From contig CALRGX010000001.1 in NCBI GenBank assembly GCA_943358385.1, positions 66,380 to 130,379 on the forward strand: DNA of 64,000 bases, in the 5' to 3' direction. Numbering within the stretch: the stretch's first letter is position 1; each line of letters opens with the position of its first letter. The notes beneath the pieces are model-generated. The model searched no databases. It was not told the DNA's origin and saw only the letters and a program-made list of their open reading frames with translations. The translations under genes were made by a program, and so were the position numbers. This document shows, one piece after another, positions 1 to 64,000 of the stretch. The stretch is from Parcubacteria group bacterium. Lineage in GTDB: Bacteria > Patescibacteriota > Minisyncoccia > Phycocordibacterales > UBA2100.

Positions 1-9778: not shown

Positions 9779-10324
9779 GTGATGCTGACTGAGGGAAACA
9801 TGAAATACCTCGAGACCATCTCTGACTCAGAGATGGTTCATCTGCAGCCGTTTAATCCGATGACTCAGGTTATTGCAAGTGAGATTATATCGCGCATACG
9901 GGAAGCATTACCGTCGGCTGATGTGTTTTATTTCGGCTCGTCCGCCCTCGGGTTGTTTGGGGAAAACGATATTGACCTAGGGGTTATTGATGCGCAGGAA
10001 TACGTTGCGAGCGGTGCCACGCTCGAAAGCTTGTTTGGACTACCGCTCAAGATTGATGAGAAAAACCATGTAGTGCGCTGGGAGTTCGTTCAAGAAGGGT
10101 TTCTTGTAGAACTGTTTCTCTCGGATGCTCTGGCAGGGAGAAGGCGTGAGCACCTGCACAATCACGAGCTTCTCCAGGAAGATGAGCAGTTGCGAGATGC
10201 CTATCAAAACTTAAAACGGGCAAGTGTTGGTTTGCCTAAACGCGAGTATATGAAAAAGAAGCTCGAATTTTTCAATGCACTTGCTGTTGATAACGAACAC
10301 AAACCCCCTCTGCCGGCGGTATAG
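9779..10324 (+). CDS. nucleotidyltransferase-fold protein (GrpB / Pol-beta superfamily-like)
   Basis: 181 aa; FGSSALGL…DIDLGV motif (hG[GS]…DxD). Confidence 0.45.
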   Translation: MMLTEGNMKYLETISDSEMVHLQPFNPMTQVIASEIISRIREALPSADVFYFGSSALGLFGENDIDLGVIDAQEYVASGATLESLFGLPLKIDEKNHVVRWEFVQEGFLVELFLSDALAGRRREHLHNHELLQEDEQLRDAYQNLKRASVGLPKREYMKKKLEFFNALAVDNEHKPPLPAV

Positions 10325-10331
10325 TGTCCAT

Positions 10332-10751
10332 ATGAAATTGCTCCTCACGTTGCTTGCTATCATGGTCTTCCTACCGCTTTCGACTCACGCGCAAGCACCA
10401 GAAACAGAATTACAGATTCAAATTCGGGCGGCACTCCAAGATCAGGCAAATGAGCAGGGATACACAGCACAGGAGCTTGATGAACTTGCTGCTGCCTTGG
10501 CACAGAATGCTCAAGAAGAGGGTATTTCAGCAGATGACGTCTCTCAGACCTATGGTTTTGCGCCTGAATCTTTCGAGACTGACGAAGAAGAGACGGCTAT
10601 GACTGACGATGATACATCTGCCGTGGATAATGCTACGAATCCGATCGTGATTGTTGGGGGAGTTCTTTTTCTAGGTCTTCTTGCCTGGGCATTGATGCGC
10701 TTCAAGCACGCACCTGTTTCCGAGACAACTGCTACGCCTCCTGTGGTGTAG
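10332..10751 (+). CDS. secreted acidic protein with C-terminal membrane anchor
   Basis: start MKLLLTLLAIMVFLPLSTHA (signal peptide) within ORF 10275..10751; D/E-rich middle; C-terminal TM IVIVGGVLFLGLLAWALM. Confidence 0.45.
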   Translation: MKLLLTLLAIMVFLPLSTHAQAPETELQIQIRAALQDQANEQGYTAQELDELAAALAQNAQEEGISADDVSQTYGFAPESFETDEEETAMTDDDTSAVDNATNPIVIVGGVLFLGLLAWALMRFKHAPVSETTATPPVV

Positions 10752-10862
10752 TTCCAGTGGCCTGCTTTACCCAGGCATTTTAGACGCGCCGCGCTCAGGT
10801 GCCTGGGCTGCCCGCACACCTTTCTGGCTTCGCCGCATGAGCGACTTACCAGGTCGTTCATG

Positions 10863-10943
10863 AATAGAGAGAAATTCACGGGCTTGCCCACACACCTTAG
10901 CTGCGGTGCGGCCTAAGGTGTGTGGGCTTGCATTCTCTCTATC
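10863..10943. repeat. long imperfect palindrome: outer arms AATAGAGAGAA/TTCTCTCTAT enclosing GCCCACACACCTTAG…CTAAGGTGTGTGGGC (member of the CACACCTT palindrome family)
   Basis: read directly; additional half-site cccgcacaccttt at 10811..10823. Confidence 0.6.
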
Positions 10944-11058
10944 CGCGCGTATACTGCGCGGACCTTAGAGGTTTTCCTCTGAGGCGACCATGTCCCTATA
11001 GGGACCACTGGCAGAACGGGAAACCGCGCTGCTAGCGCGGTCAAATCATTTTTACACT

Positions 11059-11664
11059 ATGAAATTCTTACTCGGCACAAAAGGACGTATGACGCAGGTC
11101 TTCGATGCGACCGGCCGCGTTACTCCTGTTACTATGATTTCTGTGAGCCCGCTCACGGTTACGCAGGTAAAGACTATTGAAAAAGACGGGTACAAGGCAA
11201 TACAGGTAGGGTACGGCGCCAAGAAAGAAAAGCGCGCCAACAAGGCTGAGAAAGGTCACTTTAAGGAGATCGCCGTTCCAAGAGTGGTTCGCGAGGTTCG
11301 CGACATGGAGGCAGAGCGCGGAGCCATAATCGATGTGTCGGCTTTCTCAGTCGGAGACACTATCCAGGTGTCAGCTATTTCAAAAGGTAAAGGTTTCCAG
11401 GGTGTGGTAAAACGCTATGGTTTTGCCGGAGACCTCGCCACTCACGGCCGCAAACACACTGAGCGCGCAGCAGGATCTATTGGAGGTGGTGGCCGAGCGG
11501 GCGGACGTGTGGTAAAAGGTATGCGCATGGCAGGGCGCATGGGAGGGGACCGCATCACGGTCACTAACCTCAAAGTGGTGCAGATCGATGCAGACAAAAA
11601 GTTCATGCTGATTTCTGGAGCGGTTCCAGGTCGCCCAGGTACAGTTGTTGAAATCCGCGGCTAA
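11059..11664 (+). CDS. rplC: 50S ribosomal protein L3
   Basis: 201 aa; typical L3 sequence incl. GKGFQGVVKR. Confidence 0.9.
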   Translation: MKFLLGTKGRMTQVFDATGRVTPVTMISVSPLTVTQVKTIEKDGYKAIQVGYGAKKEKRANKAEKGHFKEIAVPRVVREVRDMEAERGAIIDVSAFSVGDTIQVSAISKGKGFQGVVKRYGFAGDLATHGRKHTERAAGSIGGGGRAGGRVVKGMRMAGRMGGDRITVTNLKVVQIDADKKFMLISGAVPGRPGTVVEIRG

Positions 11665-11673
11665 ACTAAATGT

Positions 11674-12405
11674 ATGGCAACCAAGAAAATATCAAAAAAG
11701 AAGGTAGTCGCTAAAGAAGTAAGTACTGAGGCTATTACTGCACCAGTCCACACGATTGGTGGCAAGAAGGCAGGCACTGTTTCATTGCCTGCGGCACTCT
11801 TTGCTCTTCCGTGGAACGCGTCACTCGTCCATCAGGTGGTTACCGCTATGCAAGCTAACGCTCGCCCTTCGGTTGCACATGTGAAAGACCGCGGTGAAGT
11901 GCGTGGTGGTGGTAAGAAGCCATGGAAACAGAAGGGAACGGGCCGTTCACGTCACGGTTCTTCACGCAGCCCTATTTGGATTGGTGGAGGTGTGACCCAC
12001 GGTCCTCGCAACGAAAAGATATACGCACAAAAGATAAACAAGAAGATGCGTACTAAGGCACTCTTTACCGTCCTCTCACAGAAGGTTCAGGACAACGAAG
12101 TACTCTTCATTGACGCCCTTTCATTCGGTGTTCCAAAGGCTAAAGAAGCGAAAGGTGTGCTCACGACGCTAGCAAAGGTAGAAGGGTTCGCAGCACTCAC
12201 TCGTCGCAACAACGCCGTCCTGGTCGCTGTGCCACAGGTAGATGCAGCACTCCTCAAGAGTTTCCGCAACTTTGGGAACGTTACCGTCATGGCGGTGTCA
12301 AACCTCAACCCAGTGGAGGTGTTGCGATTCAAGCATCTGCTCATAGCTTCACCAGATGAATCAGTGGCGCTCCTCGAAAAGCGCGGTAGCACTAAGAACG
12401 CATAA
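11674..12405 (+). CDS. rplD: 50S ribosomal protein L4
   Basis: 243 aa; L4 family, operon position. Confidence 0.9.
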   Translation: MATKKISKKKVVAKEVSTEAITAPVHTIGGKKAGTVSLPAALFALPWNASLVHQVVTAMQANARPSVAHVKDRGEVRGGGKKPWKQKGTGRSRHGSSRSPIWIGGGVTHGPRNEKIYAQKINKKMRTKALFTVLSQKVQDNEVLFIDALSFGVPKAKEAKGVLTTLAKVEGFAALTRRNNAVLVAVPQVDAALLKSFRNFGNVTVMAVSNLNPVEVLRFKHLLIASPDESVALLEKRGSTKNA

Positions 12406-12409
12406 ATGT

Positions 12410-12784
12410 ATGGCACTTTTTTCTAAAACAACAAAAAAGAAGGTCGCAACAAAAACAGCTACTAAGGTGGCTGTGGCAAAGAGCGCTGGGGCATCTGTGG
12501 CAGAAGGGCTCTCGTGGGTCTTGATTGGCCCTCGCATCACTGAAAAGGCTACGCAGGTTTCTGAAAAAGGCATCTATGTATTCGATGTCGCTACTGCCGC
12601 AAACAAAATGCAGATTGCTAAAGCAATGTTCCAAGTGTACAAAGTGCACCCCGTAAAGGTGCGTGTTGCACAGGTACGTGGCAAAACAGTGAGGAATGCT
12701 CGCACGGGTATGACCGGCAAGCGTGTCTCGGGTAAAAAAGCATACGTATATCTCAAAAAAGGTGACACGATTTCGATAATGTAA
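12410..12784 (+). CDS. rplW: 50S ribosomal protein L23
   Basis: ORF 12356..12784 trimmed to ATG 12410 right after rplD stop; L23 core …VLIGPRITEKA…YVFDV…. Confidence 0.85.
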   Translation: MALFSKTTKKKVATKTATKVAVAKSAGASVAEGLSWVLIGPRITEKATQVSEKGIYVFDVATAANKMQIAKAMFQVYKVHPVKVRVAQVRGKTVRNARTGMTGKRVSGKKAYVYLKKGDTISIM

Positions 12785-12789
12785 TTTGT

Positions 12790-13635
12790 ATGAAAATATA
12801 TAAACCAGGAACTCCAGGACAGCGCGGCCGAACACAGATTGCCTACGGTGAGATTTTGACGGTGCAAAAGCCTCTCAAGTCACTCACGAGTGGTCGCAAG
12901 AAGGGTGCTGGCCGAAACAATCAAGGTCGCATCACTATGCGCCACAAAGGCTCAGGTGCAAAGCGCCGCGATCGCCACATCGACTTCCTTATGGCGAAGC
13001 ATGGTGTTCCTGGTATCGTAAAGACGGTGGAATACGATCCAAACCGCTCTGCGTTCATCGGGCTTGTTGCGTACAAAGACGGTGATCGCCGCTATATGGT
13101 ACTTCCACAGGGAGTCACTGTAGGTGTGGAGGTTACCGTCTCTGAGACAGCACCTATAAAACCAGGAAACCGCCTCCCTCTAAAGCAGATTCCAATCGGC
13201 ACATTCATCTACAACATCGAGCTCAAGCCGATGGGTGGTGCCAAAATGGTGCGTTCAGCGGGCAGTTTTGCAGAGGTAATTGCTCAGGATAGTGGCTACA
13301 CACACGTTAAGATGCCTTCAACCGAAATTCGCAAAGTGCCACAGACGTGCTGGGCATCAGTTGGTGCAGTGTCTAATGATGAGCACCACTTGGTAAACCT
13401 AGGTAAAGCGGGTCGCTCTCGCCACATGGGTCGCCGTCCAAAAGTGCGTGGTTCTGCGATGAACCCAGTCGATCACCCACACGGTGGTGGTGAAGGGCGC
13501 CAGGGCCGCGGCTTGCGTCGTGCAAAGACGATGTGGGGCAAACCATCGGGCAAGGGTCAGAAGACACGTACCCCAAAGAAATACTCAAATTACCTCATTG
13601 TTACTCGCCGCAAGGTAGGAAAGAAGCGCGGGTAG
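12790..13635 (+). CDS. rplB: 50S ribosomal protein L2
   Basis: 281 aa; GRNNQGRIT…HKGSGAKRR, MNPVDHPHGGGEG. Confidence 0.95.
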   Translation: MKIYKPGTPGQRGRTQIAYGEILTVQKPLKSLTSGRKKGAGRNNQGRITMRHKGSGAKRRDRHIDFLMAKHGVPGIVKTVEYDPNRSAFIGLVAYKDGDRRYMVLPQGVTVGVEVTVSETAPIKPGNRLPLKQIPIGTFIYNIELKPMGGAKMVRSAGSFAEVIAQDSGYTHVKMPSTEIRKVPQTCWASVGAVSNDEHHLVNLGKAGRSRHMGRRPKVRGSAMNPVDHPHGGGEGRQGRGLRRAKTMWGKPSGKGQKTRTPKKYSNYLIVTRRKVGKKRG

Positions 13636-13639
13636 TCTA

Positions 13640-13682
13640 CAGCGGGAAACAGTACTGAAAAAACTCGCGCCAGCGAGTTTTT
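13640..13682 (+). terminator. intrinsic terminator after rplB (aaaaactcgc gcca gcgagttttttc)
   Basis: stem-loop + T tract. Confidence 0.6.
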
Positions 13683-13743
13683 TCTTGCCTGGATCGCCGT
13701 TGTGGGCTACATTCCGGACGGACTCAGAAAAGGGAGAAAGCAC

Positions 13744-14190
13744 ATGCTTGCATACAGGACGTTGACAGTAGAAGATGCAAACGCACTCTGCAGCTTCCGC
13801 AACAGAGAATTGGAACAGGTCCACTGTCTCGCGTATCTCCAACACATGACCCTTCCTGAAGCAGAGGTAAGTTTTTTTCTCAGAGAGATCGAAGAAACAA
13901 AAACACGCACGTTGGTCGGCGTATTTCACGACGGACAACTCGTCGGCATCGGGGTAGTCGTACATCATGGCCGCTCAAAAGGTGAGGTGGGTGGGTATGT
14001 TGCTCGGGCATGGCGAGATGGCGGCGTGGTCGATGGTTTCAAGGCATGGGTAACGAAAACATGGCCCAATTACTGCATTATGGTGGATGTGGCGCCGGAA
14101 AAATCTCTCGCGCTGAAAGCGCTGCAGGGTACGGGTCTCACCGCAGAAGTGCTCACGGAGGGATGTTTGCAGTGGAAACGACCTGCATGA
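13744..14190 (+). CDS. GNAT-family N-acetyltransferase-like protein inserted between rplB and rpsS
   Basis: ORF 13702..14190, start placed at MLAYRTLTVEDANAL; core …QLVGIGVVVHH…GVGGY resembles GNAT acetyl-CoA fold; weak. Confidence 0.4.
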   Translation: MLAYRTLTVEDANALCSFRNRELEQVHCLAYLQHMTLPEAEVSFFLREIEETKTRTLVGVFHDGQLVGIGVVVHHGRSKGEVGGYVARAWRDGGVVDGFKAWVTKTWPNYCIMVDVAPEKSLALKALQGTGLTAEVLTEGCLQWKRPA

Positions 14191-14375
14191 GTATGTAAAC
14201 ATTGTAGGTGCACACGCATACGACCATAGACAACGTCTATGGTCGTAATTTTATCAACTCTGCACAGCGCTTTGCCGTCTCCATGGAACGCTTGGTATGC
14301 GCCTAGGAGGACACATGTTGACACAGTGAACCTTTTCGCCTAGTATGGGCGAGCCCTGTGCGGGCTTCTATTTTT

Positions 14376-14717
14376 ATGGCACGATCAATCAAAAAAGGAC
14401 CATACGTTGACGAGCGACTTTTGCAGAAAGTCTTGAAACTCGGCAAGCCTGGTAAGACACCTATCGTCACCTGGGCGCGTGCTTCACAGATTCCACCGGA
14501 ATTTGTTGGACACACGTTTGGTGTCCACAATGGAAAGACGCACATTCCCGTACTCGTTACCGATGAGATGGTAGGACACCGCCTTGGTGAATTTTCACCA
14601 ACAACCCGCTTCGGCCGTCACGGAGGTAAGATGCAGAAAGAAATTGAAATGAAGGCGAAGGAGTCTGAAATTGCCGCTGCTAAGGCTGCAAAAGCGACCG
14701 TCGTCGAAAAGAAATAG
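14376..14717 (+). CDS. rpsS: 30S ribosomal protein S19 with Lys-rich C-terminal extension
   Basis: [16 protein letters not shown]…[10 protein letters not shown]; extension [29 protein letters not shown]. Confidence 0.9.
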
Positions 14718-14720
14718 TAT

Positions 14721-15131
14721 ATGAAAGCGTACCTTGCAAACCACCGCCAATCGACACGAAAGACCAGACTCTTGGCAGATTTGGTACGCGGTAAAGGTGT
14801 TGCTGAGGCCCGACATATCCTGCACTACACCAACAAAAAAGGTGCTCCTGTATTTTTGAAGCTCATAAACTCAGCAGTGGCGAACGCTCGCACACAAGGT
14901 GTTACCGAAGAAATTTTGTTTGTTAAAGAAATTGCAGTCAACCAAGGTGTTGCCCTCAAGCGCATCATGCCGCAGGCACGAGGTTCGGCGCACTCGTATA
15001 AGCGAAACGCGAGCCACATCAGTGTTGTGCTGGGTGCAAAGAATGGAGACCAAAAAACAGTTACCAATGAAGCCAGAGCAAAAACAGCCAAGAAAGCTGC
15101 AAAGAAAGCTCGAGCAAAGAAAACCGTATAG
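14721..15131 (+). CDS. rplV: 50S ribosomal protein L22
   Basis: 136 aa; L22 family; operon position. Confidence 0.88.
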   Translation: MKAYLANHRQSTRKTRLLADLVRGKGVAEARHILHYTNKKGAPVFLKLINSAVANARTQGVTEEILFVKEIAVNQGVALKRIMPQARGSAHSYKRNASHISVVLGAKNGDQKTVTNEARAKTAKKAAKKARAKKTV

Positions 15132-15134
15132 CAT

Positions 15135-15818
15135 ATGACACACGTAGCTCACCCATTTGCACAGCGCCTCGGCATCATTCGTGACTGGAAGTCTCGCTGG
15201 TTCGCCAAGACCCCAAAAGAATTTCGCGGAAATATTCGCGTTGACACCACCGTGCGCACATTCTTGCGCAAGCGTTTGCGTGGTTTCTACGTCACCTCTG
15301 TAGAAATTGAGCGCAATCAGCGAGCACTCCGTATTCTCATCAAAACATCACGCCCAGGTATGGTGATTGGCCGCGGCGGGGAAGGTAGCTCAAAGTTGAT
15401 CAAGGAGATCGAGAAAAAGATTCGTGCTGCCGGCATCAAAGAGGTGCCTACAGTTAAGGTAGACATCGAAGAAGTGCGTTCCCCTGAGAGCCAGGCACCA
15501 ATCGTCGCGTACATGATTGCAGAAGGTTTGGAGAAGCGCATGCCATTTCGCCGAGTGCTCAAGCAGACGGTTGAAAAGGTGATGGCGAATCGCGATGTTC
15601 AAGGGGTACGTATCGGTATTTCAGGTCGCCTCGGGGGTGCTGAAATGTCTCGCCAAGAAGAAATCAAGCGCGGACGCGTTCCACTGCAGACACTGCGCGC
15701 CGATATTGATTTCGCACGCGAAGAAGCATACCTCTCATATGGCGTGATCGGTATCAAGGTCTGGATTTACCGAGGTGATATTTTTGCAAAAGATAACGAG
15801 CGCAACCGCGCCCAATAA
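15135..15818 (+). CDS. rpsC: 30S ribosomal protein S3
   Basis: 227 aa; KH domain GMVIGRGGEG, GVRIGISGRLGGAEMSR. Confidence 0.93.
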   Translation: MTHVAHPFAQRLGIIRDWKSRWFAKTPKEFRGNIRVDTTVRTFLRKRLRGFYVTSVEIERNQRALRILIKTSRPGMVIGRGGEGSSKLIKEIEKKIRAAGIKEVPTVKVDIEEVRSPESQAPIVAYMIAEGLEKRMPFRRVLKQTVEKVMANRDVQGVRIGISGRLGGAEMSRQEEIKRGRVPLQTLRADIDFAREEAYLSYGVIGIKVWIYRGDIFAKDNERNRAQ

Positions 15819-15829
15819 TTTCTTCGCTT

Positions 15830-16252
15830 ATGCTGTTCCCAAAACGACCTAAACACCGCAAGTGGCAGACTGACCGCACTAACGCTAAGAAGCGTGCGCT
15901 CCCTGATTACCGCGGCGCAACCATTTCTTTCGGCTCTTTTGGATTGAAGGCCATGACGCAATGCCGCATGAGCTCAAACCAAATCGAATCTGCTCGTAAG
16001 GTTATTTCTCGCAGCCTAGGAAAGACCGGTAAAATGTGGATTCGCGTGTTTCCTGACCGACCTCGCACACAGAAGCCTGCAGAAGTAGGTATGGGTGCAG
16101 GAAAAGGTGATCTTAAAGACTACGTATTTGACGTGCGCCCAGGACGAGTGCTCTTCGAGGTAGACGGTATTCCAGAGGCGATCGCACGAGAAGCTCTCCG
16201 CAAGGCGAGCACAAAACTTCCCGTTAAAGCCAAAGTAGTAGCTCGCATATAA
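15830..16252 (+). CDS. rplP: 50S ribosomal protein L16
   Basis: 140 aa; MLFPKRPKHRK…. Confidence 0.92.
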   Translation: MLFPKRPKHRKWQTDRTNAKKRALPDYRGATISFGSFGLKAMTQCRMSSNQIESARKVISRSLGKTGKMWIRVFPDRPRTQKPAEVGMGAGKGDLKDYVFDVRPGRVLFEVDGIPEAIAREALRKASTKLPVKAKVVARI

Positions 16253-16257
16253 AGCAT

Positions 16258-16476
16258 ATGGATATCAAAGACATCAGAAAGAAGAGCGAGGGCGAGCTCA
16301 CCAAGCTCGTAAACGACCAGCAGGAAGCATTGCGTGTATTTCGATTTAGCGAGGCAGGAAGCCGTACGCGCAACGTTAAGGAAGGGCATACCATCAAGCG
16401 CACGATTGCACGGATTCTAACCGAATTAAAGGCTCGTGAGTCGGGAAGCCTTGCTGAAACGAAGAAAACCGCGTAG
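16258..16476 (+). CDS. rpmC: 50S ribosomal protein L29
   Basis: 72 aa; MDIKDIRKKSEGELTKLVNDQQEALRVFRF. Confidence 0.85.
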   Translation: MDIKDIRKKSEGELTKLVNDQQEALRVFRFSEAGSRTRNVKEGHTIKRTIARILTELKARESGSLAETKKTA

Positions 16477-16477
16477 G

Positions 16478-16780
16478 ATGCGCAACGCTTATCGTATGAC
16501 ACCAAAAACAACACAAAACTCAGGAAAAACATTGCGCGGCACGGTAGTGAAGAGCGCGATGACTGACACCGTAACCGTGTCTGTCGAACGCTACATCAAG
16601 CACCCGAAGTACAAAAAGTTCTATCGCGAGTCTAAGAAGTACCTCGTGCATAACCCAGGAAACACAGTGGGCGTTGGTGACATTGTAACCATCCGAGAGA
16701 CACGTCCGATTTCAAAGCGAAAGCACTTTATTGTTTCAGAGGTAGTTCGCTCTGTAGCTAAGGAGGCAGCCGACGAATAG
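16478..16780 (+). CDS. rpsQ: 30S ribosomal protein S17
   Basis: ORF 16436..16780 trimmed to ATG after rpmC stop; GTVVKSAMTDTVTVSVERYIKHPKYKK. Confidence 0.85.
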   Translation: MRNAYRMTPKTTQNSGKTLRGTVVKSAMTDTVTVSVERYIKHPKYKKFYRESKKYLVHNPGNTVGVGDIVTIRETRPISKRKHFIVSEVVRSVAKEAADE

Positions 16781-16783
16781 CAT

Positions 16784-17164
16784 ATGATCCAGCCAAACAC
16801 TATAGTAAAGATTGCGGATAATTCCGGCGGTAAAGTCGGTTTCGTCTTCAAAATTCTCGGAGGCAGTAAGCGCCGCTACGCACACATTGGTGACGAGGTG
16901 GTTATCTCTATCCGCGTTGCAGAGCCGCGTAAGCCAATAAAAAAGAAGGATGTGGTTCGTGCCGTGGTGGTTCGCCAAAAGAAGGCTATGCGCCGCACGG
17001 ATGGTTCGTATGTGCGCTTTGACGAAAACGCAGTGGTCTTGGTGGAAGGGAAAGGTAAGAACGCCAAAGATCCAAAAGCGAGTCGCGTATTTGGACCGAT
17101 TCCGCGCGAAATTGTTGAGCGTGGTTATCAGCGCATCGGCACACTTGCCCCTGAAATTGTATAG
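16784..17164 (+). CDS. rplN: 50S ribosomal protein L14
   Basis: 126 aa; MIQPNTIVKIADNSGGK. Confidence 0.93.
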   Translation: MIQPNTIVKIADNSGGKVGFVFKILGGSKRRYAHIGDEVVISIRVAEPRKPIKKKDVVRAVVVRQKKAMRRTDGSYVRFDENAVVLVEGKGKNAKDPKASRVFGPIPREIVERGYQRIGTLAPEIV

Positions 17165-17167
17165 CCT

Positions 17168-17476
17168 ATGAAAATCAAGAAAGGAGACAAGGTGGTAGTT
17201 ATTGCTGGTAAGAGCCGCGGCGAAAAAGGTACGGTGATGCGTGCTATGCCCAAGGAGAATAAGGTGATTATCGAAGGGGTAAACATGATGAAGAAGCATC
17301 AGAAAGCGACGCGCCGAGGTGGAAAGGGTCAACTCGTAGAGCGCGCGATGCCTCTCCATGTATCGAATGTACAGGTGGTAGACCCAAAGACAGGAAAAGG
17401 GACCCGTGTGCGTATTGCTCGCGAGAAGGGTGGCATGACTCGTGTGGCCGTAAAAAGCGGCACAACGCTAAAGTAA
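17168..17476 (+). CDS. rplX: 50S ribosomal protein L24
   Basis: 102 aa; MKIKKGDKVVVIAGKSRGEKGTV (KOW). Confidence 0.9.
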   Translation: MKIKKGDKVVVIAGKSRGEKGTVMRAMPKENKVIIEGVNMMKKHQKATRRGGKGQLVERAMPLHVSNVQVVDPKTGKGTRVRIAREKGGMTRVAVKSGTTLK

Positions 17477-17498
17477 TCAGGTAATAATTCTGAGACGT

Positions 17499-18059
17499 AT
17501 GGCAAACAATTTTTCAAACATAACAAAGCAAAAGCACGACAGTGCACTTGAGGCACTCAAGGCAGAGTTTGGTTACACCAACCCGATGCAGGCACCTCGC
17601 CTTATGAAAGTGGTAGTGACTTCCGGTATTGGTTCTGTCTCAGACAAAAACAAGCGCACTCTCATTGCGAACCGTTTGGCCAAAATTACCGGACAAAAGG
17701 TTGCCGATCGTACTGCGAAGAAATCTATCGCAACCTACAAGACACGCCAGGGTGATTTGATTGGCTACCAGGTAACGCTGCGCGGTAACCGCATGTGGTC
17801 TTTCTTGGACAAGCTCGTACACATCGCTCTTCCTCGTACGCGCGACTTCCGTGGCATCAAGGCAACGGGCTTCGACGAGATGGGTAACTACTCATTCGGC
17901 ATCAAAGAGCATACTATTTTTCCAGAGGCAGCAGACGAAGACATCAAAGACATCTTTGGTATCGGCTTCACCATCGTAACCACAGCAAAGACAAAAGCTG
18001 AATCTGAGGCGCTCTTGCGTCACCTCGGGTTCCCGTTCGAGCGCGAAGCAGATAAATAA
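17499..18059 (+). CDS. rplE: 50S ribosomal protein L5
   Basis: 186 aa; L5 family. Confidence 0.92.
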   Translation: MANNFSNITKQKHDSALEALKAEFGYTNPMQAPRLMKVVVTSGIGSVSDKNKRTLIANRLAKITGQKVADRTAKKSIATYKTRQGDLIGYQVTLRGNRMWSFLDKLVHIALPRTRDFRGIKATGFDEMGNYSFGIKEHTIFPEAADEDIKDIFGIGFTIVTTAKTKAESEALLRHLGFPFEREADK

Positions 18060-18094
18060 ACCCGTACATTCTCTAGGCTTAGAAATCTCGGTGC

Positions 18095-18264
18095 TTTTCC
18101 AAAGGAAGAGGCCGCCGAGATTTTTAAGGAGCCTGCGACTATATACATCCAAGTGTCTTTCTGAAAGAAGAGGCCGCCGAGATGTATAACGAGTCTACGA
18201 CTATATACATCCAAGTGCCTTTCCAAAGGAAGAGGCCGCCGAATTATTCGGCGGCCTCCTTTCG
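18095..18264. repeat. about 62-bp tandem repeat, 2.7 copies (…TTCCAAAGGAAGAGGCCGCCGAGAT…ACGACTATATACATCCAAGTG), last copy ending in perfect hairpin GAGGCCGCCGAATTATTCGGCGGCCTC
   Basis: read directly; units 18095-18155, 18156-18217, 18218-18264. Confidence 0.8.
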
Positions 18265-19128
18265 TTGTTCGCGGTGTGCGCCGCTGAGAAGTCTACAGGT
18301 GCGGTACGCATGGTACTTGGCGAGCCACTCTCCTCGGGGGAGGGTGGTTGCCGCAAAGACGCAGCGCATCCACACTTCTCGATACCAGAAAGACCGTTCC
18401 GGGTGCCTGAAGCGAGGATCGTAGCGCCAGATGCGCCAGCCTGCATGAAAGAACAGACGTGTGCCTCGCATGCGAGCGGTCATACTCCTGGTCGCGAGGT
18501 GGGTGCGTAGTGTCCGGATAACGGTGCCGTGGAATCTTCCGAAGCGACTCAGATACCACTTGCTCACCGCATTATCAAGCACGGTCTTCTGAATGAAGCG
18601 TACGGTCTTGATGAGATACGGCACCATAAAGCCGATGGGGAACAGTAGAATGACCCAGTGTAGTGAAATCTGGATCACGATCATGCAGATGACAATTCCT
18701 AACTTGGTGAGCAGATGCTGCTTGAGCCACCATAGACGGGCCGATGTGCCTGCTCGTCTGGCGCGTTCTTTGAGAGTACGCACCTTACTCGTCCAGGCAC
18801 CAGCGAACATGTACTCGAGCGTGACGCTTGCAGCAATGCCTGTAAAAATACGGGCCACTTTTGATGTCGCGATGGCGGCAACGATTATCGAAAAGCGTTC
18901 TGCCCCAAAGACGATAAATCGCCAGAGAGCAAGCACGCCTTCGAGGATGATGCGCCAGAGCACGATAGCTGCTTCAACGAGTAATCGCCATGCAGCCACC
19001 AGTATATTTCCAAGGAACCGCGCAGTTGCCCCGAGGGCATCCAACTCGGCATACCAGTCTATGGCAAGAATGAGAGCTATAAGTACTCCAAACCCCCACC
19101 ACCATTCTCGGCGGTATTTCAGTCCCAT
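18244..19128 (-). CDS. polytopic membrane protein (294 aa), opposite strand, inserted between rplE and rpsN
   Basis: multiple hydrophobic helices, Trp/Arg-rich; no family recognised. Confidence 0.5.
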   Translation of the reverse strand: MGLKYRREWWWGFGVLIALILAIDWYAELDALGATARFLGNILVAAWRLLVEAAIVLWRIILEGVLALWRFIVFGAERFSIIVAAIATSKVARIFTGIAASVTLEYMFAGAWTSKVRTLKERARRAGTSARLWWLKQHLLTKLGIVICMIVIQISLHWVILLFPIGFMVPYLIKTVRFIQKTVLDNAVSKWYLSRFGRFHGTVIRTLRTHLATRSMTARMRGTRLFFHAGWRIWRYDPRFRHPERSFWYREVWMRCVFAATTLPRGEWLAKYHAYRTCRLLSGAHREQRKEAAE

Positions 19129-19437
19129 GTGATTTCTCCTTTTCCGTGCAGGACTATACCATAATTTAGAATTATGTACACACCATTAAGGGCACCTGCA
19201 GATGGGCGCCTGTTTTCTATAGGCTGGTCCCTACACTCCTCTTTCCTGCCATATTTGACAGTGGGGGGTGCTTCGCGTAGTATGCGGGAGCCTCGTAGGG
19301 AGGCCCGTTTCTTAGTAAGAGTGAGTCTTCTCACTAACTGCGAGAAAAAGGGCCACAGAGAGGGATTTCCATAATCAAGACCGAGAGGTCCAGATGCAGG
19401 AATCCCACTACCTCTCCTTGCGGTGCACACCCACACC

Positions 19438-19623
19438 ATGGCAAAGAAATCAATGATTGCGAAAGCGAAGCGTACGCCGAAATTCAAGAGTCGGGTCGTT
19501 CGTCGTTGTTTCAAGTGTGGCCGTCCTCGTGGATACATGCGTGATTTCGATCTCTGCCGCATCTGTTTCCGCGAGCAAGCATTGGAAGGCAATATTCCCG
19601 GAGTAAAGAAATCTTCTTGGTAA
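19438..19623 (+). CDS. rpsN: 30S ribosomal protein S14, zinc-ribbon type (type Z)
   Basis: [46 protein letters not shown]; 61 aa, CxxC…CxxC. Confidence 0.9.
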
Positions 19624-19629
19624 ATTTTT

Positions 19630-20025
19630 ATGGTACACGACCCTGTAGCAGACTTTGTAAATCAAATTAAAAACGCCGGCGCGGTAAAAAAGGCCGTAGT
19701 CTCTGTTCCATTCTCAAATCTTAAAGCAGCAATTGCCGAAGTGTTGAAAGTGAAGGGTTACGTAAAACAGTCAGAAAAGAAAGGAAAGAAGGTCAAGAAG
19801 ACCCTCGAAGTGACGCTCGCATACGAGAACGATGGCAGCCCAAAGATCAAAGGTGTGCGCCGTATCTCAAAGCCAGGGCGCCGCATGTACAAGAGCGTTG
19901 GTGAAATTACTCCCGTCAAATACGGTCACGGCACCCTCGTACTCTCAACGCCAAAAGGAATCCTTGCTGGGGAAGATGCACGAAAAGAAAAAGTCGGCGG
20001 TGAAGCATTGTTTGAAATTTGGTAA
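19630..20025 (+). CDS. rpsH: 30S ribosomal protein S8
   Basis: 131 aa; MVHDPVADFVNQIKNA. Confidence 0.92.
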   Translation: MVHDPVADFVNQIKNAGAVKKAVVSVPFSNLKAAIAEVLKVKGYVKQSEKKGKKVKKTLEVTLAYENDGSPKIKGVRRISKPGRRMYKSVGEITPVKYGHGTLVLSTPKGILAGEDARKEKVGGEALFEIW

Positions 20026-20030
20026 ATACT

Positions 20031-20567
20031 ATGAGCCGCCTAGGAAAAAAGAACATAACGATTCCCACTGGCACCACAGTCACTGTGGTTGACGGTGTGG
20101 TAAGCGTAAAAGGCAAGGGAGGTGAGCTTAAGCGCACCATCCGCCCGATTGTCGGTGTTGCCGTCGAAGGCAACGAAGTTTCTGTGACTCCTGTTGCCGA
20201 AACACGTCTCGCAAAAGCACTCTGGGGCACCTACAGTGCACACGTCCGCAATATGATCAAAGGAGTGAACGAGCCTTTTGTGAAGAAACTCATCCTTGAA
20301 GGTGTGGGATACAAAGTGGCGCTTTCTGGAAAGAAGATGGTTTTGAACCTGGGTTTCTCTCACCAAGTAGAGCTTGCTATTCCTGAAGGCCTCACCGTTT
20401 CCCTTGAAAAGAACGACATCACTGTTTCAGGTATCGATAAAGATTCAGTAGGGCAGTTCACTGCCGAGCTACGTTCTCTCAAGAAACCTGAGCCATACAA
20501 AGGCAAGGGTATGCGTTACTCAACTGAAGTACTCCGTCGCAAGCAAGGTAAGAAAGCAGCAGCATAA
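20031..20567 (+). CDS. rplF: 50S ribosomal protein L6
   Basis: MSRLGKKNITIP…; two L6 repeats. Confidence 0.9.
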   Translation: MSRLGKKNITIPTGTTVTVVDGVVSVKGKGGELKRTIRPIVGVAVEGNEVSVTPVAETRLAKALWGTYSAHVRNMIKGVNEPFVKKLILEGVGYKVALSGKKMVLNLGFSHQVELAIPEGLTVSLEKNDITVSGIDKDSVGQFTAELRSLKKPEPYKGKGMRYSTEVLRRKQGKKAAA

Positions 20568-20572
20568 ACTTT

Positions 20573-20926
20573 ATGGCAACAAAAACTTCAGCAAAAGAAA
20601 TGAAACGTCAGAGTCGCCACGCACGAGTTCGTGCGCGCGTCACTGGAACTGCAGAGCGCCCACGTTTGTCAGTGTACAAATCAAATACACGCGTTATCGC
20701 GCAGGTTATCGACGACATGAAGGGGGTTACGATCGCGGCGGTCTCATCCTCAGCCCTTAAGGCAAAAACTCCTCGCGAGCGTGCAGAACTTGCTGCAGCT
20801 GAGCTGGCAAAGCAGGCACTTTCCAAAGGAGTGAAGGCAGTAGTGTTTGATCGAGGTGGTTTCCAATACACCGGGACTATTAAGGCATTTGCCGACGCGG
20901 CACGTCAGGCAGGACTCATTTTCTAA
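20573..20926 (+). CDS. rplR: 50S ribosomal protein L18
   Basis: 117 aa; RLSVYKSNTRVIAQVIDD. Confidence 0.9.
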   Translation: MATKTSAKEMKRQSRHARVRARVTGTAERPRLSVYKSNTRVIAQVIDDMKGVTIAAVSSSALKAKTPRERAELAAAELAKQALSKGVKAVVFDRGGFQYTGTIKAFADAARQAGLIF

Positions 20927-20929
20927 TAT

Positions 20930-21511
20930 ATGGATGACACACAGAAAAAACCAGTGACCGCAGCACCTGCACCTGCAGCAATCGACCCTCGATCATCTCG
21001 TGGTCCTCGCCGCGGACGTGATGACCAAAACCGCCGTGGAGGTGGTGGTCGCGGCAACCGCGGTAACGACGAGCGCCGCTCTGAATTTGCACAAAAAATC
21101 ATCGGTATGCGCCGCGTTGCGCGTGTGATGGCAGGTGGTCGCCGCTTCAACTTCTCGGTCTCGATTGTTATCGGAGACAAGAAAGGCCGCGTGGGTGTAG
21201 GTATGGGTAAGGCCACCGATACCGCGCTCGCTATCGAAAAGGCAACTCGTGATGCAAAGAAACACATGATTACGCTTGAACTCACCAAGAACCACAGCAT
21301 TCCGCACGAGGTAGATGCTAAGTACTGCTCGTCAGTCGTAGCCATCCGCCCTTCAAAAGGCCGTGGTTTGGTTGCTGGATCTGCAGTACGCACCGTCCTT
21401 GAATTGGCAGGCGTGTCTGATGTGACTGCAAAGCTTCTGACTCGCAGCAAAAACCCTATCAACAATGCACGAGTGGCAATGAAAGCACTTGGGCAGATAG
21501 CTAAAAAATAA
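20930..21511 (+). CDS. rpsE: 30S ribosomal protein S5 with about 55-aa Arg/Gly-rich N-terminal extension
   Basis: RVARVMAGGRRFNFSVSIVIGDKKGRVGVGMGKA core; N-terminal RGPRRGRDDQNRRGGGGRGNRGNDERR. Confidence 0.9.
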   Translation: MDDTQKKPVTAAPAPAAIDPRSSRGPRRGRDDQNRRGGGGRGNRGNDERRSEFAQKIIGMRRVARVMAGGRRFNFSVSIVIGDKKGRVGVGMGKATDTALAIEKATRDAKKHMITLELTKNHSIPHEVDAKYCSSVVAIRPSKGRGLVAGSAVRTVLELAGVSDVTAKLLTRSKNPINNARVAMKALGQIAKK

Positions 21512-21513
21512 GT

Positions 21514-21969
21514 ATGGCTTCCCTCAGCACACTCACCTCAAACACTAAAAAGCCACTACGCCGCGTAGGGCGTGGTCAGAGCAGTAAGCGCGGCAAGACC
21601 GCCGGCCGCGGGACGAAAGGGCAGAACTCACGTGCTGGACGTAAGAAGCGACCAGAGCTCCGTGATTTCATTAAAAAGCTTCCAAAGCGTCGTGGGCACG
21701 GTAAGAACCGCGCTCGTGGCGTGAATTCAGAACGCATGATCCCTGTTGCGATTACGCTCACTATGCTCGACAAATACTTTGCAGCTGGCGCTGAGGTCAA
21801 TCTCGCTGCACTTGCAGCACACAGGCTCACACCTTCTCGCGAAGGTAAGAAGCAGCGTGTAAAGATTTTGGCAACGGGCACTCTTTCTAAGAAATTGACG
21901 ATAACGGAATGCGTTGTTTCTGCGGGAGCGAAGAAGGCGATTGAAGCTGCGGGTGGTACCTGTGCGTAA
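21514..21969 (+). CDS. rplO: 50S ribosomal protein L15 (follows S5 directly; no L30 gene)
   Basis: 151 aa; RVGRGQSSKRGKTAGRGTKGQNSRAG. Confidence 0.9.
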   Translation: MASLSTLTSNTKKPLRRVGRGQSSKRGKTAGRGTKGQNSRAGRKKRPELRDFIKKLPKRRGHGKNRARGVNSERMIPVAITLTMLDKYFAAGAEVNLAALAAHRLTPSREGKKQRVKILATGTLSKKLTITECVVSAGAKKAIEAAGGTCA

Positions 21970-22014
21970 GGGAGACGGGGTGGGGCTACAAACATACGAA
22001 CATAAACGACCGCT

Positions 22015-23289
22015 ATGATAGAAACATTTTTGCGAAAAATCCGTCTCGTTGCTCACGATGAGACTCTACGCACCCGTGTGTTGTTTGTTTTTGCTGCACT
22101 CATCCTTTTCCGCATACTCGCCACTATTCCTGTGCCTTCGATTGATACGACACAGCTTCAGGCATTTTTCTCAAACAGTCAGTTTCTCGGCCTCCTGAAC
22201 ATCTTTTCAGGTGGTGGCCTTTCTAATCTTTCAATTGTTGCACTCGGTGTGGGCCCGTACATCACCGCGTCGATTGTCATGCAGCTCATGACCGTGCTCT
22301 CTCCTAAACTAAAACAGATGTACCAGGAAGAAGGGGATGCAGGTCGCGTCCGCTTTATGACCTACTCGCGCTATCTCACGGTGCCGCTCGCGTTTATCCA
22401 GGCGTTTAGCATCTTGGTTCTTTTCCGTCAGCAGGGGGTGATTGGCTCGATGGATTTGATGCACACCATCACGAGTGTGTTTGTGCTTGCCGCTGGGTCA
22501 CTGCTTCTTATGTGGTTGGGTGAGTTGATTACTGAATTCGGTGTGGGAAACGGCGTTTCCTTGATTATCTTCAGCGGTATCGTTGCCTCCCTTCCTGCAT
22601 CAGTAGCCCAACTCCTCTATACATTCGATATCTCACAGTTGCCGATGTACTTGGGGTTCGTCGCGGCTGCGGTCCTGGTTATTGCTGCGGTGGTGTTCAT
22701 CACCGAAGCAGAACGGCCAATCCCGGTCACCTATTCGCGGCAGGTTCGCGGTGGCAAGGTGCTTGGCGGTGTTTCTACCTACCTCCCATTGCGGGTGAAT
22801 CAGGCGGGCGTTATTCCGATTATCTTCGCGCTCTCACTCCTCTTGTTCCCGCAAATGATTGCGAATTTCCTTGCTGCTTCAAGTATTTCTTGGCTTGCTG
22901 CTGGTGGGCAAGCGGTAGTGAGTGCGCTCAACAATCAGTGGGTGTACGGCATACTCTACTTCCTCTTGGTGTTCATGTTTACATACTTTTACACCGCTAT
23001 CACGTTCGAGCCCAACCAAATCGCAAAGAACTTGCAGAAGGGAGGTGCGTTTATTCCGGGAGTGCGCCCAGGACAAAATACAGCTGATTACCTCGGTAAC
23101 ATCATTACGCGCATTACACTCGCCGGCGCACTATTCCTAGGACTTATCGCGGTACTTCCTATTATTATGGAAGGTATTACGGGCATTGCGTCCCTCACCA
23201 TCGGTGGCACGGCGCTCTTGATTGCCGTATCAGTTATTCTTGATCTGGTAAAGAAAGTGGACGCTCAGACATCGATTCGAGAATACTAA
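22015..23289 (+). CDS. secY: preprotein translocase subunit SecY
   Basis: 424 aa; 10 TM segments; LGVGPYITASIVMQL, position after rplO. Confidence 0.93.
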   Translation: MIETFLRKIRLVAHDETLRTRVLFVFAALILFRILATIPVPSIDTTQLQAFFSNSQFLGLLNIFSGGGLSNLSIVALGVGPYITASIVMQLMTVLSPKLKQMYQEEGDAGRVRFMTYSRYLTVPLAFIQAFSILVLFRQQGVIGSMDLMHTITSVFVLAAGSLLLMWLGELITEFGVGNGVSLIIFSGIVASLPASVAQLLYTFDISQLPMYLGFVAAAVLVIAAVVFITEAERPIPVTYSRQVRGGKVLGGVSTYLPLRVNQAGVIPIIFALSLLLFPQMIANFLAASSISWLAAGGQAVVSALNNQWVYGILYFLLVFMFTYFYTAITFEPNQIAKNLQKGGAFIPGVRPGQNTADYLGNIITRITLAGALFLGLIAVLPIIMEGITGIASLTIGGTALLIAVSVILDLVKKVDAQTSIREY

Positions 23290-23347
23290 TTGGTAGGTAC
23301 AAGGGCGAAGGGACAGGGGATAGGGAATACAAAAAACAGTAGAAAAA

Positions 23348-23380
23348 CAGCCGGCGCAGGATGCGCCGGCTGTTTTGCGT
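23348..23380 (+). terminator. palindrome ACAGCCGGCGCAGGATGCGCCGGCTGTTTTG (terminator after secY)
   Basis: perfect 11-bp stem + T-run; near-identical copy at 25517. Confidence 0.65.
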
Positions 23381-23662
23381 ACCAGTGGCCGTATTTGACT
23401 TTATCTAGAGGATATATATATAATACAAACTCTATGAATAACAACCGCATACAACCGTGGAACAGCGCCCTAACAGCGCGTGTTTCGCGTGCATATGGCA
23501 GCGCACTGATTTTCAGTGGCGTGTCGGGTATACGGTTTTTGGGCGGTATGTATCTCCATCGGTTTCTTCGCATTCACCCCGTGAGTGCATAAGCTAACGG
23601 ATTGAGACACACCCTGCCCAAGGCAGGGTGTGTTCTTTAAGTAAACAGAGAAAGGGAGTCGC

Positions 23663-25507
23663 ATGGCGACCACGAAAGACGAATGGGACAGAGATCCAGA
23701 TATTGAAGAGCAGGGAATCGGCTACTTCTTCCGTGGAGTGGGTACTCTGTGGGCGTTGGCGGCTCCAGAAAAGCCGTATCTGATGAAGGCTTTTTGGGCA
23801 CTGCTGCTTGCAGAAGGGTTTGGCATACTTGCCCCCCTCTTCTTCAAGGCACTCGTTGATGAGCTACCACAGCTCTACGTGACTGGTATGAGCACGCTTG
23901 CTCTCAGTCTTATAGCCGCGATGGCGGGGGCAAAACTTCTCGGTATCGGTGTACGGCGATTCGTCCAAGAACCACTCTTCATCAAAGGCATCATACGCCT
24001 TGAGAATCGCTTGCCACAGGAGGTCCACAAAAAATTCATGGCTCTTTCACAGGGGTACCATGAAAAGGAAAACACTGGGCGAAAGGTAGCTAAGGTCAAC
24101 AAAGGTGTCGAGCGCATCATCGGCCTTATGGCTGATGGTTTTTGGATGCTCATACCGGCCTGTGTCTTCATCGTGGTGAATCTTGCCCTCATTACCTGGA
24201 TGGAATGGAAGCTCGGGCTCATCATGGTCGTTTCCATCGTGCTCTACGTCTGGATCAATATCCGCACTTACGTACAGTTCTACGCAGTGTGGGAGCGATA
24301 TGAAGATCTGAAAGAAAAGTCGGTGGGGCAGTTCTGTGAGTCCATTATGTGTGTCCGCACCGTCCAGGCCTTTGTGCAGGAAACACGAGAGGTAAAGCGG
24401 CATGGTGAAGTGCGCACAGAAATGTGTGATCTCGACATTGATGCATCAATTGGCCTACAAAAGCACTTCTTTCTTATGGAGAGTGTGCTTGCGCTGGGAT
24501 TTTGTGCAGCGCTCGTTCTCGGGATGTTCAGTGTTGCCTGGGGCCACTCCACCGTCGGTACGGTTGCCTACTTGTTTGCTGTAGGGAGCATGATGATCCA
24601 GAGCCTGTGGGGTGTCGTGCAGGTCTACACACGCATGTTGCGCTACTTAGTGGCGGCACAGCGCATCAAAAAAGTGCTCGATGAACCGAGCGATGTGCAG
24701 TCATGGCAACCAGCCCATACGCTCGTGCCCGAGAAAGAGTTGCTTGTGCTCGCACTCAATAAGGTGAGCCATTGTTACCCAGGCAAGAATGCGCCAGTGC
24801 TTTCGTGCATTGACATGCAGATTAAGCCGGGGAGCATGATTGCCTTGGTCGGCCGATCGGGAGCAGGAAAAAGCACAGTGGTGCACCTCGCCGCGCGCAT
24901 TTCTGACCCAACGAGTGGCAGTATCACCCTGAACGGAGTCGATGTACGATCACTTGATAGAGATTGGTATCGACGCTTATTTGCGGTGGTGCCTCAGGAC
25001 GTAGAGGTGTTCGAATGCAGTCTGCTGCAGAACATCACCTATGCCTATCCGGATGCTCCGAATGAGTGGATCGATAAGGCGGTAAAGGCCGCATGTCTCG
25101 ATGCGTTAGCAGAGGACACGAAGCGTTTTCCTGATGGTCTGCAAACGGCTGTAGGTGAACGTGGGGTCCGTCTTTCTGGCGGAGAACGACAGCGGGTAGG
25201 TATTGCAAGGGCCTACATCGCCCTCCTTTCCGGCGCACGATTCCTCATTCTCGACGAGGCAACCTCCAGTCTTGATTCAGAGTCTGAGCGCGTCGTACAA
25301 ACATTCATTCAAGCGCTACGCCGTGATCATGCGGTCACCATTATCGCCATTGCCCACCGCCTCTCGACGATTCGGCATGCGGACGAGATAGTGGTGATCG
25401 ACGATGGCTCCGTTACTGAAACGGGAACTCACGACGCGCTTCTGAAGAAAAATGGGCTGTATGCTCGGCTGACTGAGCTGCAGCAGCTAGGTGAAATTCG
25501 AGATTGA
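23663..25507 (+). CDS. ABC exporter, fused transmembrane + ATP-binding domains (MsbA-like)
   Basis: 614 aa; six TM N-terminal half; Walker A GRSGAGKST, signature LSGGERQRVGIARA, Walker B ILDEATSSLD. Confidence 0.9.
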   Translation: MATTKDEWDRDPDIEEQGIGYFFRGVGTLWALAAPEKPYLMKAFWALLLAEGFGILAPLFFKALVDELPQLYVTGMSTLALSLIAAMAGAKLLGIGVRRFVQEPLFIKGIIRLENRLPQEVHKKFMALSQGYHEKENTGRKVAKVNKGVERIIGLMADGFWMLIPACVFIVVNLALITWMEWKLGLIMVVSIVLYVWINIRTYVQFYAVWERYEDLKEKSVGQFCESIMCVRTVQAFVQETREVKRHGEVRTEMCDLDIDASIGLQKHFFLMESVLALGFCAALVLGMFSVAWGHSTVGTVAYLFAVGSMMIQSLWGVVQVYTRMLRYLVAAQRIKKVLDEPSDVQSWQPAHTLVPEKELLVLALNKVSHCYPGKNAPVLSCIDMQIKPGSMIALVGRSGAGKSTVVHLAARISDPTSGSITLNGVDVRSLDRDWYRRLFAVVPQDVEVFECSLLQNITYAYPDAPNEWIDKAVKAACLDALAEDTKRFPDGLQTAVGERGVRLSGGERQRVGIARAYIALLSGARFLILDEATSSLDSESERVVQTFIQALRRDHAVTIIAIAHRLSTIRHADEIVVIDDGSVTETGTHDALLKKNGLYARLTELQQLGEIRD

Positions 25508-25516
25508 TACGAAAGC

Positions 25517-25549
25517 AACAGCCGGCGCAGAATGCGCCGGCTGTTTTCA
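25517..25549 (+). terminator. palindrome ACAGCCGGCGCAGAATGCGCCGGCTGTTTTC (second copy of the post-secY terminator)
   Basis: identical stem to 23348 element, one loop substitution. Confidence 0.6.
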
Positions 25550-25566
25550 TATGCCACAATGGCACT

Positions 25567-26175
25567 ATGTTTTCAGCAATATTTTTCGACTTCGACGGTG
25601 TTCTTGTTGACAGCTTTGCGTTTCATCTTAAGCACCTCAATGAAGATGCACGACTGCCCGTTAGTGCGGAGCGTCTGAGAGATCTCCACGCCGTTAATTT
25701 TCACGAAGCAACGCAACATGACGCTACTTTCGATGGAGTCGACTGGGTGAAATATCATCAGCTTATTGCGCCTGCAGAGGCGAAGCAGCCTATGCATCCA
25801 TTGGCCCAGGCGACGATACGTGAATTGTACGAACGAAAGGAGCGCCTCTACATCGTTTCCTCTGGCGTCACGGCAGGTATAAAGCATTTTTTGGCTGAAC
25901 ACTCACTAAGTGAGTGTTTCTTGGATGTTTTTGGGTATGAACAGGGACTGTCTAAAACAGAAAAACTCTTGAATGTCGCGAACCGAAGTGGAATCAACTT
26001 GCAAGAGTCATTGTTTGTCACGGATACAGCTGGCGATGTGTGTGAGGGAAAAGCTGCAGGTGTCCCTGTCTTGGCAGTTACTTTTGGGTTTCATGATAGG
26101 GAAATGATTAAGGCAGCATCCCCAGAGTACTTGTGCGACAGATGGGAGGAGGCACGTCACATTCTCGATTTGTGA
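25567..26175 (+). CDS. HAD-superfamily hydrolase
   Basis: start MFSAIFFDFDGVLVDS (DxDGVL motif I); ORF 25504..26175. Confidence 0.7.
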   Translation: MFSAIFFDFDGVLVDSFAFHLKHLNEDARLPVSAERLRDLHAVNFHEATQHDATFDGVDWVKYHQLIAPAEAKQPMHPLAQATIRELYERKERLYIVSSGVTAGIKHFLAEHSLSECFLDVFGYEQGLSKTEKLLNVANRSGINLQESLFVTDTAGDVCEGKAAGVPVLAVTFGFHDREMIKAASPEYLCDRWEEARHILDL

Positions 26176-26200
26176 TGTCGCCTTGTGCTACCATGCGAGC

Positions 26201-26782
26201 ATGATGGAAAAAAAGGTGGTGGTAATTGCTGGGCCGACGGCCTCAGGCGAGAGTACCTTTACCAAGGAATTTGTGCTGGCGTACCCAAATTTCGAACGAT
26301 CAGTATCGGCAACGACACGCCGCCCGCGCATGAATGAAGAAGAGGGTATCGACTACTACTTCATGAACAAAGAGCAGTTTTTTGAGAACGTACAGAACGG
26401 TAACATCCCCGAGCACACCTACGTGAAAGAGCGAGATGCGCACTATGGAACCTACCTTCCTGATCTGCAGAAGAAGCTCGATTCAGGAAAAACCGTTATT
26501 GTGAACACTGATCTCCATGGCGCGCGTTTTTACAAAGACGAATATGGAGCATCAACTATTTTCATCAAGCCAAAGTCGATGCAGACTTTATACGACCGTC
26601 TGATTCGTCGCGACCCTACCATCACGCGCGAAGAGGTGATTACTCGCCTCATCAGTGCTTCCCAGGAAATCCTCGAGGCCGAGCATAAATACGATTTTAC
26701 GGTATTCAATGATGATGGTGAATTTGCTGAGACGATGATGAAAATCAACGATATCCTTGCAAAACAAGGGTACGACGTGTAA
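26201..26782 (+). CDS. gmk: guanylate kinase
   Basis: MMEKKVVVIAGPTASGESTF…SATTRRPRMNEEEGIDYYFM (GMP-kinase signature TTRxxRxxExxGxDYxF). Confidence 0.75.
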   Translation: MMEKKVVVIAGPTASGESTFTKEFVLAYPNFERSVSATTRRPRMNEEEGIDYYFMNKEQFFENVQNGNIPEHTYVKERDAHYGTYLPDLQKKLDSGKTVIVNTDLHGARFYKDEYGASTIFIKPKSMQTLYDRLIRRDPTITREEVITRLISASQEILEAEHKYDFTVFNDDGEFAETMMKINDILAKQGYDV

Positions 26783-26791
26783 ATATACGGT

Positions 26792-27388
26792 ATGAAAATC
26801 ACTCTGGGCGGGCCACCGGGCGCTGGAAAAGGTACGGTCGGGCGGCTCGTGGCCGCACATTACGGATATGAATTTATTTCAGGGGGCGATCTATTCAGAA
26901 AGGCGGCAGCTGCTCGTGGGATGACCATGGAAGCATTCGACACCTACATGAAAGAGCACCCCGAGGCACGTATCGACCATGAGATTGACGGCTTGCAAGT
27001 CGATATTGGAAAACATCAGGACAACTTTGTACTCGAATCGCGCCTAGCATGGCATTTTGCCCCCCAGTCCATCAAAATAAAGATAGATGGCGAACTCGAT
27101 GAGCGCATTCGGCGGATTTCAAAAGTGTCGAGTGTGGACCGTATTGCCTATACGCAGGATGATTTTGACGAGACGAAACGCAAGACGTTGAAACGATTTT
27201 CGGACCACCAGGCAAAGATTTTGGAACTGTACGGGATTGCCGATTTGGTGGCAGATGAGCACTTCGACATCGTGATTGATTCTACCGGCATCTCGGCGGA
27301 AGGGGTGGCAAAAAAAACCATTGAGGCGATTGAAACGTACGTGGCGGAGCATCCAGAAAAGCGTGGAGCGGATGCTCGCCAGAAATAG
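26792..27388 (+). CDS. P-loop NMP kinase, cytidylate-kinase-like (archaeal-type CMP kinase family)
   Basis: MKITLGGPPGAGKGTVGRLVAAHYGYEFISGGDLFR; 198 aa. Confidence 0.55.
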   Translation: MKITLGGPPGAGKGTVGRLVAAHYGYEFISGGDLFRKAAAARGMTMEAFDTYMKEHPEARIDHEIDGLQVDIGKHQDNFVLESRLAWHFAPQSIKIKIDGELDERIRRISKVSSVDRIAYTQDDFDETKRKTLKRFSDHQAKILELYGIADLVADEHFDIVIDSTGISAEGVAKKTIEAIETYVAEHPEKRGADARQK

Positions 27389-27408
27389 AAAAGCGAGGTA
27401 TATTCACC

Positions 27409-28026
27409 TTGATGTCTGACGATCTCCAGCAACTGACGAAACGGCCACTCACGGTGGTCTTCTTCGGTATTCAGGGTTCAGGCAAAGGGACACAGTCGCG
27501 GTTGTTGCAGGGCTATCTGGAGCGCAATGCTGATGTACCTAACCTGTACCTCGAAATGGGCGAGCGGCTTCGTGGGTTTGCGACCGGTGCAGGATTTGCC
27601 AGCAAAAAAGTAGGTGAGACCCTCAACACCGGGTCACTCCTGCCTGCGTTCATTCCTTCCCACATCATAACGAGCTTCTTTCTCCAAGAATTCACCGGGC
27701 GAGAGCATGTCATTGTTGATGGTGTTGCTCGTCGCATCGAGCAGGCGGTGGTTCTCGATGAGGCGCTCGCATTTTTTGGCCGCGAAGACTACCAAACAAT
27801 CGTATTGGATCTACCGCGCGACGTTGCCGTTGAGCGCATGAAAGGGCGAGGGCGAAATGACGATGATGATCACAAAATTGAGCGGCGTCTGGCGTGGTAT
27901 GAAAGTGAAACCCTCCCTGCTATTCAGGAGATTGAACGCCGTGGCAGAGTCGTGCACCACATCAGTGGCTGTCCCTCAGTGGAAGAAGTGCATCAAGAAA
28001 TTCTGAAGGCTCTTTCTCTCGCGTAA
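27409..28026 (+). CDS. adk: adenylate kinase
   Basis: VVFFGIQGSGKGTQ…; canonical position between secY region and map. Confidence 0.75.
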   Translation: MMSDDLQQLTKRPLTVVFFGIQGSGKGTQSRLLQGYLERNADVPNLYLEMGERLRGFATGAGFASKKVGETLNTGSLLPAFIPSHIITSFFLQEFTGREHVIVDGVARRIEQAVVLDEALAFFGREDYQTIVLDLPRDVAVERMKGRGRNDDDDHKIERRLAWYESETLPAIQEIERRGRVVHHISGCPSVEEVHQEILKALSLA

Positions 28027-28031
28027 TTTGT

Positions 28032-28802
28032 ATGATTGTGAGTAATGCAGACGATGTGCGTATTTTGAAAGAAGGCGGTAAGCGCTTGGGGACGATGCTA
28101 CAGGCACTGAGAGTGCTCGCCGCGCCTGGCGTGTCCACCCAAACACTCGAAGACGAAGCGCGACGGATGATAAAAGAATATGGCGATACCGCCGCGTTTC
28201 TCGACTACACTCCCGAAGGGGCACGTCGTGCGTATCCTGCGGCACTGTGTGTTTCGGTAAACGACGCTATTGTGCACGGTATTCCGAACGAAGACCCACT
28301 TACGCTTCAAGAAGGCGACGTGGTGACGCTTGATATGGGTATTGTTCATGAAGGTCTTATTACTGACGCTGCAGTGTCCGTGATTATTGGAGGAGGAAAC
28401 GCGGATACTCGCACCATGTTGCAGGCGGCATATGAAGCATTAGATGTAGGCATTCAAGCGGCGCGGGTGGGGAATCACATGGGCGACATCGGACACGCCA
28501 TAGAAAAAGTAGGGTTGCGCTACAAACTGGGATCGCCGCAAGAGTTGGGAGGCCACAGTGTCGGCCTGCACGTCCATGAAGAGCCGTTTGTTCCGAATTT
28601 TGGCGACCCGGGCGCAGGGCCACTCCTCAAAGAGGGGATGGTGCTCGCTATTGAGCCCATGTTTATGCTCGGAAAAAGTGCCATCAAACTTGATCGCGAC
28701 GGGTACACCTATCGTACGAAAGATGGAAGTAAATCAGTGCACGTGGAGCACACAGTTCTCATCACCAAAGATGGGCCAGAAATTCTAACGAAAGCTGCGT
28801 AG
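28032..28802 (+). CDS. map: type I methionine aminopeptidase
   Basis: 256 aa; metal ligands D…D…H…E…E pattern (VHGIP, DMG, HSVGLHVHE). Confidence 0.9.
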   Translation: MIVSNADDVRILKEGGKRLGTMLQALRVLAAPGVSTQTLEDEARRMIKEYGDTAAFLDYTPEGARRAYPAALCVSVNDAIVHGIPNEDPLTLQEGDVVTLDMGIVHEGLITDAAVSVIIGGGNADTRTMLQAAYEALDVGIQAARVGNHMGDIGHAIEKVGLRYKLGSPQELGGHSVGLHVHEEPFVPNFGDPGAGPLLKEGMVLAIEPMFMLGKSAIKLDRDGYTYRTKDGSKSVHVEHTVLITKDGPEILTKAA

Positions 28803-28816
28803 AGGATGACCGGCAC

Positions 28817-28859
28817 GCCCGCACACCTTGAAACCCTGCAGGGTTTCAAGGTGTGCGGG
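28817..28859. repeat. palindrome GCCCGCACACCTTGAAACCCTGCAGGGTTTCAAGGTGTGCGGG (CACACCTT family)
   Basis: perfect 19-bp arms; lies between map and downstream ATPase. Confidence 0.7.
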
Positions 28860-28871
28860 TATACTGTATGC

Positions 28872-31703
28872 ATGGAATTTGGTACACCACAACGCCAACC
28901 ACTTACAGAACCGAGCAAGCTGCGCACTACTGAAGATGAACTGGCCTACCTGCGCGCGCGAGTAGAAGAAAAAGAGCGCGAGCTCGGCGTACTCCAGGAT
29001 TCATTCGAAAGCGAGCGTATTGTAAGGAGAGAAATAAAAGAGTATGCCGAAGCGCCTGTTGCTGAAATTTTGCACGAAACAGTGATTACTCCCGAGCATG
29101 ACGCCACCCGCGATGCGCTGCGCCTCAAGCCTGAAGAGCACGACAAACAGATAGATGGGCTGTTGCGTATTGTGGCAGAGAGAGGGATTAGGAATGCGCT
29201 CACCGTTGTGGCACGTATGGCCAACCCTCACCTCGAGGATGATTTCCACCGCTCATTAGTACGCTATGTGGGAGAAGGGTTGCCTGTGGCGAGCGCGGGC
29301 GCCATGAGTGTGTTGGAATCAGGAGAGACCTGGCGAGCGCTTCATATGGCACTCTACGAGGTGCAGCCGCAGGGGGCCATGACCCGTGAGGATGGCAAGC
29401 AGGGCATGGAGCAGCTTTTGAAGTCCACCGAGCAGCTCTACGCGGGGCTTTTGGCAATTGCGAGCGGTAGCAAGGACAGTCGTGACAATGTATTTTCCCT
29501 TGAGATAGCTGTGCCGCAAGGAGCAGAGGATGCTATTTTCTATATCGCCGTTCCAGCTAAGAAGAAAGATTTGTTCGAGCGCCATGTGCTCTCCATTCTT
29601 CCCAACACACGCCTCTCAGAATGCCGAGAGGACTACAACATATTTGCCCCTTCAGGGCATACCATGGCTGCCTATGGAAAACTGCACGAGCATCCCATTC
29701 TCCCAATTCACACCTACGAAGAATTCCAACACGATCCGATGAACGTGATTCTTTCCGCGTTTGCCAAGCTCAAAAAGCACGGCGAAGGCGCCGCTCTTCA
29801 AATCATCGTAGGGAACGAAGATGATCGCTACAGCAGCTACTACCGCAAGATTTTGAAGGAGATGCACAAAGGGAAACCGTACAAGCAGGCGCTCAAGACA
29901 CCTGAAACGGCCCTCGGCGATGCGGCAAAAGAGTTGGGGAAAGAGTTTCTGAAAGCGTTGGGGCGCAAGGATGATGAAAACAAAGAATCTAGTGCCGACA
30001 GTGAACGTTTGGAGCGCATACAAAAGAAAACGCAGAGCCGCATTGTACCGGTCAATATTCGTATACTCTCTTCTGCCGAGACACGTGAGAGAGCAGAAGA
30101 CGTCATACAAAACCTAGCATCAGCATTCAATCAATTCGAGGATCCGCATGGTAACCGCATGGAGTTTCAAGAAGTAAGTGGTGGCAAGTTGCAGGGAGAG
30201 ATTCATAATTTCGTGCTGCGTCTCCCTGAAAAATCACGTGCCCTGCCTCTCAACTTTGCCGAAATCACCTCGCTCTACCATTTGACTGCAGAGGGCATCA
30301 ACACCTCACGGGAACTTAAATCGAGCCGCAGCAAGCAAGCACCGGCCCCTGTGGGCATGCCGGAAGAGGGGATTGTGCTGGGGGTCAACCGCTATGGCGG
30401 GTCGGAAACGACGGTCCACTTCGATGATACCGACCGCATGCGCCACTTCTACCTCGTGGGACAAACGGGCACTGGTAAATCGTCCCTTTTGAAAAACATG
30501 ATTATCCAAGACATTCGCCGAGGGGTGGGGGTCTGCTATATCGATCCACATGGCTCCGACATTCAAGACATCTTGGCTGCGGTGCCGCCAGAGCGAGAAA
30601 AAGATCTCATCTACTTTGATCCAGGCAACATCGCTCGGCCAATGGGGCTGAACATGCTGGAGTACGATGTGAATAACCCAGTAGAAAAAACGTTCCTCGT
30701 GGATGAGCTATTTGGCATATTTCAAAAACTCTATGGAGGCGTGGATGGGGCAGTGGGGCCGGCATTTGAACAGTACTTCCGCAATGCAACGCTTTTGGTG
30801 ATGGAGCACCCGGAATCAGGGAACACGATGGTGGACATCACGCGCATCTTTGCGAGCGAGCCATACCGGAAATTGAAGCTCTCGCACTGCAAAAATCCTC
30901 TGGTAAAGCAGTTCTGGGAAGAAATTGCATCAAAAACTGAAGGCGAGCAGTCGCTGGCGAACTTTGCCCAGTACGTCACCAACAAATTCGATGTGTTCTT
31001 GGCAAACGAAATTATGCGGCCGATTATTGCGCAGGAGCACTCCGCCTTTGATTTCCGCGACATCATGGATAATCGCAAGATTCTTTTGGTAAGTCTTTCA
31101 AAAGGGCGCATCGGAGAAATCAACTCATCGCTGTTGGGGCTCATCATTGTGGGCAAGTTCCTCAATGCTGCATTTTCTCGTGTGGATCTGATCGGGAAAG
31201 GGGAGATGCACCCGTTCTATATGTACATCGACGAGTTCCAGAACTTCACCACGCCGTCAATTGCCACTATCTTCTCCGAAGCGCGCAAGTACAAGCTTAT
31301 TTTAAACGTGACGCATCAGTACCTGGATCAGCTCACTGATGAAATCCGCACGTCAGTGTTTGGTAACGTGGGTACGCGCTGTGTGTTCCGTGTGGGTGAG
31401 AAAGATGCGCAGTTCTTCGAGCCGATGCTGCAGCCGGAATTTGCCGCATCTGATGTCATGAACCTCGACAACTTCAACGGTATTCTCTCACTTTTGGTAA
31501 AGGGGGTACCTGTGAAGCCATTTACCGTGGCATCCCTCAAGCCTGAGGATACCGACTACTCGCGCCTGGATTTCCTCAAGCAGCAGTCCTACCAGAAGTA
31601 TGGTCGTCCTCGCGAAGATGTGGAAGCTGAAGTCCAGGCTCGCTACAACGCAAAACCCCTCCCCGTGGACACCCTTGCAAGAGACGCTTTTGGAGGGTTT
31701 TAA
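28872..31703 (+). CDS. large P-loop ATPase, TraD/VirD4/VirB4-like (AAA-like DUF87 family) with about 480-aa novel N-terminal region
   Basis: ORF 28806..31703 trimmed to MEFGTPQRQ after palindrome; Walker A LVGQTGTGKSS, Walker B FYMYIDEFQNF, C-terminal TraG-D-like segment. Confidence 0.6.
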   Translation: MEFGTPQRQPLTEPSKLRTTEDELAYLRARVEEKERELGVLQDSFESERIVRREIKEYAEAPVAEILHETVITPEHDATRDALRLKPEEHDKQIDGLLRIVAERGIRNALTVVARMANPHLEDDFHRSLVRYVGEGLPVASAGAMSVLESGETWRALHMALYEVQPQGAMTREDGKQGMEQLLKSTEQLYAGLLAIASGSKDSRDNVFSLEIAVPQGAEDAIFYIAVPAKKKDLFERHVLSILPNTRLSECREDYNIFAPSGHTMAAYGKLHEHPILPIHTYEEFQHDPMNVILSAFAKLKKHGEGAALQIIVGNEDDRYSSYYRKILKEMHKGKPYKQALKTPETALGDAAKELGKEFLKALGRKDDENKESSADSERLERIQKKTQSRIVPVNIRILSSAETRERAEDVIQNLASAFNQFEDPHGNRMEFQEVSGGKLQGEIHNFVLRLPEKSRALPLNFAEITSLYHLTAEGINTSRELKSSRSKQAPAPVGMPEEGIVLGVNRYGGSETTVHFDDTDRMRHFYLVGQTGTGKSSLLKNMIIQDIRRGVGVCYIDPHGSDIQDILAAVPPEREKDLIYFDPGNIARPMGLNMLEYDVNNPVEKTFLVDELFGIFQKLYGGVDGAVGPAFEQYFRNATLLVMEHPESGNTMVDITRIFASEPYRKLKLSHCKNPLVKQFWEEIASKTEGEQSLANFAQYVTNKFDVFLANEIMRPIIAQEHSAFDFRDIMDNRKILLVSLSKGRIGEINSSLLGLIIVGKFLNAAFSRVDLIGKGEMHPFYMYIDEFQNFTTPSIATIFSEARKYKLILNVTHQYLDQLTDEIRTSVFGNVGTRCVFRVGEKDAQFFEPMLQPEFAASDVMNLDNFNGILSLLVKGVPVKPFTVASLKPEDTDYSRLDFLKQQSYQKYGRPREDVEAEVQARYNAKPLPVDTLARDAFGGF

Positions 31704-31761
31704 GTTTGTCATTTCTTAGCAAAAGCGCTATAGTTCGCCTGTTATTTTCTAACTAGTTGCC

Positions 31762-32373
31762 ATGCCTCACACACAAACCGAGCGGACGTTTGTCATTTTC
31801 AAGCCAGACGCTATCCAGCGTTCTCTCATGGGCGAGCTTATTAAGCGTTTCGAGCGCGTTGGCCTCAAGATGGTGGGTATCAAATTGGTAGACCTCAACC
31901 AGGTAGATGAAAAGAAGGTGTGGGAGCACTACAATAAAGACGACGCATGGTTCACGAAGAAAGGGACCGGACTCGCTGAGGCGTTGAAAAATGCAGGTAA
32001 GCCGATCACCAAGGAGCCAATCGACTACGGCAAAGACATCATCCGCGCCCTCATCAAGTACATGCAGGCAGGGCCAGTATTGATGATGGTATGGCAGGGT
32101 AACCAGTCGGTAGCGGTCATCAAGAAGCTCGTCGGAGAGACGGAGCCATCGACATCAGATGTCGGTACCATCCGTGGTGACTTCACCATCGATTCGTTCC
32201 CATTGGCCAACGTCGATGACCGCGCGGTGCGCAACCTCGTCCACTGTTCGGACAACCTCGATGATGCAAAGCGTGAAATTAAATTGTGGTTCGCTGATGC
32301 AGAATTGATGAACTACCGTCTCATCCCCGAGCAGATCTTTTATGACGTCAACTTGGACGGGATTTTCGAGTAA
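31762..32373 (+). CDS. ndk: nucleoside-diphosphate kinase (long form, 203 aa)
   Basis: ERTFVIFKPDAIQRSLMGELIKRFE, active-site His region NLVHCSD. Confidence 0.85.
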   Translation: MPHTQTERTFVIFKPDAIQRSLMGELIKRFERVGLKMVGIKLVDLNQVDEKKVWEHYNKDDAWFTKKGTGLAEALKNAGKPITKEPIDYGKDIIRALIKYMQAGPVLMMVWQGNQSVAVIKKLVGETEPSTSDVGTIRGDFTIDSFPLANVDDRAVRNLVHCSDNLDDAKREIKLWFADAELMNYRLIPEQIFYDVNLDGIFE

Positions 32374-32389
32374 ATATCTCTATGGAAAA

Positions 32390-32422
32390 CAACACGCGGC
32401 GCCAAAGGCGCCGCGTGTTGTT
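32390..32422 (+). terminator. intrinsic terminator after ndk (aacacgcggcgccaaaggcgccgcgtgttgttttcc)
   Basis: 12-bp GC stem + T-run. Confidence 0.65.
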
Positions 32423-32470
32423 TTCCCCATAAGAGGTAGGCGGTCTCAATGCGGCCGCTACAATGGAAAC

Positions 32471-33562
32471 ATGCATACCTCCTCGTACCTCGTGCTTTTA
32501 CTGGGTCTACTTTTTATACCGATATACAGTTTTGCGCAAACACCCACCACCGTTTTTCCTCAGTGCCCCACGCTGCAGAGCAATTTTGAATTCGGCGCAC
32601 GAGATGCTGAGACACGTGGGCAGGTGTCCGCTCTGCAGCGGTATCTCGCAGAGTATTACAGGCAACCGTTCAGCGAACTGGTAACCGGATATTTTGGAAC
32701 ACGAACGCGTGATAATGTGCGCCGCTTCCAATGCGACACCTTTTCGTTGTGTTCGGGAGATGAAAGTAGTGGCTATGGTGCAGTGGGCCCTCGCACGCGT
32801 GCAGCAATTGAAAGCCGTTGTAGGATGGGTGGGGCCAATACAAGCACTGACAGGAGTCTAGAAAGCAGTACCAGCGGTACCGCCGAAGATTAGGTACCGA
32901 ATCCGCGCATTCCGTCATCAACAGTCACGAACAATACCGGTGGTAACACGACGCCAAACAGTGATGATGATTTCTCGTGCACGCTTAATGGGGTGACCGT
33001 GCGTGACGGCTCATCGACGATATTCTACAGTGCGCCATCGGTCGTTTATCCAAACACGTGCACAAACATACTTCAGGCGCGCACCTGTTCAGCGGGCGTC
33101 CTATTTGGTTCGTCTCAGTATCAATATGCATCGTGTGCAGTGAATGGGGCACCTCCACGTACGGATGGTGGGGCAAGTAGTTCAGCTACGGACAACACGT
33201 TGATGCGTTACTACGAGGCGACGCCCAGCGGCGCTTCTGCGAGCACACAACCACCTACGCTCGACAGAACGGGGAGCGTAGTGACCTGTAGTTACAACGG
33301 CACTATGTACATGGAAGGGCGGTCTATATGGGTGTCTCAATCGTGCCGCACTCTGGAAACAAGCAGTACCTCCTGCGGCTACTATATGACTTGCGGCAGA
33401 GGAGGCTGGGTAAACGGGTCATCTGCAACCGGGAATGGTTCTGCAAGCTGCACGTTCGAAAACACACCGGAAGGTTCTCTGTGCGGAGGCCAGTATCATT
33501 GTGGTTTCGGTGTAAATGGTCACACTTGGTCAACTACAGCATGTAACTTGAATATTCGGTAA
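32471..33562 (+). pseudogene. secreted protein (signal peptide + peptidoglycan-binding-like domain + S/T/N linker + Cys-rich C-terminal domain) interrupted by in-frame TAG at 32891-32893
   Basis: ORFs 32342..32893 and 32993..33562 are in the same frame with no other stop between; MHTSSYLVLLLGLLFIPIYSFA signal; LQRYLAEYY…GYFGTRTRDNVRRFQ PG_binding-like. Confidence 0.4.
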
Positions 33563-33801
33563 GTATTGACGATATACCGACAAACGTTTTTCAGTGTGAA
33601 ATACACATGCAGCCAAAAATGAGAGGTATATACTAAATGAGGGACGGGTATTGACCTGCTTACGAGTATTAGGGAGGCCTACATTGTCCTTTTCCGGCGA
33701 ATCGAGCATTCAGAACACAGACGCTGTGGATTGAATGCTCGATTCCGAAGAATCGTGACTGCGGTCACCCACCTGACTTTTCGTCAGGCTCGCTGCCCGC
33801 C

Positions 33802-33836
33802 CCTTCGAAAAAGACCGCCTCTCCGGAGCGCGGTCT
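33802..33836 (+). terminator. hairpin GACCGCCTCTCCGGAGCGCGGTC + TTTTT
   Basis: read directly. Confidence 0.4.
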
Positions 33837-33844
33837 TTTTCGTG

Positions 33845-33886
33845 CCCCCACACCTTTCCCTGCACAGCAGGCGAAAGGTGTGGGGG
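33845..33886. repeat. palindrome CCCCCACACCTTTCCCTGCACAGCAGGCGAAAGGTGTGGGGG (CACACCTT family)
   Basis: read directly. Confidence 0.65.
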
Positions 33887-33986
33887 CGTGCCCTCCTACT
33901 AGTCACAGAGAAAGGTGGGCGAGCGTGCTCAGTATTCCTAAAATACCCAAAGTGCTTGCCCGTAGTCCCATGCTAAAATCACCCTC

Positions 33987-34349
33987 ATGCCACTTCGCGC
34001 TCTGTTTACTACCCAGCTCGTGGTCGTTGCATTTTTGGGTGTGCTCCACGTAGGAGCCCTCTCCTATAGCCTGTATTGGCAGTACCCCTGGCTTGATGTG
34101 CTGTCACACTTCCTCGGTGGTCTGTGGGTCGCTCTCGCTCTCTTGTGGCTGGCATATCGTTTCGGTATCCACCCACGAGCATTTCACCTATTTTTAGGAG
34201 TGCTTGCCGTTGGTTTGGCATGGGAAGTTTTTGAAGTTGCCGCTGGTATCCCGCGAGAAAGTAATTGGCTGTTTGATACGGCGATTGACCTCATTATGGA
34301 CCTCTTTGGTGCGCTGGTAGGTATTGTGTGGGGCAAACGGTTGCTATGA
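33987..34349 (+). CDS. small polytopic membrane protein (VanZ-like?)
   Basis: 120 aa, 3-4 TM helices; stop overlaps next gene start (ATGA). Confidence 0.5.
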   Translation: MPLRALFTTQLVVVAFLGVLHVGALSYSLYWQYPWLDVLSHFLGGLWVALALLWLAYRFGIHPRAFHLFLGVLAVGLAWEVFEVAAGIPRESNWLFDTAIDLIMDLFGALVGIVWGKRLL

Positions 34350-35716
34350 GTATGCACACGAGCACCATCTCTTTTCGAGGAGGTACCGGCAGTGTCACGG
34401 GCGCCAACTTTCTCCTCGATACCGGTACAGACAAGATCCTGGTTGATTGTGGGCTGACTCAGGGAGAAAATTTTTGTTCAGAAGAAAATTATGGTGAATT
34501 TACCTACGTGCCGAGCGAGGTGCGGACGCTTCTCGTAACGCACGCACACATGGATCACATTGGGCGCATTCCACAATTGGTGCGCCGCGGCTTTACTGGC
34601 GAGATTTATTCCACAGAAGCGACGAAAGACTTAGCGCGCGCGATGTTCAAAGACGCGGTCGGTATCCTCGCAGGGGAGGCGCGGCTCTGCCACAAAGAGC
34701 CGCTCTATGAGGCTGAAGATGTGGAACAAGCACTTACACTGTGGAAGACTCATGAGTATGGAGAGGTATTCTCTCTTGCGGACGACGTGCAGTGCACATT
34801 TAAGGACGCAGGACATATACTCGGATCTTCGCTGGTGTTCCTAGAGCGAGCAGGGAAGCGCATCGTATTTTCAGGAGATTTGGGTAACAGCCCCGACGTG
34901 CTGTTGAAAGATACTGAATCTATTGAGGGGGCACACTACCTCGTGATGGAGAGTGTCTACGGAGATCGCGCACACGAAGGGCGCGACATGAGACGCCAAG
35001 TACTTCGCGCGGCGATAGAAGACTCGAGACAAAAAGGCGGCGTCCTCCTCATTCCATCATTTTCCCTGCAACGTACCCAAGTACTGCTCTCTGAAATAAA
35101 TGCCTTGATTGAAGATGAGGGCATGCAGCCCATACCCATATTCCTGGATTCGCCTCTTGCTATCGAGGTCTTGGATATCTACCGTCGCCACAGCGATTTG
35201 TTTAACGATGAGGCCAGGGCACGTATTGCAGGTGGTGATGATTTGTTTGACTTCCCGAAATTAAAACTGACTTGTGCCCCAGAAGATTCTGCAAGTATTG
35301 AATCCGCACCGAATCCAAAGGTGGTTATTGCGGGTTCGGGCATGTCGCATGGAGGCAGAATCCGCTCACATGAGCGCCGTTACCTAGGCGACAAAAGTGC
35401 AACGGTTTTGTTTGTCGGGTATCAAACCGTGGGGTCTCTGGGCCGTCGCATAAAAGACGGCGCTGAAAAGGTCAAAATTGATGGCGATTGGGTGAAAGTA
35501 CGTGCCCGTGTGTCTGAACTGTCGGGATACTCTGCACACAAAGACCGAGACGCACTCATTTCATTTGTGGAAACCGCGCAGGCGACGCTCAAAAAAGTAT
35601 TTGTCGTCATGGGTGAACCGAAAGCAGCACTCTTTCTTACTCAACGTCTGCGTGATTTTCTTGGAGTTGATGCAACAGCACCCGCAAAAGAGAACAGTGT
35701 AACGATTGACTGGTAA
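34343..35716 (+). CDS. MBL-fold beta-CASP ribonuclease (RNase J / CPSF-like)
   Basis: HAHMDHIGRIP (HxHxDH), downstream beta-CASP region; ORF 34328..35716. Confidence 0.75.
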   Translation, partial: AMSMHTSTISFRGGTGSVTGANFLLDTGTDKILVDCGLTQGENFCSEENYGEFTYVPSEVRTLLVTHAHMDHIGRIPQLVRRGFTGEIYSTEATKDLARAMFKDAVGILAGEARLCHKEPLYEAEDVEQALTLWKTHEYGEVFSLADDVQCTFKDAGHILGSSLVFLERAGKRIVFSGDLGNSPDVLLKDTESIEGAHYLVMESVYGDRAHEGRDMRRQVLRAAIEDSRQKGGVLLIPSFSLQRTQVLLSEINALIEDEGMQPIPIFLDSPLAIEVLDIYRRHSDLFNDEARARIAGGDDLFDFPKLKLTCAPEDSASIESAPNPKVVIAGSGMSHGGRIRSHERRYLGDKSATVLFVGYQTVGSLGRRIKDGAEKVKIDGDWVKVRARVSELSGYSAHKDRDALISFVETAQATLKKVFVVMGEPKAALFLTQRLRDFLGVDATAPAKENSVTIDW

Positions 35717-36473
35717 ATCTTTTGGTATACTGAGCGCAATGCCTGAGGTTGATCGCATACAAAAAGAACATGATGTGCTGTACGCACAAGATCTTGCACG
35801 CAATGTAAAAGGTATTGCGAATCAGCACCCTGGTGCAAATCGTTTTGGAAAAATTAAACACGGGCATGCGCGCTACAAAATTTGTGTCTCTGGCGCTGCT
35901 GAAACAGGGCATTGTGGATTAGATGCGTACGAAAAAGGGAAGGAGATTGGCCGCGAGATTGTGCGGCAAGGCTGTATCCTCACCACTGGTGCGACAACCG
36001 GTATGCCGCAGTACGCGGCTGTTGGGTGCAAAGAAGAGGGCGGACTTTCAATCGGATTTTCTCCTGCGTCTACCGAGAAAGAACATCTCAATACCTACAA
36101 GCTGCCTTTGGATTACATGGATGTGGTGGTCTATACCGGCTTCGGCTTTCCCGGGCGCGACCTGCTCCTCACTCGCTCATCTGATGCGGTGGTCTTGGGT
36201 TGTGGGCGCGTCGGGACCATCCACGAGTTCACCATTGCGTACGAGGATAAGAAACCAGTAGGCATTCTGGAAGGTTCGTGGGAGACGGACGAAGTGCTAC
36301 ATCACCTCATTAATGCTTCGCACCGTCCTATGACGAAAGTTATTTTCGACCCAGATCCGCGGGCCCTCGTGGAGCGACTAGTAGAGATGGTGAAAAAAGA
36401 TAAAGAAGAGTACAACTTGGTGCATAAAAACTACGATGGTTGGAGTGGTACCGATGGCGATTTGATACTATAG
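35706..36473 (+). CDS. LOG / TIGR00725-family Rossmann-fold nucleotide-binding protein
   Basis: ICVSGAAETG…ILTTGATTGMPQYAA…VVYTGFGFPGRD…VLGCGRVGTIHEF pattern. Confidence 0.6.
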   Translation: MTGKSFGILSAMPEVDRIQKEHDVLYAQDLARNVKGIANQHPGANRFGKIKHGHARYKICVSGAAETGHCGLDAYEKGKEIGREIVRQGCILTTGATTGMPQYAAVGCKEEGGLSIGFSPASTEKEHLNTYKLPLDYMDVVVYTGFGFPGRDLLLTRSSDAVVLGCGRVGTIHEFTIAYEDKKPVGILEGSWETDEVLHHLINASHRPMTKVIFDPDPRALVERLVEMVKKDKEEYNLVHKNYDGWSGTDGDLIL

Positions 36474-36480
36474 TGGGCAT

Positions 36481-37005
36481 ATGCCCACCCTACGAACGCA
36501 CGGACTCAAGTACCTTACCGGTATCGTCGTGGTAATTGGATTGCGCCTATTGCCCCATCCACCAAATATTGAGCCGATCACGGCGACCTTGATGCCGTTT
36601 GGGAAGCAATTTGGAATACTCGGGGGCGCTCTCTTTGGTGCCATCACCGTGCTTCTGTACGACCTTTTTACCGGAACACTCGGGATGTGGTCGCTGCTCA
36701 CCGTGAGTGGTTTCGTACTCCTCGGTGTTGCCTCCGGAATGTACTTCAAAAAAGACCGTGGCCGATTCGGATACCTACGCTTTGCTATAGTAGGTACTAT
36801 TGGATACGACGTGCTTACGGGACTTTCAGTTGGCCCGCTATTTTTTGGGCAACCGTTTATGGAGGCACTCGTCGGACAAGTTCCTTTCACCATGTATCAC
36901 TTGGCAGGGAACATACTACTTGCCTTGGTCTTGTCGCCGCTCATTGAAAAGTGGGTAGTGAAGAACCCGTCTTTGGCATTCGAGCAGGTTCCTCAAAAGG
37001 CATAA
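36481..37005 (+). CDS. membrane protein, possible ECF-transporter S-component-like
   Basis: 174 aa, about 5 TM helices; weak family assignment. Confidence 0.35.
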   Translation: MPTLRTHGLKYLTGIVVVIGLRLLPHPPNIEPITATLMPFGKQFGILGGALFGAITVLLYDLFTGTLGMWSLLTVSGFVLLGVASGMYFKKDRGRFGYLRFAIVGTIGYDVLTGLSVGPLFFGQPFMEALVGQVPFTMYHLAGNILLALVLSPLIEKWVVKNPSLAFEQVPQKA

Positions 37006-37017
37006 ACTTGCTGTGCA

Positions 37018-37572
37018 GTGGGCAAGCTGATAGCCTGCCCTAAGTGCAGCAGAAAGAAGGATCTGATCGTGGAAAAAGCAGATGTTCCGCACTTCATTCA
37101 GAGGGTCGCCATTCGCGGGCCTACGTTTCAGAATCTCGCAGACATTGCCCGAACGCAGTTGCAGGCTTTTGGTGGCAAGGCAGAGATTGTGTGTGGCCCA
37201 ATATCAACCGGTGGCTATGGAAACGTGGTCGCCAACCTACTAATGTTTAACCACGCCATCGAAGTGCTTCAGGCACATGATCGCCGCGTGTGGAGTCAGG
37301 TGCCATTTGAGGCTGGTTTGGCTGAACTACACAATAAATGGATGGAGGAACATCCAACGGCAACGTACTGCTACCCAATCATGGCCGACTTCTACTGGCC
37401 GATTCTCACACCGGATTTGGTGTGCCGTGCCTGGTTCATTGACGGAGAGCGCGGCTGGGAGACCTCGACCGGCGCCAAGATGGAGTGGCAACGGCTGGGA
37501 GAGTTGGGTATCGATCGTCGCCTGTTCAAGGAAGAGTGGCACCGCACGTTTGTGCCGCCAAGCGACTTGTAA
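37018..37572 (+). CDS. hypothetical cytoplasmic protein (184 aa)
   Basis: ORF with N-terminal CPKCSRKK; no family recognised. Confidence 0.45.
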   Translation: MGKLIACPKCSRKKDLIVEKADVPHFIQRVAIRGPTFQNLADIARTQLQAFGGKAEIVCGPISTGGYGNVVANLLMFNHAIEVLQAHDRRVWSQVPFEAGLAELHNKWMEEHPTATYCYPIMADFYWPILTPDLVCRAWFIDGERGWETSTGAKMEWQRLGELGIDRRLFKEEWHRTFVPPSDL

Positions 37573-37593
37573 CTCCGTCCAGGGGACATGAAA

Positions 37594-37625
37594 GCAAAAA
37601 GCCGCCTCAAAGAGGCGGCTTTTCA
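37594..37625. terminator. bidirectional terminator AAAGCCGCCTCAAAGAGGCGGCTTTTCAC
   Basis: between convergent genes 37018..37572 (+) and rplT (-). Confidence 0.7.
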
Positions 37626-37639
37626 CTATAAGGAGATGG

Positions 37640-37987
37640 TTACTTAACTTGCTCAACCAACCGTGCAAACATTTCTGGCTGGTCTTTCGCGAGAGTAGAA
37701 AGAACCTTACGGTCGAGCTCGATGTTCTTCTTCTTGAGTGCGTCGATAAACGTACTGTAGTTTTTAAAGCCATTAGCGCGTACTGCAGCATTGATGCGCA
37801 AGGTGAAGGTTTGGCGGGCAATGCGCTTCTTGGTGCGACGGTCGCGGAAGGCGTTTTGGCCTGCCTTTGAAATCGCTTCACGCGCGATGCGCTCTTTGGT
37901 AGAGCGGCCGAATCGGTAGCCCTTTACCATCTTGAGGACGTTTCGACGTCGTTTCAATGAAGTGGTTCCTCGTTTTACTCGTGCCAT
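37640..37987 (-). CDS. rplT: 50S ribosomal protein L20
   Basis: [29 protein letters not shown]…. Confidence 0.93.
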
Positions 37988-38016
37988 AAAAGCGGTTGAT
38001 AGTTGTTAGTAGTAGT

Positions 38017-38229
38017 TTATTTAGAAGAGGGGAGGAAACGGCTGCGATCACTCTTGGTCATGACCAAGGTTGAGGCAACTGATCGCTTCTTCGCCATAAC
38101 CTTCTTACCTGAAGCTTTCGCGTTGAAGTGGTTCTGTCCTGGGACGCGTGCAACGATTTTACCCTTCTTCGTGACGCGGAGACGCTTGGTGTATGATTTG
38201 TTGGTTTTCATATTTTTGTTGATTTTCAA
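38017..38229 (-). CDS. rpmI: 50S ribosomal protein L35
   Basis: MKINKNMKTNKSYTKRLRVTKKGKI; 70 aa. Confidence 0.85.
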   Translation of the reverse strand: MKINKNMKTNKSYTKRLRVTKKGKIVARVPGQNHFNAKASGKKVMAKKRSVASTLVMTKSDRSRFLPSSK

Positions 38230-38231
38230 GG

Positions 38232-38861
38232 CTATTTTGCCTCTTTTTCGGCTTCACCAGGCATCGATGGCTCAGGGGCAAGGGGCTTTATGGGTGTGCT
38301 AGGCTTCCAGCTTTTCCCAGAGCGGTCCCGCTCGATGACCACGGCAAGTCCTTTCGGACTCTGCTTGATGTCGTCCGCGATTTTAAAGGATTCTGGGATA
38401 ATTGCAAGGAACCGCTCAAGGCGGTCCTTGAGGAAATTGAAATCCATGTATTTATAGCGCCCCCACAAAAAGAGGTCTACTTTGACGCGGTGCCCTTGCT
38501 GCAGCCATGCGGCAATCTTTCCTGCCTTGATGCGCATGTCGTTTTCACCAGTACCAATCTTTACCTGGGCTTCTTTCGTCTCTACTATGACCGCTTTAGA
38601 TTTGATCTCCTTTGATTTCTTCTTAGTTTCGTACATGTACTTACCGTAATCGGTGATACGACAGACGGGAGGTTGCGCGTTCGGCGAAATTTCGATGAGG
38701 TCGAGGCCCAGCTCCTGCGCCTGCTTAGTTGCTTCGCGAGGATTCATAACGCCAAGGTTTTCGCCCTGTGCGCCGATGACGCGCACTTCCGTTGCTCGGA
38801 TGCCTTCGTTGATACGCACGCTCTCGCGTGATTTATCTGATGAGTATTTAGTGAATCCCAT
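38232..38861 (-). CDS. infC: translation initiation factor IF-3
   Basis: INEGIRATEVRVIGAQGENLGVM…CRITDYGKYMYE. Confidence 0.9.
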   Translation of the reverse strand: MGFTKYSSDKSRESVRINEGIRATEVRVIGAQGENLGVMNPREATKQAQELGLDLIEISPNAQPPVCRITDYGKYMYETKKKSKEIKSKAVIVETKEAQVKIGTGENDMRIKAGKIAAWLQQGHRVKVDLFLWGRYKYMDFNFLKDRLERFLAIIPESFKIADDIKQSPKGLAVVIERDRSGKSWKPSTPIKPLAPEPSMPGEAEKEAK

Positions 38862-38896
38862 GGAGACAGTATTGTACCACAGAGAAGAGGGAATCG

Positions 38897-39979
38897 CTAC
38901 CCACGCGCAATCAGTTCGTCGTGATACTGTTCTTCAAAAAGGTGCCAGAGGGCTAGGAAAAGAGCGGCAACCACGGGACCCAAGACCACTCCAGCAATAC
39001 CGAAGGTGGCGATACCACCAAGGACGGACAAAAGGATAAGAGAGTCTGGCATATTAGTGTCTTTGCCAACCAGTATCGGACGCAGAATGTTGTCGATAGT
39101 ACTGATGACCACGCTTCCTCCCAGTGCAATCACCAGTGCACCAAAAGTGTCGCCCATGTAGAAGAGGATGAGTGCCGCAGGAATCCACACGACTGCCGGT
39201 CCTGCCGCAGGAATTATTGCAAAGAGCGCAATCGCGGCGCCCCACAACGCGGCACTTTTCACACCAGCAACAGCAAACAAGATGCCTCCAATGCCACCCT
39301 GCACGAGGGCAACAATCAGCGTGCCTTTCATGACCGCGCGCACGGTGGCACTGAATCGTTCAAAAAGAAATAGCTCGCGCGTGTCTCCCAGAGGGAACAT
39401 ACGCATGAGGCGCGAGGCGATTTTTTCACCATCACGCAGGAAAAAGAAAAGGAGGTACAGCATCACCAAAATCTTTGCCAGTACATTCAATACTTCTGCG
39501 CCAACGCCCAACGCGCCCTGTGCAATCGCGCTTCCTGTGCTGCGGATGGTTTCTGCAAACGATACTTGCAACTCTGCGGGGGTCGTTTGGAGGCGGTCGA
39601 GTGCGAAAGCAACGGGAGGCAATGCCCACAGATGTTCCATTGAAAGGGTAAGGTCTTGTGTGGAGAGTGTTTGGTACACGGAAATGCTTTCTTTGGCAAC
39701 GATGCCACCCACCACACTAATCGGAGTAAAGACGGTGATGAGGGCAATCAACATGGTTGCGATTGTGGCGAGTGTGCGCATGCCGTGCATCATGCGGGTA
39801 AGGTGGTAACACAGCGGGCTAAAAACAATTGCCAAAACTACTGCCCAAATAATAGGCATCAAGTAATCTGAAATGAGGTAGAGGAATCCCGCACTAGCAC
39901 CCAGAAGTAGTCCAAAAAAAGTAGCCGTTTTTACGTAACCAAATGAAGATGCTTGCTGCATAGAGGAAGTATAGCGCAT
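38897..39979 (-). CDS. AI-2E family (PerM/UPF0118) membrane transporter
   Basis: 360 aa, 8 TM; characteristic C-terminal GP…L region. Confidence 0.65.
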   Translation of the reverse strand: MRYTSSMQQASSFGYVKTATFFGLLLGASAGFLYLISDYLMPIIWAVVLAIVFSPLCYHLTRMMHGMRTLATIATMLIALITVFTPISVVGGIVAKESISVYQTLSTQDLTLSMEHLWALPPVAFALDRLQTTPAELQVSFAETIRSTGSAIAQGALGVGAEVLNVLAKILVMLYLLFFFLRDGEKIASRLMRMFPLGDTRELFLFERFSATVRAVMKGTLIVALVQGGIGGILFAVAGVKSAALWGAAIALFAIIPAAGPAVVWIPAALILFYMGDTFGALVIALGGSVVISTIDNILRPILVGKDTNMPDSLILLSVLGGIATFGIAGVVLGPVVAALFLALWHLFEEQYHDELIARG

Positions 39980-39981
39980 CC

Positions 39982-41511
39982 CTAGTTACCCAACGTGAAG
40001 TCAGGCTGGGTTTCCATATAGCGAATAAAGTTCTCGTCGAACCACAGTGCCGTGTCGATTTCGCTTTGAGGAGGTGTGGCTGATGCGTTGGTGGGCACGG
40101 TCCGTGCAGTTTTGGTGTGAGTAAGGGGAGTGAGATATGCCAGTAGATTTTCCAAAATAGTGCGCGCCTCGCGAAGGAGTGACTGTAGGCTATAGGCGGT
40201 CGATGCGGAAATAGGTGCCGGTTCAAACGGAGTTGGTGCAAAAGTAGGGTTAACACTGTTTGGCTGTACAGGAGTTACTGTTGTCGGCGTGATGGCGGTC
40301 GGGTCGCTCGGTGGCGTGGGTGGCACCAGTCTGATCTGTGTATTGGTGAGTTCGGTAACGGTAGTGGTCGAAAGAGGGTGGGTAGTGGTTGCGGGAGGCG
40401 TGGTTGTTGGGGTGGGTATGAGTATATCTGGTGGTAGGGGTGTCACGGGAGTTATCGGAGTAGGAGTAACGACTGGTGTGGGTGCGGGTGCCACAGGTGC
40501 CGCACCTGTTTGCAGCTGATTGAATGCATTTTGCAGAGCCTGGAGCAGACCTTGATGTTGTGCCTGCCCTTGGCAACGCTGAGCATAGTTCATGCATGCT
40601 TGCGGATTGACCGGGGTACTCTTGCATTGCGCCGCCAGTTGTTCACATCCATTGCCCGCGCCGAAAAGTGCACGTGCCGCATCAGTAAAGGGATTGGTGG
40701 GTACCGCTGGGCGAGTTGAGGCGGGTGGGGTAGGCGAGGTAGGGGCTGTCGGGAATGGGGCGGGCGTATCCAATCCTCCTGTGGCACACCCTGAGGCTTC
40801 GACGTGCCAAGGATCGCTCGCTCCCGCGCCTACTTTAGAAAAAAGTTTTGCCTCACGTGCCGCATCAAGCAGCTGGTAGGTACGTGGGCAGCTCGCTTTT
40901 CCGCAGCTCTTGTCGTTGATATCAAAGGCAAGTCCTTTCACGTGTGGACACACTGCATACCAGTTCAAGTCGGTGGTACAGCTTACTTGTCTGCCACAGA
41001 CCACCGAGTTATTGGTATCGAGGCACGACGCGCGCTGGTGCGCTGGTGAGCGTAATCCTGCATTGATGCAAGGTTGGTAGCCCTTCTTCTCTGCTTCTTG
41101 GAAAAAGTTTGCAAAGCAGCGCAGTACGCCCGGATTGGTCCCCGAGCGGCCATCTGTTTGCGTGGTGTAGTTGAAATACACATATCCTTCTTTGATTTTG
41201 TACCACTCTTTTGGGTCGATACTTTTTTCATTGAACCCTGGAGGAAAACCAAACTGTTTTCCATCACACATTTTCGTCGATAAGTACTGGATTGCCGCGT
41301 ACGTTTCATCAGGCTTGAGTTTGGCGATGGTGCTCGGATCGATACAGCGGCCGCGCACGATGGGCCCCATCACAGCTATGTCAGCCGCGGTTGCTTCTCG
41401 TCCACCGGGAGGGCAATCGAGTGCGTGTGCATGAGACGGTGAGAACGATAGCGTGGCGAGAAAAAAGAAAACGGTAACAAGGTGTATGTGCGCTTTGGCG
41501 CGAAAAGGCAT
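39982..41511 (-). CDS. secreted peptidase M15 (D-Ala-D-Ala carboxypeptidase/VanY-like) with long Pro/Thr-rich tail
   Basis: signal peptide; Zn-binding H..G.A.D (CPHVKGLAFDIND); about 150-aa PT-rich low-complexity region. Confidence 0.6.
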   Translation of the reverse strand: MPFRAKAHIHLVTVFFFLATLSFSPSHAHALDCPPGGREATAADIAVMGPIVRGRCIDPSTIAKLKPDETYAAIQYLSTKMCDGKQFGFPPGFNEKSIDPKEWYKIKEGYVYFNYTTQTDGRSGTNPGVLRCFANFFQEAEKKGYQPCINAGLRSPAHQRASCLDTNNSVVCGRQVSCTTDLNWYAVCPHVKGLAFDINDKSCGKASCPRTYQLLDAAREAKLFSKVGAGASDPWHVEASGCATGGLDTPAPFPTAPTSPTPPASTRPAVPTNPFTDAARALFGAGNGCEQLAAQCKSTPVNPQACMNYAQRCQGQAQHQGLLQALQNAFNQLQTGAAPVAPAPTPVVTPTPITPVTPLPPDILIPTPTTTPPATTTHPLSTTTVTELTNTQIRLVPPTPPSDPTAITPTTVTPVQPNSVNPTFAPTPFEPAPISASTAYSLQSLLREARTILENLLAYLTPLTHTKTARTVPTNASATPPQSEIDTALWFDENFIRYMETQPDFTLGN

Positions 41512-41575
41512 GACACCAGTATATCAAGCACGCGCCCAAAAGGGCGCGTGCTTGAGGTACACAGGGTACGATGTG

Positions 41576-42256
41576 TTACTTCTGCTGCATGTTGGCGCGG
41601 TGTCCCATGCTGCCCATTCCTTTACCGTGTCGTCCGGGGGTGATACCCAGTTCGTTCATGATTGCTTTGGCTGCTTCGCGATCACCGCTTTCCATAAGTC
41701 GGTGCGCTTCAGCAAACTGAGCAAAATTTTCTGCAGTCACTTCGCTTTCGAAGGGTGATCCAGCGACCGCAGCTTTGAACGCGGCGAAGCCCTTGTTCTG
41801 CAGTGCCACGCGCACCGCTTCATGTGTCGCACGATGGTTCTGCATGTCAGCTATGCGTGCGTCGGCTTGCGCTTGGGTAAGCTTTCCGCTTTGCACTGAC
41901 TGTGCCAAACGTTCACGCATGGCTACTTCACGCGCCGATTCCATGTCCTCACGTGTAATGCCTGCAGCAGCGAGCATCTCTTTTGGGTTTTCACCGTTTT
42001 GGATGCGCGTGCGGAATTCATCTTGAGTAAGGCCCAAGAGTTGTGCCTCGACAGCGCCATGGCCGCGACCTCCTTGCCCCATGTGGCTGCGCACCTTTCC
42101 TTGCAATGCGGTCGTATCTACCGCCGCATACGCCGTACCCGATGCGGCAAGTCCTGCTAAGAGCAACCCCGCAACAATGTAGTGTTTATTCATATGTTCT
42201 TTGTTAGTGAAACCAGTAATGCAGAGATAGCGCAAGCCACTACGAATCGAGACCAC
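41576..42256 (-). CDS. secreted hypothetical protein (226 aa)
   Basis: signal peptide MNKHYIVAGLLLAGLAASGTAYA; helical A/E/R-rich. Confidence 0.5.
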   Translation of the reverse strand: MVSIRSGLRYLCITGFTNKEHMNKHYIVAGLLLAGLAASGTAYAAVDTTALQGKVRSHMGQGGRGHGAVEAQLLGLTQDEFRTRIQNGENPKEMLAAAGITREDMESAREVAMRERLAQSVQSGKLTQAQADARIADMQNHRATHEAVRVALQNKGFAAFKAAVAGSPFESEVTAENFAQFAEAHRLMESGDREAAKAIMNELGITPGRHGKGMGSMGHRANMQQK

Positions 42257-42355
42257 GTGTGAGCGCCCTTACAGGGGGAATGTGTTGCTCTCGATGTCTC
42301 TCGTGGCCGCGAGCGTCCCCGCACTACTAACTACACCAGCGGATAGGGAAGTATT

Positions 42356-43093
42356 TCAACGTGTCGATGTTTCGAGCGACGGTAGTCCTTTGAAACCTCG
42401 TTTGGGAAAGAGTACTCGCTCTTTATTGAGTGGTCGTATGCCGAAAGCGGCGATACTCCCATCCACCAGTTCTCCAAACACAACCACCGTGTCGCCGATG
42501 CTGAGCGACGGTGGGCGGCGGGTCTCTTTGTTCATGATAATTACGGTAGTTGAGCCGGTGCGTGTTTCGATGACGAAACGCTCGCCAATCTCGATAATTT
42601 CGCCTACATGAATGTTAGGGCGCTCATGCAAGGCGCCTTCATAAAAGCGGGCACCCAGTGGCGGTAGTTTGCCTTCGCGACCCATGCGAAACATGCGTTC
42701 ATGGAGTGTGGTGTGTGCTACAAGGCTCGCGCCAACAATGGTGATCGACAAGACCGCCAGTGCTGAGTACAGAACGGGGCGTCGATATACAACCGCAAAG
42801 TGCATCCCCAAAATTTCAATAGTGGCGATGAGCATCATAATCGCGAGCCCTATGAGCCATGGCAGAGAGAAGAGAAGCGGCAATATGCCGTGCATGCCCA
42901 GGCTTGGTGCCGCCAACAGACCATTGCCTCGCAGCATGAATATTGCGAAGCTGAGAAGGAAAAGGGCCACTGCAAATGATAGAAGAATGGCGATGAGCCA
43001 CAAAGCGGTATGAGTGAGGAAAAAGAGCCGTGAGCGCATGCGCACCTGGTCGGTTTTGATGGCGCCCATAATGTGCTCTTTCAGATGCTTCAT
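42356..43093 (-). CDS. membrane protein, probable anti-sigma factor partner of upstream ECF sigma
   Basis: start overlaps sigma-factor stop (ATGA); 3-4 TM helices. Confidence 0.5.
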   Translation of the reverse strand: MKHLKEHIMGAIKTDQVRMRSRLFFLTHTALWLIAILLSFAVALFLLSFAIFMLRGNGLLAAPSLGMHGILPLLFSLPWLIGLAIMMLIATIEILGMHFAVVYRRPVLYSALAVLSITIVGASLVAHTTLHERMFRMGREGKLPPLGARFYEGALHERPNIHVGEIIEIGERFVIETRTGSTTVIIMNKETRRPPSLSIGDTVVVFGELVDGSIAAFGIRPLNKERVLFPKRGFKGLPSLETSTR

Positions 43094-43749
43094 ATAAGTG
43101 GTGGCATTATTTTTTTAAGTGCTGCTCTTGCGCGTGCCAGTCGAACACCGACGGTTGCTTTTGGTATTTGAAGGATGGCGGCGATATCTTCATAGCTCTT
43201 CTCTTCGTAATAAAAAAGCACAATGGCCTCGCGATACTTCGGGTCCAGTGTCGCAATAAAAGGCGCCATATCAACTACATCAGGCATATCTGGTTGTGTC
43301 TCGTCTGGGATGCCAGCGGGGAAGAAGGTATCCAAATCAACGAACCGGACTTTTTCTCGACCACGGCTGCGGATGAGATTTACATATACGTTGTGTGCAA
43401 CGCGATAAAGCCACGGCGAGAAGCGCTCGGTGCTGCGGTAGCTCTGAATGCGCTCGTAGGCGCGCAGAAACACATCCTGCACGGCATCCTCCCGGTCTTC
43501 GTAATGCGAAAGAAAACGCTGTGCGTACCTGCTCATTTTCGGTTCGTATCTATCAACGAGGACGCCAAAAGCTTCCGTATCGCCCTGTTGTACTCGGGCA
43601 GCTACCAGTTCGTCTGATTCAGATTCCATACAGGTAGCGTTGATACTACGGCTAGTACACGCCCGGTCAAGGAAATATTTCATGGTGGCTTCATGATTAA
43701 AGGGGTGGGGCTGCGATGCATGAAATAAAGAGCCTGTCGCGGTGTACAA
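43090..43749 (-). CDS. ECF-family RNA polymerase sigma factor (true start probably internal, M23 or M41)
   Basis: region 2 DAVQDVFLRAYERIQSY…FSPWLYRVAHN, region 4 YREAIVLFYYEEKSYEDIAAILQIPKATVGVRLARAR. Confidence 0.8.
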   Translation of the reverse strand: MYTATGSLFHASQPHPFNHEATMKYFLDRACTSRSINATCMESESDELVAARVQQGDTEAFGVLVDRYEPKMSRYAQRFLSHYEDREDAVQDVFLRAYERIQSYRSTERFSPWLYRVAHNVYVNLIRSRGREKVRFVDLDTFFPAGIPDETQPDMPDVVDMAPFIATLDPKYREAIVLFYYEEKSYEDIAAILQIPKATVGVRLARARAALKKIMPPLI

Positions 43750-43761
43750 TATAAGACGTCT

Positions 43762-45666
43762 ATGGCGAAAACCCTGCGCTGGTCACCAAACGCGATGCCT
43801 CGCATGAGCGGGCTGTATGGCTATGTGCGTACACATAAAATGTATGTCGTAGGGGCGCTCATGGTGGCGGGTGTCGCCGCATATGGTGCGTACAGTTACT
43901 GGGGGACGACACCCACTGAAACTCGCTACATTCCGTATGCGGTGCGCATGACCGATATAGAAAGCACGGTCTCAGGCTCCGGCCAGCTCTCAGCTTCCAA
44001 TCAAATTGACTTAAAAACAAAAGTGAGTGGGGAAGTGGTTTATGTTGGGGTGAAAGCGGGGGACAGCGTGCGCGCTGGAGCAACCCTGGTGCAGTTGGAT
44101 ACCCGCAGTGCGCAAAAATCGGTTCGCGATGCGGAGGCAAATCTACAGAGCGCTAAACTGTCGTTGCAGAAATTAGAGCAGCCCCCAACAAACCTCGAGA
44201 TACTTCAGGCGGAAAATGCAGTTGCACAGGCAGTGCAAGGAAAAGCAGATGCAGTAGAAAATCTCGCCAGTTCATATGAGAGCGGTTTCAATACGACAGC
44301 GGATGCATTTCTAGACCTGCCCACCATCATGGCCGGCCTCAACACGGTACTCTATGGACACACAGTCAATACGTCGCAAGACAATATCAATGCCTATCGC
44401 GAGCTGGTACGTGATAAAGACCCCGGCATTATCGAACTCTCAGAAACAGTGATTGCCTCGTATCAAGATGCACGTGATTCCTACGATGCAGTCTTCGACA
44501 CATACAGTAGCTTGAGCCGCACGTCGTCGACAGCTGATATTGAGCGCCTCATTAAAGAAAGCTACAGCGCGACGCGTGATATTGCGGAAGCGGTGAAGCG
44601 AACGGCTGATTTTTTGAATCATGTCAACGATGTGGCAACGACGTACGACAAGACTATTCCAAGCGCGTACACCACACATAAGAGCAGTCTTGATTCCTAC
44701 ACGAGCACGATGAGTGCTCATGTCACCAATCTTCTCACTGCAAAAAACGCCATCGAAAGCGCGCGCGTGGCCATTACCACGAGCGAACGCACGCTTGCCG
44801 AACGACAGGCATCGCTCGTTGATCTGAAGTCAGGAAGCGACACTATCGATCTGGAATCACAGCGTATTAGTGTACGGCAGAGAGAAAATGCGCTACGAGA
44901 TGCAAAAGAAACATTGGCCGACTACTATGTGCGCGCGCCTTTTGATGGAGTCATGGCCACCCTCGATGTCCAAAAAGGAGAAAGTGTTTCTGGGACCATT
45001 GGGACGTTCATCACCAAAAGTGCCGTTGCTGAAGTAACCTTAAACGAAGTTGATGTGGCGCAAGTGGCGGTAGGTCAAGTGGCGACGCTCACTTTCGACG
45101 CGCTCGAAGATGTCGAGCTGACGGGTGAAGTGCTCTCTATCGATCCGGTGGGGACGGTTACGCAAGGTGTGGTTTCCTACGGAGTGAAAATTGGTTTTAA
45201 AGCAGGAGACGCGCGCATCAAGCCAGGGATGAGTGTGAGTGCCACCATTGTGATTGCGTCAAGAAAAGACGTACTAACGGTCCCATTGGCAGCGGTGAAG
45301 AGCGATCGCACCGGCTCGTACGTGGACGTGCTTGATGGAGTAGACGTGCCGGCTTTTCCAGTACGAAATAGCGCATCAACCTCGCCAGATAGAAACGCAG
45401 AAAAAACAGTGCCTGAGCGCAGTACGATATTTACTGAAGGTGTAGTACCTGCCAGTGCGCCCCGAAAAGTATCCGTCGAAACTGGCATTGCAAACGACAC
45501 TATGGTCGAAATCGTCTCAGGGCTCGCCGCGGGCGACATCATTGTATCCAGAACAATTACTGACGCTGGTGTTACAACGGCGGGAGCACCACAGACATCA
45601 CTCTTCCCAACACCCGGGGGTAACCGCCAAGGAGGGCAGCGTACTAACGGTGCTATACCACGCTAG
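43762..45666 (+). CDS. HlyD/MacA-type periplasmic adaptor (membrane fusion protein)
   Basis: N-terminal TM, long coiled-coil, beta-barrel C-terminal region; followed by macB-like genes. Confidence 0.7.
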   Translation: MAKTLRWSPNAMPRMSGLYGYVRTHKMYVVGALMVAGVAAYGAYSYWGTTPTETRYIPYAVRMTDIESTVSGSGQLSASNQIDLKTKVSGEVVYVGVKAGDSVRAGATLVQLDTRSAQKSVRDAEANLQSAKLSLQKLEQPPTNLEILQAENAVAQAVQGKADAVENLASSYESGFNTTADAFLDLPTIMAGLNTVLYGHTVNTSQDNINAYRELVRDKDPGIIELSETVIASYQDARDSYDAVFDTYSSLSRTSSTADIERLIKESYSATRDIAEAVKRTADFLNHVNDVATTYDKTIPSAYTTHKSSLDSYTSTMSAHVTNLLTAKNAIESARVAITTSERTLAERQASLVDLKSGSDTIDLESQRISVRQRENALRDAKETLADYYVRAPFDGVMATLDVQKGESVSGTIGTFITKSAVAEVTLNEVDVAQVAVGQVATLTFDALEDVELTGEVLSIDPVGTVTQGVVSYGVKIGFKAGDARIKPGMSVSATIVIASRKDVLTVPLAAVKSDRTGSYVDVLDGVDVPAFPVRNSASTSPDRNAEKTVPERSTIFTEGVVPASAPRKVSVETGIANDTMVEIVSGLAAGDIIVSRTITDAGVTTAGAPQTSLFPTPGGNRQGGQRTNGAIPR

Positions 45667-45669
45667 CGT

Positions 45670-46371
45670 GTGATCGAGCTAAAAAACATAACGAAGACGT
45701 ACCAGATGGGTGACGTCGAAACCGAAGTCCTCAAGGGTATTTCTTTTACTATTCAAAAAGGTGAATTTGTCGCCATTATGGGGCCGTCAGGCTCAGGCAA
45801 ATCAACGCTCATGCATATTATTGGTGCCCTTGATACGCCAACGTCTGGTACCTACACGCTTGATAAAAAAGACATTAGTGCGATGACCGATGACGAATTG
45901 GCAAACATTCGCGCCAATACCATCGGTTTTGTATTTCAAGCATTCAATCTCTTGCCGCGGGCAACGGTATTGAGAAATGTTCTGCTGCCCTTGGTATATG
46001 CTGAAATGGGAGATGCAGAGCGCATACATCGCGCAGAGCAGGCGCTGCGCGCGGTTGCCATGCCTGAAGATCGCTGGCTGCACCATAGCAACGAAATTTC
46101 AGGTGGGCAGAAGCAACGCGTCGCGATTGCGCGAGCGCTCGTGAATAATCCAAAGCTTATTTTGGCAGACGAACCTACGGGAAACCTCGATACCAAAACA
46201 GGGGAGATTGTGCTCGCGACATTTCGTGAACTCAATGAGGAATCGGGCCACACCATTATTTTGATTACGCATGAGCGCGACGTGGCAGAACACGCAGACC
46301 GAATCATACACATCAGAGATGGCTCAATAGAAAAAGATGATGTGTTGCGTACCCGTCATAAAAAGCACTAA
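45670..46371 (+). CDS. ABC transporter ATP-binding protein, MacB/LolD family
   Basis: [35 protein letters not shown]. Confidence 0.9.
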
Positions 46372-46372
46372 T

Positions 46373-47596
46373 ATGAAGTGGCAAGATATCGTCAAAGAAT
46401 CAGTCGGAGCACTTGCGGTAAACAAAACGCGGTCACTCCTCACCATGCTCGGTATCGTGATTGGTATCGGTTCCGTGATTGGTATGGTGGCGTTGGGGCA
46501 AGGGGCACAAAACACGATTCAGGCAAATATTCAGAGCATCGGCTCTAACCTATTGATTGTGCGGCCTGGGTCCCAGCAAGGGCCAGGGAACCCACTCCGT
46601 GGTGGGGTAGGGTCGGCAACCACGCTGACCCTAGATGACGCCGAGGCGATTGAAGAACAAGTGCAGGGAATTTCTGGTGTGGCGCCGGAAGTATCAAGTA
46701 GGCAGCAGGTAACTGCGCGTGGTACCAACACAAACACCTCCATAACAGGCGTTACCGAAATCTATTCTGCAGTGCGCAACATTGCTGTTACCGAAGGGGT
46801 ATTTATATCGAGTCAGCACCTCAGCCGTGCGGCAAAGGTGGCTATTCTGGGGCCTACGGTGCGCACGGACTTATTCGGGGAAGGTGTTGATGTGCTGGGG
46901 CAGAAAGTTCGTATCAATAAAACGGACTACACCATTATTGGAGTGACGGTTGCGAAAGGTGGAGGAGGTTTCGGCAGCTCGGATGATGCTATTTACATCC
47001 CGCTCACCACTGCCCAGCGCTACCTCACGGGAAACGACAAGGTGAGCGTGATCAACGTGGCCGCTGCTGAAGCGGGCTCGATGACCACCATTCAGGCCGA
47101 CATAACGACCGTCCTGTTGGACACGCATCATATAAATGATCCTGCATCAGCTGACTTTTCAGTATTTAATCAGGCCGACATTGTGGCAACGGCGAGCTCT
47201 ATCACACAAACATTCACTATTTTGCTCGGCGCTGTGGCGGGCATCTCACTGTTGGTAGGCGGCATTGGCATTATGAACATGATGCTCACTTCGGTTACCG
47301 AACGTACACGCGAGATTGGATTGCGCAAAGCAATAGGCGCTAAGAATAAAGACATCAGTAGGCAATTTTTACTTGAGGCTGTGCTCCTTACCTTGGTCGG
47401 TGGCATCTTGGGCATTCTCCTGGGTTGGAGCATTGCACTGATTGCTAACAAACTCGCCAACATCGCCGCCAGTGTCTCTCTCTTCTCTATCATGTTGGCG
47501 GTGAGTGTATCCACCATTATCGGCATTGTGTTTGGCTACTACCCGGCACGCAAAGCAGCGCATCTGAACCCCATTGATGCCTTGCGCTACGAATAG
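46373..47596 (+). CDS. ABC transporter permease, FtsX/MacB family
   Basis: start MKWQDIVKES after macB stop; 4 TM + large periplasmic domain. Confidence 0.85.
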   Translation: MKWQDIVKESVGALAVNKTRSLLTMLGIVIGIGSVIGMVALGQGAQNTIQANIQSIGSNLLIVRPGSQQGPGNPLRGGVGSATTLTLDDAEAIEEQVQGISGVAPEVSSRQQVTARGTNTNTSITGVTEIYSAVRNIAVTEGVFISSQHLSRAAKVAILGPTVRTDLFGEGVDVLGQKVRINKTDYTIIGVTVAKGGGGFGSSDDAIYIPLTTAQRYLTGNDKVSVINVAAAEAGSMTTIQADITTVLLDTHHINDPASADFSVFNQADIVATASSITQTFTILLGAVAGISLLVGGIGIMNMMLTSVTERTREIGLRKAIGAKNKDISRQFLLEAVLLTLVGGILGILLGWSIALIANKLANIAASVSLFSIMLAVSVSTIIGIVFGYYPARKAAHLNPIDALRYE

Positions 47597-48600
47597 CGCG
47601 ACGTTGTGCGGATTACGCTACCGCGCACCTTTTCCCACAGCAGTGGTAAGTAGATCAACAACTGCCCCACCACGGGGAGGTCGTACAGTAATCTTTTTAT
47701 TGATTGGTCGCCCAGGAAAGGGGAATGGAAAAACATGACGATGACGAGTATGAGAAGTGGGTTAAATTCAATACCCATCACCATGAATGTGCCAATGTGG
47801 AAGACGAGGAGAAGCACAGCCCAGACTTTCTGGAGAGACATACGCACCATAACCCACAGTGAAAAAAACTGGATGAATTGAATCGCCACGTACGGAAACC
47901 AGCCCCATTCAGGGTGAGCAATGATAAACGGTGCAAGCACTGCCTCACGCTGGAGTTTTGGAATCCAATCTGCAATTTGATACGCAAATGCATGCATAGA
48001 AAATCCATGTATCTCTCCGGCAAGGTACTGCATCGCGGTGCCCAGGAGTTTGTGGAATCCCGCCATGGTGTACATAAGCATCATGATGGCCTGTGCAGCC
48101 CATACGTAGAGGAGGAAGGTTCGGCGTGTGTCGCGAGATGCATCGTGCTGGTGCCAGAGGTTGGGTAAGAACACAAAAAAAGCGGCGACGTACACCCACA
48201 GGTACCATTGATGATTGGGGCCACCAAAAGAACTCTCTAGCGCGTGTGCTTGCCAGAAGGCAAAAAATACCAAGAGGCGTCCGATGCGATAAGGGTGCGC
48301 GAGGACACCGATGAGAGTGCAGATGACGAACGCAAAGCGCACAATGTTGTACGTTGCTTCGTAGGAAAGATCGAACTGTTGTACCCACCACAGTGGCCAG
48401 ATGGGGTCAAAGTTTTGTTTGGTTGCCCACATGCCCGTGAAAAAGAGGAATGCGCCAAACGGGGCAAGGTAGTAGAAGTAAGACACCAAGGTGCGCGCTT
48501 TTTCCATCACTGCATCGTCTGCGGCAAATAGTGTGAGAGAAGGGAAGCGAATGGTGTTCGCCACTCTTCCTACATACTGCAGTATCAGTGGATGCATCAT
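47587..48600 (-). CDS. polytopic membrane protein (start probably MMHPLILQ)
   Basis: ORF 47587..48657; many aromatic-rich TM helices. Confidence 0.45.
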   Translation of the reverse strand: MMHPLILQYVGRVANTIRFPSLTLFAADDAVMEKARTLVSYFYYLAPFGAFLFFTGMWATKQNFDPIWPLWWVQQFDLSYEATYNIVRFAFVICTLIGVLAHPYRIGRLLVFFAFWQAHALESSFGGPNHQWYLWVYVAAFFVFLPNLWHQHDASRDTRRTFLLYVWAAQAIMMLMYTMAGFHKLLGTAMQYLAGEIHGFSMHAFAYQIADWIPKLQREAVLAPFIIAHPEWGWFPYVAIQFIQFFSLWVMVRMSLQKVWAVLLLVFHIGTFMVMGIEFNPLLILVIVMFFHSPFLGDQSIKRLLYDLPVVGQLLIYLPLLWEKVRGSVIRTTSRYS

Positions 48601-49061
48601 AGGCCGCTCGTGAATACACCGAGAGAAGTGGTCGAAATAAAGGACTGGTGCTGCCAATATTCGAGAGGATCATAGCGCACGCGCAAAAGATCATACGTAA
48701 ACGCCGCGTTTCCAAACATGTGCTCGAAGCGCTTTTTTTCGCGAGTGAAACGTTCAGTGTCACCACGGTCGAGTGCCATACCCATGTTTTCAATCATGGG
48801 AGTGTACTGTGTGGGGGACTGCCCAAGAAGCTCGAACAGTTGGCGGCTCTCATCAAACCTGAGTGCTGGGGTGTAGGTGTTCACGCCCAGGCGCGAAATA
48901 GCCACCGTATAGGTGGTCTTCTCGTTGGGAATGGTAGAGAAGAGAGACCATGAAAAGACGGGATAGCGTTCGTTCCCATAAAAGTAGTTGTCGTAGAGGC
49001 CAATACAGAAATAGAGGGCCAGTACGATGAGAATGATGCGCTTCTGTGCCTCGTACGTCAT
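48597..49061 (-). CDS. membrane-anchored hypothetical protein
   Basis: ORF 48597..49196 trimmed to MTYEAQKRIILIVLALYF to avoid overlap with SulP 3' end. Confidence 0.4.
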   Translation of the reverse strand: MTYEAQKRIILIVLALYFCIGLYDNYFYGNERYPVFSWSLFSTIPNEKTTYTVAISRLGVNTYTPALRFDESRQLFELLGQSPTQYTPMIENMGMALDRGDTERFTREKKRFEHMFGNAAFTYDLLRVRYDPLEYWQHQSFISTTSLGVFTSGL

Positions 49062-49101
49062 GCGAGGGAATATAGCACCTGCTGATTGTGCATGCATTGA
49101 G

Positions 49102-50865
49102 CTATTTGGTTTGGACCGACGAGGCGAGAGCTTTTCGCATCTCCACAATCGAGGCAAAAATAGACGGCATCTCGCAATCACGGCAGGCATGTTCAAGCAC
49201 GGTCTTCTCGTGTGATTTAAGGGTGATGGCGTGCACGGTGATGTGGCGACGGCGCATGTCGTTCAAGAAGTCTACAAATGCCTCAGCTCCCGTGAGGTCG
49301 ATGTAATTGACGCTCGCAAAACTTAATACCACGTGCTCGATGCGCTCGCCCGTACGTTCACGAGTGCGCAAAAGCCAGTGAATTTGCTCGATGATGTGCT
49401 CGGCATTCGCATACACCAAAGACATATTGGGGCGTGCAATGAGTACACCGTGTAAGCGCACTGCATCAGTGTCTGCCGTGCACGGCTGGAAAATGTTGCG
49501 CTCGGTGTCGATGCACAATTCATCGACACGTGCCCACATGATGCGATTGATAAAGAGAATGAGAGAAACGACAATACCGAATATCACCGCAGTATCTGGC
49601 TTTACGATGAGGGCTACTACGAATGTCATGCCGGCGATGAAACCGTCGGTGCGGGATATATAGAACGCTTTAGAAAACTCGCCAAATTTCACCAATTGAA
49701 TGACCGAGCCTATAACCACCGCCGCCAAGATGGCGCTCGGTAGATACGAGAGGAATTTAGTAAAAAAGGTAAGCGTAAGGAGTGTGGCGACGGAGAGTAC
49801 GATACTCACCATGGGCGTGCGCCCGCCGGCAACAACATTGGCAGCTGATGCTGAAAAAGAGCCAGCGACCGGAAACCCGCCTGCGATAGAGGTGGCAATG
49901 TTAGCGCTGCCTTGGCCGATGAGTTCTTGATTGGCACTGAGGTGGCCGCCATTCGTGCGCGCGAGGCTCGTGCCGATGCCATAGGTGCTCATGAATCCAA
50001 TCACCGCAATCGTGAGGGCACTTCCGAAAAGTGAAAGGGCGCCAGAGAGCGTCAACTCTGGCAAGAAAAATGCAGGGAGTCCTGCGGGCACCGCGCCAAT
50101 AGTGTGCACACCGAATGATTCAACCCCCAGCGCCATACTCAATGGTATCGAGGCGCCCAGGATAATAAGACCCATCGGAATTCCAGGCATCGTGCGCCGA
50201 GCAACAATCATCAATATGAGCGCTGCAACACCAATGAGTGCCGTAAGTGGATGTAATGAAAATATATTTGCGACGATCTGCTCGAGTGTGGCGTACATCA
50301 AAGGGTCCTGGTGCACGGAAAAACCAAGGAGCGTCGGCACTTGCATAGCGGCAATGATGATACCGGCTGCCACCGTAAACCCAATCAGCACTGAGCTAGG
50401 AATGAGTCGTGCTAAAAACCCTAAACGAAACCCGCCAGCCAAAAATTGAAGGAGCCCCACCATCAGAGCGAGTATCACCGCAAGTGCGATGTATTCAGGA
50501 GTGTTGGGGGTGGCCAAGGGCACGAGTGAAGTGAGGGTAAGAAGGCTGATGACTGCAACGGGTGCGGTAATCACCAAGGGCGAGCTGCCCCAGAGTGCGG
50601 CGATACTTGATCCAACCAAGACGCCATACAGGCCGTACACCGGCGGGACACCCACCAACAACGCCTGTGCCATCGATTGTGGAATAAGAACGCCGGCAAC
50701 AGTGAGGCCGGCGATGGTGTCGGCACGGAATTTCGTGCCATCGTACCGCCTCATCCACGGGCGCATGGGATTCAGTGCGTGAGAGATGTGCTCGAAGAAC
50801 GAACGCGAGAGCTCGACCCCATCTTTGAGCCACTTGAGGTATTCATCCTGGGGGAAGAGAGCCAT
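49102..50865 (-). CDS. SulP-family anion permease with C-terminal STAS domain
   Basis: 587 aa; about 11 TM; STAS region …HVVLSFASVNYIDLTGAEAF…. Confidence 0.85.
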   Translation of the reverse strand: MALFPQDEYLKWLKDGVELSRSFFEHISHALNPMRPWMRRYDGTKFRADTIAGLTVAGVLIPQSMAQALLVGVPPVYGLYGVLVGSSIAALWGSSPLVITAPVAVISLLTLTSLVPLATPNTPEYIALAVILALMVGLLQFLAGGFRLGFLARLIPSSVLIGFTVAAGIIIAAMQVPTLLGFSVHQDPLMYATLEQIVANIFSLHPLTALIGVAALILMIVARRTMPGIPMGLIILGASIPLSMALGVESFGVHTIGAVPAGLPAFFLPELTLSGALSLFGSALTIAVIGFMSTYGIGTSLARTNGGHLSANQELIGQGSANIATSIAGGFPVAGSFSASAANVVAGGRTPMVSIVLSVATLLTLTFFTKFLSYLPSAILAAVVIGSVIQLVKFGEFSKAFYISRTDGFIAGMTFVVALIVKPDTAVIFGIVVSLILFINRIMWARVDELCIDTERNIFQPCTADTDAVRLHGVLIARPNMSLVYANAEHIIEQIHWLLRTRERTGERIEHVVLSFASVNYIDLTGAEAFVDFLNDMRRRHITVHAITLKSHEKTVLEHACRDCEMPSIFASIVEMRKALASSVQTK

Positions 50866-51018
50866 GTGCGCATTGTAGACCCAATGCAGCTTTACGCACG
50901 GTGGGGAAAAGCAGAGCTTTGCACATGCCTTCGCGAACTCCTTACATTCATTTATTTACGTGGCATTATATAAAGAGTGCCTCTACAGAGAGGCGCTCTT
51001 TCACAGAAGGGCTCAGAT

Positions 51019-51360
51019 ATGAAGAAGGTAACGGTGGACCTGGATCAGCTACTGGCTGACAAGGTCATCACGGCGGGGCAATACCCCGAAATCGAGAAAC
51101 GGGCACAGGCCTTCACTGCGAACACATTCATCCAGTTTGCTCTTGGCATCTGCATGATCGGTTTCGTTGCGGCGGCGGTCGCCCTCGACAAGAAATTCGA
51201 ACTGATTCCGTATTGGGCGGCAGCGCTCATGATCTTGGGCATCGCGGGGCAGTACTTGCTCCCGGTGCAGACGCGCATGATGGCGCAAGTATCGGCCACC
51301 ATCGGCACCATCGCGTTCTGCGGCTGGCTCCTGTATCACGCGTCGCCGATGCTCGGGTGA
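51019..51360 (+). CDS. small membrane protein (2-3 TM)
   Basis: ORF 50977..51360, start MKKVTVDL. Confidence 0.4.
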   Translation: MKKVTVDLDQLLADKVITAGQYPEIEKRAQAFTANTFIQFALGICMIGFVAAAVALDKKFELIPYWAAALMILGIAGQYLLPVQTRMMAQVSATIGTIAFCGWLLYHASPMLG

Positions 51361-51396
51361 TGCTGTCGCTCATCTCGAAATAGTTGGCACCGAGCC

Positions 51397-51432
51397 AGCA
51401 AAAGCAAAAGGCGCGCTCATAGAGCGCGCCTT
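51397..51432. terminator. bidirectional terminator AAAAGGCGCGCTCATAGAGCGCGCCTTTC
   Basis: between convergent ORFs. Confidence 0.65.
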
Positions 51433-51460
51433 TCTTGTGTGTGGGTGAATCCCGCGAGGC

Positions 51461-51940
51461 CTACAGCTTCTCGAAGCAGTTGCGCACTCCTTTCATAAAC
51501 TGCTCGAGCGCCGCTCTCTCCTTGAGTGAGAGCTCGGGGTTGTCGCGCGCCATGCCGCCGATTCGATCGAAGTGAACCATCCTGCCGTTCTTCAAGGAGA
51601 AAACCATCCCGGCCTTGCCACGATAGGCAATGTTTACCGTCTCCAAGAGGACACTCGAGCCCTGCTTGGTCTGGTAGATAATGCTCACTTGGTCGTCTTG
51701 GGCCAGTACCGTCAGATCCGTGCTCGGTGTTTTCCACGACGGATTCTTCTCAATCCGGAAGCTGTGCATGCCGTTGAATATGCTCGGCAGCTCGTCGATA
51801 CGCAGATTTGGTGGGCCGATGATGGCCCGAAAGGTGTACGCACGAAACGTGGGGCTCAAGAACCACAGTGCAACGAGGCACAAAAGCGCGAGAACAAGGT
51901 AGACGAGGGATTGGTCCATGGATTCCTCCAGTGGTTTCAA
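51461..51940 (-). CDS. membrane-anchored hypothetical protein
   Basis: N-terminal TM LVYLVLALLCLVALWFL. Confidence 0.45.
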   Translation of the reverse strand: MKPLEESMDQSLVYLVLALLCLVALWFLSPTFRAYTFRAIIGPPNLRIDELPSIFNGMHSFRIEKNPSWKTPSTDLTVLAQDDQVSIIYQTKQGSSVLLETVNIAYRGKAGMVFSLKNGRMVHFDRIGGMARDNPELSLKERAALEQFMKGVRNCFEKL

Positions 51941-52041
51941 CTTGCGGCACTATGCCATAGCGGGAGGGGTGGGGGAAGGAGGGTGGCATTCCGAATTTAG
52001 GCAGTAAGTCTGACGCCTTAAGGCCAAGGCGATTGATTGCC

Positions 52042-52605
52042 TTACTTCAGCAAACGAAGCACAAAAGTTTTGTAATCTGCCTGGCTTGTGATTAGAGAAA
52101 CCGCGTCACCGCCCGCGTCGGTTATGGCTACCTCACCTGTTATCTTGTTGATGCGGAAAGTGTGACCTTGCTCACTCTCAAGCGTAACAAACTGCTCAGT
52201 ATTCGAAATGATTCGCAATACTTCCTTATCGAATGATTTCGGTGGGAGGGCATTCAATTTAAGTGTTTCAAGGAGTGTAAAAAGTTGGGCTCCATTCGCA
52301 TCTCTGCCGTCGGTCGCTTCAATGGTGTAGTACTGACGTGCATCCTTAGGCTGTTTGGCAATATCAGGAAAGACAACTAAGCCACTAGTCTTGCCAACCG
52401 CTATGTCGCTCTCGCCCGCGTTTGTTGTAAATCGTCCATTTGAATCATCTCTGCGGAATTCCATTTCTGCAGTTAGGTCGATATGAGGGACTGCGTAGTC
52501 ATAGTAAAGACGGTCAGTTTTCTCTCCTTGCCATGCCAAAAGAAGAGCAAGATTTGAAACAATGAGCATTACTATGATTCCTAGCGCAATTTTACTGTTC
52601 ATCAA
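52042..52605 (-). CDS. secreted/membrane-anchored hypothetical protein
   Basis: N-terminal hydrophobic IALGIIVMLIVSNLALLLA. Confidence 0.45.
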   Translation of the reverse strand: MMNSKIALGIIVMLIVSNLALLLAWQGEKTDRLYYDYAVPHIDLTAEMEFRRDDSNGRFTTNAGESDIAVGKTSGLVVFPDIAKQPKDARQYYTIEATDGRDANGAQLFTLLETLKLNALPPKSFDKEVLRIISNTEQFVTLESEQGHTFRINKITGEVAITDAGGDAVSLITSQADYKTFVLRLLK

Positions 52606-52889
52606 CGTACCAGTTAATTTGGTAATTCTGATTATACATCAAGAAAATTCTAAAAAATAAGATTTCTTGGCAGAAAAGCTGTCAGGAACCTTTTTATCTC
52701 AAGGTGTCTGAAGAGCACATAATAATTCATGTCGGGATTGTCCCAGAATCGCGGGCTATTCTTTCGTCCTCTGGACTCAGAAAAGACCTCGCGTTCTTGG
52801 GCGGCGCCTCAGATTTTTCATCTATAACGGTAGGGAATCGGTCAGGGATATTTTTCTCGCCGTCGCTCGAAAAATTCCAGTCACACATA

Positions 52890-53000
52890 CCGTTTTGCTA
52901 AACGGTTGCGCGACCCCGCCTCGCGCCGACGCGCTCCGGCCTTGCGAATGCATCCCGTGCATTCTCACCCCGTCTCGCTGGTTTCTTTTGCTAAAGAAAC
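52890..53000. repeat. two perfect small hairpins with TGCT loops: CCGTTTTGCTAAACGG (52890-52905) and GTTTCTTTTGCTAAAGAAAC (52981-53000)
   Basis: read directly; CCGTTTTGCTAAACGG recurs at 63711-63726. Confidence 0.6.
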
Positions 53001-53168
53001 ATAGCTCCGCCTTTCAATTCCCGCTCGCGATGTGCGCAGGCACATCGCTCATCTCCACCAACGAAAAAGCCGCCCTTGCGGGCGGCGTTTTCTTAAAGGT
53101 TTGTGGCGCCGTGTACGCAGTGCGTCACGGCATCCTACAAAATTATAGTCGTGAGACTCCTTAATTTT

Positions 53169-53571
53169 GTGGAGATGGCGGGAATTGAACCCGCGTGCAG
53201 TGAGGGAACACACAAATATCTACAGGGCGTAGTACATTCAGAGTTTTTTAAACGGTGCGAGTGTGGAATGCACAAGATGACGCATCGTCGATCTATTTTT
53301 CTTTAAGGCGCAGTCGCAAAGCGACGACTAGCCCGGACCCGAAGGTATGACGTTTCAAACTACGTATCGGATGTCGGTAGCGAAACGGCCGCGATGGCTG
53401 CCACAAGGTGGACTTACGCGAAAGCGAACTGGAGATCTGTTGCCTGAATTGGGCTCAGAACGCCACGTGCTGTTTTAGTTGCACTTATTGGGTTGTGGCA
53501 GTTTTAATAGGTACCACAGCTATGCCATGCATCTGTATGAGCCGATCTCCCTGTCGAAGCCAATCATCCCC
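53169..53571 (-). ncRNA. ssrA: tmRNA (transfer-messenger RNA)
   Basis: 5' GGGGATGATTGGCTTCGACAGGGA…; 3' T-arm GCGGGTTCAATTCCCGC + acceptor CATCTCC pairing with 5' GGGGATG, discriminator A; internal reading frame ending …QFAFA-TAA. Confidence 0.8.
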
Positions 53572-54038
53572 CGTGAGATATCAATGCTGTCGCACTGCTA
53601 CCGAGCGTATCGTGTCAGAAAAAGAAACGTGTGTGCTCTGCAGTGAGAAACTATTGTGATCTGCAATACTACGCGAATTGAATATCTCACGGGGAAGGAC
53701 TGCCTAGCTGCCATGGGCAGAAGGAAGAAGGGAATGAATTGTTAAGGAACTGTATGAGTGCTTGCGTGTGGGGAGGAGTGGGCGGCTCCTCCCCGAGATT
53801 TAGTCGAGCCAGTCCTCATCGGGCGGGCCGAACACAATCTCGTCGAAGGGAGTATTTTTAAAGTACTCCTTCGCCTTAATAACAAACTGCCAAATGGTGC
53901 GCATCAGCGCCTCCTCTGGTTGCCACACGTAAATATTCAGTAAGGGCTACGAGCAGTATACGCTTCCATCTTTTTAAAACCACTGCTCGCAAGTGAGGCC
54001 GAATCGTGCGCAACGCGCGCGCGATTCGGCCCAAGGGC

Positions 54039-54143
54039 TCACAGGCCAACCGCTTTTCCGAAGAAGTCACCGATTGCCACACAGGTGGCAAGGCCGGTTA
54101 CGGTTGTCACTGCGAGCAGTGCGTAGAGCATCAGGTTCCACAT
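54039..54143 (-). CDS. 34-aa hydrophobic peptide MWNLMLYALLAVTTVTGLATCVAIGDFFGKAVGL
   Basis: AGGAGA RBS 7 nt upstream of ATG; below ORF-track size cutoff. Confidence 0.35.
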   Translation of the reverse strand: MWNLMLYALLAVTTVTGLATCVAIGDFFGKAVGL

Positions 54144-54246
54144 AGGTGTATTCTCCTGGTTACTTCTGGGCACTTGCGAATCGTGGTTTTAAACAGACGC
54201 TTGAGAGTAGAGGCGAGGCATGATGCACTGCATCGCCTCGCCCCCG

Positions 54247-54456
54247 TTATTTCAGGAAGAAGAATCCCACATAGCCAGCAATCAGTGCGCCGGCCCCAGC
54301 AACTTTCGCCGCCTGCTCGTTCCGCGTGATGCGGTAGACGAGCCATGAGGTGATGCCGGCAACTACCATCAAGATGATGGTAGGGAAGAGAATCTTGTTC
54401 CAGAAGGTAGAGAAGAATAAACCAACGGCGCCAGCGCCGGGCATAGGGTCGCGCAT
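54247..54456 (-). CDS. 69-aa two-TM membrane peptide
   Basis: ORF; hydrophobic hairpin topology. Confidence 0.35.
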   Translation of the reverse strand: MRDPMPGAGAVGLFFSTFWNKILFPTIILMVVAGITSWLVYRITRNEQAAKVAGAGALIAGYVGFFFLK

Positions 54457-54901
54457 TGTTATTTCCCCACGTTGTTTCTACCCTCAAGAGTCTGTATGTA
54501 CGAATGCTGTGGGGTGGGGGCGGTGCACGACGCATTGCGCGTGCACCGCCCGTCGTCAGGTCAGGAGGCCGTGCTCATCCTGCGGTTGGCGCTTGCTCCA
54601 CCATGCCGCCTCCTCTGCGGCGTCGGCGGTGTCGTCGATGGCCGGCACGGGAGGTGGGGACATGAACGGAGCTCTGCCGCGGGTTTCGAATGCGCGATGG
54701 AATCGCGCAACCGTTGCCTCGTCCTCAGGTGAGTTCGGATCTCTCTCAGACTTTTTGGGCATGAGATTAATGACCTTTCTGGTGGGATGCCAGCACGTCG
54801 CTGGGCCACCCCACAACATTCGTAGATTTCAAAGAGCTGCAACGTATGCTTGAAGGTGACCCCGAGGTCGCACAAGGTGTGCGGTCCTCGGAATCGTAGT
54901 G

Positions 54902-55069
54902 TCACTGCCGGGTCGTATCGGTTAGTGCCGGGGTGTGTGAGGAACTTGCGAGACCGTGCCACTCGACAATATCTTTCAGGAAGAATATGCCGAGCATCGC
55001 CAGGAACACAATTGTCAGCACGACTCTGAAACGCACCGGCGCAGGTCCCTTTGTGGGGCTGTGTTTCAT
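54902..55069 (-). CDS. 55-aa membrane peptide MKHSPTKGPAPVRFRVVLTIVFLAMLGIFFLKDIVEWHG…
   Basis: strong RBS ACAGGAGGATTGC-ATG; just downstream of smpB on same strand. Confidence 0.45.
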   Translation of the reverse strand: MKHSPTKGPAPVRFRVVLTIVFLAMLGIFFLKDIVEWHGLASSSHTPALTDTTRQ

Positions 55070-55104
55070 GCAATCCTCCTGTGGCCACCTTCAAATATAC
55101 GTTT

Positions 55105-55539
55105 TTAAAATTCTTTGCGTCGAAGGCGGCGATCTTCATCGCGTTTCTTGATGTCTTGGCGTTTGTCGTGCTTCTTTTTGCCGCGCACAATCGCGATATC
55201 TGCCTTCAAAACTCTGCCTTTATTATACACTGAAATTGGCACTATTGTCAAGCCTTGGGCACCCTCAATGGCGGAAATATGGCCTAATTCCTTGGCGTTT
55301 AGAAGTAGGCGGCGTGGACGAGTGGGGTCGTATTCAGGCGCATTTACTGCCTGCCATGCGGGGATGTTGGCCCCCACCAAAAATGCCTCACCACCACGCA
55401 CCACTACGCGCGCGCCTTCCAGCTTTCCACGCCCGGCACGCAGGGACTTCACCTCGGTTCCCAGCAACTCCAAACCTGCCTGGAGAGTTTCCAAGATTTC
55501 GTATTCAAGGTGTGCTTTCTTGTGTCGTATCAACGCCAT
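55105..55539 (-). CDS. smpB: SsrA-binding protein SmpB
   Basis: KKAHLEYEILETLQAGLELLGTEVKSLRAG…DPTRPRRLLLNAKEL…GLTIVPISVYNKG…RGKKKHDKR. Confidence 0.9.
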   Translation of the reverse strand: MALIRHKKAHLEYEILETLQAGLELLGTEVKSLRAGRGKLEGARVVVRGGEAFLVGANIPAWQAVNAPEYDPTRPRRLLLNAKELGHISAIEGAQGLTIVPISVYNKGRVLKADIAIVRGKKKHDKRQDIKKRDEDRRLRRKEF

Positions 55540-55622
55540 GGGAGAATCGTAGCTTTTTTGCGAAGTATTGACAAGTATTGATTTTCGTTGGAATATTGTT
55601 TTGGTAGAAACCAGCCAAGGAG

Positions 55623-56120
55623 TTGGCTATGTATAAGCTGTGCTTGAAATCGGAACACCCCGTGCTGACGCCGATAGTGCCGCTTGCAGCAGCGCGTCTC
55701 GTTCCGGGCAACCGGAATGAGAGCCCGCATGCGCGCTTTGTCTTCAAGATGGACAACGCCGCAACGCTCTCGCGCCTTCTGCAGGTGATGCGCTGCCTTA
55801 GCGCAACCCCGATACTCGACCTCAGCTTCAACGGCCTCGTCATGACACTCGGCCTTGCCGTTGTGCTGCGCGTCGATGAATCTGGTGCCGCTCGCGTGTT
55901 GGGGAACGGTTCACACCTGTTCGCCGCCGTCAACGACATCGTGCTGAAGGTGTCGGCGCAGCTGTCGCCGGAAGACGAAGACGTGTACCTGGCACGGGCG
56001 AGCAGCAAAACGGTCTTCACTGTGGTATCGCTCGAACTTGCCGATTCCTGCGGCCACGAGCTGCAACTGTGGGCAGGGGAGGCACCACTGGTGGTGCTTG
56101 CTCCGCAAGATATGCGGTGA
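55623..56120 (+). CDS. hypothetical protein (165 aa)
   Basis: ORF followed by strong terminator at 56130-56160. Confidence 0.45.
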   Translation: MAMYKLCLKSEHPVLTPIVPLAAARLVPGNRNESPHARFVFKMDNAATLSRLLQVMRCLSATPILDLSFNGLVMTLGLAVVLRVDESGAARVLGNGSHLFAAVNDIVLKVSAQLSPEDEDVYLARASSKTVFTVVSLELADSCGHELQLWAGEAPLVVLAPQDMR

Positions 56121-56229
56121 ATGTAAAGAGCCGGGCGCTTGCGCCCGGCTCTTCCTTTTTGTGTGCACAGGGCGTATGTACTCCATACAAAGCGCTATGC
56201 TGTATGCAGGAGAGAAAGCGAGGTAGGTC

Positions 56230-57165
56230 ATGGATCTTATTGGCTCAAAGACTGTCCTCGACACACTCATGCGAGAGTGCAGCGGGCAGGAAGAAAAAAA
56301 GCGTACGCGCATCATCATTGCAACGCCCTGTGGGTTAGGCGGAGCGTTTCAAGCAGGGATGCTGCATGCATTGCATGATCGTGGTGTCTGCGAACAACAC
56401 GTGGATGTGAGTCTAGGGCTCTCAGCAGGAAGCTGGAACCTGGGTGCTTTCTGGGCAGGTCAGGCGGCACTCACTGCTGATGTATATGTGCATTTGGCGG
56501 GGATGTCTTTTTCGCTTATGAAGCAGTGGGATCTACTGGGGCTCGCGTACCTTAAAAAATTACACCGAGGCGAAGTGCATGCAGAGTTCAAATTACACGA
56601 GCATGCGATTCGCGACGCCAAGCATCTGTTTCTGGTAGGGGTCACGGATAGCAAGCGCCGCTTACAAATGCACGACGTGAGCAAAACAGAAAATATAGTC
56701 GACTTGTTTGCTGCGTCGTCTGCATTTCCACTGTTTGCACTTCCACAAAAAGTAGCAGGCGAGTGGTACACCGATCCCGCTAGTGCGCATCCGTGCCCGA
56801 TTCCTTCGATAGTACGGAAGGCGAATGTCGGGCATAACGACATCGACGTATTGATTCTGGGCGGGCGCATGCATCCACGGCACTTCAGTGTGTGGGAGCA
56901 GTGGACGTACCAGTCTCTTATGTTTACCTACGCATGGCTTACCTGGCAGCACAACGCATTCCTAGATGGTCTGCTTTCGATTGACCAGCGTATGGAACGG
57001 GCATTTGCGATGTGCGAAAAAGTACGGTCCAACAGTCGTGTGCGGCTACTTGCCTTGGTGCCGTCGCCAGACCAGTCGGTGATACCCTTTGGAGCAACTG
57101 CGGATGCTGTTTTGAATTCAGCACAGGCTGGGTACCGTTCAATTGAGGAAATGTGGCGGGTATAG
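56230..57165 (+). CDS. patatin-like phospholipase family protein
   Basis: oxyanion-hole GLGGAFQAG and GLSAG (GxSxG) nucleophile elbow. Confidence 0.65.
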   Translation: MDLIGSKTVLDTLMRECSGQEEKKRTRIIIATPCGLGGAFQAGMLHALHDRGVCEQHVDVSLGLSAGSWNLGAFWAGQAALTADVYVHLAGMSFSLMKQWDLLGLAYLKKLHRGEVHAEFKLHEHAIRDAKHLFLVGVTDSKRRLQMHDVSKTENIVDLFAASSAFPLFALPQKVAGEWYTDPASAHPCPIPSIVRKANVGHNDIDVLILGGRMHPRHFSVWEQWTYQSLMFTYAWLTWQHNAFLDGLLSIDQRMERAFAMCEKVRSNSRVRLLALVPSPDQSVIPFGATADAVLNSAQAGYRSIEEMWRV

Positions 57166-57258
57166 CTGCAAAGTGCAGGTGAACATCGACGGGCAAGCCA
57201 AAGGCTTGCCCGTTTCGATTTCCGTTGCGAAACCCTCAGAAAACTCTATAATCGCTTA

Positions 57259-59208
57259 ATGACTAAAAACCCCCCAGGTGCGCCGCAAGAGATGGAAGAC
57301 GATGTAAAGCCTGCCCCGAAAAAGCCGGATGATGGTGTGCCGAATTTCTGGATTCAAGCAGGTATCACTGTCTTGGTATTGGCTGTCCTTATGGGTGGGT
57401 ATGGGTACGTGAGCGAGCAGATGAAAGAAAAGCAGGAAGAAGTGTCACTCTCGATGCTTGCCCAAGATATGGTGCAGGGGCAGGTGACAAAAATCATCGT
57501 TCGCGGGGATGCTATCGAAGCAACGTACCTTGATGAGAAAGTAAAAAAGTCGCGCAAAGAAGCTGAAGCTGGATTGACTGAAACGCTTTCATTCTATGGC
57601 GTGACCCCAGAAAAACTTGCCACGGTGTCGATCGACGTAAAAGACGAAACAGGGGTGAAATTCTGGGCGCTCACGTTGTTGCCGATTTTCCTCCCGATTC
57701 TTCTCTTGTTTGGGCTGGTGTGGTTCCTTACGCGCCAGGTAAAAGGCGCTGGCATGCAGGCGTTTACCTTTGGCCAATCGCGTGCACGTATTACTGCGCC
57801 CGAAGATGCCGCGCAGCAAATTACCTTCAAAGATGTTGCAGGTGCAAAAGAAGCGAAAGAAGAGCTCACTGAAATTGTGGATTTCCTCAAAAGCCCCAAG
57901 AAGTTTCTTGCGATTGGCGCACGTATTCCAAAAGGAGTCATGCTGATGGGCTCACCCGGTACGGGAAAGACATTGCTTGCACGAGCGGTTGCAGGTGAAG
58001 CAGGGGTGCCATTCTTTTCTATCTCAGGCTCAGAATTCGTAGAAATGTTTGTGGGTGTGGGCGCGTCACGTGTGCGCGACCTTTTCAAGATGGCAAAAAA
58101 CACCGCACCATCCATTGTATTTATTGATGAAATTGATGCGGTGGGGCGGGTGCGCGGTACTGGGATTGGTGGTGGGAATGACGAACGCGAACAAACATTG
58201 AACCAGATTCTGGTTGAGCTCGATGGTTTCGAACCCAGCGAGAAGGTGATTGTGATGGCAGCCACCAACCGTCCTGACGTATTGGATCCCGCACTTCTGC
58301 GACCTGGCCGTTTTGACCGTCGTGTGACGATCGACCCACCAGATAGAGAAGACCGCGAAGCAATCCTCGCGATTCATGCGCGCAAGAAGCCACTCCATGC
58401 GGATGTAAATTTGATGGTGATTGCCGAGCGCACTCCAGGATTTTCAGGTGCTGATTTGGCCAACGTGATGAACGAAGCGGCTATTTTGGCGGCCCGCGAA
58501 GATCGCACCGAAGTGACTCAGTACGACCTGCTGCGTTCAATTGAAAAAGTGATGTTGGGGCCGGAGCGCCGCTCGCACATTCTAAGCAAGAAAGAAAAGG
58601 AAATTACGGCGTACCACGAAGCAGGGCACGCACTAGTATCGTCTTTGTTGCCGTACGCTGATCCAGTGCACAAGGTGTCAATTATTTCTCGTGGTCGTGC
58701 TGCAGGCTACACGCTGCACTTGCCATTTGAAGACAGAAAGATGCAGTCAAAAAATGAGTTCCTCGACGACATTGCAGTTTCTTTGGGTGGCTACATTGCC
58801 GAGAAAGAAGTGTTCGGCGACTTAACGACCGGGGCAAGTAACGACCTGCAGGTCCTTACGTCGCTTGCGCGCGATATGGTAACCCGTTTTGGCATGTCTC
58901 AGAAAGTGGGTCCTATGGCACTGGAATCAGGTGGTGGCCGGCCAATATTCGGAGGCACAGGTGTAGACGGTAACGAACACTCAGAGGAAGTTGCCGCACT
59001 CATCGACAGTGAAGTAAAGGAAATCATTCAAGGAGCCTACAAAAAGGCGGAAGGAATTATCACGCAGTATCGCCCAGTGTTGAATGCGATTGCGAAAGTA
59101 CTGCTAGACAAGGAAACGCTAGAGCGCGCAGATTTCGAAGCGCTTTTGGTGGCAAATGGAATCACGCCAAAAAAGAAAGAAGATATCGAACATCAGCCGT
59201 TGGTGTAG
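57259..59208 (+). CDS. ftsH: ATP-dependent zinc metalloprotease FtsH
   Basis: 2 N-terminal TM; AAA Walker A GSPGTGKT, Walker [10 protein letters not shown]; HEAGHAL zinc motif. Confidence 0.95.
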
Positions 59209-59218
59209 GTGGTGCATA

Positions 59219-59255
59219 GGGAAGGGCCGCAGCGCGATGCGCTGCGGCCCTTTCT
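59219..59255. terminator. palindrome GAAGGGCCGCAGCGCGATGCGCTGCGGCCC + TTTCTTT (after ftsH); identical palindrome at 59890-59919
   Basis: read directly. Confidence 0.65.
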
Positions 59256-59804
59256 TTATATATCGAGTTTCATCTTGGGGCGTCTTGGGCCATTAAATGT
59301 GCCCAAATCGCGTTGCTTGAAAAATTCAAGCATCTGGCGAGCGCCGCGTATGCGCTCGCTGCGCAAGGCAAACTCAAGTGGTACGGCGACGACTGCAGCA
59401 TGCCGATTCACTGAGCGTGCTCCTTCCTTGATGATGCGAGAAAGCGGGCGCACACCTGCGCGATATCCTGGCAGCTGCACGATGCGCGTGTGTTCGCGAT
59501 GCATTTCCCAATGGAAGAACGCACCATCGAAACCTGCGGGAGGCGCGCAATCATGCGACTTTCCAACAGCGTCTAGGTACGAGCGGAGATCATGAGGTTC
59601 CTTGGGTTGCGTTTGCTCGAGGACCATCACGATATCATCCGCCAACTCTTTCGCTCGGATTTCGTCCTTGCAAAATGAAACGTAGGTGACAATGAACGGG
59701 TCTTCTTTTCGTGGTTGCTGCTTTTTCTGCGTATCCTGTGCGGCAACGCTGGTGCTGCACAGAAGGAGAAAAGCAATCACGAACATCCTCGCTAGGTACT
59801 GCAT
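59256..59804 (-). CDS. secreted hypothetical protein (182 aa from MQYLARMFVIAFLLLCSTSVAA)
   Basis: ORF 59256..59921 trimmed to signal-peptide Met, excluding upstream palindrome. Confidence 0.45.
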   Translation of the reverse strand: MQYLARMFVIAFLLLCSTSVAAQDTQKKQQPRKEDPFIVTYVSFCKDEIRAKELADDIVMVLEQTQPKEPHDLRSYLDAVGKSHDCAPPAGFDGAFFHWEMHREHTRIVQLPGYRAGVRPLSRIIKEGARSVNRHAAVVAVPLEFALRSERIRGARQMLEFFKQRDLGTFNGPRRPKMKLDI

Positions 59805-59926
59805 AGGAGCTCCTTTCACGTGCCGCCTGATGCTTACTGCACTTCGTTCATGATTGCATGCGCGTGATGAGTGCACAATGATGCATAAGGAAGGGCCGCA
59901 GCGCGATGCGCTGCGGCCCATGGTGA

Positions 59927-64000: not shown

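What the first reader, a model, noticed from the sequence alone, without database searches (positions are those of the whole stretch)
28806..31703. 943-aa TraD/VirD4/DUF87-like ATPase occupying the infA–rpmJ–rpsM–rpsK–rpoA slot after map
After adk–map the canonical continuation (infA, rpmJ, rpsM, rpsK, rpsD, rpoA, rplQ) is absent from the next 35 kb. In its place is a large P-loop NTPase with Walker A GQTGTGKSS and Walker B YIDEFQNF, typical of conjugative coupling proteins and VirB4/HerA-like AAA proteins. Its roughly 480-aa N-terminal half has no recognisable homology. A perfect 43-bp palindrome separates it from map. This could be part of a type IV secretion / DNA-uptake apparatus or a novel defence ATPase.
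Basis: partly seen in the sequence, partly recalled or inferred. Interest (0 to 1): 0.6.

Follow-up and report, generated by a model that had tools for sequence, protein, structure and literature searches.

The report
Orphan secretion-type ATPase of Paceibacteria
The gene after map is real and encodes a soluble motor ATPase of the type IV secretion (VirD4/VirB4) superfamily that is inherited vertically at this position across many Paceibacteria (CPR bacteria); the family is already catalogued, its function is untested, and it is neither a conjugation gene on a mobile element nor a defence gene.

Summary
The ORF is real. The true CDS is 28872-31703 (943 aa). The 42-nt perfect palindrome (28818-28859) lies between the map stop codon and this start.

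The protein has three parts:
- Residues 1-145 are a helical module. In sister lineages it is a separate small gene directly upstream of the ATPase (hhalign 98.6%, E 1e-15).
- Residues ~150-490 are DUF8128 (PF26449). Its predicted fold matches only the N-terminal domain of VirB4/TrwK.
- Residues ~495-890 are a coupling-protein-type (TrwB/VirD4) ATPase domain with invariant Walker A and B motifs. There is no transmembrane helix.

At least 371 species genomes of Paceibacteria encode a relative. In 45 of the 80 best loci the order secY-adk-map-X-ndk is kept, and no locus carries infA or rpoA. In 79% of loci a TATAAT/TATACT box lies 5-9 nt before the ATG, which suggests a leaderless mRNA from the gene's own promoter.

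No T4SS, relaxase or defence genes are nearby. It belongs to the "orphan T4CP homologues" already counted in Patescibacteria. I infer a hexameric translocation motor that docks on an envelope machine encoded elsewhere; that function is not shown.

Verdict: a new variant of a known kind, of moderate interest.

The parts
28032..28802 (+). map (methionine aminopeptidase), last gene of the spc-type ribosomal cluster; conserved upstream neighbour
   Evidence: Pfam Peptidase_M24, E 2e-40. map lies upstream of the ATPase in 37 of the 80 genome loci.
28818..28859 (.). Perfect 42-nt palindrome (21+21 nt, no spacer) that ends 1 nt before the -10 box. Candidate terminator or insulator hairpin for the upstream operon, or an operator. 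Specific to this lineage.
   Evidence: unique in the window, 0 expected by chance. As RNA it folds at -43.1 kcal/mol, z = -7.2. The 99%-identical strain L005 keeps a 17-bp stem, with a C-G to A-T double change at the inner end of the stem. It is absent in relatives at 82% and 66% identity. No T-tract follows it, and the terminator scan does not call it. No exact-arm match in the metagenome contigs.
28860..28865 (+). TATACT -10 box, 6 nt upstream of the ATG; inferred promoter of a leaderless mRNA
   Evidence: Sequence. The same box lies 6-7 nt before the ATG in L001, L003, L004 and L005. TA[TC]A[AC]T lies 5-9 nt before an in-frame start in 62 of 78 loci, against map 1/41, ndk 3/42, secY 2/22 and infC 0/20. 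The sigma-70 scan finds no -35/-10 pair here.
28872..31703 (+). CDS of 943 aa: the TM-less 'class I' DUF8128 / T4CP-like ATPase
   Evidence: AlphaFold2 model with mean pLDDT 81.
28872..29306 (+). Residues 1-145: helical N-terminal module with the conserved motif GIRNAL..ARM.NPHLEDDFHR.LVRY. It is homologous to a separate small protein of about 130-150 aa encoded directly upstream of the membrane-anchored (class II) ATPases, so this is a gene fusion.
   Evidence: hmmsearch best hit 4.4e-20; 22 of 57 upstream ORFs score E < 1e-3. The profile is specific among 1779 ORFs, and hhalign gives Prob 98.6%, E 9.6e-16 over 119 columns. No Pfam family matches.
29319..30341 (+). Residues ~150-490: DUF8128 (PF26449) alpha/beta domain; the predicted fold resembles the N-terminal domain of VirB4/TrwK
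   Evidence: PF26449 is precomputed on homologues, including one 99% identical. Foldseek with the N-terminal-only model gives 14 significant hits, all TrwK chains (E 2e-7 to 7e-4, about 410 columns, TMq 0.30-0.37). The full-length model aligns over about 910 columns with TrwK, E 7e-16. There is no sequence-profile support: hhalign Prob 0.6%.
30354..31541 (+). Residues ~495-890: RecA-like nucleotide-binding domain of coupling-protein (TrwB/VirD4) type
   Evidence: Foldseek to TrwB: TMt 0.62-0.67, rmsd about 5 A. TraG-D_C, DUF87, TraD and VirD4-like partial hits. DotL and TrwB are the best PDB sequence hits.
30459..30482 (+). Walker A, GQTGTGKS (residues 530-537)
   Evidence: invariant G530-K536 in 61 homologues.
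30669..31076 (+). Residues ~600-735: all-helical insertion between Walker A and Walker B, in the position of the T4CP all-alpha domain
   Evidence: Helices 604-733 in the model. The class II relative matches TrwB_AAD_bind over profile positions 10-312 of 387.
31218..31235 (+). Walker B, YMYIDE (residues 783-788), followed by FQNF
   Evidence: D787, E788, F789, Q790 and N791 are invariant.
31762..32373 (+). ndk (nucleoside diphosphate kinase), conserved downstream neighbour; probably co-transcribed with the ATPase (inferred)
   Evidence: Pfam NDK, E 8e-36. ndk lies downstream in 37 of the 80 loci, and within 200 nt in 25 of those 37. It rarely has its own start-proximal -10 box (3/42).

Best explanation
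The gene encodes the soluble 'class I' form of a Patescibacteria-specific branch of the VirD4/VirB4 family of type IV secretion ATPases.

Shown:
- It is a three-part fusion: a small partner-protein module (residues 1-145), the DUF8128 domain (residues ~150-490), and a coupling-protein-type ATPase domain with an all-helical insertion and intact, invariant catalytic motifs.
- It has no transmembrane helix. Its sister form (class II, 37% identical over residues 147-927) carries a single N-terminal transmembrane helix in place of residues 1-146, and keeps the partner module as a separate, tightly abutting upstream gene.
- It is a vertically inherited chromosomal gene. It is fixed behind map and in front of ndk in many Paceibacteria, and has moved elsewhere in some clades.

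Inferred:
- The DUF8128 domain has a VirB4-N-terminal-domain-like fold. This rests on structure prediction only.
- It is transcribed from its own promoter as a leaderless mRNA, probably together with ndk.
- It assembles into a hexameric ATP-driven translocation or coupling motor. It reaches the membrane through its N-terminal modules by protein-protein contact, where class II uses its own helix. It then feeds a polymer (DNA or unfolded protein) to the T4SS-like envelope machine that Patescibacteria encode elsewhere.
- In this lineage, the 42-nt palindrome insulates or terminates the ribosomal operon just upstream of the promoter, or serves as an operator.
For: Family and architecture:
- More than 395 full-length homologues, 53-99% identical, named 'TraM recognition domain-containing protein', carry PF26449 + PF12696.
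- 61-sequence alignment: mean column identity 66%, Walker A and B invariant.
- No transmembrane helix.
- Foldseek: TrwK/VirB4 over about 910 columns (E 7e-16), and TrwB at TMt 0.65. The N-terminal-only model matches only TrwK.
- Class I against class II: hhalign E 2e-213, residues 147-927 against 28-801. The class II transmembrane helix is seen.
- Fusion: (Prob 98.6%).

Vertical inheritance and synteny:
- At least 371 species genomes encode a relative.
- 45 of the 80 best loci keep map and/or ndk next to the gene. Whether the gene is linked follows the clades of the protein tree.
- G+C content is like that of the neighbours.

Promoter.

Literature:
- PMC12102498 reports 5,713 T4CP homologues in 2,918 of 3,035 Patescibacteria genomes, of which only 148 lie near virB4; VirB4 occurs in 2,417 genomes; relaxases are rare.
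- PMC10633639: the essential T4SS cluster of Southlakia lacks a recognisable coupling protein.
Against: - No T4SS component lies within 64 kb, nor within +/-6-10 kb in any related locus.
- T4CP homologues occur in about 500 more genomes than VirB4 does. The Southlakia T4CP homologue was reported as not essential although the T4SS is. A T4SS-independent role is therefore quite possible.
- Hexamer formation, membrane docking and the nature of the substrate are untested.
- The similarity to the VirB4 N-terminal domain rests on predicted structure only (TM 0.30-0.37). It has no sequence-profile support.
- The window protein itself clears the Pfam cut-offs only marginally.
Confidence: 0.5

Rival explanations
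1. A housekeeping nucleic-acid translocase that works independently of the T4SS. The same motor would have been taken over for DNA or RNA uptake or processing that feeds nucleotide salvage, or for chromosome handling. It would act with its small partner module rather than with VirB proteins.
For: - The gene is orphaned from virB4 in nearly all genomes, and T4CP homologues are more widespread than VirB4 (2,918 against 2,417 of 3,035 genomes). The authors state that exaptation cannot be ruled out.
- It sits within a run of nucleotide kinases (gmk, cmk-like, adk ... ndk), with a beta-CASP nuclease 2-4 kb downstream. ndk is probably co-transcribed.
- Its core-gene-like conservation is high for CPR proteins.
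Against: - adk and map at the end of the spc operon are a universal arrangement, so the kinase neighbourhood may be coincidental.
- In 35 of the 80 loci the gene lies elsewhere, with no shared neighbour.
- Class II loci show no kinase or nuclease theme.
- No DNA-binding evidence was obtained here.
Confidence: 0.27
2. It is the VirB4 signature ATPase of this organism's T4SS, highly diverged.
For: - The best full-length structural match is TrwK/VirB4 (E 7e-16, about 910 columns).
- The N-terminal domain matches only TrwK.
Against: - No hit to CagE_TrbE_VirB, and AAA_10 scores 12 bits against a cut-off of 27.5.
- hhalign against a TrwK-family profile aligns only 37 P-loop columns (Prob 69%) and nothing in the N-terminal domain.
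- At the sequence level the ATPase domain is T4CP-like.
- Patescibacterial virB4 is reported near dnaA/dnaN together with virB3/6/8 and trsD, which is not the case here.
Confidence: 0.06
3. A conjugative coupling protein that belongs to an integrated conjugative or mobilisable element inserted after map.
For: - T4CP-type ATPase domain.
- The NCBI name is 'TraM recognition domain-containing protein'.
Against: - No relaxase, integrase or mating-pair-formation genes nearby.
- Same position across families of Paceibacteria at 42-99% identity.
- G+C content is not deviant.
- No transmembrane anchor.
- Relaxases are found in only 103 Patescibacteria genomes.
Confidence: 0.03
4. An anti-phage defence ATPase (MADS mad8-like or HerA-like).
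For: - PADLOC mad8, E 3.3e-18 over residues 500-851.
- Weak HerA and DUF87 hits at the P-loop.
Against: - The mad8 and mad3 models also hit the ordinary ABC exporter at 23663-25507 (mad3 3e-26, mad8 4e-9). No other mad component is present.
- No NurA, Sir2 or nuclease partner is adjacent.
- The gene has a stable housekeeping context and is inherited vertically. Defence genes are usually patchy and sit in variable islands (my own knowledge).
Confidence: 0.03

Closest known systems
Type IV coupling proteins (TrwB of R388, VirD4, TraD/TraG, DotL)
   Same: - RecA-like ATPase domain with a GxTGTGKS P-loop and a DEF Walker B motif.
- A helical insertion between the two motifs, and the TraG-D_C region.
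- Predicted structure superposes on TrwB (TMt about 0.65, rmsd about 5 A).
- DotL and TrwB are the best PDB sequence hits.
   Different: - No N-terminal transmembrane domain.
- About 490 extra N-terminal residues (partner module + DUF8128).
- Far below the NCBIfam equivalog cut-offs (36.9 against 366 bits).
- Not linked to a relaxase or to mating-pair-formation genes.
- A chromosomal, vertically inherited gene.
VirB4 / TrwK
   Same: - Two-domain layout: a large alpha/beta N-terminal domain followed by a TrwB-like ATPase domain.
- It is the only structural match for the N-terminal half.
   Different: - No sequence-profile similarity outside the P-loop.
- No VirB4 Pfam models hit.
- No adjacent virB3/6/8.
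'Orphan T4CP homologues' of Patescibacteria (Quinonero-Coronel et al. 2025, PMC12102498), and Pfam DUF8128 (PF26449)
   Same: - This protein almost certainly belongs to that set: it is T4CP-like, not near virB4, and occurs in Paceibacteria.
- The family is already delimited as DUF8128 in Pfam.
   Different: - That paper counts these proteins but does not dissect them.
- I found no full-text mention of DUF8128.
- Four points were not found there: the split into class I and class II, the fusion with the small upstream gene, the VirB4-like N-terminal fold, and the map-X-ndk synteny with a start-proximal -10 box.
Class II DUF8128 ATPases (e.g. P0239; 'type IV secretory system conjugative DNA transfer family protein' of Portnoybacteria and other Parcubacteria)
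   Same: 37% identical over residues 147-927, hhalign E 2e-213. Same DUF8128 domain and same ATPase domain.
   Different: - Class II has one N-terminal transmembrane helix in place of residues 1-146.
- It keeps the partner as a separate upstream gene.
- Its neighbourhoods differ: PMT_2 glycosyltransferases, GtrA-like proteins, dnaX, and once PilM_2.
HerA / FtsK translocases
   Same: Same ASCE P-loop translocase superfamily. HerA hexamers appear among the structural hits (E 1e-11). DUF87 hits at the P-loop.
   Different: - FtsK_SpoIIIE scores 13.7 bits against a cut-off of 24.
- No NurA-type partner nearby.
- The HerA matches are weaker than the TrwB matches in TM-score (0.52-0.54 against 0.65).

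Membership tests
DUF8128 (PF26449) family | Match to the Pfam model PF26449 | tested here: met
   The model is not in the local Pfam copy. It is precomputed on 112 of the 120 listed homologues, including P0001, which is 99% identical. It is named DUF8128. phmmer with the N-terminal half alone finds 828 cluster representatives.
Type IV coupling protein (VirD4/TraG/TrwB) | ATPase domain recognised by T4CP sequence models | tested here: met
   Marginal for the window protein: TraG-D_C 22.1 bits (cut-off 22), TrwB_AAD_bind 15.2 (below 20.5), no T4SS-DNA_transf hit. Clear for its class II relative: TrwB_AAD_bind 41.6 and T4SS-DNA_transf 31.2, both above their cut-offs. That relative aligns to the window family at E 2e-213.
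Type IV coupling protein (VirD4/TraG/TrwB) | TrwB-like fold, including the all-alpha insertion between Walker A and Walker B | tested here: met
   Foldseek to the TrwB entries 1e9r, 1e9s and 1gki: about 440 columns, TMt 0.62-0.67, rmsd about 5 A, E 3e-11. Helices 604-733 lie between the two motifs.
Type IV coupling protein (VirD4/TraG/TrwB) | N-terminal transmembrane anchor | tested here: not met
   The highest 19-residue Kyte-Doolittle mean is 1.52, and it lies inside the ATPase core; none is found in the N-terminal half. Class II relatives do have one helix.
Type IV coupling protein (VirD4/TraG/TrwB) | Encoded together with a relaxase and/or mating-pair-formation genes | tested here: not met
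   None in the window. None recurs in the 80 + 83 related loci.
Type IV coupling protein (VirD4/TraG/TrwB) | NCBIfam equivalog or subfamily score (TraD, VirD4-like) | tested here: not met
   TIGR03743 scores 36.9 bits against 366; TIGR03754 28 against 647; CD1115 family 23.1 against 250.
Type IV coupling protein (VirD4/TraG/TrwB) | Hexameric ring; DNA- or substrate-stimulated ATPase activity | not testable with these tools
   No multimer prediction or biochemistry was available.
VirB4 | VirB4 sequence models (CagE_TrbE_VirB, AAA_10) or profile similarity to the TrwK family | tested here: not met
   AAA_10 scores 12 bits against 27.5, and PF03135 is not listed. hhalign against 27 TrwK homologues aligns only the P-loop (37 columns, Prob 69%). 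The N-terminal domain scores Prob 0.6%.
VirB4 | VirB4-type N-terminal domain fold in front of the ATPase domain | tested here: inconclusive
VirB4 | Adjacent virB3, virB6, virB8 or trsD | tested here: not met
   None detected by Pfam in the window. Divergent homologues among the ORFs without a Pfam hit cannot be excluded.
FtsK/SpoIIIE | FtsK_SpoIIIE domain above the cut-off | tested here: not met
   13.7 bits against a cut-off of 24, at the P-loop only.
HerA-NurA type helicase | HerA core plus a nuclease partner | tested here: not met
   DUF87 scores 25.7 bits, but only over residues 533-583. HerA PADLOC models give E >= 0.002. No NurA-like neighbour.
MADS defence system (mad8) | The mad8 component together with the other mad genes | tested here: not met
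   mad8 gives E 3.3e-18, but the same model also hits an ABC exporter. Among the ten neighbours scanned, the only mad-model hits (mad3, mad8) are on that same ABC exporter.

The most novel reading that the evidence does not exclude
DUF8128 ATPases may be a CPR-specific two-component motor (small partner + ATPase) that keeps a VirB4-like N-terminal domain on a VirD4-like engine. Two things would follow.
- It would be a surviving intermediate between the two T4SS ATPase lineages.
- It would work without a T4SS channel, for example to import or thread host-derived nucleic acid for nucleotide salvage. That would explain why it is nearly universal, why it is expressed with ndk at the end of the ribosomal superoperon, and why it occurs in genomes that lack virB4.
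Probability: 0.15. Interest if true: 0.8.

Novelty: new variant of a known kind. Interest (0 to 1): 0.5.

Why it matters
Patescibacteria depend on host cells, and in the one genetically tractable member the T4SS-like machine is essential. Yet that gene cluster lacks a coupling ATPase, while 'orphan' T4CP homologues occur in 96% of the genomes surveyed, with no known role.

This locus gives that orphan a concrete anatomy: a partner module, a VirB4-like domain and a T4CP engine. There are two forms, one fused and soluble, the other split and membrane-anchored. The gene also has a fixed chromosomal address with its own leaderless-type promoter.

That makes several things directly testable: whether the small protein binds the ATPase, what docks the motor at the membrane, and whether its presence tracks virB4. 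It also offers a possible view of how VirB4 and VirD4 diverged.

Tried and rejected
- Exact look-up of the window protein in public assemblies: not on record.
- Protein comparison with A1 against single TrwK or TrwB sequences, and A1 against A3, failed internally. I ran hhalign in Python instead.
- Sequence-profile homology of DUF8128 to the VirB4 N-terminal domain: none.
- R388 under accession BR000038 is not in the plasmid collection. I used the trwB and trwK genes of pHH2-227 instead.
T4CP affinity therefore rests on Pfam, NCBIfam and Foldseek.
I used the precomputed Pfam column instead.
- The palindrome as a dispersed repeat: it occurs once in the window, and the exact-arm pattern is not in the JGI metagenome contigs. 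This was rejected.
- The palindrome as a canonical intrinsic terminator: no T-tract follows it, and the scan does not call it.
- A sigma-70 -35/-10 pair upstream of the gene: none. Only the -10 box is conserved.
- Defence reading (MADS): rejected.
- Conserved neighbours in the 35 loci not linked to map or ndk: none shared by more than 6 loci.
- Literature: no paper mentions DUF8128. The searches Parcubacteria+TraG and CPR+leaderless gave nothing relevant.
- Many related loci are labelled 'uncultured Candidatus Saccharibacteria' in their records. They share the Paceibacteria synteny, so I doubt these labels, but I could not verify them.


Full report
**1. What is in the sequence**

An ORF runs from 28806 to 31703 on the + strand. 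Counted from the first ATG it has 965 codons. I take 28872 as the real start for three reasons:
- Sixty full-length homologues begin there, mostly with Met-Glu.
- A TATACT box lies 6 nt upstream.
- The 66 nt in front of it are filled by a perfect 21+21 nt palindrome at 28818-28859. The palindrome is unique in the window and not expected by chance.

Walker A (GQTGTGKS, residues 530-537) and Walker B (YMYIDEFQNF, residues 783-792) are present and invariant in the family.

The upstream genes are secY, an ABC exporter, a HAD hydrolase, gmk, a cmk-like kinase, adk and map. The downstream genes are ndk, a PG_binding protein, small ORFs, a beta-CASP/RNase J-like nuclease, a SLOG protein, an ECF-S component and infC on the minus strand.

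tblastn with my recalled E. coli sequences for infA, rpmJ, rpsM, rpsK, rpsD, rpoA and rplQ finds nothing in the 64 kb. Positive controls are found.

**2. Which organism and which family**

The protein has more than 395 homologues of about 930 aa, 53-99% identical. They come from Candidatus Kaiserbacteria and other Paceibacterota. Where they are named, the name is 'TraM recognition domain-containing protein'. They carry the precomputed domains PF26449 (DUF8128) and PF12696 (TraG-D_C).

The local Pfam copy lacks PF26449. On the window protein it gives only marginal hits: DUF87 at 25.7 bits, TraG-D_C at 22.1 bits, and TrwB_AAD_bind, AAA_10 and FtsK below their cut-offs. NCBIfam gives partial TraD and VirD4-like hits far below the equivalog cut-offs. 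DotL and TrwB are the best PDB sequence hits.

A scan of one genome per GTDB species found at least 371 genomes with a relative. The best 80 are from Kaiser-, Nomura-, Taylor-, Campbell-, Adler-, Zambryski- and Yonathbacteria and from unclassified Paceibacteria.

**3. Genomic position**

Close relatives at 57-99% identity keep the order secY-(kinases)-adk-map-X-ndk-...-RNase J-like-SLOG-...-infC.

Among the 80 species-level loci:
- 45 have map upstream and/or ndk downstream.
- Where map is found, it lies within 400 nt in 19 of 37 loci.
- Where ndk is found, it lies within 200 nt in 25 of 37 loci.

The 35 other loci share no neighbour. On a neighbour-joining tree of the protein, linked and unlinked loci form separate clades. 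This looks like one orthologue that moved in some lineages.

No locus contains any alpha-operon gene. G+C content is like that of the surroundings. So the gene is not a recent insertion that displaced infA-rpoA. The arrangement is old and vertically inherited, and nothing suggests a mobile element.

**4. Promoter and palindrome**

In the window, L001, L003, L004 and L005 a TATACT box lies 6-7 nt before the ATG.

Across loci, TA[TC]A[AC]T lies 5-9 nt before an in-frame start as follows:

| Gene | Loci with the box |
|---|---|
| X (this ATPase) | 62 of 78 (79%) |
| map | 1 of 41 |
| ndk | 3 of 42 |
| secY | 2 of 22 |
| infC | 0 of 20 |
| adk | 33% |
| RNase J-like gene | 40% |

With the usual distance of about 7 nt from the -10 box to the transcription start (established knowledge), the transcript would begin at or next to the A of the ATG. 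That makes it a leaderless mRNA. This is an inference, not a demonstration.

ndk lacks such a box and usually follows closely, so I infer that X and ndk are transcribed together.

The palindrome ends 1 nt before the -10 box. Further points about it:
- As RNA it folds at -43 kcal/mol, z = -7.2.
- The 99%-identical strain keeps a 17-bp stem, with a C-G to A-T double change at the inner end of the stem.
- Relatives at 82% and 66% identity lack it.
- No T-tract follows it.
- It is not a dispersed repeat.

It is a lineage-specific element. It may be a hairpin that ends or insulates the ribosomal-operon transcript, or an operator that overlaps the promoter. I cannot decide between these.

**5. Anatomy of the protein**

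There is no transmembrane helix. AlphaFold2 with 61 sequences gives mean pLDDT 81.

- **ATPase domain.** Foldseek against the PDB returns TrwB at TMt 0.62-0.67 and rmsd about 5 A over about 440 columns, and HerA more weakly. Helices 604-733 lie between Walker A and Walker B, where coupling proteins have their all-alpha domain.
- **Whole protein.** TrwK/VirB4 aligns over about 910 columns with the best E-value, 7e-16.
- **N-terminal half alone.** A separate model of residues 1-490 (pLDDT 72) matches only TrwK: 14 chains, E 2e-7 to 7e-4, about 410 columns, TMq 0.30-0.37. The next hits have E > 2e-3.

So the layout resembles VirB4, with a large N-terminal domain in front of a TrwB-like engine. 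The engine's sequence, however, is T4CP-like. hhalign against a TrwK-family profile finds only the P-loop and nothing in the N-terminal domain. I therefore treat the VirB4-like fold as probable, not established.

**6. Two forms and a gene fusion**

phmmer with residues 1-490 against 1.84 billion representatives finds 828 proteins. They fall into two groups:
- Proteins of about 910-1000 aa match from residue ~15 on and have no transmembrane helix (class I).
- Proteins of about 790-840 aa match only residues ~150-490 and start with one transmembrane helix (class II).

Class II is large, with at least 1355 clusters. It is named 'type IV secretory system conjugative DNA transfer family protein' in Portnoybacteria and other Parcubacteria. 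It passes the cut-offs of TrwB_AAD_bind and T4SS-DNA_transf.

Class I residues 147-927 align to class II residues 28-801 at hhalign E 2e-213, with 37% identity.

In 57 of 68 class II loci, an ORF of about 130-150 aa ends within a few bases of the ATPase start. A profile of class I residues 1-150 finds these ORFs:
- The best hit is 4.4e-20, and 22 of 57 score E < 1e-3.
- The profile is specific among 1779 ORFs of those loci.
- hhalign gives Prob 98.6%, E 9.6e-16 over 119 columns, covering nearly the whole small protein.

The window protein is therefore a fusion of this partner protein with the ATPase, and the membrane helix has been replaced by a poorly predicted linker (residues ~136-154). The partner has no Pfam family. 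Its conserved motif is GIRNAL..ARM.NPHLEDDFHR.LVRY.

**7. How it most likely works**

Shown: an intact ATPase of T4CP type that is conserved throughout; a three-part fusion architecture; vertical inheritance; and the absence of adjacent T4SS, relaxase or defence genes in the window and in more than 160 related loci.

Inferred: like TrwB, VirD4 and VirB4, it forms a hexameric ring that uses ATP to move a polymer. Class II is held at the membrane by its helix and works with the small partner. Class I has the partner built in, and must reach the membrane through protein contacts.

The most economical target is the T4SS-like machine of Patescibacteria, which is encoded elsewhere. In Southlakia epibionticum that cluster is essential and lacks a recognisable coupling protein (PMC10633639).

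Against this reading, the survey of 3,035 genomes (PMC12102498) reports:
- T4CP homologues in 2,918 genomes, but VirB4 in only 2,417.
- Only 148 of 5,713 T4CP homologues lie near virB4.
- The Southlakia T4CP homologue was not essential.

A T4SS-independent role is thus a serious rival at 0.27. One version is nucleic-acid handling linked to the nucleotide-kinase and ndk neighbourhood. Conjugation, a defence function and 'true VirB4' are each unlikely. The mad8 PADLOC hit is not specific, because that model also hits an ABC exporter.

**8. Comparison with what is known, and novelty**

The family is already catalogued as Pfam DUF8128, and NCBI names it as TraM-recognition or T4SS DNA-transfer proteins. 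It almost certainly falls within the 'orphan T4CP homologues' counted by Quinonero-Coronel et al. 2025. So the protein's existence and its superfamily are known.

I found no text on DUF8128. The following points were not in the papers I read:
- the split into class I and class II;
- the fusion with the upstream partner gene;
- the VirB4-like N-terminal fold on a VirD4-like engine;
- the conserved map-X-ndk address with a start-proximal -10 box.

It fails two defining features of a canonical coupling protein, the membrane anchor and linkage to transfer genes. It also fails the sequence tests for VirB4. I therefore file it as a new variant within the T4SS-ATPase superfamily, not as a member of either family.

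Interest is moderate (0.5). It is not a surprise in kind, but it gives an open question in CPR biology a concrete and testable object.

Noticed in passing
window 3303-7874: A YcaO cyclodehydratase gene (4322-5632, -) and a nitroreductase-family gene (7140-7874, -) lie between fusA (666-2810) and tuf (8082-9290), together with two ORFs without Pfam hits (3303-4325, -; 6001-7143, +). This could be an azoline/RiPP-type or ribosomal-modification cluster inserted in the str operon.
   Followed up: no
window 23663-28026 and 31762-32373: An ABC exporter, a HAD hydrolase and three nucleotide kinases (gmk, cmk-like, adk) lie between secY and map. ndk follows the ATPase. Together they form a run of nucleotide-salvage genes at the end of the ribosomal cluster, and it varies among relatives.
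   Followed up: partly
related loci L001-L087 (adk, RNase J-like and SLOG genes): A TATAAT/TATACT box 5-9 nt before the start codon also occurs at adk (33%), the beta-CASP/RNase J-like gene (40%) and the SLOG gene (4 of 5). Leaderless mRNAs therefore seem common for the first genes of operons in these Paceibacteria.
   Followed up: partly
window 53167-53571 (-) and 63802-63874 (-): A tmRNA gene with tag peptide ATKTARGVLSPIQATDLQFAFA, and a tRNA-Ile with anticodon TAT.
   Followed up: no
window 23663-25507: The PADLOC models mad3 (E 3e-26) and mad8 (E 4e-9) hit this ordinary ABC exporter. These MADS models are promiscuous for P-loop ATPases and should not be read as evidence of defence on their own.
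   Followed up: yes
L003 8848-9931; L001 14485-15317: Small toxin-antitoxin-type genes are inserted in the conserved block in relatives. In L003 a PemK toxin and a 195-aa ORF lie between map and the ATPase. In L001 a nucleotidyltransferase/HepT pair lies after ndk.
   Followed up: no
L090 11539-13820; L006 12480-16573: Class II ATPase loci sometimes continue into envelope genes. In L090 a 500-aa PilM_2 protein and two small ORFs follow. In L006 four multi-TM proteins without Pfam hits and a 529-aa secreted protein with a poly-proline stretch follow. PMT_2 glycosyltransferases recur upstream.
   Followed up: partly
window 42356-47596: An ECF sigma factor gene (43090-43749, -) lies next to a 245-aa ORF without a Pfam hit (42356-43093, -; possibly an anti-sigma factor). 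It faces a HlyD / ABC ATPase / MacB-FtsX export cluster (43762-47596, +).
   Followed up: no
window 39982-42256 (-), 59927-61165 (-): Large ORFs with no Pfam match: 509 aa, 226 aa and 412 aa. Divergent envelope or secretion components cannot be excluded.
   Followed up: no
L011, L012, L014, L015 and other loci: Many related genome records are titled 'uncultured Candidatus Saccharibacteria bacterium'. They nevertheless carry the Paceibacteria-type protein (42-52% identity), and several have the same secY-adk-map-X synteny. The record labels look unreliable.
   Followed up: no
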